Shown piece after piece: positions 1 through 61,085 of a stretch of DNA of 61,085 bases (position 1 is the stretch's first letter; each line of letters starts with the position of its first letter). The position numbers were made by a program, and so were the translations under genes. This DNA is from a virus. Its lineage: Duplodnaviria; Caudoviricetes. The notes beneath the pieces are model-generated. The model saw nothing but the letters and a program-made list of their open reading frames with translations, ran no database searches and was not told the DNA's origin. The stretch covers positions 1 through 61,085 of IMG/VR virus record IMGVR_UViG_3300036715_000569; one strand, given 5' to 3'.

Positions 1-1
1 T

Positions 2-502
2 CTAATCAAAAAATACATCATCCCCGAGCTTCAAAAAGTCAGATAACGTATAAGAGTAGTATCCTTTATACATCATTATTTCGTCTATTTGAAGCTTTTC
101 CTTGACTAAAATAAATTCAGGCACGTTATTATATTTTATTATTAGAAGTAATAATTTATTTGCACTTACAGAATCCTGTGTGGCTTGTTCTAGCCATTTA
201 TCCCATTGTGTTACTTCTTTATTAATTACAGACTGAAATGATGGCGCAGTCTTATAATGCTTACACTCGATGCTGTATTTAAAGCTTTTTGGGCACATTA
301 AATCGCCGAATACTGCATGATCTAAGTCATGGTGTGCGACTCTACGCACATTGGCCCCACCGAAGAACGAACCGCTGTCAGAATTGCGTCGGAATCCAGT
401 CTCGAGCCCCAGGAAAGCCTTAAATCGTGCCGACAACAAGTTAGCCATCTTTCGTTCAAATGTATTACCTTTGTTTTTACCATTCACTTTTCCTACTGCC
501 AT
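2..502 (-). CDS. Holliday junction resolvase-like PD-(D/E)xK nuclease
   Basis: KGNTFER...GDL...IECK motif pattern of Hjc-type resolvases. Confidence 0.75.
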   Translation of the reverse strand: MAVGKVNGKNKGNTFERKMANLLSARFKAFLGLETGFRRNSDSGSFFGGANVRRVAHHDLDHAVFGDLMCPKSFKYSIECKHYKTAPSFQSVINKEVTQWDKWLEQATQDSVSANKLLLLIIKYNNVPEFILVKEKLQIDEIMMYKGYYSYTLSDFLKLGDDVFFD

Positions 503-568
503 ATTAACTCCCCATTTATTATAGTTATCTTCGATAAATAATAAAATATTAAAACTAAGGAGAACTAT

Positions 569-1153
569 ATGTATTCACGATCATTTGAACTAGCAGTGCA
601 ACATTCTATGTTATACGAAATTGGCGGATTTTTTAAATTTGATGCACCTGGATTCAAGGAGGGCTTAATAGATACACCTGAACACCGTAAGGCATGCGGA
701 TATGCAAATGACCCACTCGATCACGGTGGTGAAACAAAATATGGAATTGCAAAAAAACCTAATCCACAGCTAGATATAACTCATATGGATTGGGAGGGAG
801 CTAAAGCAGTTTATTTTTCTAATTATTGGTTAAACAGTAAATGTGATAAAATGAATGGTAGATTAGCAGCGTTACAATTCGACGGTGCAATTCAGCACGG
901 ACCAGGTACTGCATCAAAATTTATTCAACGTGCAATCGGTGTAGACGATGATGGTAGCATTGGGTCTGTAACATTAGCAGCATTAGCAACAAAGGATCCA
1001 ATTGCCATTTGTAATCTAGTATGCGATCAGAGAGAAAAATTTTATATCAACATTGTTGCTAATGATGCTACGCAGGATAGATTCTTAAAAGGTTGGCTAC
1101 GTAGGGTATCAGAAATGCGTCTTTTTGTTACAGACTTAACAAAAACATTTTAA
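569..1153 (+). CDS. Glycoside hydrolase family 108 lysozyme with peptidoglycan-binding C-terminus (endolysin)
   Basis: DHGGETKYGI motif; QRAIGVDDDGSIG; C-terminal FLKGWLRR; AAGGAG RBS. Confidence 0.85.
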   Translation: MYSRSFELAVQHSMLYEIGGFFKFDAPGFKEGLIDTPEHRKACGYANDPLDHGGETKYGIAKKPNPQLDITHMDWEGAKAVYFSNYWLNSKCDKMNGRLAALQFDGAIQHGPGTASKFIQRAIGVDDDGSIGSVTLAALATKDPIAICNLVCDQREKFYINIVANDATQDRFLKGWLRRVSEMRLFVTDLTKTF

Positions 1154-1936
1154 CGAACCAATATTGTTAGCCGGGTTAACATGTTAACGATAAAATAGTG
1201 TAACAGTAAGACTGTTTAATAAAAATCAATAGGTATCGGGAGTGACGCGCCCCGATACTTACATAATCAAAGCGTATAGGTTTTATAAATCATAACACAT
1301 AAATCATAAATCATAACACATAACTCATAAAACCCAAATCTAATTTAAATCTAACTCATTTTCGCAGCAAACTATATTATAAGGTTAACGAGCCTAGTTA
1401 TTAATTTCGTTGGCGTGTCGTTCGGAATGGAGCGCAACAGCCAAGCCCGGTGAATATACATCGGCAAGTTATAAGAAAGCGACCAATGTCGTTAGTAAGA
1501 TAATAAGTTTAAGTTTGTGGGAGGCACGTGAAAACAGGGTATGCCCTCCCAGATGCGTTATCATTGGTTATAAGTGATAACAATAGCATTGAGTCCGTAT
1601 GGTGTAAAAGCCTTAGACCCCTTCAGGAGCCGTGTGTGAATAGCACGGTGTAGTTGACATAATCAATCCAACACTACGAAAAATTCCGATATAACAGTCT
1701 GCGAAGCTCCCAAAGTTTCCGGTATCCAGGTTTTGGATACCCTTGGTCTGACTCCTCACCCAAAGCATTGGTAAGCTGGAGCATATTATTACTCTATTGA
1801 TTTATATTGTTTTGTCTATATAATATAAGATGTAATACAAGCATTAGATTAAGTAGTGGATGCGATAGCAGACAATACAATCTATATGCTGATGCGATGC
1901 GATAGCAGTGCATCAATAAACCCATAAAGGATAGTA
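1154..1936. other. Long ORF-free region with short tandem repeats and several hairpins (candidate origin or structured ncRNA)
   Basis: AAATCATAACACAT repeats ~1286-1330; hairpins gtatcggg/cccgatac, ccgtg/cacgg, ggtatcca/tggatacc. Confidence 0.4.
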
Positions 1937-2182
1937 ATGATACCTATAGATATGAATGAAGCAAAACGAGCATTTATCGAAAACAAGATAGATATATGGG
2001 CTATGTCTTTCCTTGAAGGAGTAGAAAAAGAAGAACATATAACAGAAAAGCAATATGATAAGATAGTTGAGATTGCTAAAAAGATGTTACCATTTAAATT
2101 ATTGATTACTACTGATTTAAATGGTAACGGATGTAAGACAGATATATACTTTAACCAGAAGTATTACCCAGATGAATATTAA
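1937..2182 (+). CDS. Hypothetical protein
   Basis: 81-aa ORF with AAGGA RBS. Confidence 0.6.
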   Translation: MIPIDMNEAKRAFIENKIDIWAMSFLEGVEKEEHITEKQYDKIVEIAKKMLPFKLLITTDLNGNGCKTDIYFNQKYYPDEY

Positions 2183-2682
2183 TCTATTTCGGTTTTCTTA
2201 TATATTTTCTTTATTAGTCGTAATACATTAATATCGTTATAGTCTGTAGTTGAACATCTACGTAAACGAATAGACATAAAATCACTTCCAATTGATTCTA
2301 TAGAAACTATGCCGGTGAACTTTTGAAAATGAAGTGAAACAAATGCATTAATGCGTAATTCGATATTGCCTATGGGCTCTTGCCTATCTATATGTTTTAA
2401 TAATTTAATTTCACCCTTTATAATATATACTTCAGATGATATCCGTTCGCCAAATGGTTGATTTATATATATGTACCCTGAATTTACTACATTAGGCGTA
2501 TCCAAATACATATTAACAATTTTATCTTTTAATAAAACTGTTTCATATGGACTCCAACTAATGTGTTGGGCATCGAGTAATCGTGATAAATCATACATCC
2601 ATCTTTGTTTAGGATAACGTTCCCAGCAATCACTATCATTATATGGTATGTCGAGTTCAGTAGTGTGTATTTTCTTTTGCAT
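2179..2682 (-). CDS. Hypothetical protein
   Basis: ORF; ATG at 2682 (MQKKIH) follows an AAGGAA RBS. Confidence 0.65.
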   Translation of the reverse strand: MQKKIHTTELDIPYNDSDCWERYPKQRWMYDLSRLLDAQHISWSPYETVLLKDKIVNMYLDTPNVVNSGYIYINQPFGERISSEVYIIKGEIKLLKHIDRQEPIGNIELRINAFVSLHFQKFTGIVSIESIGSDFMSIRLRRCSTTDYNDINVLRLIKKIYKKTEID

Positions 2683-2689
2683 ATATTCC

Positions 2690-2923
2690 TTACATATATT
2701 CCTTACCACCGGGATTCTGTTCTTTTAAGCGTTTATTAATGACGCCGATAGCTATTTCTCTATCCTCGAAGCTCATACCCCACGCAGAATTCCATTCAAT
2801 GCCACCTTTCATAAAGAAACAAATATCAGTGACTTGTTCTCTTAATGATATTGCATCCTTAGTATATGATTGAATAAGGTCACCTAATTGATTACTAGGT
2901 AGAAAAATTAATGACCTTATGAA
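2690..2923 (-). CDS. gp51-like extension reached by probable -1 frameshift from the gp26-like gene
   Basis: 77-codon open -1 frame (FIRSLIFLPSNQLGDLIQ...MKGGIEWNSAWGMSFEDRE...KEYM) starting at the A AAT TTT heptamer. Confidence 0.6.
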   Translation of the reverse strand, partial: FIRSLIFLPSNQLGDLIQSYTKDAISLREQVTDICFFMKGGIEWNSAWGMSFEDREIAIGVINKRLKEQNPGGKEYM

Positions 2924-3762
2924 AAATTTACTGGATTAAAGTCGACTTCACTTTCCCAATTATGATTACATTTTTCACATACAGCAGTAAATGACTTTTT
3001 AATACCGATTTGATTTATTTCCTTAATTAAGTCGGAAATCTTATCTACACTCTTTTTATCAATATTTTGCAAGAATTCTTTAATGTCAGTCTTATTACTT
3101 ACATTAATACTATTACTTTCATCTACTACTTTGATGATAGAATTCAGCATCAAATCATATGTAACTTGAGACAGTTCCTTAAATGCTGATGCAAAAAGTT
3201 TTAATCTTGCTTCTTCGGAAATTGCTTCATTTTCGATAGCACGAGTTAACTTACTTTGTTCGAATTGTGCGTGTAAGCCTCTTAATAATTCTGGAAATCC
3301 GTATGGCTTAACGAATACACTAAGCCCGGACTCTAAGTTAGCTACATATTCAGTTTCTAAATATGTCATATTATTAAGTGAATACTGGATGTCTAACTTA
3401 AATGTATTCTTATGAGAACATTCGGGACACGTTAATTCAGTTTCTAATGCATCGTTATATGTTGCATATCTGATAGCAGTGATAATAGCATCGATGTCAT
3501 TTGTTAATAATAGCCTAGGATTACTAACAGCTGGAGCACAACTTCTAATAACTTCGATTAAAGCTTCACCGTTCAATAATGCATCCGGATTCTTTAATAT
3601 AAGTTCATCCTTACCAGTCATAGGCATAATTCCGATTTCATCTGTATCTGTAAATGTAATAGCCCCGGGATCGTAATATGATCTTCCACTCGGTAATTTC
3701 AAAAATAACTTGTATTGTCTGAAATAACCCTTAAGTGGATTCTGATGTATTTGTTGTTCCAT
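2917..3762 (-). CDS. T4 gp26-like baseplate hub / tail assembly chaperone
   Basis: NPLKGYFRQ..LPSG, MTGKDEL, IRYATY, CPEC and CEKC motifs; divergent from tape measure gene. Confidence 0.75.
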   Translation of the reverse strand: MEQQIHQNPLKGYFRQYKLFLKLPSGRSYYDPGAITFTDTDEIGIMPMTGKDELILKNPDALLNGEALIEVIRSCAPAVSNPRLLLTNDIDAIITAIRYATYNDALETELTCPECSHKNTFKLDIQYSLNNMTYLETEYVANLESGLSVFVKPYGFPELLRGLHAQFEQSKLTRAIENEAISEEARLKLFASAFKELSQVTYDLMLNSIIKVVDESNSINVSNKTDIKEFLQNIDKKSVDKISDLIKEINQIGIKKSFTAVCEKCNHNWESEVDFNPVNFS

Positions 3763-3843
3763 GTTTCCTTCCTTTAAATAATTGATAAATAGTAATTAAT
3801 ACTGTTTATCTTTATTTATCAAGGTACTTAATTAATCAAATTT

Positions 3844-6800
3844 ATGGCTGATAATATTCATATTGCTAGTGTAGCAGACGGTGCATTTGAAAATGCATTG
3901 GGTGATCTACCACCTTGGGCTACAGAAGACACAGCGTTATCTATCGAAGGCATTTTACGGAAAACTTTAAATCTTCAAACTACTGCTTTAACTCAGTTAG
4001 TTAAAAAAGCCACTAAAGGCGATAATTCGATAGATGCTAAAGAAACAAATGACGAATTAGCAAAACTTACTAAAAACCTACACGACGAAAATGCACAACG
4101 TAGTAAAGATAAGAAATATTGGAACGACGAAAATAATCAAGATAAGAAAAATAAGAAACGATGGGCGGATGAAGAAGGTATGTCTGGTCGGAAACTTATA
4201 CTAGAAGGATTACTTGTTAAAGCAGGTTTAGCTATAAAAGGGGCATTCGAGGATAATAAGAAGACGTTTGACTCACTGACAGAATCTGGCATTAATGTTA
4301 TGAGCGGTTTGGAAGACGCTGCCGATGGATTTACAGCGTTGCGTGAGCTTACTGCTATTACCGGAGTTAGGTTCACTGAACTTTCGGCATCTATGCAAAA
4401 GTATAGCTCCGCAGTGAATTCATTCGGTGTCGGAAAATTTGCTAAAACAGTTGGTATGGCATCTGCTAATTTAACTCAATTCGGATATTCGAGTAAAGAA
4501 TCGGCAGAATTATTAGGTGCAATGTTAAGTGTGCAACAAGGTGTTTCTGACGTCAGTCAAAAAACGGCAATAGAGACAAATGCAGATTTACAACGATTTG
4601 GCAGAAGTGTATCAAGATTAGCAATTGCATCCGGTGTAGCCCGAGAAAAAATTATAGAAAATGCAGTTGCAATTGGACATAGCACAGATGCAAATTTATT
4701 AGCTGGTCAAATTGGTAATAAAGCTGCTGAAGGTATGACTACATTTCTTGCGTCATTTAAAGATCAAAATATTGCTAAACAAATTTTAAAATTAATGTCG
4801 GATCCTATTAAGCCATTAAATGAATCCTTTATGAACTTGCAAAAAGTTGGTCTAGGTGGGTTTGCCCAGTCATTTACACAATTTACTAAAACATTAGAAG
4901 GTATGCCCGAAGATGTTAAACAGCAGGCATTAAAATCATTTATTGACGCACATAAAGGGGAACTCGATAGAGAAAAACAAAGGTTAGCTTTATTAAAACA
5001 GGCCGGGGTAGCAGAAGCTGGAGCAGCATTAGACTTAGTAGTAGGACTTCAGCAACAAGCTAACGCAATTAAAAAGTTAACGCCTGAAGAAATTAAGCGT
5101 TTAGAGGCTAGTAACGAGGCAAGTAAGAATCTTTCAAATGCATTTGAAAGATTCAGGTCACTATTACAGCGGGCTTTTGGTCCGACAGCAGGTATGTTAA
5201 ATCTATTCACAACTCTATTAACCGGTATAATTGCACCATTAGAATGGGTAATATCATTATTTGATAAGATAGGCGAAACATTATCAGCATTTACTGGTAT
5301 TAATATGGACTTAACTCCGTGGATTGGTCTAGCTGCGATTGGGTTCGCATTATATAAAAGTGTTTCTATTTTTAAACTTGCTGCTGATTTTATGGCTAAG
5401 ACATTATTTGGAATAGGTAAAAAACGTGGTGTAGAAGGTGTAACAGGAAAAGTAGCTGGCTCTACAGCTGGTAAAGAAACTATATTAGGCGGATTAGGTA
5501 AAGGTATCGGGAGTATAGGTAAAGGTATTGGTGATATACTGTCAGGACTTGCAGATGGATTAAAATCTTTGGCTTCCCCAAAGGTATTTATAGGTATTGC
5601 AGCTTTAGCAGGCCTTGCCGGTGTTACATTTATTATGGCTAAGGCATTTAAGGAATTTAATGATGTAAAATGGACTGATGTCACTTTAGGCATTGTAGTA
5701 ATTGCAGGACTGGCAGTTGGTGCAGCAGCATTAGTTAGTATTGCCCCCGAAATTGCAATAACAGCAGTTGCGATTGGATTATTGGGAGGTGCAATATGGT
5801 TACTTGCTAAAGGACTCAAAGAATTTCCGACAAACATTTTACCGGATATGTCAGAATCATTTGGAAAATTAGGTAATATAATAGGTAGTGTGTTTGGCGG
5901 ATTGTTAGATATAGTATCTGATGTTTTTACAGCCATTAAAGACATAGTGATGCCAGTTATACACGGGATTACAGCAGGATTTAAATTGATTGGCCAAATA
6001 GTATCCGATGTATTTAAATTTATATGGAGTACAATATCTTCGGTGGCAAATGATATCGGAAAAGTATTTAACGGAGTTTTATCAGTAATTAAATCGGTGT
6101 TCAGTGGTATTTGGACAGTTATATCTTCGGTATTTACTTCTATTGATGACATAGTATCAGGGGTAATTGGTACCATTACATCGACTATATCCGGATTAGG
6201 TTCTATACTAACAGCACCGTTTAAGTGGGCAGGTAATATAATAAATAGTATATTGAGTGGTATTAGTGACACAATATCTACATTAATAAATCCTATTAAA
6301 TGGTTATCCGATAAAATGGGTAGTTTATTTAGTAGTTCCGGACCAGATTCAGCTACTAAACAATTATCTAATTTATCAGATTCAGCACAAGGACTTAGCC
6401 CTTATGCTAAAACATTAGATGTAATAAATTCAAGTTTAACCCAAATGTCTTCCACACTATCATCATTCACCGGGTTGAATAAAATAAAGAGTATAGTAGA
6501 TACAATAAATGGTGTAGATACGATAAAGGCACTAGCATTAGGTGCTATCGCATCGATTGGTGCAGTATCATTACCTGCGGCTCGACCGACTAGCGGACCG
6601 AGTGCATCAGCAACACCGAAATCTTCGACTTTAAATAGTCCTTCGGCAGTATCAACCGATCCAGCTGTGGGCGGAGATCAATCTGTAGGAAAAGAACAAT
6701 CGTTACCGGCCAGTACCGGAACAGAGCGTGGACAAGCAAATGATGGCATAAATACTGCACTTGGCTATCAGAGTTCACTATTAGAACAATTATTATTAAG

Positions 6801-6861
6801 CACAAATAATTTAGTGTCAGTTAATAAAGATATATTAAAATATGCAAGAAACAGTGCATAA
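3844..6861 (+). CDS. Tape measure-like protein
   Basis: 1005 aa, helical Ala/Gly/Leu-rich with hydrophobic amphipathic repeats; adjacent to hub chaperone. Confidence 0.7.
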   Translation: MADNIHIASVADGAFENALGDLPPWATEDTALSIEGILRKTLNLQTTALTQLVKKATKGDNSIDAKETNDELAKLTKNLHDENAQRSKDKKYWNDENNQDKKNKKRWADEEGMSGRKLILEGLLVKAGLAIKGAFEDNKKTFDSLTESGINVMSGLEDAADGFTALRELTAITGVRFTELSASMQKYSSAVNSFGVGKFAKTVGMASANLTQFGYSSKESAELLGAMLSVQQGVSDVSQKTAIETNADLQRFGRSVSRLAIASGVAREKIIENAVAIGHSTDANLLAGQIGNKAAEGMTTFLASFKDQNIAKQILKLMSDPIKPLNESFMNLQKVGLGGFAQSFTQFTKTLEGMPEDVKQQALKSFIDAHKGELDREKQRLALLKQAGVAEAGAALDLVVGLQQQANAIKKLTPEEIKRLEASNEASKNLSNAFERFRSLLQRAFGPTAGMLNLFTTLLTGIIAPLEWVISLFDKIGETLSAFTGINMDLTPWIGLAAIGFALYKSVSIFKLAADFMAKTLFGIGKKRGVEGVTGKVAGSTAGKETILGGLGKGIGSIGKGIGDILSGLADGLKSLASPKVFIGIAALAGLAGVTFIMAKAFKEFNDVKWTDVTLGIVVIAGLAVGAAALVSIAPEIAITAVAIGLLGGAIWLLAKGLKEFPTNILPDMSESFGKLGNIIGSVFGGLLDIVSDVFTAIKDIVMPVIHGITAGFKLIGQIVSDVFKFIWSTISSVANDIGKVFNGVLSVIKSVFSGIWTVISSVFTSIDDIVSGVIGTITSTISGLGSILTAPFKWAGNIINSILSGISDTISTLINPIKWLSDKMGSLFSSSGPDSATKQLSNLSDSAQGLSPYAKTLDVINSSLTQMSSTLSSFTGLNKIKSIVDTINGVDTIKALALGAIASIGAVSLPAARPTSGPSASATPKSSTLNSPSAVSTDPAVGGDQSVGKEQSLPASTGTERGQANDGINTALGYQSSLLEQLLLSTNNLVSVNKDILKYARNSA

Positions 6862-6938
6862 TTACTTGATTTTCTATTATAAAGAGTGTATAAGTTATAG
6901 TGAAATGTTCTATAAATATTAATATAAAGAGATAATAC

Positions 6939-8651
6939 ATGACTTGGAAAAAGTTTTTTCGCCCCGTTAATTCGGTCTTACCAGTTGCACAGCGAGCAGT
7001 AGATAGCACGTCTGCTTATGCATCAACGGCAAAATATAGTAACTGGTTACCCGAAGTATACTCTGGCCCACCGGATCGTTTACAACGTTATGCAGTTTAT
7101 GATCAAATGAATTATGATCATGAAATCAGTGCGGCATTAGATACAATAGCAGATTTTGGAACAGAGTGTGACGAAGTTAGTAAGTTGCCACTTGTCATTA
7201 AATTTAATGACGAACCCACTCCGTCTGAAACTCAAATTTTAGAAAAATCATTAGGACAATGGTGTAGACTTAATAAAATTAATCGTAGACTATGGAGAAT
7301 GTTTCGTTCTGTTTTAGTTTATGGAGATCAATTTTTCTTGCGTGATCCAGAATCATTTAAGTTATATTGGATTGACCCTGCTAAAGTGGAGAAAGTTATC
7401 GTAAACGAAAGTGACGGTAAGAAAATCGAAAGTTATTTTATTAAAGACATCGACCTTAATATGAAGAGCTTAGTTGGCACCAATCAGCTAAACAAAATGT
7501 CAAATGAAGCGTTTGGATCCAATAGTATCGTATTTTCTCCACCGATGCAAGGTAACATGAATTATGTATCAGGTGGCTATGGCGGAGCAGGTACTGCAAA
7601 CTATCAAGACGGTGGTGCTGTAGCTGTAGATGCTGAACATATCGTGCAACTATCGCTTACAGATGGTATGAATGCTGCATGGCCTTTCGGTCTCAGTATA
7701 TTAGAACAAATTTACAAAGTTTATAAACAAAAAGAATTATTAGAAGATGCTATTCTAATATATCGTATACATCGTGCTCCAGAGCGTCGTGTGTTTTTTA
7801 TTGACGTTGGTACAATGCCGCCTAACAAGGCCCAGCAATATCTAGAGCGTATTCGTTACGAAGTTCAGCAAAAACGTATTCCAAGTAGAACTGGCGGCGG
7901 CGCTAATGTTGTTGATTCTACATATAATCCTATGTCTATCTTGGAAGATTATTTCTTTGCTGTAACAAGTGAAGGTCGTGGATCTAAAGTTGAAGTTTTA
8001 CCGGGTGGTGAAAACTTAGGCGATATTGACGACTTACGTTATTTCAACAATAAAATGCTTCGCGCACTTGGTGTACCTAGTTCGTATTTGCCGACAGGTC
8101 CGGAGGACGGAACAGCATCGATGAGTGATGGTAAAGTAGGAACTGCTTTTATTCAAGAATTTAGATTTTCGAAAGTAGTTGCTAGATATCAGCAGCAAGT
8201 TATTGAACCTCTTGACTTGGAATTTAAGTTATTTTTAAAATTTCGAGGTATTACAATTGACAATAGTTTATTTGAAATAGAATTTACACCACCTCAATCA
8301 TTCTCCGAGTATAGGCAATTGGAACTTGATTCGGCACGTATTAATACATTTACAGCCTTAACAGATATTTCATTTGTATCAAAAAGATTTATTCTTAAAA
8401 CATATTTAGGATGGTCAGAAGAACAATTGGCTGAAAACGAACGTATGTGGAAAGAAGAGCGTAGTCGTTTAACAAAAACTTTTGCACCCGACTCATCTGG
8501 TGGCGCATCCTCTGGTTTATCTGATGTAGGTATTACAAGTTCGGGAATTGATGATATGGCACCCGAGGACACTGGTGCAGGTGATTCAGGCGACATGGGT
8601 AGTGATATGGGGGCAACCGACGCCGAAGTAGATAGTTTTGGTGAACAATAA
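6939..8651 (+). CDS. Portal protein (T4 gp20-like)
   Basis: LLEDAILIYRIHRAPERRVFFIDVG, EDYFF, LPGGENLG motifs. Confidence 0.95.
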   Translation: MTWKKFFRPVNSVLPVAQRAVDSTSAYASTAKYSNWLPEVYSGPPDRLQRYAVYDQMNYDHEISAALDTIADFGTECDEVSKLPLVIKFNDEPTPSETQILEKSLGQWCRLNKINRRLWRMFRSVLVYGDQFFLRDPESFKLYWIDPAKVEKVIVNESDGKKIESYFIKDIDLNMKSLVGTNQLNKMSNEAFGSNSIVFSPPMQGNMNYVSGGYGGAGTANYQDGGAVAVDAEHIVQLSLTDGMNAAWPFGLSILEQIYKVYKQKELLEDAILIYRIHRAPERRVFFIDVGTMPPNKAQQYLERIRYEVQQKRIPSRTGGGANVVDSTYNPMSILEDYFFAVTSEGRGSKVEVLPGGENLGDIDDLRYFNNKMLRALGVPSSYLPTGPEDGTASMSDGKVGTAFIQEFRFSKVVARYQQQVIEPLDLEFKLFLKFRGITIDNSLFEIEFTPPQSFSEYRQLELDSARINTFTALTDISFVSKRFILKTYLGWSEEQLAENERMWKEERSRLTKTFAPDSSGGASSGLSDVGITSSGIDDMAPEDTGAGDSGDMGSDMGATDAEVDSFGEQ

Positions 8652-9109
8652 TGAAATTAAGTGAGATCACCGAAAGTTTTGATAGTAAGATTCGGGGTAG
8701 ATTAATACAGTCTACCCCGAATCTATTTATTGTTCGTGCAACAATAGGCGACCGTGACATTGATTTTACAGCGTCACGTATGTCACTTAGTTTAGATGTA
8801 GAATCAGAGACCGATAATGCGTGGGAAATAATGTTTTATGAACGTAAGGATGGGGATATATCTACAAGGAAGTCAGGTTCGGGGAATGAAATGCAAGTAT
8901 TTGCATTTATTTTGGATGCAATAAATGAATTAATAACCCGATATTCACCGGACGAAATGTTATTCAGTGCTACTAAGACAGAACAAAGTAGAATAGGATT
9001 GTATAATAAGATGATTAAACGGATTAAAATTCCTGGTTATACAGGGCAGATGACGCATTCAGATAAGTCGGCGAATCAATATAGTATTATTAAAGATAAA
9101 TTGCATTAA
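8651..9109 (+). CDS. Hypothetical protein (MKLSEITE N-terminus)
   Basis: ORF coupled to portal by TAATG overlap. Confidence 0.7.
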   Translation: MKLSEITESFDSKIRGRLIQSTPNLFIVRATIGDRDIDFTASRMSLSLDVESETDNAWEIMFYERKDGDISTRKSGSGNEMQVFAFILDAINELITRYSPDEMLFSATKTEQSRIGLYNKMIKRIKIPGYTGQMTHSDKSANQYSIIKDKLH

Positions 9110-9249
9110 TTTTCCAACCGCGGCCATAGTATACATACCTGATATCGATATGTTTTCTTTTTTGTCGGTTCTCATCTAGTGCGAGTTTAATAATTGTATT
9201 ATAAATAGATAAATAGTTCATATTATTGTTTATCTAAGAGGCACCCAAA

Positions 9250-9468
9250 ATCAAAGCAAAAGAATTATTATGTGAATTTTACGATCCAGCAGATGACCAA
9301 CTAGGTCAAGCAAAGATGGATGACACCAGGCGCCCACGCCTGACAATGTTACACATTCAGAAATTACGTAAATCACGTGACGCTGAAAAATATGAAAAAG
9401 CACAACATTTAAATTTCATACCCGATATGTATGGTCAAGCAGACGCAGGTGGTATGCCAGGTTTATAA
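9250..9468 (+). CDS. Small head-region protein with probable non-AUG (ATC) start
   Basis: GAGG RBS then ATC AAA GCA AAA GAA TTA; 72-aa frame containing DDTRRPRLTMLHIQKLRK; absent from ORF track. Confidence 0.55.
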   Translation: MKAKELLCEFYDPADDQLGQAKMDDTRRPRLTMLHIQKLRKSRDAEKYEKAQHLNFIPDMYGQADAGGMPGL

Positions 9469-9636
9469 ACACTGTGTTTATCTCGATAATATCGAGACTA
9501 AATATGTGTAACGATTGAAAATTCAAAAATAGCCTATTTCTAGGCTATATCTCCCTATATTCTTAATGAGTAAGTTAAATACATAGAATACTAATAAATA
9601 GTATAATGAAATTTACTAAATTAAGGAGAACTAAGC

Positions 9637-10641
9637 ATGTCACAACAAAAAAAGCTTGAAAAGGTTCTGGATTTGCTATTAAGCGAAGATTCCGACCAAG
9701 CCGCTGAACTTCTTCACCAAATCATTGTAGAAAAAGCTCGTACAATTTATGAAAGCATCGTTGATGAAGAAGATGACGCCGAAAATGAAAAAGATGAACT
9801 CGACGAATCCGATGAAGTTGGTGGCGAACCAAACAAAGACTTTACTGATGAAATTTCATCAGACGAAGACGAAGTAGATGCGGATGAAGAAAACGACGGC
9901 GAAGCAGGTGCTGAAGACGATGATGAAGAGGGTTATGATGATGAATTCGGCGGCGATGATGATGCTGGCGAAGGATCAACTGAAGACCGCGTTGAAGACC
10001 TGGAATCTCAACTAGCTGAACTTCGTGCAGAATTCGATGCCTTAATGGGCGAAGAAATGCAAGAACCTAATCATGCAGATTTAGGTGATAAGTTTGGTGG
10101 TGACGACGAAGTCGAGCCAGCTGGTGACGAATTTGATGGGGATGAAGGCGCTGGTATGCCTGATTTCGGTGGCGAAGGCGAAACTAAAGTTGTTGGCGAA
10201 GTTGTAGCAAGTATGTTTGAAAAAAGAAAGACAGCTAAACTTAAAGTAGCACCACAAAAGAAAGATTTAAAGAAAGATAAAAAAGTTGATGAAGAAACTA
10301 AGTTTCTGAACACAGTTGCTGATACTGGTCAAAAAGGAACAGCAAAATTGGTCGGAACAGGTAAGTCGACACCACTCGGTGCTGAACAAACTAAGTCTTC
10401 GTTTACAAACATTCCTCCACGTAAAGACTACGGTGGAAAACCAGCTAAGATCGGCGGCGGCCCAGCTGGCGAATACGGTAAATACAATGGTGACTGTGCT
10501 GCAAGCAAAACACCAACGGATAACGTAAACATTAAGCCGAAAAATTCCTCAATTAAAGCTGATACTACTGCTAAATTTACTGGTGGCAAGACAGCAGGCG
10601 AGGGCTTTACTAAATCCCCATTCACTAAGAAGCCGGGTTAA
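9637..10641 (+). CDS. Acidic prohead core/scaffold-associated protein
   Basis: Very D/E-rich; EDRVEDLESQLAELRAEF; between portal and protease. Confidence 0.7.
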   Translation: MSQQKKLEKVLDLLLSEDSDQAAELLHQIIVEKARTIYESIVDEEDDAENEKDELDESDEVGGEPNKDFTDEISSDEDEVDADEENDGEAGAEDDDEEGYDDEFGGDDDAGEGSTEDRVEDLESQLAELRAEFDALMGEEMQEPNHADLGDKFGGDDEVEPAGDEFDGDEGAGMPDFGGEGETKVVGEVVASMFEKRKTAKLKVAPQKKDLKKDKKVDEETKFLNTVADTGQKGTAKLVGTGKSTPLGAEQTKSSFTNIPPRKDYGGKPAKIGGGPAGEYGKYNGDCAASKTPTDNVNIKPKNSSIKADTTAKFTGGKTAGEGFTKSPFTKKPG

Positions 10642-10650
10642 GGATAGATA

Positions 10651-11289
10651 ATGGCTATGGCAAATAAACTGTACGAGTACTTGTCCTTTGACAAGGCACA
10701 CGTTCAACTTCTAGAAGAAGATAATAAACAAGGTGGTAAAGATCTTTGTATGAAAGGGATCTTTATTCAAGGTGACGTAAGGAACCAGAATCAGCGTGTT
10801 TATCCTGTTCGTGAAATTACCCGTGCCGTTAATTCTATTACTGAAAAGTTAAGTAGTGGTCAATCAGTTATGGGAGAGCTCGACCATCCGGAAGAGCTTT
10901 CAATTAACTTAGACCGCGTGGCTCATCTAATTACAGAAATGTGGATGGATGGTGCTGATGGATACGGTAAGTTGAAGATAGTCCCAACTCCGATGGGCAA
11001 CATTGTAAAGACATTGTTACAGTCGGGCGCAAAGTTAGGCGTATCTTCCCGTGGTTCTGGAAATGTAAATGACGATGGTACTGTTTCAGATTTTGAAATT
11101 ATTACTGTTGACATTGTTGCGCAACCAAGCGCACCAAACGCATTTCCTAGAACAATATATGAAAGTTTATTTAACATGAAGGGTGGTTCCCGAGTTATTG
11201 TTACCGCAAGGGAAGCATTAACAGAGGCATCTGCTCAAAGACAACTTGTTAAAGACCTTCAAAGATTTATTCAAGAGTTAAAAATTTAG
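10651..11289 (+). CDS. Prohead protease (T4 gp21-like)
   Basis: NQNQRVYP, GELDHP, GVSSRGSG, DIVAQPSAPNA. Confidence 0.95.
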   Translation: MAMANKLYEYLSFDKAHVQLLEEDNKQGGKDLCMKGIFIQGDVRNQNQRVYPVREITRAVNSITEKLSSGQSVMGELDHPEELSINLDRVAHLITEMWMDGADGYGKLKIVPTPMGNIVKTLLQSGAKLGVSSRGSGNVNDDGTVSDFEIITVDIVAQPSAPNAFPRTIYESLFNMKGGSRVIVTAREALTEASAQRQLVKDLQRFIQELKI

Positions 11290-11300
11290 GAGAACTCAAG

Positions 11301-12425
11301 ATGGCAAAAAAAATTGATGAACTCTTGAGCGAAAGCGTTGGACTATCCGAAGATACTAGAAACCAGATCGTTGGTTTGTGGGAATCTAGACTATCCGAAG
11401 CTCGTGAAGAAGTTGCTGCAACACTCCGCGAGGAATTTGCACGTAAGTTCGAACACGACAAGGGTGTGCTAGTTGAATCGATGGATCGTTTCTTAACTGA
11501 TAAAGTCCGCGTTGAACTCGAGGAATTCGCTGATGACAAGCGAAAACTTGTCGCAGAACGTATTGCCTACAAAGGTAAAATCGTTGAACACACAGGCATG
11601 TTGAACAAATTTGTAACAGAAGCTGTAGCAAAAGAGATGAAAGAATTCTATGCTGAAAAGAAAGCAATGAAGGAAAATTTTGGTAAACTAGAAAACTTCT
11701 TATTGAAACAACTTGCCGAAGAAATTCGTGAGTTCCGTTCAGATAAGAAATCTTTGGTAGAACAAAAAGTCAAAATGGTTACAGAAGGAAAACAAAAATT
11801 ACACGAAACAAAGACACAGTTTATTAAGCGCGCCGCTCAAATCATCGAGTCAAACATTGAAAGAACTTTACGTAATGAAATCGGTCAATTCAAGGAAGAC
11901 ATTCGTGTTGCCCGTGAAAACGATTTTGGTCGTAAGATTTTCGAAAGTGTGGCAGCTGAATTCATGACTTCATACCTTAACGAAGGTACAGAACTGAAAA
12001 AGCTTCAAAAAGTTGTCGAATCTAAAAATACAAAAATTGCTTCATTGACAGAATCTGTTAAGAAGAGCAGTGGACTTATGGAAAGATTAGACGGTAAATT
12101 GAAAGCAACTCAGGACTTGGTCGAAAGACAAAAAGTTATGAGTGAATTACTAGCACCATTGTCTAAGGACAAGAAGTCGGTAATGAAAGAATTACTTGAA
12201 TCGGTACAGACAAAGAATTTGCAAGGTCAATATAACAAATATTTGCCAAGCGTTCTAAATGAAGCTGTCGCATGTAAACCTGTTGCTGCAAGGCCACAGT
12301 TGAACGAAGCAACATTGTCATCCAATACAGGTAATAGAGTGAAGGTCACTCAGAATGAAGAGTCGGGTGATTCTTCGGAATTAAATCATATCTTGTCCTT
12401 AGCCGGCATTAGAAAAGTAAACTAG
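11301..12425 (+). CDS. Prohead scaffolding protein (T4 gp22-like)
   Basis: Coiled-coil, E/K-rich; between protease and capsid gene. Confidence 0.85.
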   Translation: MAKKIDELLSESVGLSEDTRNQIVGLWESRLSEAREEVAATLREEFARKFEHDKGVLVESMDRFLTDKVRVELEEFADDKRKLVAERIAYKGKIVEHTGMLNKFVTEAVAKEMKEFYAEKKAMKENFGKLENFLLKQLAEEIREFRSDKKSLVEQKVKMVTEGKQKLHETKTQFIKRAAQIIESNIERTLRNEIGQFKEDIRVARENDFGRKIFESVAAEFMTSYLNEGTELKKLQKVVESKNTKIASLTESVKKSSGLMERLDGKLKATQDLVERQKVMSELLAPLSKDKKSVMKELLESVQTKNLQGQYNKYLPSVLNEAVACKPVAARPQLNEATLSSNTGNRVKVTQNEESGDSSELNHILSLAGIRKVN

Positions 12426-12436
12426 GAGAAATTATA

Positions 12437-13609
12437 ATGGCAACAAAGCTATTTGAATCAAACTGGGGTGCGACAAAGTCAGCCCTTTTAGAAGGTCTTA
12501 CAGGTAATCGCCGTCAGTCTATGGATGTTGTTTTTGAAAATACACGTAGATATTTGTCAGAATCTGCTTCCGCAGGCGCAACACAAGCAGGTAACATCGC
12601 TGTACTTAACAAAGTTATGCTTCCGTTAATTCGTCGTGTTATGCCTACAGTTATTGCGAATGAAATTATGGGTGTTCAACCTATGACAGGTCCAGTAGGA
12701 CAAATCCACACATTGCGTGTTCGTTATGCGAACACAGCAGCTGGCGTAACAGCTGGTACAGAAGCACTTGGTCCATTTGAAATTGCTAACGCATATTCAG
12801 GTAACGAAGTTGCTGCTGATCCTGCCGCTGCTTCAACAGCACGTTTGGAAGGTGTTCCAGGTAACAAATTGAGCATCCAAATCTTGAAAGAAACTGTCGA
12901 AGCTAAGACACGTAAATTGTCAGCTCGTTGGACTTTTGAAGCAGCACAAGATGCAAATGCCATCCACGGTATTGACATCGAAGCTGAAATCATGCAAGCA
13001 CTTGCACAAGAAATCACTGTTGAAATCGACCAAGAAATGTTGTTTAAATTGGGTAGCTTAGTTCCAGTTGCTCCAACAACATTTAACCAAGCAGCAGTAT
13101 CAGGTACAGCAACTTATGTTGGTGACGAAATGGCTGCTCTTGCAGTTATGATTAACCAACAAGCTAACTTGATCGCAGCACGTACACGTCGTGGCGCAGC
13201 TAACTGGTGTGTTGTCAGCCCAACAGCTTTGACAATTCTTCAGTCTGCTACTACTTCATCGTTTGCACGTACTACAGAAGGCACTTTCGAAGCTCCTACA
13301 AACACTAAGTTTGTTGGTACATTGAATAGCACAATGCGCGTATATGTAAACCAGTACGCTGGTGATGGCGATGCAGTATTGTTGGGTTATAAAGGCCCAA
13401 CAGAAACAGATGCAGCAGCTTACTACTGCCCATATATTCCTTTGATGAGCGTTGGTCCAGTTATGGATCCACAAACATTTGAACCAGTCGTTTCGTTTAT
13501 GACTCGTTATGGATATTTGGAACTTACTAACACAGCAAACAGCTTCGGTAACGCAGCTGACTATTTGTCGAAAGTGGGCATCAACAGCGGTACGCTCAAG
13601 TTTTATTAA
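12437..13609 (+). CDS. Major capsid protein (T4 gp23-like)
   Basis: GVQPMTGPVGQI, AKTRKLSARWT, YCPYIPL, FMTRYG. Confidence 0.97.
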   Translation: MATKLFESNWGATKSALLEGLTGNRRQSMDVVFENTRRYLSESASAGATQAGNIAVLNKVMLPLIRRVMPTVIANEIMGVQPMTGPVGQIHTLRVRYANTAAGVTAGTEALGPFEIANAYSGNEVAADPAAASTARLEGVPGNKLSIQILKETVEAKTRKLSARWTFEAAQDANAIHGIDIEAEIMQALAQEITVEIDQEMLFKLGSLVPVAPTTFNQAAVSGTATYVGDEMAALAVMINQQANLIAARTRRGAANWCVVSPTALTILQSATTSSFARTTEGTFEAPTNTKFVGTLNSTMRVYVNQYAGDGDAVLLGYKGPTETDAAAYYCPYIPLMSVGPVMDPQTFEPVVSFMTRYGYLELTNTANSFGNAADYLSKVGINSGTLKFY

Positions 13610-13661
13610 TCAAATTGGAAAGAATCTAAACAATTCTTTCTTACAGATTACAAAACAAAAC

Positions 13662-13690
13662 AAAAAAGCTCCGATTAAGGAGCTTTTTTC
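13662..13690. terminator. Bidirectional intrinsic terminator
   Basis: aaaaaagctcc-gattaa-ggagctttttt between convergent genes. Confidence 0.8.
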
Positions 13691-13694
13691 TTGA

Positions 13695-15143
13695 CTAGAG
13701 TTGTCGAACCCACACAGATTGACCACAGTCCCAATATCGTCTGTACTTAGCAAGAAACATATTTTCAGATTCTGATTTCGTAGAATCGAACGTAGGTAAC
13801 CATTTACTTAATTGCGATTTTTGACATTTAAACCGTGATATAGGATAGTTACCATCGGTCCAAAAATATCCCGGAGTAACAGCCTTTGATAACTCAAACC
13901 CTAAATTTTTATAAGAATTGCCATTAAATTTACTCATATCGCAATAAGAAACAATTGTTTTATTTGTATAAAATTTTATAATTTGATTAAATAATCGTTG
14001 TGTACCACCCACAACGATGCAATTTATTTTGGTGCATAATCTCAATAATTCAATGTCTGCATTACTAGAAAATCTAGATTTACCTATAGTCATTAACATA
14101 TACAATTCGTTATTAAAATATAACCCAATCGCATTAGATGATGTTATATAGCCTTGTAAATGATTTTTATTCAAAAATTCTTTCTCATCATTCTTTGATA
14201 CATCACGTATTGTAAACTTTCTAGCGTACATCTTAGAAGCCAACCCTAATTTTGTTTTAATTATTGATTTGATAATATCGGGTTTATTAATCCATTCGAA
14301 ATCGGTTATTTGGATAAGATCTACATTATTTAATTTAGCTAAATCTGTCTTATCTTTATGTTTATTTTTATTTTCAATAAGCGGGGTATGTGTACAATAT
14401 GGATTATGTGAGTGCCAATATAATCCATTTAGTTCTATGCCAAACTTATGAGACGGAATATACACATCTATTTCTTTAGACCCTAATGTAGCCCAGTCGC
14501 TGTGTGTATATTGTATATTGATACTATCTAAAAAATTACAAATTTCTTTTTCTTGAATTGAATAGTTAGTTCTTTGACGAATAGTAAATCCGTGTTTTTT
14601 ACAATATTCTCCCACTGTACTATAATATACGTTTAGGTCTTGTGCTATTTCTGTTAGAGATTTTTGATTATCGATATATTCTTTTTGCATCCACAGCCTA
14701 TCATTTAGTAATATTTCATTCTCCGGTGTAAGTTTAGATTTTGATAGTATTGTTCTGACTTCGGGTCTTTGTAAACTAAACGGTACTCCAAATTTTGCAA
14801 TCATTGTATTTTCTCTTTTGGCATTTATTGTTAAATTTTCTTCTTTAGTCGTTAGGCTTTTAGTTTTAGAAACATTTATTGATATAGAATTGGCAGTGCA
14901 TTTACATTTATTCGCAGGACCACAACCGACCCATCCTTCAGATATCCGATTAACAGTTTTTTTATTACCAAATTCGCATACGTTAGATTCGTTATGTAAT
15001 GCAGAATATATAATTTCGGGATAGTGCATTGAGTCAGATAAAGTATTCTCTTGAACCCACTTAGCTAGTTCGTTATCTTTCTTTATAAACGTCGAATAGT
15101 GTTTCGGTTTGTCTTTTATTATTTCTAATATTTTATTTCTCAT
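13695..15143 (-). CDS. Hef-like free-standing homing endonuclease (PD-(D/E)xK domain plus GNAT-like C-terminus)
   Basis: EIDVYIP..GIELNGLYWHS; NHLQG; ELLRLC; WDCGQ. Confidence 0.7.
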   Translation of the reverse strand: MRNKILEIIKDKPKHYSTFIKKDNELAKWVQENTLSDSMHYPEIIYSALHNESNVCEFGNKKTVNRISEGWVGCGPANKCKCTANSISINVSKTKSLTTKEENLTINAKRENTMIAKFGVPFSLQRPEVRTILSKSKLTPENEILLNDRLWMQKEYIDNQKSLTEIAQDLNVYYSTVGEYCKKHGFTIRQRTNYSIQEKEICNFLDSINIQYTHSDWATLGSKEIDVYIPSHKFGIELNGLYWHSHNPYCTHTPLIENKNKHKDKTDLAKLNNVDLIQITDFEWINKPDIIKSIIKTKLGLASKMYARKFTIRDVSKNDEKEFLNKNHLQGYITSSNAIGLYFNNELYMLMTIGKSRFSSNADIELLRLCTKINCIVVGGTQRLFNQIIKFYTNKTIVSYCDMSKFNGNSYKNLGFELSKAVTPGYFWTDGNYPISRFKCQKSQLSKWLPTFDSTKSESENMFLAKYRRYWDCGQSVWVRQL

Positions 15144-15270
15144 TTATTGGCCTTTGATGTAACAGCTTATTACTTAATATTTAGTATTTATACTTTATAA
15201 CATACACATATCCTAGTGTCAACTTATCGATAACTTTCTGATAAATATATGAAACGGTAGGTATACAACT

Positions 15271-17127
15271 ATGGCTCAAAAAATTAAAGTTCAAGACGGT
15301 AATATTCTTTATGTAGCAAGCGATTCTACTTACGATGTAAATTTCGGCATTAATGGATTACTAACAGTTACCAAAGAAATTATGGTGGGCGATATAGCGC
15401 TCGGCCTCGGCACGATAACAACATCACCTGCACAAAATTTAACTATAACGACAGGATTGGGTGCTAACTTACTGTTGCAACCAGACGCAGCACTAATTCT
15501 TAACGGTGTGCAATGGCCGGTCGCACCTATATCGACATCGCCGGGTTCATATTTAGGCGCATCGGCATTAAATACTTTAGAATTTTATTCCTTTGTTTTT
15601 GCATCTTCGGTTAGTGATTCTTTAACACCTGGTTTAAATCCAATAACAGGCCTTGATTTTTTATATCCTACTATCCAGCCGGGCCAGGTAGTTGTTGGGC
15701 CAACCGTTGTATATGATAATGTTGGTACAAATCAGTGGCGTATATTACAGCCAAGATTAGGATATACGCCGGTTAATATAGCTGGTGATACAATGACCGG
15801 TTACTTAATGTTAAATGCTGATCCTACCACAGGACTTGGCGCAGTAACTAAACAATATGTTGATCAGATTTCTACTGGCATTAATATTCATGGATCGGTA
15901 GAAACTTCGACAACACCATTAAATAATTTAACACCGAATTCGTATACAAACGGTAGCTCCGGTGGCGGATTTGATCTAGGTGGTCAAGGTGTTGGTGCAA
16001 CACTTACATCTGTTAGTAATGTTTATATAAACACACTAGGTATTGGCGGAGATACATCGATTAGTGTAGGTAGTAGGATATTAGTTAAAGATCAGACGAA
16101 TATTATCGAAAATGGTGTATATACTGTTACAAATTTAGGTGCCGAAGATCCGGGCGGATTTCAGTGGATGTTAACTCGCGCAACTGATTATGATAATAGT
16201 CAGGCTAATGAAGTTCGTGCAGGTGATGTGATATATATACAAGAAGGAACATTAAGTGGTACTCAGTGGGTGCAGACTAGTACAGGCACCGGCCAGTCGA
16301 ACGCAACAATTATCGGAACCGATAATATTACATTTACACAATTCTCCGGTGTCGGTGCAATAACTAGCGGACCCGGTATTGACGTTACTGGTAATGTTAT
16401 CTCTAATACAGGTGTTATATCAAATATAGCAAGTACAGGTATTTCTATATCTGGAGCAACTGGTGCAGTTACTATTACTAATACCGGCGTTACTTCGTTA
16501 ACAACTAATACTGGTTTAAGCACGAACGTGAGTGCAACTGGTGCAGTTACTATTACTAATACAGGTGTATTATCATTTAATACGCGCACAGGAGCAATAA
16601 CGTTAACAAGTTTAGATGTAACAACTGCATTAGGATATACGCCTGGTAGTGGTAGTGGAACAGTTTCTAGTATAGGGATGACAGTTCCTGCCTTCCTATC
16701 AGTTTCACCCTCGCCTATTACAACATCGGGCACATTTGCAGTTACTTTATCAGGGACAGCGTTACCTATTGCAAACGGTGGTACCGGCCAAACAACTGCT
16801 AATGCAGCAATTAACGCACTGGTCCCCGATCAAACTGCTAATGGCGGAAAATTATTAACTACAGACGGTACTAACACATCGTGGGCTAATCAAATATGGT
16901 TATCACCGACTAGTTCTGTAGCAATCGGCCCAGCAGTTACGGCACCCGAATTATCAACAACGGCGACAGATGGATTCTTTTATATTCCGTCATGTGCAGG
17001 TGTACCTACAGGAGTTCCGACAAATATTCCGGGCAGAGCACCGATGGTAATAGATAGCGTTAATAATAGATTATACATATATGCAGGAGGATCTTGGATA
17101 GCTCTTAACCTTGCAGTTTATTCTTAG
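15271..17127 (+). CDS. Virion structural / fibre protein
   Basis: G/T-rich; AVTKQYVD; RILVKDQ..ENGVY..LTRATD module. Confidence 0.7.
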   Translation: MAQKIKVQDGNILYVASDSTYDVNFGINGLLTVTKEIMVGDIALGLGTITTSPAQNLTITTGLGANLLLQPDAALILNGVQWPVAPISTSPGSYLGASALNTLEFYSFVFASSVSDSLTPGLNPITGLDFLYPTIQPGQVVVGPTVVYDNVGTNQWRILQPRLGYTPVNIAGDTMTGYLMLNADPTTGLGAVTKQYVDQISTGINIHGSVETSTTPLNNLTPNSYTNGSSGGGFDLGGQGVGATLTSVSNVYINTLGIGGDTSISVGSRILVKDQTNIIENGVYTVTNLGAEDPGGFQWMLTRATDYDNSQANEVRAGDVIYIQEGTLSGTQWVQTSTGTGQSNATIIGTDNITFTQFSGVGAITSGPGIDVTGNVISNTGVISNIASTGISISGATGAVTITNTGVTSLTTNTGLSTNVSATGAVTITNTGVLSFNTRTGAITLTSLDVTTALGYTPGSGSGTVSSIGMTVPAFLSVSPSPITTSGTFAVTLSGTALPIANGGTGQTTANAAINALVPDQTANGGKLLTTDGTNTSWANQIWLSPTSSVAIGPAVTAPELSTTATDGFFYIPSCAGVPTGVPTNIPGRAPMVIDSVNNRLYIYAGGSWIALNLAVYS

Positions 17128-17176
17128 TCGAAAGGTGATAAATAATGAAAACACTGAAAAGTAATGGAAATTCGAC

Positions 17177-18397
17177 ATGGTAATTAAAGTAAGTACACTG
17201 CTAAGTCATAATACTAAACTAATTCTCGACTCGTCTCCTACTCTCGGCGGATCCTTAAATACTGATAATTTTCCTATTGTAAATAGCGGTAATCCCGTAA
17301 CTATTACAGGAAACGATTATCCTACAACAACTGGATTAGCAGGACAAGTTTTAACAACGAACGGTATGGGTATGTTGTCGTGGACATCAAACGGTTCAGG
17401 CTCAGTAACATCGGTTGGATTAACAAGTTCGGGTAGTTCTATAACTATTTCCGGTATACCTAATCCTATCACGACATCTGGCACATTTAATGTAGATTTA
17501 CCTTTGTCTGGTGTAGTGCCTACTACTTATGGATCGTCGTCTTCTGTGGGTGTATTTACTGTAAATTCACATGGTATTACAACATCGGCATCGAATACTG
17601 CTATCAGCATAACACCCGCCGCAGCTGGGCTAGGAAATGTAACAAATTCTTTGCAAGTTATTAATCTTGGTGGCGCACCAAGTATGCAAGAGGGGTTGGG
17701 CATTCCTATCGCATCAGCAAATGTAGGCGCAGTATATATAGATCGTTCAGTAACAAACGGTAATGGAATTTATTTTTATGATGGTGTAGCTTGGCAAGTA
17801 GTTGCACAGAAACTTAATTTATATAATGAAAAATCTTCAGTATTTACCGCACCTGTAGCACAAGGCACAAATTCGATTGCATTAGGCGAAGGTGCTCAAA
17901 CTACTGTATTAGGCACTGATGCACTTGCGATAGGACAATATTCGGTAGCTAGGACCCAGGGTGGTGTAGTACAAGCTAGTGGCAGATTTGCTACAAACGG
18001 CGATGCCCAAACTGGTAGATATTTGTTAAGATCTACAACTATCGATGCCACACTTACTGAATTATTTATTAATGGTACAGCAGGTGGGACAAGATTAAAA
18101 TTAACAGATGATGCAACATGGACATTTAGAATAACAGTTACAGCTCATAGAACAGATTTAAATGATGGACATGCAGGATACACAGCTTCGGGTGTAATTT
18201 ATCGAGGAGCCGGTGCTCCTACAACAAGTATTCAAGGTTCAGTTCAAAAGGTAGTATTAGCTGAATCAAATCCAACGTGGGATATAAATATAAGCGCAGA
18301 TACAGCCGATGGTTCTTTACGGGTAAGAGTTATAGGTGAAGCAGGCAAAATAATACGATGGGTCGCACTAGTAGAGACAGTTGAAATAACTAACTAA
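17177..18397 (+). CDS. Virion structural / fibre protein
   Basis: G/T/S-rich; YadA-like SIALG repeats; C-terminus RWVALVETVEITN. Confidence 0.7.
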   Translation: MVIKVSTLLSHNTKLILDSSPTLGGSLNTDNFPIVNSGNPVTITGNDYPTTTGLAGQVLTTNGMGMLSWTSNGSGSVTSVGLTSSGSSITISGIPNPITTSGTFNVDLPLSGVVPTTYGSSSSVGVFTVNSHGITTSASNTAISITPAAAGLGNVTNSLQVINLGGAPSMQEGLGIPIASANVGAVYIDRSVTNGNGIYFYDGVAWQVVAQKLNLYNEKSSVFTAPVAQGTNSIALGEGAQTTVLGTDALAIGQYSVARTQGGVVQASGRFATNGDAQTGRYLLRSTTIDATLTELFINGTAGGTRLKLTDDATWTFRITVTAHRTDLNDGHAGYTASGVIYRGAGAPTTSIQGSVQKVVLAESNPTWDINISADTADGSLRVRVIGEAGKIIRWVALVETVEITN

Positions 18398-18407
18398 GGA
18401 AAATAAG

Positions 18408-21400
18408 ATGGATTTTAATTTTGATATAGGTGCGATTTACGGTGGACTTCAATCACTAGATGTCACAACATTACCGCCACTAGGTGGACAAGCAGGCGTT
18501 CTTACTATCATAGGTACAGGCGCTATAACATTACCAAAAGGTATTACTTCGGAAGAACCGGCTAGTCCTGTTAGTGGAATGTTCCGTTACAATACTGACT
18601 TTAACGGATTAGAATACTTTGATGGAACTGTATGGCAGCAACTTTCATTTGCATCTGGAGCAGTTTCTAGTTTCAAGTTAACTGACAGTTCGACTACACC
18701 GATTTATACAACTTCGCCGACAGTATCTGCTACTGGGGTGATAGCAGCAACAATAACTCTTAGCTCGCAAAGTGCTAACCGTATTTTTGCAGGACCTGCT
18801 TCAGGTTCCCCGGCAGAGCCCACTTTCCGTGCATTAGCAACATTAGACATACCTCCTGTATCTAACTTATCGGGCGGGCTTGCAGGTACAGTCCCATATC
18901 AATCTGCACCGAATGTAACATCATTTACAACTGTCGGTACAACAGGACAAATTTTAACATCAAATGGTTCTGGCGCTCCGACGTGGAATACATTATCTGA
19001 TTCAGCAGTTACATCATTTAGTGCTGGTACAACTGGGTTTACACCAGCTACAGCAACAACTGGTGCAGTTACATTAGCAGGAATTCTTTCACTTGTTAAC
19101 GGTGGTACAAACAGTGGAAATACAGGTTCTAATGGATCCATTATGTATAATAATGGAACACAGATTGTTAACAGCACTGTTGGTTCAAACAACCAGGCAT
19201 TATTATCCTCTGGCGCAGGTGCTCCGACATGGTTAACAGTTTCGAGCACACTAACAACAAATGAAATCTTACAAGGCGATGGTGCTGGAGCATTTACTGC
19301 GAATGGTGCAATATTTGCAGGCTCTCCTACATATTCCGGTGTAACATTAAACGGTGTAGTAACAAACTCGACAGATGCAGTTACAAAAGAATATGTCGAC
19401 GGATTAACAAACGGACTTTCTTGGAAACAAGCAGTTCGCGCAGGCACAACTGTAGCAGGCACTCTTGCTACTTCATTTGCAGCAGGTCAGACACTAGATA
19501 CTACATATACATTAGTATTAGGAGATCGTATCCTTGTTAAGAATCAAACAACAGCATCAGAAAACGGTATTTATATTGTTACTGCTGGTACACCGACACG
19601 CTCGTTGGATGCAAATTCAACATTTGAATTAACTGGTGCAGCAGTTTATGTTGACACGGGTTCCATTAATGCTAACACAGCATGGACACAAGTAACATTA
19701 GATCCAGTTATTGGCACAAATCCTATTGTGTGGGCTCAATTCTCCGGCCAAGGAACATATACAGCTGGCGCAGGTTTAGCCCTATCTGGCGGACAATTTA
19801 GTGTCAAAACAGATGCAGTTACAACATATATCGACGGCAGTAATAATGTAGCAGTTCTATCGTCAACAACACTTGACCAAGTTTTGTTATCACAAGGTAC
19901 TGGTAATACAGCAATATGGGGTGCATTGACACTCGGAAATAGTAATTCTGTTTCAGGAATATTAGCAGTAGTAAATGGCGGTACAGGCGCAACAACATTT
20001 ACAACTGATGGCGTTCTATACGGTAATGGTACAAGTGCTATTCAGTCAACAGCGGCAGGAACAAATGGTCAAGTATTAACAGTTACCGGTGGTGTTCCAG
20101 CGTGGGGCACTAATGCAGTTTCGTTAGCAGCAGACACTGGAACAGGTTCTATTGCGCTCGGCGGAACATTAACTATCGATGGTACAACGAATCGTATTTC
20201 TACAACAGCTACAGGATCTACATTCTCGGTTGATATTTCGACAGCTTATGTTGGTCAAGCAAGTATTACAACACTCGGGACTGTAACAACTGGTACATGG
20301 AATGCAACATCGATAGGTGCAGCTTATGGCGGTACAGGCCAAACTACTTACACAGTTGGTGCAACTCTGTACGCAGATACAACAACTTCATTAGCACAAC
20401 TTCCGATTGGAACAGCTGGACAAATCTTGACAGTGGTTGCTGGTATTCCTAGTTGGACAACTATCTCAACTGAAGCAGTTACTACATTCCAAACAAGTTT
20501 ATCTGGACTGACACCGAGCACACCTACCATGGGCGCAGTTACATTAGCTGGTACATTAGGTTTTGCAAGCGGTGGCACAGGTTTATCAACATTAGGCACA
20601 GCAAATCAGTTCTTAAGTGTAAATGCTGGCGCAACTGCAATTGAATATAAAACAATTTCGGCAGGAACAGGTATTTCTGTAACTCCTGGAGCCGGCGTTC
20701 TTACTATTGCAAACACTGGTGTAACATCCGTTGGATTCTCCGATTTATCGACAACTCCGATTTATACTGTCGCTGGTTCACCTGTAACAACAACAGGAAC
20801 ATTATCAGTAACATTAAATTCGCAAACAGCTAATACAGTATTTGCAGCACCAAACGGAAGTGCAGGTCAACCTGGATTCAGAGCATTAGTGCTTGACGAT
20901 TTAAGCGGAGCATTACAACTTTACAAGGAAAATGCAACAGCACCAGTGACACCGATAGCAACAGGTACTAATTCGGTTGCAATTGGTAATGGTGCAACAG
21001 CTTCGGCAACAAATGCGTTTGCTGAAGGCGAAGGTTCTGATGCACGTATATATGGTCAGAAAGCTTATGCAAATGGTAGTTTTGCTACAGCAGGTGATGC
21101 ACAGCACGGATTGTATGTATTACGTAACCAAACAACAACTGGCACAACTTATACTGAATTATTCCTAGATGGCGTAGCAGCAACTAAGCGTTTAGTTATA
21201 GCAGATAATTCAGTTTATGTATTCGATATTCTTGTTGCAGGTCGACGTACAGATGCAACTGGTGGCGGCGCAGGATATAGATTTGTAGGCATTGCGAAAA
21301 AAGACACAACAGCGGGATCAATGACATTCATTGGCTCACCATCTAAGACTATATTAGGTGAAACAAATACTCAATGGGATGCAAGAGTTACAGCAAACAC

Positions 21401-21494
21401 TACAACAGGGTCAATACTGATCGAAGTTCGTGGTGAAGATCTTAAAGATATAAACTGGGTAGCTACAGTTCAGACAACAGAAGTAACTAACTAA
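18408..21494 (+). CDS. Long tail-fibre-like protein
   Basis: 1028 aa G/T-rich; GMFRYN; RILVKNQ module; C-terminus WVATVQTTEVTN. Confidence 0.75.
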   Translation: MDFNFDIGAIYGGLQSLDVTTLPPLGGQAGVLTIIGTGAITLPKGITSEEPASPVSGMFRYNTDFNGLEYFDGTVWQQLSFASGAVSSFKLTDSSTTPIYTTSPTVSATGVIAATITLSSQSANRIFAGPASGSPAEPTFRALATLDIPPVSNLSGGLAGTVPYQSAPNVTSFTTVGTTGQILTSNGSGAPTWNTLSDSAVTSFSAGTTGFTPATATTGAVTLAGILSLVNGGTNSGNTGSNGSIMYNNGTQIVNSTVGSNNQALLSSGAGAPTWLTVSSTLTTNEILQGDGAGAFTANGAIFAGSPTYSGVTLNGVVTNSTDAVTKEYVDGLTNGLSWKQAVRAGTTVAGTLATSFAAGQTLDTTYTLVLGDRILVKNQTTASENGIYIVTAGTPTRSLDANSTFELTGAAVYVDTGSINANTAWTQVTLDPVIGTNPIVWAQFSGQGTYTAGAGLALSGGQFSVKTDAVTTYIDGSNNVAVLSSTTLDQVLLSQGTGNTAIWGALTLGNSNSVSGILAVVNGGTGATTFTTDGVLYGNGTSAIQSTAAGTNGQVLTVTGGVPAWGTNAVSLAADTGTGSIALGGTLTIDGTTNRISTTATGSTFSVDISTAYVGQASITTLGTVTTGTWNATSIGAAYGGTGQTTYTVGATLYADTTTSLAQLPIGTAGQILTVVAGIPSWTTISTEAVTTFQTSLSGLTPSTPTMGAVTLAGTLGFASGGTGLSTLGTANQFLSVNAGATAIEYKTISAGTGISVTPGAGVLTIANTGVTSVGFSDLSTTPIYTVAGSPVTTTGTLSVTLNSQTANTVFAAPNGSAGQPGFRALVLDDLSGALQLYKENATAPVTPIATGTNSVAIGNGATASATNAFAEGEGSDARIYGQKAYANGSFATAGDAQHGLYVLRNQTTTGTTYTELFLDGVAATKRLVIADNSVYVFDILVAGRRTDATGGGAGYRFVGIAKKDTTAGSMTFIGSPSKTILGETNTQWDARVTANTTTGSILIEVRGEDLKDINWVATVQTTEVTN

Positions 21495-21520
21495 TTAACT
21501 AACTAACAGGAAATAATGAC

Positions 21521-23866
21521 ATGGATTTTGATTTTACAACAGAGACGATAACCCCGGATAGTACCTCGATATTGACAATCGGCGGTAACGGGGCGCTGGA
21601 ACTGCCGGTAGGTACTACTGGTCAACAACCTGGTTCAGCAATTGCAGGTGCGATGCGATTTAATACTAATGGAGGTATAGGTAATGGATATGTAGAATAC
21701 TACGATCAGTCACCTGGGTGGAAACAATTTCCGACAGTTGTATCATCTGTAGCATCATTCCAAACAAGTTTATCTGGACTAACACCGTCAACTGCAACAA
21801 CTGGTGCAGTTACATTAGCAGGTACATTAGGTTTTGCAAGTGGCGGTACTGGTTTGACATCAACACCAGCTAACGGACAAATTGATATCGGTAATGGTGC
21901 AGGATTTACACGAACAACATTAACAGCAGGAACAGCAATTAGTGTTGTAAATGCATCTGGCGCTATTACAATCAATAACACTGGTGTTACATCGAATGTC
22001 GCAGGAACAGGCATTTCTGTATCTGGAGCAACTGGTGCAGTTACTATCACTAACACTGGTGTTACATCAGCAATCGGTACAGCAGGTAATATTACAGTTT
22101 CGGCAGCAACAGGTGCAGTGACATTTAACTTAGGTGCAGTAACACAGAGTACTGGTTCGAATCTTGTTAAAATAACACTTGATTCTTTTGGTCGTGTTGT
22201 AGGTAATACAGCCGTATCACAAAGTGATTTAACAACAATTTTAGGAACTGCATATCTTTCTACAACAGGCGGAACAATGTCTGGTGCTATTAATATGGGA
22301 ACTAATCAGATTAATAACTTAGGAATGTCTGTAACTCCGGTAGGAACAGATGCAGTCAATGTAAACTATGTACAAGCTCAATTGTCGGGTTTATCATGGA
22401 AACAAGCAGTTAAAGCAACAACAACCGGTATTCTTACAGCTACATATGCAAATGGTGTGAGTGGTGTTGGTGCAACATTAACAGCAACAACGAACGTAGT
22501 TCTTCCAGCAATTGATACTATTTCACTTGTTGCATCTGATCGTGTTCTTGTTAAAAACCAAGGTAATACATATGAAAACGGTATTTATGTAGTCACAAGT
22601 TTAGGTTCTGCTGGTGTTTCACCGTGGGTATTAACTCGTGCAACTGATTCCGATACAGCAGCGGAAGTAGACGGTTCAGCAGTGTATGTTCAACAAGGTG
22701 CAACATTAACAGATACAGGTTGGACAGAGACAGCAACAATGACTGCTATCGGTGCAGGTAACCCGATTATATGGGCACAGTTTTCTGGTTCTGGTGCATA
22801 TGCAGCAGGAACAGGTTTATTATTGACAGGTAATACTTTTTCTAACACCGGTGTTCTTTCATTCCAAACAAGTTTATCTGGTTTGACTCCTAGCACATCG
22901 ACTACTGGTGCAGTTACATTAGCAGGTACATTAGGTTTTGCAAGTGGCGGTACTGGTTTGACATCAACACCAGCTAACGGTCAACTTAATATCGGTAACG
23001 GTGCAGGATTTACACGAGCAACATTAACAGCAGGAACAGCAATTAGTGTTGTAAATACATCTGGTGCTATTACTATTAATAACACAGGTGTTACTTCGTT
23101 CCAAACAAGTTTGTCTGGTTTAACACCGAGCACGTCAACTACCGGTGCAGTAACATTAGCAGGAACATTGGGTGTTGCAAACGGCGGCACAGCATTAACA
23201 GCTACACCAACTAACGGACAATTATTGATAGGTAACGGTACTAATTATTCATTAGCTACACTTGCAATTAGTGGTACAAGCCTTTATGTTGCAAACGGTG
23301 CTGGTACAATTACTTTATCTGGTCCAAAATATTGGTCAGAAACATCTACGGCACCGACTGTAGCACCATCGGCGGTAGGTACAGCATCTATCGCTACAGG
23401 CACAGCTTCATTAACACGAGTATATGGTCAGGTAGCAAATGCTTCAGGTAATTTTGCAGCAGCAGGCGATGCACAAAACAGCACATACATGTTACGTGCA
23501 GCAACACCGGCTACAACTGGTACAGTCGTTGCATTCTTAGATGGTTCAGTAGCAAGATTAGTTCTACCAATTAACTCTGCATTTATGTTTGATGCTGATA
23601 TTGTATGTCGTTCGACAACTGGTGTAAGTGTATACGGTGCATGGAACATCAAAGGACTAATTACTCGAGAAGCAGCGGCAGCAGTGGCAATCCAAGGGTC
23701 GACTGCAACTACTCGTATTGCTAGTGTTGGCTCAGGGCTTAACACAAACTCGGTAACTGCAACAGCAGATAGTGCTAATAGTGCATTACAATTTAATGTG
23801 ATCGGTACAACAGCAGCAACACTCCGTTGGGTAATTACTGTAAGAACTACAGAAGTGACTAATTAA
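21521..23866 (+). CDS. Tail-fibre-like protein with internal repeats
   Basis: Three SFQTSLSGLTPST..TGAVTLAGTLG repeats; RVLVKNQ module; C-terminus WVITVRTTEVTN. Confidence 0.75.
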   Translation: MDFDFTTETITPDSTSILTIGGNGALELPVGTTGQQPGSAIAGAMRFNTNGGIGNGYVEYYDQSPGWKQFPTVVSSVASFQTSLSGLTPSTATTGAVTLAGTLGFASGGTGLTSTPANGQIDIGNGAGFTRTTLTAGTAISVVNASGAITINNTGVTSNVAGTGISVSGATGAVTITNTGVTSAIGTAGNITVSAATGAVTFNLGAVTQSTGSNLVKITLDSFGRVVGNTAVSQSDLTTILGTAYLSTTGGTMSGAINMGTNQINNLGMSVTPVGTDAVNVNYVQAQLSGLSWKQAVKATTTGILTATYANGVSGVGATLTATTNVVLPAIDTISLVASDRVLVKNQGNTYENGIYVVTSLGSAGVSPWVLTRATDSDTAAEVDGSAVYVQQGATLTDTGWTETATMTAIGAGNPIIWAQFSGSGAYAAGTGLLLTGNTFSNTGVLSFQTSLSGLTPSTSTTGAVTLAGTLGFASGGTGLTSTPANGQLNIGNGAGFTRATLTAGTAISVVNTSGAITINNTGVTSFQTSLSGLTPSTSTTGAVTLAGTLGVANGGTALTATPTNGQLLIGNGTNYSLATLAISGTSLYVANGAGTITLSGPKYWSETSTAPTVAPSAVGTASIATGTASLTRVYGQVANASGNFAAAGDAQNSTYMLRAATPATTGTVVAFLDGSVARLVLPINSAFMFDADIVCRSTTGVSVYGAWNIKGLITREAAAAVAIQGSTATTRIASVGSGLNTNSVTATADSANSALQFNVIGTTAATLRWVITVRTTEVTN

Positions 23867-23902
23867 TAATAGATAAATACGATTATTAACACATAAAGGG
23901 TC

Positions 23903-25285
23903 TTGATGGATTTAGATTTCACACTTGAAAGAATAACACCCGACTTGTCCGATGTATTAAATATCGGCGGGACGGGTGGTCTCTGCATAACATTAGGTAC
24001 TACACTCCAACGACCCTCGTCTCCAATTAACGGAACTTTTAGATATAATACTGACACTGCATTATTTGAAGGATATCAAAACAACACCTGGACAAATTTT
24101 GCCCTGGGTACTGTTACTTCTGTTGGGTTAGCTTTACCGTCGATATTTACAGTATCCAACTCGCCAATAACTTCGTCGGGTACATTAACCGGTACATTAA
24201 CAACGCAGGCGAATAATACAATATTTTCTGGTCCCGTAACAGGTGGCCCATTAGCACCAACATTTCGAACTATTTCTTTATTACAACATGATATTTCAGA
24301 CGTAGTTATTACTAGTCCGACTGCCAACCAAGTTCTTGCATTTAATTTAGGAACTAGTAAGTGGATTAATACAGGTACAGTAGGTGCTAACGCAACAGGT
24401 ACTATAGGTGTATCACCGACCGGCGGCGGCACAGCATGGACATTGATTTCTGGAACATCGTATCGTGCAGATTTTGTCCATAACTTAGGCACAACAAACG
24501 TTGTTATTACGGTATATGATACTAATAATAGTGCAATCGTTATTCCGAATCTAGTTGTAACGACTGATGCAAATACAGTTAGGGTCACAGTAACAGGAAA
24601 TACAAAAACACTTAAAGTTGTAGTTGTTGCAAATGGTCAGTCTATTGTTGCAGGTGGATCTACACCGACTTCAGTTATTACAGCACAAGATGGTGTAACC
24701 GTATCGACAGCAGCAACAAAATTAAATTTCACTGGACAAGCAGTTAAGGTAACTGACGCAGGTTCAGGTACAACTAATATTGCAGTAGGCTCGCGTTTTA
24801 CTTTTTTTGCAAATTCGTTAGATACTCCGAATAATGCAGATTTTGCAATTAATGCACTTGCTCCTGTTACAACTGATCCAACTTACGCATCATTAAATAT
24901 TAGGTCCTTTAGTAATACAGTTGAACAAGGCGTAGCATGTTTAATCTCGATCCCAACTGGTGCGACACAATTAATTGTAAAGATAAGAGGAAGAGCACAA
25001 ACTGCACCGGGTGCAGCTTCAGTAGTCCAACCTAGGTTATACTATAGATTATTACCTAATAATTCGGCTGTCGGTGCTTGGTCTGTAGCACAAGAATTAG
25101 CAAATATTGCTATTCCTACTAATGCAAACTTCCAATATTCTACACAGACTATTACATTAGCAACACTAGGATTAACAGCTGGAAATTTATACCAATTTGA
25201 ATTCACTCGTAGGATTGCGGGTGTTACAGGAACTAATTTAGCAGCAAATTTCTTAATGGCTGAAATTACTTTAGAGTTAGCATAA
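23903..25285 (+). CDS. Virion structural protein
   Basis: MDLDF N-terminus, GTTLQRP..GTFRYN, HNLGT motif. Confidence 0.65.
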   Translation: MMDLDFTLERITPDLSDVLNIGGTGGLCITLGTTLQRPSSPINGTFRYNTDTALFEGYQNNTWTNFALGTVTSVGLALPSIFTVSNSPITSSGTLTGTLTTQANNTIFSGPVTGGPLAPTFRTISLLQHDISDVVITSPTANQVLAFNLGTSKWINTGTVGANATGTIGVSPTGGGTAWTLISGTSYRADFVHNLGTTNVVITVYDTNNSAIVIPNLVVTTDANTVRVTVTGNTKTLKVVVVANGQSIVAGGSTPTSVITAQDGVTVSTAATKLNFTGQAVKVTDAGSGTTNIAVGSRFTFFANSLDTPNNADFAINALAPVTTDPTYASLNIRSFSNTVEQGVACLISIPTGATQLIVKIRGRAQTAPGAASVVQPRLYYRLLPNNSAVGAWSVAQELANIAIPTNANFQYSTQTITLATLGLTAGNLYQFEFTRRIAGVTGTNLAANFLMAEITLELA

Positions 25286-26004
25286 TGGCAATTTTAATGA
25301 ATGCATCTGACAAACATATTTATAGTGTAAGTTCCAATTTCCGTAGATCTACAGACCCTTACACAATCACCGTATGGATTAATGCAGTCTGGGATGGTGG
25401 TATACCTCTGAGTTTTGTTGGTATGTATGATGGCGGAGTTACTACGCCTACTCCAACAACTGGGTTGCAAATTGGTACTAGTGCTGGCAATGGCAAAGTA
25501 TCGACATGGACTTATGGTGGCACAATATTAGTAGAAAGTGCTACAGCAGTAATGATACCATATAACAACACATGGCAAATGATTACATATACATTCGATG
25601 GAACAACTCATCGATTATATAGAAACGACATTCTGCTAAATACAGCAGTGGGTAATACAGTTGCAGGAACATTTACTCAGGTCTATATTAACGGATATCC
25701 ACCCACTGGTTCTGCCGCAGAAACAGCAGCATACTCAGTGGATTCTTATACATATTTTGGTAGAACACTTTCTGGAACAGAAATACAAACAATATATAAT
25801 GCTGGTGGTGCAAGACATGGTATAACATATCAACAACTTGCAAGATATGAATTTGATGAATTAGCACAAGGTGCAACAACTTCATCAATTATCGACATGT
25901 CGGGTAATAATAATACATTAAGTAGTACAGGTGCTAGTGCGACACCGATAACATATACATATACGAATTCGTATGCAAATTCTAATTTAAGGCCGGTACA
26001 ATAA
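25285..26004 (+). CDS. LamG/concanavalin A-like lectin domain protein
   Basis: YTITVWI, WQMITYTFDGTTHRLYRN, IIDMSGNNN. Confidence 0.7.
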   Translation: MAILMNASDKHIYSVSSNFRRSTDPYTITVWINAVWDGGIPLSFVGMYDGGVTTPTPTTGLQIGTSAGNGKVSTWTYGGTILVESATAVMIPYNNTWQMITYTFDGTTHRLYRNDILLNTAVGNTVAGTFTQVYINGYPPTGSAAETAAYSVDSYTYFGRTLSGTEIQTIYNAGGARHGITYQQLARYEFDELAQGATTSSIIDMSGNNNTLSSTGASATPITYTYTNSYANSNLRPVQ

Positions 26005-26005
26005 T

Positions 26006-26752
26006 ATGACAGACGTTTTAGGAACATTATCTTTCTTAGATACACCCGATGTTAATGGTGTACTGGTTCTGACAGCAACATCCGGTGTGAATTCCGTGTT
26101 AGGCGTTGTTGGACAAACAGTGGTAACTGGTTCGTTACCAACATTTACAATTGGTTTGGTAAATGATGTAATATTGCCCGGAACAGGAGCAGTTACTATA
26201 CCGGCAGGAACAACCGCTCAACGACCGGCTATACCGACTGTCGGTATGTATCGACGTAATTCTACTTTAGGATATGATGAACTATATAACGGTGTAATAT
26301 GGCAACCATTAGGTAGAGTATTACAAATGGTGTCAGGTACTATTACTGCATCTTCGGGCACAACAACTGTACCTTTAGATAATACAATACCACTAAACAC
26401 CGAAGGTAATCAAATCTGGACAACATCTTTTACGCCTATTTCGGCAGCATCGAGAATTGTAATTAGTTTTACTATCACACACGCTTCGTCAATTGTTAGT
26501 GCAACAAACATTATGTCAGTATTCGCCGGTACAACAAATATTGGCGCAACAATGTGTAAAACATCAGCAACAGCGAATACAGCATCTAATATGGCATTAT
26601 CACTTACATATGCACCGGGCTCACTTACTACAATTACATTCTCTGCTAGATTAGGTGGATCTGCCGCTGCAACAACATACTGCAACCTAATATCCACTGC
26701 TACACTAGGTGGTGCAGCAGTGACTGAATATACAATTACGGAGATTCTATAA
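26006..26752 (+). CDS. Virion structural protein
   Basis: PAGTTAQRP..GMYRRN motif; GRVLQMVS beta-rich domain. Confidence 0.6.
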   Translation: MTDVLGTLSFLDTPDVNGVLVLTATSGVNSVLGVVGQTVVTGSLPTFTIGLVNDVILPGTGAVTIPAGTTAQRPAIPTVGMYRRNSTLGYDELYNGVIWQPLGRVLQMVSGTITASSGTTTVPLDNTIPLNTEGNQIWTTSFTPISAASRIVISFTITHASSIVSATNIMSVFAGTTNIGATMCKTSATANTASNMALSLTYAPGSLTTITFSARLGGSAAATTYCNLISTATLGGAAVTEYTITEIL

Positions 26753-27258
26753 TGTTAACAACAATGTCTTATATGGATGCAATTTCAACCGGTTTTCCGG
26801 GTGTAGGGTGTAGCGCAATAGGCGACAACACTGTATATGAAAATATTATGTGGGATAGCGGTGATGCTCTTCCGACCAAAGACGATTTAGATATATGGAT
26901 ATCAAATTATATAAGAAGTCAGCTACTGACTGCAATTTTAGCTGAACGTGATAGGCGTCGAAATGGTGGAGTAAAAGTCGGTACAAATTGGTTTCACTCA
27001 GACGATCCATCTAGAATTCAACAATTAGGGTTAGTAATGTTTGGAGCAAATATGCCAGCAAATATTATGTGGAAAACTATGTCTGGATCATTTGTTTTAA
27101 TGACCCCTACATTAGCTTTACAAATATTCCAAGCATCGGCAGGCAGTGATATGACAATTTTTGGAGTAGCAGAACAAAAAAAGGCAGCATTATTGGCGAG
27201 CAGTTCGCCAGATACGTTTGATTACTTAACAGGTTGGCCATTAATTTACGGAGAATAA
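26752..27258 (+). CDS. Tail fibre assembly-associated protein (DUF4376-like)
   Basis: AERDRRRNGGVKVGTNWFHSD..WKTMSGSFV. Confidence 0.65.
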   Translation: MLTTMSYMDAISTGFPGVGCSAIGDNTVYENIMWDSGDALPTKDDLDIWISNYIRSQLLTAILAERDRRRNGGVKVGTNWFHSDDPSRIQQLGLVMFGANMPANIMWKTMSGSFVLMTPTLALQIFQASAGSDMTIFGVAEQKKAALLASSSPDTFDYLTGWPLIYGE

Positions 27259-27259
27259 T

Positions 27260-27892
27260 ATGAATATCTTTAAGAAGGCATGTGGGACAATTGCAGATTT
27301 TGTAGTCATTAATATCGGCAAAATACACTGGGGATACAAAAATGGATTAACAGAACACGAGTTATCTGATATTCGTGCATTACTTGTTCCTAATTACTAT
27401 ATTATCCTTACGCATCGAAATAATCATTTATCTACTTTTTTTGTCGGCTTTGCAAACTGGGTATTAACTCGTAAATGGAGTTATTGGGCACACGCCTTAA
27501 TGAATTTAGAAAATACAGTTGTAACCGATGAAGATTTTAGATTAATAGAGGCTACTGGTGCCGGTACACATTATTCACCATTTAATTTAGTATTTCAGGT
27601 ACACGGTGTTGTATTGTTAAAACCAAAGAATATGTCTGCAGAATATTGGACGACGATTATGGAAAAAGCTCAGACAGAACTGGGTAAACCATACGACTCA
27701 TTATTCGACCTTAAAAATGACAATGCGTTAAGTTGTGTAGAACTTGTTCGCACTGCATTAATGGCTGAACCGGACTATGCAACAAATTTTGCAAATTTTG
27801 AAAAGATGATTAGTGAACGTAAAAATTTAACACCACAGATGTTTTATGATAATCCGGATTTCGAAATTGTTTATGAAACTAGACACAAATAG
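27260..27892 (+). CDS. Permuted papain-like amidase (YiiX/YebB-like NlpC/P60)
   Basis: WAHA, LIEA, LGKPYD..F, LSCVELV, LTP motifs. Confidence 0.7.
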   Translation: MNIFKKACGTIADFVVINIGKIHWGYKNGLTEHELSDIRALLVPNYYIILTHRNNHLSTFFVGFANWVLTRKWSYWAHALMNLENTVVTDEDFRLIEATGAGTHYSPFNLVFQVHGVVLLKPKNMSAEYWTTIMEKAQTELGKPYDSLFDLKNDNALSCVELVRTALMAEPDYATNFANFEKMISERKNLTPQMFYDNPDFEIVYETRHK

Positions 27893-28334
27893 GATGCTGA
27901 CTTAAGATAAGTTTTATGCGATCTTCTGCTTTTTGATTGCAGAAACTTATCTTAGCACCCTGATGAAACGGCTTAGGCCATTGCCCTACATCGATCCAGC
28001 AATATCCACAGTTTTCGTTATTTAATTCTGGAATAAATTCATCTTCGACGATACAGACAAACGAATAATATTTAAAGTGTTTGTCTTTACTCTGATATAC
28101 ATCAAACGGATAGATTTTTTCAATATCAGGAATAAAATTCATTTCTTCAGATAATTCTCGAAGAAGCGATTCCTTAGGTTGCTCCCCTTCCTCCATCATA
28201 CCGCCAAATAATGCCCACGTTAAAGCATGAGTCTTATGAGGCGCACGAAGGCTGAGTAATACTCTTTTAGTTTTAGTTGCAACTATAAGAGTGCCTACAC
28301 CTATTTTATTTAAAATTTGATTGACATTGTCCAT
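27879..28334 (-). CDS. NUDIX hydrolase
   Basis: Nudix box GGMMEEGEQPKESLLRELSEE. Confidence 0.85.
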   Translation of the reverse strand: MDNVNQILNKIGVGTLIVATKTKRVLLSLRAPHKTHALTWALFGGMMEEGEQPKESLLRELSEEMNFIPDIEKIYPFDVYQSKDKHFKYYSFVCIVEDEFIPELNNENCGYCWIDVGQWPKPFHQGAKISFCNQKAEDRIKLILSQHPICV

Positions 28335-28359
28335 ATAACTATTTATAATAAATACTAAT

Positions 28360-29042
28360 ATGAACTATTTAAAACATTACAATAAATTAATTGATCGAGC
28401 TAAATGTAGGCACCTAGCAGGATATTCTGAAAAACATCATATAATACCACGATGCATGGGTGGTTCGGATGAGTCTGATAATTTAGTTAAGTTAACACCC
28501 GAAGAACATTTTGTTGCACATCAATTATTAGTTAAGATTTATCCAACAAATACGAAACTTATTCTTGCCGTTAGAATGATGTGTATTACCTCTACTAACT
28601 TAATTCGCAATAATAAGCAATATAGTTGGTTAAAAGAAAGATTTATACAATCTAAAATTGGAATACCTAGATCCGAAGAAACAAAGCTAAAACTCAGCGA
28701 AAATGCTAAAAGAGCCGGCAGAAAACCTCCAAGCAGAAAAGGTGCTACTATGTCAGCAGAATCAAGAATAAAGATAGGCAATGCACTCCGTAAAGAGAGT
28801 CCAGTAAAGGTAATATCTGCACCAGTGAGCAGGAAGCATTCGGAAGAAACAAAAGTAAAAATACGAGAAAACCATAAAGGAATGCTCGTAGAACACACTC
28901 AGACGAAACTAAGATTAAAATATCTGTTACAAAAAATAATCTTCCTAGTTATGTTTGTCCACACTGTGGCACGGAAAGTAAATCGGGAGTTATATTTCGT
29001 TGGCACTTTGATAATTGCAAATTTATTCATAGTTCGATATAG
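28360..29042 (+). pseudogene. HNH/NUMOD3 homing endonuclease with frameshift near 28888
   Basis: EKHHIIPRCMGG..NLVKLTPEEHFVAH; SEETK repeats; motif-bearing C-terminus (RTHSDETK..CPHCG..RWHFDNCK) lies in another frame ending 29042. Confidence 0.7.
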
Positions 29043-30471
29043 TTGTACCATTCGGCGCCGATATAATATTGTCAATTCTCCAATAACCACCGGAATAAAT
29101 TCCTAAATATGTATACGCCCACTCATTAGTATTTGAATCGTATGCATACTGTGCCCCATTAGAATTACTGGTTACGTAATTCTTACCTATAGAATTACGT
29201 GAGTCAAAAATAACCACCCACTGTCCACCATTATATTCAATTATGTCATTTGGGTATGCAATAATATTTTGACCCCATGGGCTTGTTGGAACATTTGGTG
29301 GTATTGCAGGTTCTTCGCCTCTACTATTATGTGACGTTAGTAAATATCGTTGTCCTGCCAAAGCAGGCGGTAATCCGTTACCCGGAGTAATTTCGATTGG
29401 GTCGATAATCGACTGTATAGGCGAAATTGTATTAGGGGGTAAAGTGTCTAAGTCAGGAGTAAATAAGAGTACGTTTTGACGAATAGGATCGTGTGTAATT
29501 CCACCGATTATGTCAGAATCCCCGATGTCTAGGTTAGGGTCTAATTTTAGCCGAATATTGGTGATATTAGGGGTGATCTGCCCATAGATTTCAAACAAGT
29601 GTAACCAGCTTAATAGTGGATCTGCCAGCCCAAATTCATTCAATAAAGTAATCTCGTCACCCGTAATAGTATGTGCAACAGATATTTTATAATTACCTTC
29701 CGTTGTTACAATTTGTACAGGATAAGCTGACAACGAAGTAAATGGGTCATATACTCCGTCAATTTTTGCAGCAATATCAGCAACATCGGCAACATCGAAT
29801 ACTCGTGTAACAATTTCTGCAATCATACCACTTCGTTTAAGTTTAGCAGGTGGATTAATCCATCCTTCTATCTTAAATTTATAGCTCATTACATCACGGT
29901 CGTCCGCACCACCTTGTGGTATTGATCGATTCGTCCATGTAACATCTTCCATCCACACTTCGAAAATACTTGTCCAATCTAGTGTATTACTATTTTGCTG
30001 TAACTGAATTGATTTGTTAAAAATAACTGCTATTTGTTCGAATATCTGCAACTTTGTTTGGATATTAGGTGTCCATACATCTAATTTAAATATAAAGTCA
30101 TACGGAACAGGCATGTATCTATCAATGTCTTGTCTGATACCCGGACCACTACCATATACTTTTGTTAATGGGTCGAATTCTCTTTCCATAACAGTGGCTT
30201 TACCGACAAACTGGGAATCTTGTCTACGCTTATCATTCATCTTTATACTATCTATGTAAGCACTAAACATAGGTGACGGTAACATAGTATTTTCACTAGC
30301 ACCTTTTATCAACTGTGCAACCATAGATGATGGGTCGCCGTATAAAATAGGCACCCGCTGAATTGTGTATAAGCCATTTGCATCTGGTCCATTTCTAATT
30401 TTTATGTCGGAAAATATCCGCATAAATTGGAGTAGATATCGGCGTGTCTGGTTGTCGTAGAAGAAATCCAT
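29023..30471 (-). CDS. Tail sheath stabiliser / tail terminator (T4 gp15-like)
   Basis: FFYDNQTRRYLLQF, RVPILYG, MPVPYD, KLQIFEQI, WINPP. Confidence 0.8.
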   Translation of the reverse strand: MDFFYDNQTRRYLLQFMRIFSDIKIRNGPDANGLYTIQRVPILYGDPSSMVAQLIKGASENTMLPSPMFSAYIDSIKMNDKRRQDSQFVGKATVMEREFDPLTKVYGSGPGIRQDIDRYMPVPYDFIFKLDVWTPNIQTKLQIFEQIAVIFNKSIQLQQNSNTLDWTSIFEVWMEDVTWTNRSIPQGGADDRDVMSYKFKIEGWINPPAKLKRSGMIAEIVTRVFDVADVADIAAKIDGVYDPFTSLSAYPVQIVTTEGNYKISVAHTITGDEITLLNEFGLADPLLSWLHLFEIYGQITPNITNIRLKLDPNLDIGDSDIIGGITHDPIRQNVLLFTPDLDTLPPNTISPIQSIIDPIEITPGNGLPPALAGQRYLLTSHNSRGEEPAIPPNVPTSPWGQNIIAYPNDIIEYNGGQWVVIFDSRNSIGKNYVTSNSNGAQYAYDSNTNEWAYTYLGIYSGGYWRIDNIISAPNGTTISNYE

Positions 30472-30479
30472 TAGTTTCC

Positions 30480-30944
30480 TTAAATATAGTTTGTATAAAA
30501 GTTCCATCCTAGAAACTTTAGATGGAGTGCTGTTAAAAATTCGGTCTTTTCTGATTGATCATTAAAAATAAGCGTATCTACGGACGAGTCTTCTGTCGAT
30601 ATATTATTTGGTGGAAAAATTGCAGACTGTCCATTCGACTTCACAAATGTAATTTGATTTTGTAAACTGTCAAATTTCACATCTTCTTGAGTGGTTCTGA
30701 TTGCCATAGCAAAACTTGCTGGCGATCCTAACAATGATAAAGGTGCATAACTTTGACCTTTTACTAATTGATTAGTTGATACGCAGTGTTGTCTTTCCAA
30801 TTCTATGAATTTTATATAATCGACTTTATCGTTAGATGACGCCTCTGATAACGGAATATTTAGGTCTTCTATTAGTTTTCGATAATCACAGAGCAGTAAT
30901 TCCAAAACATCGATTGATTGATTATTAAATTCATGTAATTGCAT
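30480..30944 (-). CDS. Hypothetical protein (MQLHEF N-terminus)
   Basis: ORF between neck and gp15-like genes. Confidence 0.6.
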   Translation of the reverse strand: MQLHEFNNQSIDVLELLLCDYRKLIEDLNIPLSEASSNDKVDYIKFIELERQHCVSTNQLVKGQSYAPLSLLGSPASFAMAIRTTQEDVKFDSLQNQITFVKSNGQSAIFPPNNISTEDSSVDTLIFNDQSEKTEFLTALHLKFLGWNFYTNYI

Positions 30945-32165
30945 TTAATTCCCTTTCTTTGCAGCTCTATCGTCTGCAATTTTACTGCGAATAGCTTCAG
31001 TTTTTGTTACTGCTACTTTACGATCAGCATATAAATCTACTTTTTGTTTTACAATTTCACTAACAGCTTGTTTTTCTGGCACAACAGTACCATTAGCTAA
31101 TATAGTATCATTATTGTTATCAATGAATGTGTCGAGGACACGGTTATAGGCAGTCCAGTGTTTCAATATGTCTTGTTCTATCAATTTAAATACATTACCT
31201 TGTTTTTGGAACAATCTTTCGGGATAATAATCTATGCGTAAATAATATTGTCCATCTGTCATACCCGGTGGAAAAGTTATACCTGCACCAACAAGTGGTT
31301 GCCCATTCGGTGGTTCACCGTCTCCACTAAAATAATAAGGCACTAGTGTAGGATAATTTGTATTTGGGTCTATATTGATATATAAATTTGCACTTTCGAA
31401 AAATTTCGGATCAAAGAATGCATTCTGTGCAGCTTCCGCAATAATTGCATCACTGATGCCGATAATTTTGCAAAATAAGTTTAATGTATTAGTAATATTA
31501 TGATTCTCCCCTGTACCCGGATTGCCATCAGCATCAGCAGTATTAGTAAATCCTTCCGGCATAATACCGATACCTTGACCTACTCCGCCATCCGTCTGCC
31601 CTGTTGCTGCCTGATCAATTATTTCTTGATATTCTACTGAAGCAACCATCAGTTTAGCTCTTATCAACCAAATATGAGGAAACCACTTAGGCCCATATCC
31701 ACCTGCCGCATATAATGCATCCTGAACAACATAATATCGGTTAATACCGACAGCATTATCGAAGATAGGGACATCTCTCATACTAGGAAACTCTAAAACA
31801 TCACCTGCAATAAGTTTTCTACCTAATGCATCAATCATATCAGTGTAATGAAACTGTATACGGATCGTATCCGATGAAAGGAAAATACCAAACTGAGACA
31901 AATCATAATTTACGTCTTGTGGCTGGTGGTGTCCACGCATTTCGATCACATCTGGATTGTATTTTCTATTATTATTTGTTTGAAATAATACATCTTGTAT
32001 AGTAGTTAGTGAAGTATCGGTGCTACCGGCAGCATCTGTTGTTGGCCCTATATATTCGTGTACCAATATACCATCGCCAGCCATACGGAAGTTTTCACCT
32101 ACAGCTCTATCTATGAAGTTAAAATCATTGCCCTTAGTGGGTGACCACAGTGAAATTCTTGCCAT
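30945..32165 (-). CDS. Neck / head-tail adaptor protein (T4 gp14-like)
   Basis: IQDVLF..NRKY, DLSQFGIFL, GRKLIAGDVLE. Confidence 0.75.
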   Translation of the reverse strand: MARISLWSPTKGNDFNFIDRAVGENFRMAGDGILVHEYIGPTTDAAGSTDTSLTTIQDVLFQTNNNRKYNPDVIEMRGHHQPQDVNYDLSQFGIFLSSDTIRIQFHYTDMIDALGRKLIAGDVLEFPSMRDVPIFDNAVGINRYYVVQDALYAAGGYGPKWFPHIWLIRAKLMVASVEYQEIIDQAATGQTDGGVGQGIGIMPEGFTNTADADGNPGTGENHNITNTLNLFCKIIGISDAIIAEAAQNAFFDPKFFESANLYINIDPNTNYPTLVPYYFSGDGEPPNGQPLVGAGITFPPGMTDGQYYLRIDYYPERLFQKQGNVFKLIEQDILKHWTAYNRVLDTFIDNNNDTILANGTVVPEKQAVSEIVKQKVDLYADRKVAVTKTEAIRSKIADDRAAKKGN

Positions 32166-32274
32166 ACATATTCTCCGTTTCTATTATTTATCAATACATC
32201 ACTTCAATGATAAATAGTTCAGCACTAGACTGGTAATTTTTACCAGACAGGATAACACCTGAACAGGAGAGCTT

Positions 32275-32934
32275 ATGTCAATTACACTGAACGCCAAAGG
32301 TACGAGCGTACCCTCTTTCACAATCGGAAAGGGCGGTGTTACTATCTATCAAGGATTATCTGATCCATACCCAACTTATACACTAAAAGACGGCGATTAT
32401 TGGCTCGATAAAACAACAAATGCATTAAAAGTATGGTCTACAGTTGGACCTGCGTGGCAAGCTCCTCGTTTAGCCGATTTACATTTCGTCAATAATAGTA
32501 TTGTTGCAACTGGCGGCCAAGATTTGACACTATCTGTAGATGTCAACCATTCAGTTAACATAGATGCAGGTAATTCCGGACCAGCATTAATAACTGCAAC
32601 AAACAGTCAAGATCTTCATATTAACCCTGCAACAGGCGGCGGCCAATATTTAGTATTAAATGTTAATCGCTGGCCGACAGCTGACGGTACGGCAAATCAA
32701 GTATTAACAACGAATGGAGCCGGCGTATTGAGTTTTACTACACTTAACATAATAGGATCTCCTGCACCAGCAACTAATGCAACAACAGGTTTCGCATATA
32801 TTCCTGTAACGACAGGTACACCTACTGAAACACCGACAGCAATTACTGGATATACGCCGATGATGACAGACTCGAGTGGTTCGAAATTATGGGTATATAT
32901 CGGCGGGTCATGGAAATACACCATACTTTCATAA
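32275..32934 (+). CDS. Virion structural protein
   Basis: NAKGTSVPSFTIGK; WPTADGTANQVLTTNG; C-terminus resembles that of 15271..17127. Confidence 0.6.
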   Translation: MSITLNAKGTSVPSFTIGKGGVTIYQGLSDPYPTYTLKDGDYWLDKTTNALKVWSTVGPAWQAPRLADLHFVNNSIVATGGQDLTLSVDVNHSVNIDAGNSGPALITATNSQDLHINPATGGGQYLVLNVNRWPTADGTANQVLTTNGAGVLSFTTLNIIGSPAPATNATTGFAYIPVTTGTPTETPTAITGYTPMMTDSSGSKLWVYIGGSWKYTILS

Positions 32935-33004
32935 TAATATTTTTAGATAAATATTGGATAGCAACACAATTAGCAATAACCGAACATAAATTAAGGAATA
33001 AATC

Positions 33005-33607
33005 ATGAGTAAGGCATTCTCACTAGGTAAGGCGCTAATTGCAGGCGCATCCAACGCAATTCTTATTAACACGAATACAGACGACGGTATTAACAAATTA
33101 CAAGTAACTGGCGGTGTGATATCATCCGGCACAGTTACAGCAGTTACATTCAGTGGATCAGGTGCAAGCTTAACATCTATTCCGAATTCAGCATTTACTA
33201 ATAATTCAATAACAATCGGTTCTACTAGTGTTGCACTTGGTGCAACAGCAGCTACTATTGCTGGATTAACATTAACTAATCCAACAATTACGAATTATAC
33301 AGAAACATTATATGTTCCTTCGGCAGGGTCTGCATTTACTATTGCATTAACCGACGGTACAATGCAGAAATTTACAACTAATGCTAATGCAACTTTTACA
33401 TTACCTGCATCAGTTGCGGGTAAGAGTTATACAGTTTTAGTATTATACGGCGGAACACACACTGTAACATGGGCAGGCGGATCGACTATTAAATGGCCAA
33501 GTGGTGTGGCACCGACTGCAACAAGCGTTTCGAGCAAGATAGATATTTATGTATTTACGTGTGACGGAACTAATACATACGGCCAAGACGGCGGAAGGAA
33601 TTTCTAA
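33005..33607 (+). CDS. Virion structural protein
   Basis: FSGSGASLTSIP; IKWPSGVAPT..DIYVF. Confidence 0.6.
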   Translation: MSKAFSLGKALIAGASNAILINTNTDDGINKLQVTGGVISSGTVTAVTFSGSGASLTSIPNSAFTNNSITIGSTSVALGATAATIAGLTLTNPTITNYTETLYVPSAGSAFTIALTDGTMQKFTTNANATFTLPASVAGKSYTVLVLYGGTHTVTWAGGSTIKWPSGVAPTATSVSSKIDIYVFTCDGTNTYGQDGGRNF

Positions 33608-36231
33608 TGTTTTCAACATCGAAATTTTTCCATAATAATACAGTAACACCGACTACATACGTAGATAATGTATTTTCTGCGTATACGTATGCAGGTATGG
33701 GTACCACCGGCGCAAATCGTATTAATAATGGGTTTAATATAGCGAAAGTAGGAGATGCATTTTATGCAAATACTACGTTATTAATGGGGTTTGATTATGA
33801 CATAGTAAATGATAAAACTGGTATTATCGATCTGCCCGTAGTTACTGGGTCGACAGTTTTTAGCGGTGCTGGCGTATTTACATCGGCGTGTATGAACGGT
33901 GCAGGTATAAATGCTGCTACAAATTGTGTAATTAAAACTACAACAAATAGTCTTGGTGCTAATTTTCATAATCCATTTTGTATAGAAGCATGGGTAAGAT
34001 GTAGTACAGGTGCAACCGCTGGTGGCAATGTATATGTATCGTTAATAGAATATACTGACTCGGCAAATACAGTTAATTTTGATGTACAATCTGCGGACGG
34101 TGCAACAGCATCAGTTATTTTTTCTGTAACAGGTACAAATCCAACAACATTGTCATATACAACAACCGGCCTTACTACTCTCCAATTAATTCGAATATCA
34201 TATGATGGTACTACATTAAGAATATATCAAAATGCTGCACTTCAGACATCTGCTGCTTGGTCGGGATTTACTAACGGAACATTTACTTCTAATGCATGTA
34301 AATTTCAAGCAATTGGCGGCAGCGTAACTGGAACAGCAGCACAATTACAATTCGATGAACTTCGTTGGACATTCGGGGTAGATCGGGCAGCTGATGCAAC
34401 GACTTTACCTACTGCATTATTTCCTAGAACTTCGACAGCAACAGCAGCACTAGCAACTGATGCTATGGTATGGATTAAGAATAGAACCAGTGCCGTCGAT
34501 AACGTATTACAAGACAATGTTCGTGGATTTACTAATGCATTAGGGTCTAATTTACTTACAGGCAGCACGGTTATAAACGGAACCTTCCCTCGTTCGTACG
34601 GATTTGAATTTATAGGTTCGACTGCAACATTAAATGCGCAATCTAATAATTATGTTTCTTGGACATTTCTTAAACAAGTAAAATTTTTCGATATCGTAAC
34701 ATATACAGGTAATGGCGCAAACAGAACAATAGCACATTCGTTGGGATCAGTTCCCGGTATGATTATGGTATTTCGAACTGACATAACAAGTGCAACAGCA
34801 CGAATGGTATATCATGCAAATATACCTAACACGCAATACCTATCATTAAATACGTCAGGCGCAGCAGTAACAGACGCAACTGTATGGAATAGCACAAGTG
34901 CAACATCGTCGGTCTTCAGTGTAGGTACCCATACTGACGTAAATGCATCAGCTGGAACATATGTAGCATATATATTTGCTAACGATACAACATCAACAAG
35001 TTTGATAAAAACTTCGTCATTTACAACAGATGCAAGCGGTAATGCAACTGTATCACTAGGATGGGAACCACAATTCGGTATTATCAAAGGAACTGGCGCC
35101 GCAAATAACTGGATTATGCTAGACGAAACTAGAGGATGGTCGCCAACCGCATCGTCGACTTTATCTTTACTCGCAAATACAAACGCCACAGAAACCGCTG
35201 TAAGTTTATCTTCACCGAACGCATCAGGTTTCTCTGTAACAGGGTTAGCTGTATCGTCAACATATGTATATACAATGGTTCGACGCCCGAATAAACCGCC
35301 CACAGCAGGAACACAAATTTACAATGCAATAAGTCGTGTTGGTACATCGAGTATATTTGCATATACTACTTTAGGATTCGCACCAGACCTTGTTGCAATT
35401 AAATCTACTAGTGCTACGTCATCTCATTATTGGTTTGATAGGTTACGTGCAGCAACACAATATTTAAGTTCGAACTTAACAAATGTGCAGGCAACAGATG
35501 CTGTTTCTTTAACTTCTTTTGATATGAGTGGGTTTACAGTTGGTAATTCTTCTGGTACAGCGCCGGTCAATAGTAGTGGGTTGACATATATAAATTACGG
35601 ATTCAAACGTGCCCCGGGTGTGCTTGATATGGTTTACTACAACACAACTGGCGTAAATAAGACAGAAGCGCATAACCTCAGTGTACAGCCGGAGTTATGG
35701 ATGGTTAAATGTGTTAGCGCACCTAGAGGGTGGTTCATTGGAAGCACACTGCTTGCTGCAACAGAGTATCTGCAACTTGAGACTACGGCTGCAAAGATAA
35801 CTGATGCAACCGCTTGGAATAGTACATACCCGACTGCATCGGTAGTAAGCCTAGGTACTCTTACTGGTATTAATGAAGGCGGTGCAACCAAGACTCAAAT
35901 TATGTACCTCTTTGCTACTGTATCAGGTATCACTAAAGTTGGATCGTACACCGGAAATGGAACTTCTATAAATATTGACTGTGGATTCGCAGCAGGCGCT
36001 CGTTATATATTAATTAAACGAACAGATTCTACAGGCGATTGGTATGTATGGGATACTGTGCGTGGTATTATTGCAGGTAACGACCCACACATAAGTCTTA
36101 ATACTACGGCAGCACAAGTTACTACAGATGATAGTATTGGTCCGTATACACCTGGATTTACTGCTAACCAATTAGCAGCAACAAACATTAATGTAACAAG
36201 CGCAACATATATATTCTTAGCGATAGCATAA
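33607..36231 (+). CDS. Virion structural protein with repeated beta domains
   Basis: Repeated YTGNG / WD..RG / YIFLAIA-type modules plus a LamG-like segment. Confidence 0.65.
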   Translation: MFSTSKFFHNNTVTPTTYVDNVFSAYTYAGMGTTGANRINNGFNIAKVGDAFYANTTLLMGFDYDIVNDKTGIIDLPVVTGSTVFSGAGVFTSACMNGAGINAATNCVIKTTTNSLGANFHNPFCIEAWVRCSTGATAGGNVYVSLIEYTDSANTVNFDVQSADGATASVIFSVTGTNPTTLSYTTTGLTTLQLIRISYDGTTLRIYQNAALQTSAAWSGFTNGTFTSNACKFQAIGGSVTGTAAQLQFDELRWTFGVDRAADATTLPTALFPRTSTATAALATDAMVWIKNRTSAVDNVLQDNVRGFTNALGSNLLTGSTVINGTFPRSYGFEFIGSTATLNAQSNNYVSWTFLKQVKFFDIVTYTGNGANRTIAHSLGSVPGMIMVFRTDITSATARMVYHANIPNTQYLSLNTSGAAVTDATVWNSTSATSSVFSVGTHTDVNASAGTYVAYIFANDTTSTSLIKTSSFTTDASGNATVSLGWEPQFGIIKGTGAANNWIMLDETRGWSPTASSTLSLLANTNATETAVSLSSPNASGFSVTGLAVSSTYVYTMVRRPNKPPTAGTQIYNAISRVGTSSIFAYTTLGFAPDLVAIKSTSATSSHYWFDRLRAATQYLSSNLTNVQATDAVSLTSFDMSGFTVGNSSGTAPVNSSGLTYINYGFKRAPGVLDMVYYNTTGVNKTEAHNLSVQPELWMVKCVSAPRGWFIGSTLLAATEYLQLETTAAKITDATAWNSTYPTASVVSLGTLTGINEGGATKTQIMYLFATVSGITKVGSYTGNGTSINIDCGFAAGARYILIKRTDSTGDWYVWDTVRGIIAGNDPHISLNTTAAQVTTDDSIGPYTPGFTANQLAATNINVTSATYIFLAIA

Positions 36232-36279
36232 AGAATATAATTAAAATAATAGATAAATAACGGAAACGGAGAACTTCAG

Positions 36280-39200
36280 ATGGCAATTCAACTTTCAGGT
36301 GTACAATTAGGTAATATCGGGGGCGGTCCATCCTCTGTTACGTTAGAGGATTTAGCTGACGTTCTTATCGTTACTCCCCAGACTGGTCAATATTTAAGAT
36401 ATAACGCATCGATTTCTGAATGGCAAAATGCATTCATAAATTCAGATGTATATTCGTATCTTAATACAAATTTAACAAGTTCGAACGGTGTTAACCTTGT
36501 AAAGACACCTGGGCCAAATACAATCGATATTACGTTAGCTTTATCGGCTTCTGGTGATGCGACAGGTAATGTTTCCGGTGGAGTATTACCATTGACACTT
36601 GCTAATGTAAATGCGAATGTAGGAACTTTTGGTTCTGCTTCCCAGATACCTGTTTTTACTACGAACGCAAAAGGTTTGATTACAGGTGTAACAACTGTTT
36701 CATTTAGCGGTACCTCCCCACTTGCAACAAGTTTAGCGGGAGGCTCTGTAGGTGCGCTACCGTACCAGTCAGCTTCGTCGGTTACATCATTTCTTACAGC
36801 AGGAACATCGAGTCAGGTACTTATATCAGGAACGACACCTAGTTGGACTAATGCGCCTACTTTAAGCGGTGTAAATTTTTCTAGTATTCCGAACTCAGCA
36901 TTAGTTGGCACAGGACAAATTACAGTTGGTTCCACAGCAATATCATTGGGCGATACAGTAACTACAATAGCTGGATTGACATCTGTTACATCGACAACAT
37001 TTGTTGGCGCATTGACAGGTACTGCAACAAATTCTACAAATGCTGCTATCACAGACGATGTGGCAAGTGCTCCAGCAAACTTTATTACGATGGTTTCGAC
37101 AGCCAGTGGTAATCGACCAATCAAGACTTCTAGCACAAAGTTGTATTTTGTACCATCGACAGGAATATTGACATCAACTGCATTCGCAGGCTCTGGTGCA
37201 GGGTTAACTAACATTCCAAACTCAGCACTTACTGGCTCCGGCGCAATAACAATCGGTTCTACTTCGGTAGCACTTGGTGACACAGAAACTACTATTGCAG
37301 GATTAACATCTGTTACATCGACGACATTTGTCGGCGCATTGACAGGTAATGCTTCTACTGCGACATTAGCAACTACATCAACAAATGTCGCAGGCGGCAC
37401 AACAGGTGCAGTACCATATCAAACAGCAGTAAGCACAACAGCATTATTAGCAGCAGGAACATCGAGTCAGGTACTTGTATCAGGAACAACTCCTAGCTGG
37501 TCGAATACACCGACATTGACTGGTACGAACTTTACTAGTATTCCGAATGGTGCATTATCTAATAGTTCGATAACAGTTGGATCTACAGCGATTGCATTAG
37601 GTGCAACTACGACAACATTAGCTGGCTTAACATCTGTTACATCTACAACATTTGTTGGTGCATTAACTGGCGCAGCAAGTGCTAACGTATTAAAAGCTGG
37701 CGATACAATGACTGGTTTGTTAATATTGAGTGGTGATCCAGTCGCTGCTATGGGCGCAGTGACAAAACAGTATGCTGACGGAATAGCATCCGGCGTTAAT
37801 ATTCACGCTGCATGTGATACAGCAACTACAACAGCATTAGCAACAAGCACATATAATAACGGTACAGGTGGTGTTGGTGCCACACTAACAGCAACAGCGA
37901 ACGGTGTATTAGGTACAATTGGCGGGTATGCAGGTCTTATTGTAACTAATCGTGTTCTTGTTAAAAACCAAGTAGCAGGGTTACAGAACGGCATTTATGT
38001 AGTTACATCACTCGGGTCTGCAGGCACACCGTGGATACTGACTCGTGCAGATGACTTCGATGGTTCCCCTGCAAGTGAAGTTGTGGCCGGCGATTTAACT
38101 TATGTATCGAATGGAACAAATAGTGGTACACAGTGGGTTCAAACAGCAGTAGGTACTGGTACAGGCGGTCCGGGTTCGTATATTATTATTGGAACAGATG
38201 CGATAGTATTTGGTCAGTTTGCTGGGTCAGGCACCCTGACAGCTGGAAGCGGCATTGACATTACAACAAATGTTATTTCGAATACAGGTGTATTAAGCAA
38301 CATCGCTGGTACTAATATTTCTGTATCTGGTGCAACCGGTAATGTAACTATTGCAGTTACAGGTACTGTTCCATCGGCAACAACAGCAACAACAGCAACA
38401 AATATTGCTGGCGGAGCAGCAGGTTCAATTAATTATCAAACAGCAGCTAGTACAACAGCATTATTAGCAGCAGGAACATCGAGTCAGGTACTTGTATCAG
38501 GAACAACGCCTAGCTGGTCGAATACACCGACACTAACTGGTACGAACTTTACAGGTATCGGTAACGGTGCTCTGACAAACAGTTCCGTAACATTAGGTTC
38601 TACAAGTGTTTCATTAGGTGGCAGTTCAGCATCTATCGCTGGTTTGACGTCCGTTACAGCAACTACATTTACTGGTGCTTTGGTAGGTAATGCTTCTACG
38701 GCAACAAGTGCAACTAACGCAACAAATACAACGATAACGGATGATACATCAACTAATGCTACTAAGTATATTTCGTGGGTTGATGCAACTAGTGGTAACA
38801 ATCCAGTAAAAGTGTCGAGTACAAAACTTACAATCAATCCAAGTACAGGTGTATTGACAGCTACGTCGTTCGCAGGATCTGGCGCAGGTTTAACTAGTAT
38901 TCCGAATAGTGCCTTAACTAACAGTTCTGTAACAATTGGCTCAACTTCGGTTGCACTTGGCGTAACAGCAACAACATTAGTTGGTTTGACATCTGTTACA
39001 TCGACGACATTTGTCGGCGCATTGACAGGTAATGCGTCGACATCAACTAGTGCAACAACTGCAACTAATCTAGCAGCTGGTGCAGCTGGTTCACTTCCTT
39101 ATCAGTCAGCATCAGGTACGACAACAATGTTGACAGCAGGAACAAATGGTTTTGTATTAACATTAGCAGCAGGCGTTCCGACCTGGGCAGCTTCTACAGG

Positions 39201-40134
39201 TGGTGTAACATCCATTGCAGGAACAGCAAACCAGATTACAGCATCAGCATCAACTGGCGCAGTAACACTATCTCTTCCAGCTACAATTAATGGATTAACA
39301 TCTGTTTCATCGACAGGATTTACTGGTGCATTAACAGGTAATGCAACAACTGCGACAACTGCAACTAATATTGCAGCAGGCGCAGCAGGATCAATTCCAT
39401 ATCAAACAGCAGCAAGTACGACATCATTGTTAGCAGCAGGAACAAATGGATTTGTATTAACTGTTGCCGGTGGATTGCCTACATGGGCAGCAAACGCTAG
39501 TACAACATCATTTGTCGAAGAATCAACAACTGCTACAGCAAGTCAGACAACATTTAATGTTACCGGCGGATACTTAGCAGGATTGATTAGTGTTTATTAC
39601 AACGGATTATTGTTAACAAATGGTGTTGACTATACAGCAAGTAATGGAACAACTTTTGTTTTAACAACTGGTGCAACAGTTGGGGCAGAACTTGTATCAA
39701 GAGCATTTACTGGCTTGACAATAGCTAATGCATTACCGTTAACAGGTGGTACATTAACTGGCGCACTCATCGGAACTTCAATAACAATGTCGGGCACAGT
39801 GACAGCATCGACATTTAACGCTACATCTACCAAGCGTGTTAAAAAAGCAATTAAGAATTTAGGTAAGTCATACTTAACTAAGTTTGCAGATTTGAAACCA
39901 CGTGAATATGATCGTAAAGATTATGTTGCACATGAGTTTGGGTTCGTTGCTGAAGAAATGGCACTTGTGTATCCAGAGATTGTTGGTGTTGACAGTGGTG
40001 GCCAACCAAATGGTATCGACTACGGTAAGTTGTCAGCTATCTTAACTGCTAAAGTTCAGGAACAACAGACAACAATTGATAAGTTACAAAGTCAAATGAC
40101 TAAAGTAATGGGAATGTTAAAAGGTTTGAAATAA
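36280..40134 (+). CDS. Long tail fibre with C-terminal intramolecular chaperone (peptidase S74-like)
   Basis: GLTSVTSTTFVGALTG repeats; C-terminal STKRVKKAI..GFVAEE..IDYGKL and coiled coil. Confidence 0.8.
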   Translation: MAIQLSGVQLGNIGGGPSSVTLEDLADVLIVTPQTGQYLRYNASISEWQNAFINSDVYSYLNTNLTSSNGVNLVKTPGPNTIDITLALSASGDATGNVSGGVLPLTLANVNANVGTFGSASQIPVFTTNAKGLITGVTTVSFSGTSPLATSLAGGSVGALPYQSASSVTSFLTAGTSSQVLISGTTPSWTNAPTLSGVNFSSIPNSALVGTGQITVGSTAISLGDTVTTIAGLTSVTSTTFVGALTGTATNSTNAAITDDVASAPANFITMVSTASGNRPIKTSSTKLYFVPSTGILTSTAFAGSGAGLTNIPNSALTGSGAITIGSTSVALGDTETTIAGLTSVTSTTFVGALTGNASTATLATTSTNVAGGTTGAVPYQTAVSTTALLAAGTSSQVLVSGTTPSWSNTPTLTGTNFTSIPNGALSNSSITVGSTAIALGATTTTLAGLTSVTSTTFVGALTGAASANVLKAGDTMTGLLILSGDPVAAMGAVTKQYADGIASGVNIHAACDTATTTALATSTYNNGTGGVGATLTATANGVLGTIGGYAGLIVTNRVLVKNQVAGLQNGIYVVTSLGSAGTPWILTRADDFDGSPASEVVAGDLTYVSNGTNSGTQWVQTAVGTGTGGPGSYIIIGTDAIVFGQFAGSGTLTAGSGIDITTNVISNTGVLSNIAGTNISVSGATGNVTIAVTGTVPSATTATTATNIAGGAAGSINYQTAASTTALLAAGTSSQVLVSGTTPSWSNTPTLTGTNFTGIGNGALTNSSVTLGSTSVSLGGSSASIAGLTSVTATTFTGALVGNASTATSATNATNTTITDDTSTNATKYISWVDATSGNNPVKVSSTKLTINPSTGVLTATSFAGSGAGLTSIPNSALTNSSVTIGSTSVALGVTATTLVGLTSVTSTTFVGALTGNASTSTSATTATNLAAGAAGSLPYQSASGTTTMLTAGTNGFVLTLAAGVPTWAASTGGVTSIAGTANQITASASTGAVTLSLPATINGLTSVSSTGFTGALTGNATTATTATNIAAGAAGSIPYQTAASTTSLLAAGTNGFVLTVAGGLPTWAANASTTSFVEESTTATASQTTFNVTGGYLAGLISVYYNGLLLTNGVDYTASNGTTFVLTTGATVGAELVSRAFTGLTIANALPLTGGTLTGALIGTSITMSGTVTASTFNATSTKRVKKAIKNLGKSYLTKFADLKPREYDRKDYVAHEFGFVAEEMALVYPEIVGVDSGGQPNGIDYGKLSAILTAKVQEQQTTIDKLQSQMTKVMGMLKGLK

Positions 40135-40929
40135 ATGACTGCTAATATCCAATCAAACGGAACAGACTTAGACACTCTGTTCGCGGCACATGTGACAAAC
40201 AATGCCGCAAACGCGACTGGATATCAGGTCGCAGGTGTCGATATTTCGACGCGCTTCGATCCATTAGCCAATCCGGCACCAGCAAATGCAGGGAGTAGGT
40301 TACCTGCTTCGGGGATTACGACTAGTGCAACAGGTTATTCACCTAATACTGACCTTGCCACCATCTTTTGTGGTAATGCAAGTCAGTATTCATTGACGAC
40401 ACCTGCAAATGGCTCAGGCTCGTTGGCAGGGTTTACTTCGCCTACCACGTTGACGCATACTATAACAATTACATTTGCAAATGCAGCAGCATTGACAAAT
40501 TATTTCTTTTTTGGTGGTCGTATACAGATTTCATGTAGCCAATCAGCTGGTACAACAGCAGATACAACATTAGCAACTATGTTTACTAATATGGGCACTA
40601 TTGTTATATATGACGCAGGTCATTTTCAGTCTGGCGGTGCCGGCGGTACAGTGACAAATGCAGGAACCGGTGGATCGAATATCGGTACTACACCTGTTGC
40701 ACTATATAATACGACAGATGGTTCGCCATATACTGCGACTACATATAGTATAAGTATGGTGGCCAACGCAGCAGCAGGCTCGGCAACAGTGCTTACTATT
40801 ACAACAGTTCTTACAGTTGTTACTGGAGGTACAGTGGCAGATACTTATACAGGAACATATACATCGAACGTGCAGCAACGTAATTATTCGACACAAACTG
40901 TTCCAACATTTAGTCACACTGGCCCTTAA
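40135..40929 (+). CDS. Virion structural protein
   Basis: T/G-rich; ITFANAAALTNYFFFGG. Confidence 0.55.
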   Translation: MTANIQSNGTDLDTLFAAHVTNNAANATGYQVAGVDISTRFDPLANPAPANAGSRLPASGITTSATGYSPNTDLATIFCGNASQYSLTTPANGSGSLAGFTSPTTLTHTITITFANAAALTNYFFFGGRIQISCSQSAGTTADTTLATMFTNMGTIVIYDAGHFQSGGAGGTVTNAGTGGSNIGTTPVALYNTTDGSPYTATTYSISMVANAAAGSATVLTITTVLTVVTGGTVADTYTGTYTSNVQQRNYSTQTVPTFSHTGP

Positions 40930-40935
40930 TTCAGG

Positions 40936-41256
40936 TTGACTTACAAAACGTATGATGCTATATTAGCTCATACGTTTTATTTTAACTTGTTTTATAGTGA
41001 GCACTAAACAGAAAAGGTGCAATCAACGATATAGATAACGGTTGACACTTAACTAAAACGATGTTAGAGTAACTACTTATTAAATATGTTCGAAGACGGC
41101 TTAAACCGTGAACCAATATTTTGTAAGATGGTAGATTGACACATATTATAAACGATGTTAGAATCACAGATGATAAATAAATATACGTAAGTAAATATGT
41201 TTGTCTTAAGAAGATAACTTGAATGACTTGACAAGCTGCTATAAAGGTTATACACT
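40936..41256 (+). promoter_or_regulatory. Array of four sigma70-type promoters upstream of the tRNA island
   Basis: TTGACT-N17-TATATT (40936), TTGACA-N17-TAGAGT (41042), TTGACA-N17-TAGAAT (41136), TTGACA-N17-TACACT (41228). Confidence 0.75.
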
Positions 41257-41376
41257 TGCAGTAAGGTAGTAAAGAATCACATTAAACAGTGTTTTTTTAC
41301 ACAGATGATAAATAACTTTGTGAACATATAAATTGTTCGCATAGATAACTTTTAATTGGAATTATAGGACTTAATA

Positions 41377-41535
41377 ATGTTTGAAACTAGCTTTAAACTC
41401 GCGAATAAGAAACATACGATGGCGTCAGCCACTGTGCGTCAATGCGCAAGTTATTGGTTAGGCTTTACATCACCTAGTAATAATGAACAAGATCCGATTA
41501 AGATGGCTTCTTTTTATAAGGGCTCTAGCAACTGA
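41377..41535 (+). CDS. Putative attenuator leader peptide, 52 aa, containing all 20 amino acids
   Basis: AGGA RBS; MFETSFKLANKKHTMASATVRQCASYWLGFTSPSNNEQDPIKMASFYKGSSN. Confidence 0.7.
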   Translation: MFETSFKLANKKHTMASATVRQCASYWLGFTSPSNNEQDPIKMASFYKGSSN

Positions 41536-41567
41536 AAAGTAACTAGAACATTTACAAAAAGAAGCCA
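41504..41567 (+). promoter_or_regulatory. Putative antiterminator hairpin with the leader stop codon at its apex
   Basis: TGGCTTCTTTTT (41504-15) pairs with AAAAAGAAGCCA (41556-67); inner TCTAG/CTAGA and ACT-GAAA-AGT. Confidence 0.7.
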
Positions 41568-41590
41568 CTAGGAAACTAAGTGGCTTTTTT
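41562..41590 (+). terminator. Intrinsic terminator overlapping the antiterminator
   Basis: AAGCCAC-TAG-GAAA-CTA-A-GTGGCTT followed by a T-tract. Confidence 0.8.
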
Positions 41591-41882
41591 ATTGATTCTG
41601 ACAAATTAGATATCAATGTTGCAAAATGTAGTAAAATGCTGTAGAGTGTGTAGATACTGGGAACGCAGCCCAGGCCCCACACTTAAAACATGGGTCGAAA
41701 GAGGGCGTGTTAGGGGATGGTAAGGCTGTGGCATGAATCCAGCTTGTAAAAACCTGACAATATAAAGTGTTTTACAAATATGTAATGCACTTTATATTAA
41801 AATATATTGAGTTGATATGGATTGAAATATCGCAAACAGTATATTTTAATATAGGCATTCGAAAGAGTGCTTTATGAATTAT

Positions 41883-41969
41883 GTTGTATCGTCAGAGTTG
41901 GAGAGCTGAAGCGGGCTGTAACCCCGTTCCCTTATGGGTGAGTAGGTTCGAATCCTACATGCAACACCA
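41883..41969 (+). tRNA. tRNA-Tyr(GTA)
   Basis: ctGTAac loop, variable arm, TTCGAATC, CCA. Confidence 0.85.
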
Positions 41970-41975
41970 AACAAT

Positions 41976-42050
41976 GGGGGCAGCAGTGGTTTGCGGATCA
42001 CACTTGCAATGTGATTGTCTAGTAGGATTCGATTTCCTCGGCCTCCACCA
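41976..42050 (+). tRNA. tRNA-Ala(TGC)
   Basis: tcaca-ctTGCaa-tgtga; G3:U70; CCA. Confidence 0.75.
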
Positions 42051-42058
42051 ATAACAAT

Positions 42059-42154
42059 GGAGTAATAGTTTAACGAAAAAACGGCGGCACCTATTGATTT
42101 ATTATCACCGGGAGGATCGCACTTAATAGGTTTAATTCCTATTTTACCCCACCA
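42059..42154 (+). tRNA. Degenerate tRNA-like element (anticodon unresolved)
   Basis: GGAGTAA/TTACCCC acceptor, T-arm and CCA present; no canonical anticodon arm. Confidence 0.4.
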
Positions 42155-42159
42155 AGTTT

Positions 42160-42228
42160 AAAGAATGCTTTCAGCAAACACACAAATTGAAAAACTTTTA
42201 ATCTTTCAAGATAAAAGCATTCTGTTTT
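42160..42228 (+). ncRNA. Scaffolded small RNA copy 1 (Lys-UUU anticodon-loop mimic)
   Basis: AGAATGCTTT/AAAGCATTCT stem, CAGCAA, internal ttgaaa-aaCTTTTAAtc-tttcaa. Confidence 0.55.
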
Positions 42229-42234
42229 AATTAA

Positions 42235-42309
42235 GCCTCGTTCGTATAACGGACATTACACTGGATTGTCGATCCAATTACAGCGGTTCAACTCCGCTAC
42301 GAGGCGCCA
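42235..42309 (+). tRNA. tRNA-Asp(GTC)
   Basis: tgga-ttGTCga-tcca; CCA. Confidence 0.85.
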
Positions 42310-42314
42310 TTTTT

Positions 42315-42374
42315 AAAGATTACCTACCGCATACAAAATTCACTCAAAATGAAACCATAAGCGTAATCTGTTTT
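42315..42374 (+). ncRNA. Scaffolded small RNA copy 2 (Leu-CAA anticodon-loop mimic)
   Basis: AGATTAC/GTAATCT stem, CCGCA, ttca-ctCAAaa-tgaa. Confidence 0.5.
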
Positions 42375-42381
42375 AGTTTTT

Positions 42382-42457
42382 GCCGGTGTAGCTCAGTGGT
42401 AGAGCACTTCCCTTGTAAGGAATAGGTCGACAGTTCAATTCTAGTCCATCGGCACCA
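42382..42457 (+). tRNA. tRNA-Thr(TGT)
   Basis: ttcc-ctTGTaa-ggaa; CCA. Confidence 0.85.
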
Positions 42458-42531
42458 AGTTTTTAATTTAGTATATGCTGATAAGGCGCCGTACAGGACA
42501 GACGGAACCCTACTAAGTTAAATTGTATTAT

Positions 42532-42607
42532 CTCTGTAAAGTGTTATCTGGTTGCATGTGCCGTTTGGGGCGGTATGGTGTAGGTTCAAATCCTACTACG
42601 GAGACCA
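42532..42607 (+). tRNA. tRNA-Pro(TGG)
   Basis: gccg-ttTGGgg-cggt; CCA. Confidence 0.8.
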
Positions 42608-42613
42608 AGTTTT

Positions 42614-42732
42614 AAAGGATCCATTCAGCATAACAACTACACTCTTAATGTCGTGGTCGCAGGTTCGAGTCCTGTTCACTGTGTAAACAGTGGTAGCTCA
42701 GTTGGTAGAGCACGTAAAACTGATCCTGATTT
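42614..42732 (+). ncRNA. Scaffolded small RNA copy 3, YrlA/Y-RNA-like with circularly permuted tRNA domain
   Basis: AGGATC/GATCCT stem, CAGCA; aca-ctCTTaa-tgt, T-arm caggTTCGAGTcctg, looped acceptor cactg-tgtaaa-cagtg, D-arm gctcAGTTGGTAgagc. Confidence 0.65.
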
Positions 42733-42785
42733 AATTTTAAAGTATAAAGTTCGGCAGTAAATCGAATTCACTACTTAGTAACAAT

Positions 42786-42859
42786 GCTTCTTTAGGTAAA
42801 TGGTATACCGGGATCTTGATAAGGTCTTATCGATGGTCCGATTCCATCAAGAAGCACCA
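42786..42859 (+). tRNA. tRNA-Ile(GAT)
   Basis: gatc-ttGATaa-ggtc; CCA. Confidence 0.8.
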
Positions 42860-42900
42860 GTAATCAAATATATTTGTCGGGTTCGACGATAAATACTATT

Positions 42901-43704
42901 ATGATAAACTGTCCTAAATGCAACATCTTATTTGATGAACAAGGCAAATGGGGTATTAAACAATTTTGTTCCAGATCCTGTGCAAATAGTCGCGGTCCGC
43001 GATCACAAGCAGTTAAAGATGCGATATCTGCAACATTATCCGGCACGGTCGGTCACACTAATATATATAAAGGATGTGAATTAGTCGAAAGAGAAGATCG
43101 TTTCTGCAAAGAATGTTCTAAAACTTTTAGGATTCTTCCATCTTCGTCACAGATATATTGTTCTAAAGAGTGTCGAACACCACACATAGGCGGATATAGG
43201 CAAGGGTCTGGTAGATCGAAATCCGGATATTATAAAGGAATATATTGTGGATCGACATATGAACTTGCGTGGGTTATATACAGATTAGATCACAATTTAT
43301 CTGTTAAAAGATTTGATGGTTACATTTTATATGGCGATAATAAAAAATATTATCCCGATTTTATTGATAATAATTGTGTTATTGAGATAAAAGGTTGGAC
43401 AACAACTGATACTGATATAATTATAGAACAAAAAATGTTAGCATCGAGTCTAGCAGGTTACAAAGTTATTTTACTGAAAAAAGAAGATTTACAGAAAGAA
43501 TTTTGCTGGATAATAGAGAAATATAATACAAATAAGGTATATACACTATATGATGAATATAGTCCAGTTTTTAACTATGTATGTAATCACTGTAATACAG
43601 AATTTGGCAGAAATCATCGGATAAAAACAGAAAATAAATTTTGTAGCAGGGTTTGCGCAGGATTAAATAATAAAGGTAAGAAGATACAAACTAATATTTC
43701 GTGA
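42901..43704 (+). CDS. Zinc-finger plus PD-(D/E)xK free-standing endonuclease inside the tRNA array
   Basis: FCSRSCAN and YCSKEC fingers; GSTYEL; YYPDF..IEIKGW. Confidence 0.75.
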   Translation: MINCPKCNILFDEQGKWGIKQFCSRSCANSRGPRSQAVKDAISATLSGTVGHTNIYKGCELVEREDRFCKECSKTFRILPSSSQIYCSKECRTPHIGGYRQGSGRSKSGYYKGIYCGSTYELAWVIYRLDHNLSVKRFDGYILYGDNKKYYPDFIDNNCVIEIKGWTTTDTDIIIEQKMLASSLAGYKVILLKKEDLQKEFCWIIEKYNTNKVYTLYDEYSPVFNYVCNHCNTEFGRNHRIKTENKFCSRVCAGLNNKGKKIQTNIS

Positions 43705-43780
43705 TGACGGCTGGTAACTGTCAGTGCCCTTTCAAGGCACCGCTCGTGTAGCTGGGGTTCGATTCCCCCACGAAATACCA
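43696..43780 (+). tRNA. tRNA-Glu(TTC), atypical long variable region
   Basis: gtgcc-ctTTCaa-ggcac; ATTTCGT/ACGAAAT acceptor; CCA. Confidence 0.7.
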
Positions 43781-43789
43781 ATTTTTTTA

Positions 43790-43865
43790 GGGTTCGTAAC
43801 TCAGATGATTAGAGTCCTGCCTCTTAAGCAGAGAGACCCCGGTTTGAATCCGGGCGAACCCACCA
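43790..43865 (+). tRNA. tRNA-Lys(CTT)
   Basis: ctgc-ctCTTaa-gcag; CCA. Confidence 0.85.
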
Positions 43866-43943
43866 ATCATTGTGCTATATGTAGTCACTATGTTATGCTA
43901 TGTATGATGCACCAGGTAGATAGTAGTTTAAAAGGAGTTTATT

Positions 43944-44111
43944 ATGAGAATGAATGACACAAACGATGATGAGAATACAGGTACAGGTACAGGCGCTGAT
44001 ACACCGGTGGGAGCAGATCCATTTACTCCGGTCGATGATAGTCACGCAAATACACGTTATGTAATAATTGCTATAGCTGTATTAGTAATTATTGCTCTTA
44101 TTATATTGTAA
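43944..44111 (+). CDS. Small membrane protein
   Basis: AAGGAG RBS; acidic N-terminus; C-terminal VIIAIAVLVIIALIIL helix. Confidence 0.6.
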   Translation: MRMNDTNDDENTGTGTGADTPVGADPFTPVDDSHANTRYVIIAIAVLVIIALIIL

Positions 44112-44205
44112 GATACAAAAGATAGGTGAGCTAACCTTGTACATGTAAGCTTGCCCGTAAGTCGCGGAGGCCCGACACCGCGTTATAAAATCAGGCGTGA
44201 ACAAT

Positions 44206-44277
44206 GCGGGTTGTTTGTGGAATACGTTTAGCCTTCCAAGCTGAAAGATGCAGGTTCGAACCCTGTAGCCCGCTCCA
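44206..44277 (+). tRNA. tRNA-Gly(TCC)
   Basis: tagc-ctTCCaa-gctg; U73-CCA. Confidence 0.8.
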
Positions 44278-44292
44278 TATCGAAAGTAAACT

Positions 44293-44585
44293 ATGTTTAA
44301 TTTTTTTAAAAAAGAAAATGGGCGTTAGTAAAGAGTTTTAAAGCAACTTTAAATTATGCAGATTATTACATTCATTTATTTGAATCTGAAACAGGTAGTC
44401 GTAAAGCTGAATATATCAAAAATGGTAGTAAGCATCAATTATCTGATTTAAGAACTTTAGAATCATCCGACTTGTATCAATTAAAGGTATATCGATGGTT
44501 GCAAGGTCGAAGGGATCCAGATATCCCGATGTATAGTCAGATAGGTGAAGACGATACAGCAAATTTTTTGAAAGGTAGTATATAG
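44293..44585 (+). pseudogene. Hypothetical gene split by a frameshift at a T7A6 homopolymer tract
   Basis: ATG frame stops after MFNFFKKENGR; -1 frame continues 88 codons from 44319 (WALVKSF...LKGSI). Confidence 0.5.
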
Positions 44586-44599
44586 TAAATAGTTTCTAT

Positions 44600-44678
44600 T
44601 CCGTAGAATTCGAGCATGGTGCACGGACTTGCCTGTTAAGCAATGACTAGTTGGGATCGTTACCCAAATACGGAGCCA
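44600..44678 (+). tRNA. tRNA-Asn(GTT)
   Basis: ttgc-ctGTTaa-gcaa; G73-CCA; atypical T loop. Confidence 0.75.
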
Positions 44679-44705
44679 TAATAATGTAGTAAATAGTTTT
44701 ACAAT

Positions 44706-44779
44706 AGGTCAGTAGTGTAATGGTAGCACACGACACTCCAAACGTCTTAGCGAGGGTTCGATTCCTTCCTGATCTGCCA
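44706..44779 (+). tRNA. tRNA-Trp(CCA)
   Basis: ctCCAaa loop; G73-CCA. Confidence 0.8.
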
Positions 44780-44785
44780 AGTTTT

Positions 44786-44863
44786 GCCAGTATAGCTCCA
44801 ATCGCGTAGAGCAGCAGCCTGAAAAGTTGTGTGTTGTCAGTTCGAGTCTGACTACTGGCACCA
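44786..44863 (+). tRNA. tRNA-Phe(GAA)
   Basis: cagc-ctGAAaa-gttg; CCA. Confidence 0.85.
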
Positions 44864-44877
44864 AAATTTAGAAGTAA

Positions 44878-44905
44878 TTGACATATATGCTAAATAGTGT
44901 ATAAT
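44878..44905 (+). promoter_or_regulatory. sigma70-type internal promoter
   Basis: TTGACA...TATAAT. Confidence 0.65.
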
Positions 44906-45050
44906 TACTGTATTAAGAAGTATTTGCAACAGACGCCACAGCTACCGTCGCTACAATGGCAAGACGGAACTGTTGCAGTAAAATGGTAGTAATCTACAAG
45001 GTCTTGTGCTAAAGTCGTCCGAAGAGTAATGTCGAGGGTGCAATAACAGA

Positions 45051-45127
45051 CGCGGTGTGGAGCAGTGGTCAGCTCGCAAGTCTCATAAGCTTGAGGTCGG
45101 TGGTTCGAATCCACCCATTCGCAACCA
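45051..45127 (+). tRNA. Initiator tRNA-fMet(CAT)
   Basis: CGCGG start with C1:A72 mismatch; ctCATaa loop. Confidence 0.85.
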
Positions 45128-45421
45128 ATTTAGTAATAAGATATATTAGAAGAGGCTAACGAATGCCGATCCCTATCTTATTACTATACAGCTTTGAATC
45201 TGATATACCCCGGAGGCGTGAGCCGCATTTGAACGAACGGGTTCCTATACTAACAGATTCGATCATATTTTTATGTAGTAGCGTAACCAGGAAGCGTGTC
45301 GAACTAGGTAGTTCGAATGTGGGGTTCAAATCCTCCTATCTCTAAAATATGTTTTACAGTTTGAGCATACTATTATCGTTAGACCGGTAACAACGGGAGA
45401 GGTTAGTCACTGCTTAGAAAT

Positions 45422-45498
45422 GCCCCGATGACGGAATTGGTATACGTGTTTGCCTTAGAAGCAAAATCCTGCGAGTTCGAGTCTCGCTTGGGGCACCA
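45422..45498 (+). tRNA. tRNA-Leu(TAG), short variable loop
   Basis: tttgc-ctTAGaa-gcaaa; CCA. Confidence 0.85.
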
Positions 45499-45504
45499 AG
45501 TTTT

Positions 45505-45595
45505 AAAGAATAGTTGCAGCAAACAAACTGGCGGGAAACCGCTGCCAGACTGTTTAGGTAGGTCGCAAAACAATACCTTAAAAACTATTCTGTTT
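45505..45595 (+). ncRNA. Scaffolded small RNA copy 4
   Basis: AGAATAGTT/AACTATTCT stem, CAGCAAAC, internal hairpins. Confidence 0.55.
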
Positions 45596-45602
45596 CGATT
45601 TT

Positions 45603-45719
45603 AAAGCATGATTGCAGCAAACAAACTTATTCCAACCAGCCGCAAGGCACTCTGGAGGCTAGCCCGATGGGGGCAGATGACGTGGGTTCGATTCCCGGCA
45701 AGTCACAACATGCTGTTTT
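45603..45719 (+). ncRNA. Scaffolded small RNA copy 5 (contains T-arm)
   Basis: AGCATG/CATGCT stem, CAGCAAAC, gggTTCGATTccc. Confidence 0.55.
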
Positions 45720-45728
45720 AGTTTCGAT

Positions 45729-45803
45729 GTGGTTAGTGTTGTAATGGTAGCAACCAATCTTGTGACGATTGTAGCGCGGGTTCGATTCCCGTCTTTCCAC
45801 CCA
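45729..45803 (+). tRNA. tRNA-His(GTG)
   Basis: caatc-ttGTGac-gattg; C73-CCA. Confidence 0.75.
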
Positions 45804-45826
45804 ATTTATATAAATACTGTTATAGT

Positions 45827-46012
45827 ATGGAGAGTATTATGCAAAACATAAATGAATTAACATATACTAAAACTGAAGCAGAAGTATGTGCATTTCTGGA
45901 TGAACAAGCTCAGCGAATGAAAAAAAATAGAGCAGAGGTACAGTCCGCACTAATTATGCTTAAAGCAGAATTAAAAGAGAAACAAGGTGCGGATAGACGA
46001 AATAACAAATAG
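45827..46012 (+). CDS. Hypothetical protein
   Basis: ORF downstream of TATAAATA late-promoter motif. Confidence 0.5.
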   Translation: MESIMQNINELTYTKTEAEVCAFLDEQAQRMKKNRAEVQSALIMLKAELKEKQGADRRNNK

Positions 46013-46286
46013 TAATATTTTGTGGGGAAAATTAAAAGGTGCTAATTTTGATACTATACAAGATTATTCAAATATAGTTACTTTGTTAAAAACTTTGACA
46101 CAATTAAACAGTCACTATAGAGTTACTATTTACATGCAAACAATTTTAGATTTTGAAAGCATATTAACTAATTTTATAAACAATGATTACGGTAATTATC
46201 CTAGTTCGCAAGATATGAATAGGTTTAATAATAAATGTAAAAAGATGCTATCAAACATACAATATCTTAAATCTAAATTGCCATGA
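45987..46286 (+). CDS. Hypothetical protein (MRIDEI N-terminus)
   Basis: GTG-start ORF coupled to neighbours. Confidence 0.5.
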   Translation: MRIDEITNSNILWGKLKGANFDTIQDYSNIVTLLKTLTQLNSHYRVTIYMQTILDFESILTNFINNDYGNYPSSQDMNRFNNKCKKMLSNIQYLKSKLP

Positions 46287-46489
46287 TAAAACTTTTTATT
46301 ATTGTTTTTATATTACTGTCCTCGGGTTGTTCGACCTTTGAAGTAATGAAAAAGAATGGTAAAGTTTACATTACAACAGATGTCTTACCGCCCATAACAA
46401 ACGATAAAGGATATGGTGCTGATCCTGGCACACATCATCGAATTATGATAAACGGTAAGATAGAATATAGAATTATTCACACTTTTTAA
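46283..46489 (+). CDS. Putative small lipoprotein
   Basis: Hydrophobic signal and LSSGC lipobox. Confidence 0.55.
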   Translation: MIKLFIIVFILLSSGCSTFEVMKKNGKVYITTDVLPPITNDKGYGADPGTHHRIMINGKIEYRIIHTF

Positions 46490-46490
46490 T

Positions 46491-46566
46491 GGACCGTTGG
46501 CCGAGATGATCAAGGCGCTAGTCTGCAAAACTGGCTATGGTGGATTGTGACCACCACGGTTCTCCA
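46491..46566 (+). tRNA. tRNA-Cys(GCA)
   Basis: ctagt-ctGCAaa-actgg; U73-CCA; atypical T loop. Confidence 0.75.
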
Positions 46567-46615
46567 AACAATGCCAGGTAAACACATACATCTGTATGTG
46601 CTGGCCCCTAACATT

Positions 46616-46692
46616 GCCCACGTAGGCCAATCGGCAGAGTCTACAGTCTCAAACACTGCAAAGTATCGGTTCGAATCCGATCGTGGGTACCA
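46616..46692 (+). tRNA. tRNA-Leu(CAA), short variable loop
   Basis: cagt-ctCAAac-actg; CCA. Confidence 0.8.
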
Positions 46693-46844
46693 TAAACAAA
46701 TATTTACTGATTTTAGTTGACAGCAGTAGCAGTATAATGTATAATTACACTTCGGGCCGCTAAATGCCACGCAAACTAAGAATTTGCAGCAGACTTACAT
46801 CAGGGTCGCGCCCTGAGCGGTCCACCGAACACATAAAGGATAAT

Positions 46845-47045
46845 ATGGCACGTATAACATCAGAAAAAGCAGCAAATATGATCGGCAATAAGTTTGATAT
46901 GATACTAATTGCATCGATTCGTGCTAAAGAATTAAAAAAGGGTCATTTAGCTAAAGTAGTATGCGATAATGGTCCTACAGTAACAGCTATTCGTGAAATT
47001 GAAGAAGGATTCATTGGTCGCGAGTATTTAAATAAGATAAAGTAA
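46845..47045 (+). CDS. rpoZ: RNA polymerase omega subunit homolog
   Basis: MARIT..NKFDMILIASIRAKEL..PTVTAIREIEEG matches the omega pattern; AAGGA RBS. Confidence 0.85.
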   Translation: MARITSEKAANMIGNKFDMILIASIRAKELKKGHLAKVVCDNGPTVTAIREIEEGFIGREYLNKIK

Positions 47046-47053
47046 CAAATAAT

Positions 47054-47128
47054 GCCCGATTAGCTCAGAGGAAGAGCAACACTCTTACAAAGTGAAGGTC
47101 GACGTTTCGAAATCGTCATTGGGTACCA
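47054..47128 (+). tRNA. tRNA-Val(TAC)
   Basis: cact-ctTACaa-agtg; CCA. Confidence 0.85.
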
Positions 47129-47136
47129 AGTAATAC

Positions 47137-47222
47137 GGAAGATGATTTGCACAGGGTGCAACACTGTTTTGAAAGCAGCTGGACTCGAAAGGGTTTGGGT
47201 TCGATACCTACTTCTTCCACCA
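47137..47222 (+). tRNA. tRNA-Ser(TGA)
   Basis: ctgt-ttTGAaa-gcag; long variable arm. Confidence 0.75.
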
Positions 47223-47226
47223 ATAT

Positions 47227-47301
47227 GCGGGCTTAATTCAGCGGTAGAATACCTGGTTGCCAATCAGATTGTCGTGAGTTCGATCCTCACAGTCCGCTCC
47301 A
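47227..47301 (+). tRNA. tRNA-Gly(GCC)
   Basis: ttGCCaa loop; GCG..CGC U CCA. Confidence 0.85.
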
Positions 47302-47307
47302 AGTTTT

Positions 47308-47371
47308 AAAGGATTCTTTCAGCAACTTAAAATTTTAAATTGGTTTTAAAAGACAAAAGGTATCCTGTTTT
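47308..47371 (+). ncRNA. Scaffolded small RNA copy 6
   Basis: AGGAT/ATCCT stem, CAGCAA, ttttaaa/tttaaaa hairpin, CTGTTTT end. Confidence 0.5.
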
Positions 47372-47373
47372 AT

Positions 47374-47449
47374 CGTCTAATGGCAGAGAGGCAAGAGCGC
47401 AATCCTCATAAGATTGAATACAGTGGTTCGAATCCACTTTAGACGACCA
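47374..47449 (+). tRNA. tRNA(CAT), elongator Met or Ile2
   Basis: caatc-ctCATaa-gattg; CCA. Confidence 0.75.
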
Positions 47450-47456
47450 ATAATAA

Positions 47457-47529
47457 CTGCCGTCCAACGGACTTGGTGGCGAGCCTTCGAAGCTTGCTTA
47501 CGGTGATTCGACTTCATCACGGCGGACCA
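47457..47529 (+). tRNA. tRNA-Arg(TCG)
   Basis: gagc-ctTCGaa-gctt; CCA. Confidence 0.7.
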
Positions 47530-47548
47530 GATTAACAGGGAGTAACAA

Positions 47549-47803
47549 ATGAACTATGATATTAAGAGTATGGTAAGAGATGGTAAGAAAGTCACTTTCT
47601 TATTTTACAAACAAAATGAATTATGGTATAAAACAGAATGCGGCTTTGCATTTCCTGTACCGATCAACGATACGGGCGATGGCGTTTTCTTAAGTGAAGA
47701 TAAAGCGATGTTGTTCATGCGTTATATAAGAAAAGAAATTGAAGTAATTAAAGCAGCAAAAATAGAACAATCCTCTGATACAACTGAGTTTGCGCAAACT
47801 TAG
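47549..47803 (+). CDS. Hypothetical phage protein
   Basis: GGGAG RBS; FAFPVPINDTGDGVF..DKAMLFMRYIRK. Confidence 0.7.
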   Translation: MNYDIKSMVRDGKKVTFLFYKQNELWYKTECGFAFPVPINDTGDGVFLSEDKAMLFMRYIRKEIEVIKAAKIEQSSDTTEFAQT

Positions 47804-47854
47804 TGAATAGTGGCAAATGTGTATATCGACATACACTCAGAGGGCCAGTACAGT

Positions 47855-47928
47855 TGGGATATAGTGAAATGATATCACGCGGGATTTTGAATCCTTAGTT
47901 CTTGGTTTGATCCCAAGTATCCCTGCCA
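47855..47928 (+). tRNA. tRNA-Gln(TTG)
   Basis: ggga-ttTTGaa-tcct; G73-CCA. Confidence 0.8.
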
Positions 47929-47942
47929 GTAACAAAGAATAT

Positions 47943-48033
47943 GGAATGCGGGCCGTGCGGTAAAGGCGACACCCTGCTAAGGTGCAAGTTCATGAAAATG
48001 GGCTGCAGAGTTCGACTCTCTGGCATTCCGCCA
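47943..48033 (+). tRNA. tRNA-Ser(GCT)
   Basis: cacc-ctGCTaa-ggtg; long variable arm. Confidence 0.85.
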
Positions 48034-48039
48034 AATAAT

Positions 48040-48115
48040 CCCTGTATAGCTCAATGTTAGTAGCAATCCCCTTTTAAGGGATAGGTTCGGTGTTCAAGTC
48101 ACCGTGCAGGGACCA
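48040..48115 (+). tRNA. tRNA-Lys(TTT)
   Basis: atccc-ctTTTaa-gggat; CCA. Confidence 0.8.
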
Positions 48116-48944
48116 GTAATTTTAATAAATCCGAAATTTTAACTCCATTTTTGTATTCGTCATATGAAATACGGAATATAGTATTTTTGGTATTAGTGGT
48201 AATATATTCGTCACGCAATATGTCGGCAGCTATATGTTTTGGTACAAGATGTTGCTTCCCATCTAATTCGACTATTAAGTTTAGTTTAGGGAAATAGAAA
48301 TCAACAAAATACCATCTGTTAGTGATGTGGTTTCTTATACTATGCTCTGGTATAAAATCTGTGATATTATGTAAACTTAGCCATTGTTCGAATGATTCTT
48401 CCATGTATGATCGTTTATCTCTACGAAAATTACTTCGCTTATTTAAAATAATTCGTTCAGTAATATTATTAGATAATAACACAGATTTACATGTAGCAGA
48501 ACAAGTTTTTATATATTTATTTTTAATTAGATTATTACAGATAACACAAAATGATATCTTGCAATATTTTTGACAACCTTTATTCCATGGTATCTGCCCG
48601 GTCTTAGCAAGTATGCGTGATTGTTGTTTTTCGGGTGACATCATTTTGTTACTGTAATATCCACTACACGACTGCGAACAGAATTTATTGTGCCTGATTT
48701 CGTAATCTAAATTAGTTTGGCAATATTGACATTGATTAGGCGAAGTATTATACTGTGTTATGTTATTTAATTTTTGTTTAATCTGATATGCACCACCTAA
48801 ATGTGCTGATTCTTGTAATTGTTTAGTGTTCTGTTGTTTGCCGTCAGTTGTATGTGATATAAGGTAGTGTGTAAATATACCTTTAGCAGACTTAATTTCT
48901 CTACAGTGTATACAAGAAACTAATGGTGATTTATATGTGGTCAT
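48099..48944 (-). CDS. Zinc-finger plus DUF559/Vsr-like endonuclease (homing-type)
   Basis: FCSQSC; YFVDFYFPKLNLIVELDGKQH..DILRD. Confidence 0.75.
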   Translation of the reverse strand: MTTYKSPLVSCIHCREIKSAKGIFTHYLISHTTDGKQQNTKQLQESAHLGGAYQIKQKLNNITQYNTSPNQCQYCQTNLDYEIRHNKFCSQSCSGYYSNKMMSPEKQQSRILAKTGQIPWNKGCQKYCKISFCVICNNLIKNKYIKTCSATCKSVLLSNNITERIILNKRSNFRRDKRSYMEESFEQWLSLHNITDFIPEHSIRNHITNRWYFVDFYFPKLNLIVELDGKQHLVPKHIAADILRDEYITTNTKNTIFRISYDEYKNGVKISDLLKLLVPAR

Positions 48945-49011
48945 ATATGTATTTATACTACCATCGACGATAACACCGAATTTAAAGAGCCCTACCATAC
49001 AAAGGAAATAT

Positions 49012-49260
49012 ATGTCTTATAGAAAATTAGTAATTAACGAAAAAACATACGAATATGTTATTGGTAAATCCCATACAAGGATTAAGGGTATCGGAGTTTT
49101 TTTAAATAACGATATTGGGTCTAGATATGATATTTTGTGTGAATGTTGCGGAACTCCTTTGTCGGAACTTTATAATGATTTGACAGCGACAGAAAACAGA
49201 GTAACACCGTCGGATATAAAGACTATGATATTAAAAACTATAAGTCCTGTAACATATTAA
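49012..49260 (+). CDS. Hypothetical protein
   Basis: AAGGA RBS; MSYRKLVINEKTYEYVIGK..CECCG. Confidence 0.6.
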   Translation: MSYRKLVINEKTYEYVIGKSHTRIKGIGVFLNNDIGSRYDILCECCGTPLSELYNDLTATENRVTPSDIKTMILKTISPVTY

Positions 49261-49371
49261 AATGCACTGTATGTAAAACAATGCCTAAATTGATACGGAC
49301 GGCACTGATCACGCTGAAATAATCGATTTCGCCTCTAGCAATTACAGTGTATTTTAATATGTAGTATCAAT

Positions 49372-49449
49372 GCCCCTGTAGCCCAATTGGTAGCAGGTAA
49401 CAAGTTTAAGCCTTGTCGAGTGTCGGTTCGAATCCGTCCAGGGGTACCA
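49372..49449 (+). tRNA. tRNA-Leu(TAA), short variable loop
   Basis: acaag-ttTAAgc-cttgt; CCA. Confidence 0.8.
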
Positions 49450-49454
49450 TTTTT

Positions 49455-49566
49455 AAAGAATGTTTACAGCAACACCATCTTAAAGCCAAACCGCGTGACA
49501 GGGTTCGATTCCCTGCTTGTAGTGTATCGGTAGCACAGCGGTCAAAAAAGAAATACATTCTGTTTT
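49455..49566 (+). ncRNA. Scaffolded small RNA copy 7, YrlA-like (T-arm then D-arm)
   Basis: AGAATGT/ACATTCT stem, CAGCAA; accgc/gcggt encloses cagggTTCGATTccctg and gtgtATCGGTAgcac. Confidence 0.6.
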
Positions 49567-49572
49567 ATCTGT

Positions 49573-49647
49573 TGGGAATTTGTCATCTGGTGATGATACT
49601 AGTCTCTGAAACTATTAAGATGCGTTCGATCCGCATATTCCCTGCCA
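49573..49647 (+). tRNA. tRNA-Gln(CTG)
   Basis: tagt-ctCTGaa-acta; G73-CCA. Confidence 0.8.
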
Positions 49648-49652
49648 AATAT

Positions 49653-49727
49653 ATCGCCCTCGTACAGTGGAGAGTACATAACTTTGCGAAAGTTAAAACA
49701 CAAGTTCGATTCTTGTGGGCGGTACCA
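49653..49727 (+). tRNA. tRNA-Arg(GCG)
   Basis: taact-ttGCGaa-agtta; CCA. Confidence 0.75.
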
Positions 49728-49730
49728 ATC

Positions 49731-49772
49731 AAAAAAATACCCCTAATGTTTACGCATTAGGGGTATTTTTTT
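49731..49772 (+). terminator. Terminator closing the tRNA island
   Basis: aaaatacccctaatg-tttacg-cattaggggtatttttt. Confidence 0.85.
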
Positions 49773-49835
49773 GATTAAAATTCATTCGAACAAAATTCGA
49801 TGATAAATACAGTTATATTTTAATCGAGGTACATT

Positions 49836-61085: not shown

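Follow-up and report, generated by a model that had tools for sequence, protein, structure and literature searches.

What are the short, similarly framed segments that recur between the tRNA genes of this phage, and with which protein, if any, might they act? The window, by which we mean the whole stretch of 61,085 nt that was analysed, is identical to its IMG/VR record and represents approximately 16% of a T4-like jumbo phage genome. Seven copies on the plus strand of its tRNA array share a common frame, which comprises UUUAAAG, a helix strand, 0–4 nt, C(A/C)GCA, a cargo region, the second helix strand and CUG(U/A)UU. The pattern TTTAAAG-N10-GCA has seven forward and no reverse matches in the record, at positions 42157, 42312, 42611, 45502, 45600, 47305 and 49452. 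By chance, 0.25 matches are expected (sd 0.48, largest 2) and none of 100 shuffles reaches seven, while the same pattern written backwards yields one forward and no reverse match. The frame is real and non-random, and the seven-copy recurrence described by a first-pass annotation of this DNA is borne out.

On folding, every copy forms a closing helix that encloses an inner cargo. The 5′ helix strands of copies 1–7 (AGAAUGCUUU, AGAUUAC, AGGAUC, AGAAUAGUU, AGCAUG, AGGAU and AGAAUGU, respectively) differ in sequence yet stay paired, and all seven 3′ ends carry CUG followed by a U-rich stretch, both as the first-pass annotation had stated. Its stem length of 5–10 bp holds if counted from the conserved AG/CU pairs, whereas the linker that it called A/C-rich is mostly A-rich. 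C(A/C)GCA(A/U) is present in the 5′ part of all seven copies. For searches in other genomes we used the descriptor AG-helix, 0–4 nt, C(A/C)GCA, helix-CU; the CAGCA core is itself a search criterion, and its invariance among the descriptor finds is thus partly by construction. The four copies with long cargo (3, 4, 5 and 7) were placed in the family by this descriptor and by eye.

The cargo differs considerably between copies. Copy 1 (42157..42229; helix 42162–42171 with 42214–42223, core CAGCAA at 42172–42177) holds a hairpin at 42187–42209 whose loop, CUUUUAA (42195–42201), is identical to the anticodon loop of tRNA-Lys(UUU). In copy 2 (42312..42375; helix 42317–42323 with 42363–42369, core CCGCAU at 42327–42332) the hairpin at 42339–42353 reads UUCA-CUCAAAA-UGAA, with the loop CUCAAAA. 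Copy 3 (42611..42733; helix 42616–42621 with 42722–42727, core CAGCAU at 42626–42631) carries a CUCUUAA hairpin and then, at 42652–42714, a T arm, a closed acceptor-like hairpin and a D arm. The two inner hairpins of copy 4 (45502..45597; helix 45507–45515 with 45583–45591, core CAGCAA at 45517–45522) are not tRNA-like. Copy 5 (45600..45720; helix 45605–45610 with 45709–45714, core CAGCAA at 45615–45620) has a T arm at 45683–45699 and a look-alike in a relative (L103, 14519–14624), and copy 6 (47305..47372; helix from 47310 to a partner strand ending at 47366, core CAGCAA at 47320–47325) has an AU-rich hairpin. Copy 7 (49452..49567; helix 49457–49463 with 49555–49561, core CAGCAA at 49467–49472) combines a T arm at 49499–49515 with a D-like hairpin at approximately 49522–49536, and resembles positions 3580–3690 of the relative L009. 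The anticodon-like loops of copies 1, 2 and 3 and the T or D arms of copies 3, 5 and 7 agree with the cargo claimed earlier, and copies 4 and 6 hold other hairpins.

All copies except 1 and 5 lie directly 3′ of tRNAs called by ARAGORN (Asp, Pro, Leu-UAG, Gly-GCC and Leu-UAA). Upstream of copy 1 is a tRNA-like stretch ending in CCA, which goes uncalled by both ARAGORN and Rfam, and copy 5 directly follows copy 4, so that the placement given in the first-pass annotation is also correct. Each element is separated from a tRNA end by 2–9 nt. Neither ARAGORN nor Rfam RF00005 calls any of the seven as a tRNA cloverleaf; the tRNA-model matches inside copy 3 are partial and score 13–16 bits. ORFs resembling homing endonuclease genes are also present in the region.

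Gene searches of the window found no TROVE, RtcB or DUF2828 gene, in agreement with the earlier statement that neither Ro60 nor RtcB is encoded there. As the window covers only about 16% of the genome, this absence is uninformative, but any tie between the elements and a protein is indirect in this phage and comes through relatives. The same frame is present in L008 and L009, the closest two of the relatives found, and one framed copy in L009 ends 15 nt upstream of a 471-aa ORF with Pfam matches to DUF7788 (2.8e-49) and DUF2828 (2.2e-26). An AlphaFold2 model of this protein has moderate confidence (pLDDT 76, pTM 0.70). When the model was compared with the PDB by Foldseek, the best-ranked 12 matches listed (of 13 at E <= 0.001) were all Ro60/TROVE proteins with full-length alignments (E 3e-9 to 2e-4, TM approximately 0.5), including Ro60 of Thermus phage phiLo, D. 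radiodurans Rsr, and Xenopus and human Ro60; lower-ranked matches were to vWA domains only. The predicted fold of the DUF2828+DUF7788 protein thus matches that of Ro60 over its full length. At the level of sequence, hhalign against a true TROVE protein aligns the vWA part alone (probability 54%), PDB sequence searches with the 471-aa protein found no Ro60, and Pfam TROVE has no match in the window, in the records of three relatives or in the DUF2828+DUF7788 protein. A DUF2828-type ‘Ro-like RNA-binding protein’ is found in 711 phage records, spanning Felix O1-like, KVP40-like, Listeria, Staphylococcus, Campylobacter and mycobacterial phages, and the published literature that we searched yielded no RNA partner for it.

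The link between RNA and protein is one that we infer from gene adjacency and co-occurrence. IMG/VR loci supplied 56 distinct regions upstream of the Ro-like gene; in 47 of them a framed element ends no more than 40 nt from the start codon, compared with 0/56 on the reverse complement and 24/224 in-gene segments; three regions have no such element within 300 nt. The closing helix of 35 leader elements covaries, with 97.9% of cells paired and compensatory changes in five of eight pairs. None of 500 shuffles reaches this score, and controls with slid strands are 25–53% paired. A covariance model (R1) trained on these 35 leader elements, all taken from other phages and not from the window, places copies 6 (41.8 bits, E 1e-6, full-length alignment), 1 (29.0 bits, E 6.5e-4) and 2 (27.1 bits, E 1.7e-3) first in the 61-kb window, and the next match scores 15.2 bits. 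Compared with the leader elements that precede the Ro-like gene in other phages, copy 6 is the closest of the window copies, and the copy 7 stem, GAAUGU/ACAUUC, is the one that occurs most often in these leader elements. R1 gives no significant score to the long-cargo copies 3, 4, 5 and 7, which fit the descriptor and have look-alikes in relatives.

In the whole records of five relatives, all 18 R1 matches share a strand with the Ro-like gene and lie at most approximately 20 kb upstream of it, inside arrays of 24–41 tRNAs. Five more distant relatives all have tRNA arrays in the fetched loci, and both the protein and an R1 match occur in only one of them (G008); the other four contigs, with 8–18 tRNAs in the fetched loci, have neither elements nor the gene. 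R1 also finds elements adjoining the gene in E. coli, cyanobacterial, mycobacterial and Listeria phages. Besides the relatives, the frame is linked to the gene for the predicted Ro60-fold protein, which is missing from the window fragment, in six named phage lineages. Framed elements are located beside the gene in wV8 (four), Listeria phage LMTA-148 (three) and Campylobacter phage NCTC12673 (two). BUCT-ZZ01 has three directly upstream and one approximately 6.4 kb upstream, Vibrio phage Va3 has one approximately 6.1 kb upstream, and mycobacteriophage Whirlwind has three downstream of the gene, with one tRNA nearby. An RtcB gene is present near the Listeria phage locus. Aeh1 and Yersinia phage fHe-Yen9-03 carry the gene with no element in the 5–6 kb fetched on each side. 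Over 52 elements from 12 records CAGCAA and a 3′ G are conserved (CAGCA partly by construction of the search), and CAGCAA and the helix are retained from proteobacterial to actinobacterial and firmicute phages, beside one protein family. The first-pass annotation had named a lack of covariation and of Ro60 co-occurrence as evidence against its proposal; the helix covaries, and co-occurrence is seen in relatives, with the gene for a DUF2828-type protein of predicted Ro60 fold and not with TROVE.

The cargo, too, is structurally conserved. Five phages carry the CUUUUAA loop, on five stems that differ, and T arms are combined with ten different paired stems. The four copies in Ounavirinae are syntenic over three genera, and acceptor-like stems vary compensatorily among four Ounavirinae.

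Taken together, these observations indicate that a divergent phage Ro-like protein probably has the seven elements as Y-RNA-like partners, whose tRNA-part cargo can be swapped, and suggest a hitherto undescribed Ro/Y-RNA branch tied to phage tRNA biology. Of the earlier Y-RNA-like reading, the scaffold with interchangeable cargo is supported, through relatives only, by the adjoining gene for a protein of predicted Ro60 fold; membership in the YrlA family is not. We propose that the elements are small non-coding RNAs co-transcribed with the tRNAs and, because each is only 2–9 nt from a tRNA end, that they may be freed by the nucleases that trim adjacent tRNAs. The terminal AG...CU helix and the single-stranded CAGCAA on its 5′ side would form the binding site for the DUF2828+DUF7788 ring protein, a putative role suggested by the conserved gene adjacency and by the analogous GNCGAA site in Y RNAs. 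The inner module would resemble an anticodon stem-loop, mimic a tRNA in permuted form (T arm/acceptor hairpin/D arm) or adopt another fold, and through it the particle might, speculatively, engage tRNA-recognising proteins, for instance defence nucleases that cleave tRNAs, repair enzymes or exoribonucleases. In other phages, the element abutting the ribosome-binding site of the Ro-like gene may allow the protein to control its own translation. The decoy, guide or tRNA-repair role proposed earlier fits the anticodon-loop-like cargo and the RtcB gene near the Listeria locus. This explanation as a whole, combining released RNAs, a Ro-like binding module and cargo that engages tRNA-recognising proteins, is in our judgement reasonably probable.

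Alternatively, the elements could be cis-acting sites on the tRNA precursor and on the Ro-like mRNA, and not free trans-acting RNAs. The Ro-like protein or a host nuclease would dock on them to check, fold or process the neighbouring tRNAs, and to repress translation of the protein itself. Eukaryotic Ro60 checks misfolded small RNAs, the elements are always on the tRNA strand and inside or at the end of arrays, and the copies that end within 40 nt of the start codon in 47/56 loci lie by the ribosome-binding site. A landing site would not, however, need conserved, covarying cargo, the three elements of Whirlwind are downstream of the gene with a single tRNA nearby, and tRNA processing at both flanks in the window would free the elements as separate molecules in any case. 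We regard the cis reading as unlikely.

The same inter-tRNA position, together with the U-rich flanks and the tRNA pieces in some copies, would also be expected of passive processing spacers or decayed tRNA remnants that guide trimming by RNase E, RNase P or exonucleases with no protein partner. This is less probable still, given that the four related contigs with tRNAs in their fetched loci lack both elements and Ro-like gene, that the T4 tRNA cluster has none, that CAGCAA and the helix persist across three host groups always beside one protein family, and that helix and cargo both show compensatory changes. Miniature mobile repeats inserting beside tRNA genes would account for the multiple copies, the conserved flanks and the homing-endonuclease-like ORFs, but the paired ends are not constant from copy to copy as the inverted repeats of one element would be, every copy points the same way, the Ounavirinae copies are syntenic and the cargo of different copies is completely different; we consider this explanation very improbable.

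The conserved frame beside the gene provides candidate ligands for the DUF2828-type protein and testable constructs in laboratory phage–host pairs. With it, annotators can also assign gaps in phage tRNA arrays that at present lack annotation, some of them covered by doubtful small ORFs. More broadly, and as a conjecture that we hold to be doubtful, many phages across bacterial phyla may combine the DUF2828 ring with scaffold RNAs that display different tRNA parts, either an anticodon arm (e.g. the Lys-UUU loop of five phages) or a whole tRNA-shaped domain, as bait that would trap or divert the tRNA-cleaving immune nucleases of the host, or to pass cleaved tRNAs to repair ligases, with the cargo set matched to host defences. 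Should the cargo indeed mimic specific anticodon arms, it would represent a new kind of counter-defence against tRNA-cleaving immunity.

Among known systems, the closest comparison is with bacterial YrlA RNAs and Ro60/Rsr (TROVE). According to published descriptions, Ro60 contacts a 5′ motif in the terminal stem of Y RNAs, which also have a tRNA-like module and adjoin the Ro60 gene (PMC4201824; PMC12135203); the YrlA motif near the 5′ end is GNCGAAN0-1G (Chen et al. 2014, PMC4201824). The elements share the terminal 5′–3′ helix, a short conserved single-stranded motif on its 5′ side and, in relatives, a same-strand neighbour predicted to encode a ring-shaped Ro60-fold protein. In some copies the inner module follows the permuted YrlA order of T arm, closed acceptor hairpin and D arm; this module is full in copy 3, partial in copies 5 (T arm) and 7 (T arm and D-like hairpin), and missing from copies 1, 2, 4 and 6, and many copies instead hold just an anticodon-arm-like hairpin or unrelated folds and are scattered through tRNA arrays. 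In the Rfam YrlA (RF02553) search that the first-pass annotation had proposed, no copy reaches the 69-bit threshold. Copy 3 is best in the window at 36.8 bits, matching positions 24–84 of 114, and YrlA scores (33–38 bits) reflect the tRNA-like part only; the remaining six are unmatched at E <= 10. The motif is CAGCAA, and GNCGAAN0-1G is found in the 5′ parts of 0/7 copies. No same-strand TROVE gene lies within approximately 4 kb in the window, and the neighbour in relatives is the DUF2828+DUF7788 protein, which Pfam TROVE does not detect. We therefore reject membership in the YrlA family on the basis of score, motif and partner. As Y RNAs in a broad sense, the elements have a covarying helix and a conserved motif, with protein contact putative.

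The stable RNAs C and D of T4 (species 1 and 2) are likewise small RNAs in a phage tRNA cluster that end beside tRNA genes, and RNA C has a T-arm-like 3′ part, as do some elements here. They differ in having no AG-helix/CAGCAA frame; R1 finds no element in the T4 tRNA locus (best E 0.61), and the 5.5 kb fetched around RNAs C and D contain no annotated Ro-like gene. Tandem Y-like RNAs with tRNA-like modules directly upstream of a phage Ro gene are described for Caulobacter phage CcrColossus, with three YrlAs (Chen et al. 2014, Table S2, PMC4201824), and for Thermus phage phiLo (Yrl1/Yrl2). CcrColossus differs in that gp139 is a Pfam TROVE protein (1.2e-17) and its RNAs have a GGUGGCGUAG...CUUCG frame, and R1 has no match at E <= 10 in this locus. 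Finally, gp130 of the Felix O1-like phage Bas63 is a Ro60-like protein encoded directly upstream of tRNA genes and is reported to counter the Ppl defence (PhageMaP preprint, 10.1101/2024.10.10.617714). The account of gp130 in that preprint names no RNA partner and offers as a guess that some of the neighbouring ‘tRNAs’ are Y RNAs. Gene 47 of wV8 shares this arrangement, a likeness of layout alone, and is adjoined by four framed elements.

The window (61,085 bases, G+C 38%) is an IMG/VR virus record in its entirety, with an estimated completeness of ~16%. Its genes include those for a T4-type portal protein (Pfam Portal_T4, 1.6e-106), the major capsid protein Gp23 (1.4e-94) and a protein resembling gp15. 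Judged from these genes and its low completeness, it is a fragment of the genome of a T4-like jumbo phage. A + strand tRNA array at 41.8-49.8 kb contains 23 of the 24 tRNAs called by ARAGORN in the window, and comparison of this array with named phages by blastn revealed nothing beyond tRNA-sized similarity. The array is interrupted by ORFs at 42874-43704 (+) and 48099-48998 (-), which are likely homing endonuclease genes, the latter with a DUF559 match (3.3e-6), and it also holds an RNA polymerase omega-like ORF (46845-47045; Pfam RNA_pol_Rpb6, 1.3e-9). Outside the main array are a tRNA with anticodon CUA (58808-58881; labelled 'Pyl' by ARAGORN) that looks like an amber suppressor, and a permuted, two-piece type tmRNA (57474-57809; Rfam RF04321, 107 bits). 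A stretch of ~420 nt at 60407-60828 lacks an ORF, has a G+C content above that of its surroundings and is possibly a further structured RNA; no Rfam family matches it at gathering threshold. A promoter and terminator scan did not rise above shuffles, although the + strand has two perfect sigma-70 consensus sites (44878-44905 and 46717-46745).

Within the array, the pattern TTTAAAG-N10-GCA occurs seven times in the window, always on the + strand, where 0.25 matches are expected by chance and none of 100 shuffles reaches seven. This agrees with the first-pass annotation, which had located seven copies of a framed small RNA here; they begin at 42157, 42312, 42611, 45502, 45600, 47305 and 49452 (copies 1-7). 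Folding likewise bore out its description of the frame. In every copy a closing helix encloses an inner cargo, the helix differs in sequence between copies while pairing is kept, and the 3′ end is CUG followed by a U-rich tail. The placement relative to tRNAs is also as described, with ARAGORN-called tRNAs directly 5′ of five copies, copy 4 directly 5′ of copy 5, and a CCA-ending tRNA-like stretch directly 5′ of copy 1. This stretch (42058-42154) and another like it (41975-42050) are called by neither ARAGORN nor Rfam. The gap from an element to the following tRNA is usually 2-9 nt, and ordinary tRNA end-processing would thus free the elements as separate RNAs. The cargo, too, agrees with the earlier description, with anticodon-arm-like hairpins that have the loops CUUUUAA, CUCAAAA and CUCUUAA in copies 1, 2 and 3, respectively, and T arms in copies 3, 5 and 7. 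Copy 3 carries a full T arm, a closed acceptor hairpin and a D arm.

In Rfam searches, the resemblance to bacterial YrlA RNAs suggested in the first-pass annotation shows up for the cargo of copy 3 and not for the frame. The YrlA model, whose threshold is 69 bits, gave 36.8 bits and matched only the inner part of this copy (42652-42714; model positions 24-84 of 114); the matched part is the tRNA-like module rather than the Ro60-binding stem. Apart from this partial match, Rfam searches at gathering threshold and at E ≤ 10 returned no family for the frame. Searches for TROVE and RtcB genes found none in the 61-kb window, as the first-pass annotation had noted. The Ro-like protein described below was also not found there, and the ORF truncated by the end of the window (60829-61083) was ruled out as its gene.

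To examine the frame in other phages, we fetched 13 relative loci by way of the S8 peptidase gene located after the tRNA array of the window. The closest two, L008 and L009 (46-50% identity), carry the frame as an AG helix, up to 4 nt, CAGCA, cargo and the helix partner with CUGUU. Of the L009 copies, one comes after a tRNA-Gly and is built like window copy 3; others follow the homolog (10561-10815) of the RNA polymerase omega-like ORF of the window, two of them directly. The 3′ end of one L009 element is 15 nt upstream of a 471-aa ORF composed of Pfam DUF7788 (2.8e-49) and DUF2828 (2.2e-26). Between framed elements and this ORF, L009, the closest relative, has an ADP-ribosylglycohydrolase gene (12143-12976; Pfam 4.4e-29).

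An AlphaFold2 model of the 471-aa protein, computed from 18 homologs (pLDDT 76, pTM 0.70), was compared with the PDB by Foldseek. The search gave 13 matches at E ≤ 0.001; the 12 best-ranked matches, which are those listed, are all Ro60/TROVE structures aligned over the full length (E 3e-9 to 2e-4), among them the Thermus phage phiLo Ro60, D. radiodurans Rsr, and Xenopus and human Ro60. Matches ranked below these are isolated vWA domains. On this model, the DUF2828+DUF7788 phage protein is predicted to be Ro60-shaped. At the sequence level, neither the protein nor its profile retrieved a Ro60 from PDB chains, Pfam TROVE had no match in the records of three relatives, and hhalign against the TROVE protein of CcrColossus aligned the vWA part alone, with a probability of 54%. 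With tblastn, 711 phage records were found to carry the family, and the annotation in some reads 'Ro-like RNA binding protein'.

Two loose descriptors of the frame were discarded, the first because it gave 26 + strand matches in the window, mostly within ORFs, and the second because it matched 24 of 56 in-gene control stretches. The analysis therefore rested on element position, controls by strand and by shuffling, and a covariance model. A search of IMG/VR with the Ro-like protein confirmed 104 relatives, of which the best 80 loci yielded 56 distinct regions upstream of the Ro-like gene. A framed element ends within 40 nt of the start codon in 47 of these regions, compared with 0 of 56 reverse complements and 24 of 224 in-gene segments; six more regions have an element within 300 nt, and three have none. 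In 35 aligned elements from this leader position, the closing helix is 97.9% paired, with compensatory changes in five of eight pairs. The covariation score was reached by none of 500 shuffles, and pairing in slid controls was 25-53%. Covariation, the absence of which the first-pass annotation would count against its reading, is present in the closing helix of these leader elements.

A covariance model (R1) was built from these 35 leader elements, none of which comes from the window. In an unfiltered scan of the entire window, its top three matches are copies 6, 1 and 2 (41.8, 29.0 and 27.1 bits; E 1e-6 to 2e-3), and the fourth-best match scores 15.2 bits. Copies 3, 4, 5 and 7, which have long cargo, received no significant score, as is to be expected of a short-loop model; all of them match the descriptor. 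Long copies have look-alikes in relatives: copy 3 in L009 (310-424), L102 (13390-13505) and L104 (6349-6460), copy 5 in L103 (14519-14624), and copy 7 in L009 (3580-3690).

In the whole records of five relatives, two of them 97-100% complete, all 18 R1 matches share the strand of the Ro-like gene and are located up to ~20 kb upstream of it. Four of these regions were retrieved, and they contain arrays of 24-41 tRNAs with this gene at the downstream end. tRNA arrays are present in the fetched loci of each of five more distant relatives, and only one of the five (G008) has the Ro-like protein; the same one alone has an R1 match, ~580 nt upstream of the gene on the same strand. Phage tRNA arrays thus do not generally carry the framed elements.

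Named phages extend this distribution, with best R1 scores of 30-35 bits. E. coli phage wV8 (Felix O1-like) has four elements (L106 6716-6781, 6882-6939, 7278-7345 and 7365-7490) at the head of a 22-tRNA array, beside the Ro-like gene. Three elements each lie directly upstream of the gene in cyanophage BUCT-ZZ01 and Listeria phage LMTA-148, as do two in Campylobacter phage NCTC12673; in mycobacteriophage Whirlwind three lie immediately downstream of it, one of which includes a complete tRNA-like module, and Vibrio phage Va3 has one ~6.1 kb upstream. The proteins of wV8, Whirlwind and the Listeria phage share the DUF2828+DUF7788 composition. No element was detected within the fetched 5-6 kb on either side of the gene in Aeh1 and Yersinia phage fHe-Yen9-03. 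Synteny of the four elements is kept across four Ounavirinae, with an almost invariant frame and compensatory changes in the cargo stems, and the gene and first elements are conserved in 251 Felix O1-like records. Small hypothetical ORFs overlapping framed elements or tRNAs, wV8 gene 48 (L106 7332-7589) and Sf19 gp24 (L115 2173-2301), are probably not real genes. The LMTA-148 locus (L111) also carries a ROOL-like RNA (6469-7020; 90 bits, threshold 99.1) directly upstream of its elements and Ro-like gene, and RtcB and a 'tRNA-splicing ligase' gene (10852-12062) 1.3 kb downstream. A permuted tmRNA is also present in BUCT-ZZ01 (L108 3780-4076), where the Ro-like gene lies ~4 kb downstream of it.

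Among 52 elements from 12 records, we counted features outside the selection criteria. An A follows CAGCA in 44, and a G lies immediately 3′ of the helix in 48, after which the sequence is U-rich. Short cargo is typically a 7-nt loop on a 4-6-bp stem; free folding places U at loop position 2 in nine of nine such loops, and the loop CUUUUAA recurs unchanged in five phages, with five different stems. T arms are present in ten long elements, with ten different paired stems, and in five are followed by a closed acceptor-like hairpin and D arm. These arms were counted by direct check, and a MAFFT alignment of six tRNA-like elements, which misplaced the wV8 5′ end, was not used.

The seven elements are best read as putative Y-RNA-like partners, with interchangeable tRNA-part cargo, of a divergent phage protein predicted to be Ro60-shaped. 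The Y-RNA-like reading of the first-pass annotation survives in this altered form: the frame adjoins such a protein in relatives, although it falls outside the YrlA family. The decoy or repair role proposed there is a conjecture. Co-occurrence, which the first-pass annotation tied to Ro60, is seen with the DUF2828+DUF7788 protein in relatives; the window itself lacks that gene, and for this phage the link to a protein is indirect. We found neither CAGCAA-frame RNAs nor an RNA partner of DUF2828 proteins in the literature, of which subscription journals and one supplement of Chen et al. (2014) may hold more. T4 RNAs C and D were ruled out as members since they lack the frame. For Felix O1-like phage Bas63, a preprint (10.1101/2024.10.10.617714) reports that the Ro60-like gp130 counters Ppl defence, and speculates that the 'tRNAs' adjoining gp130 may be Y RNAs.

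Chen et al. (2014; PMC4201824) define YrlA RNAs by a 5′-proximal GNCGAAN0-1G motif, a tRNA-like module and a TROVE gene nearby; the phage set there numbers 22 (Bacillus phage G, CcrColossus and 20 cluster-C1 mycobacteriophages). Thermus phage phiLo is described (PMC12135203) as having two CGAA-type Y-like RNAs upstream of Ro60. CcrColossus gp139 is a true TROVE protein, and the RNAs upstream of it have the frame GGUGGCGUAG...CUUCG and are undetected by R1. Approximately seven tandem units starting with GGUGGCGUAG lie upstream of this gene (L113 3000-4110, minus strand); the 2014 table lists three putative YrlAs for CcrColossus (PMC4201824). The canonical TROVE/Y-RNA system seems likewise to be multi-copy with varied cargo. 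Rather than belonging to the YrlA family, the framed elements with their Ro-like protein would run parallel to the TROVE/GNCGAA system.
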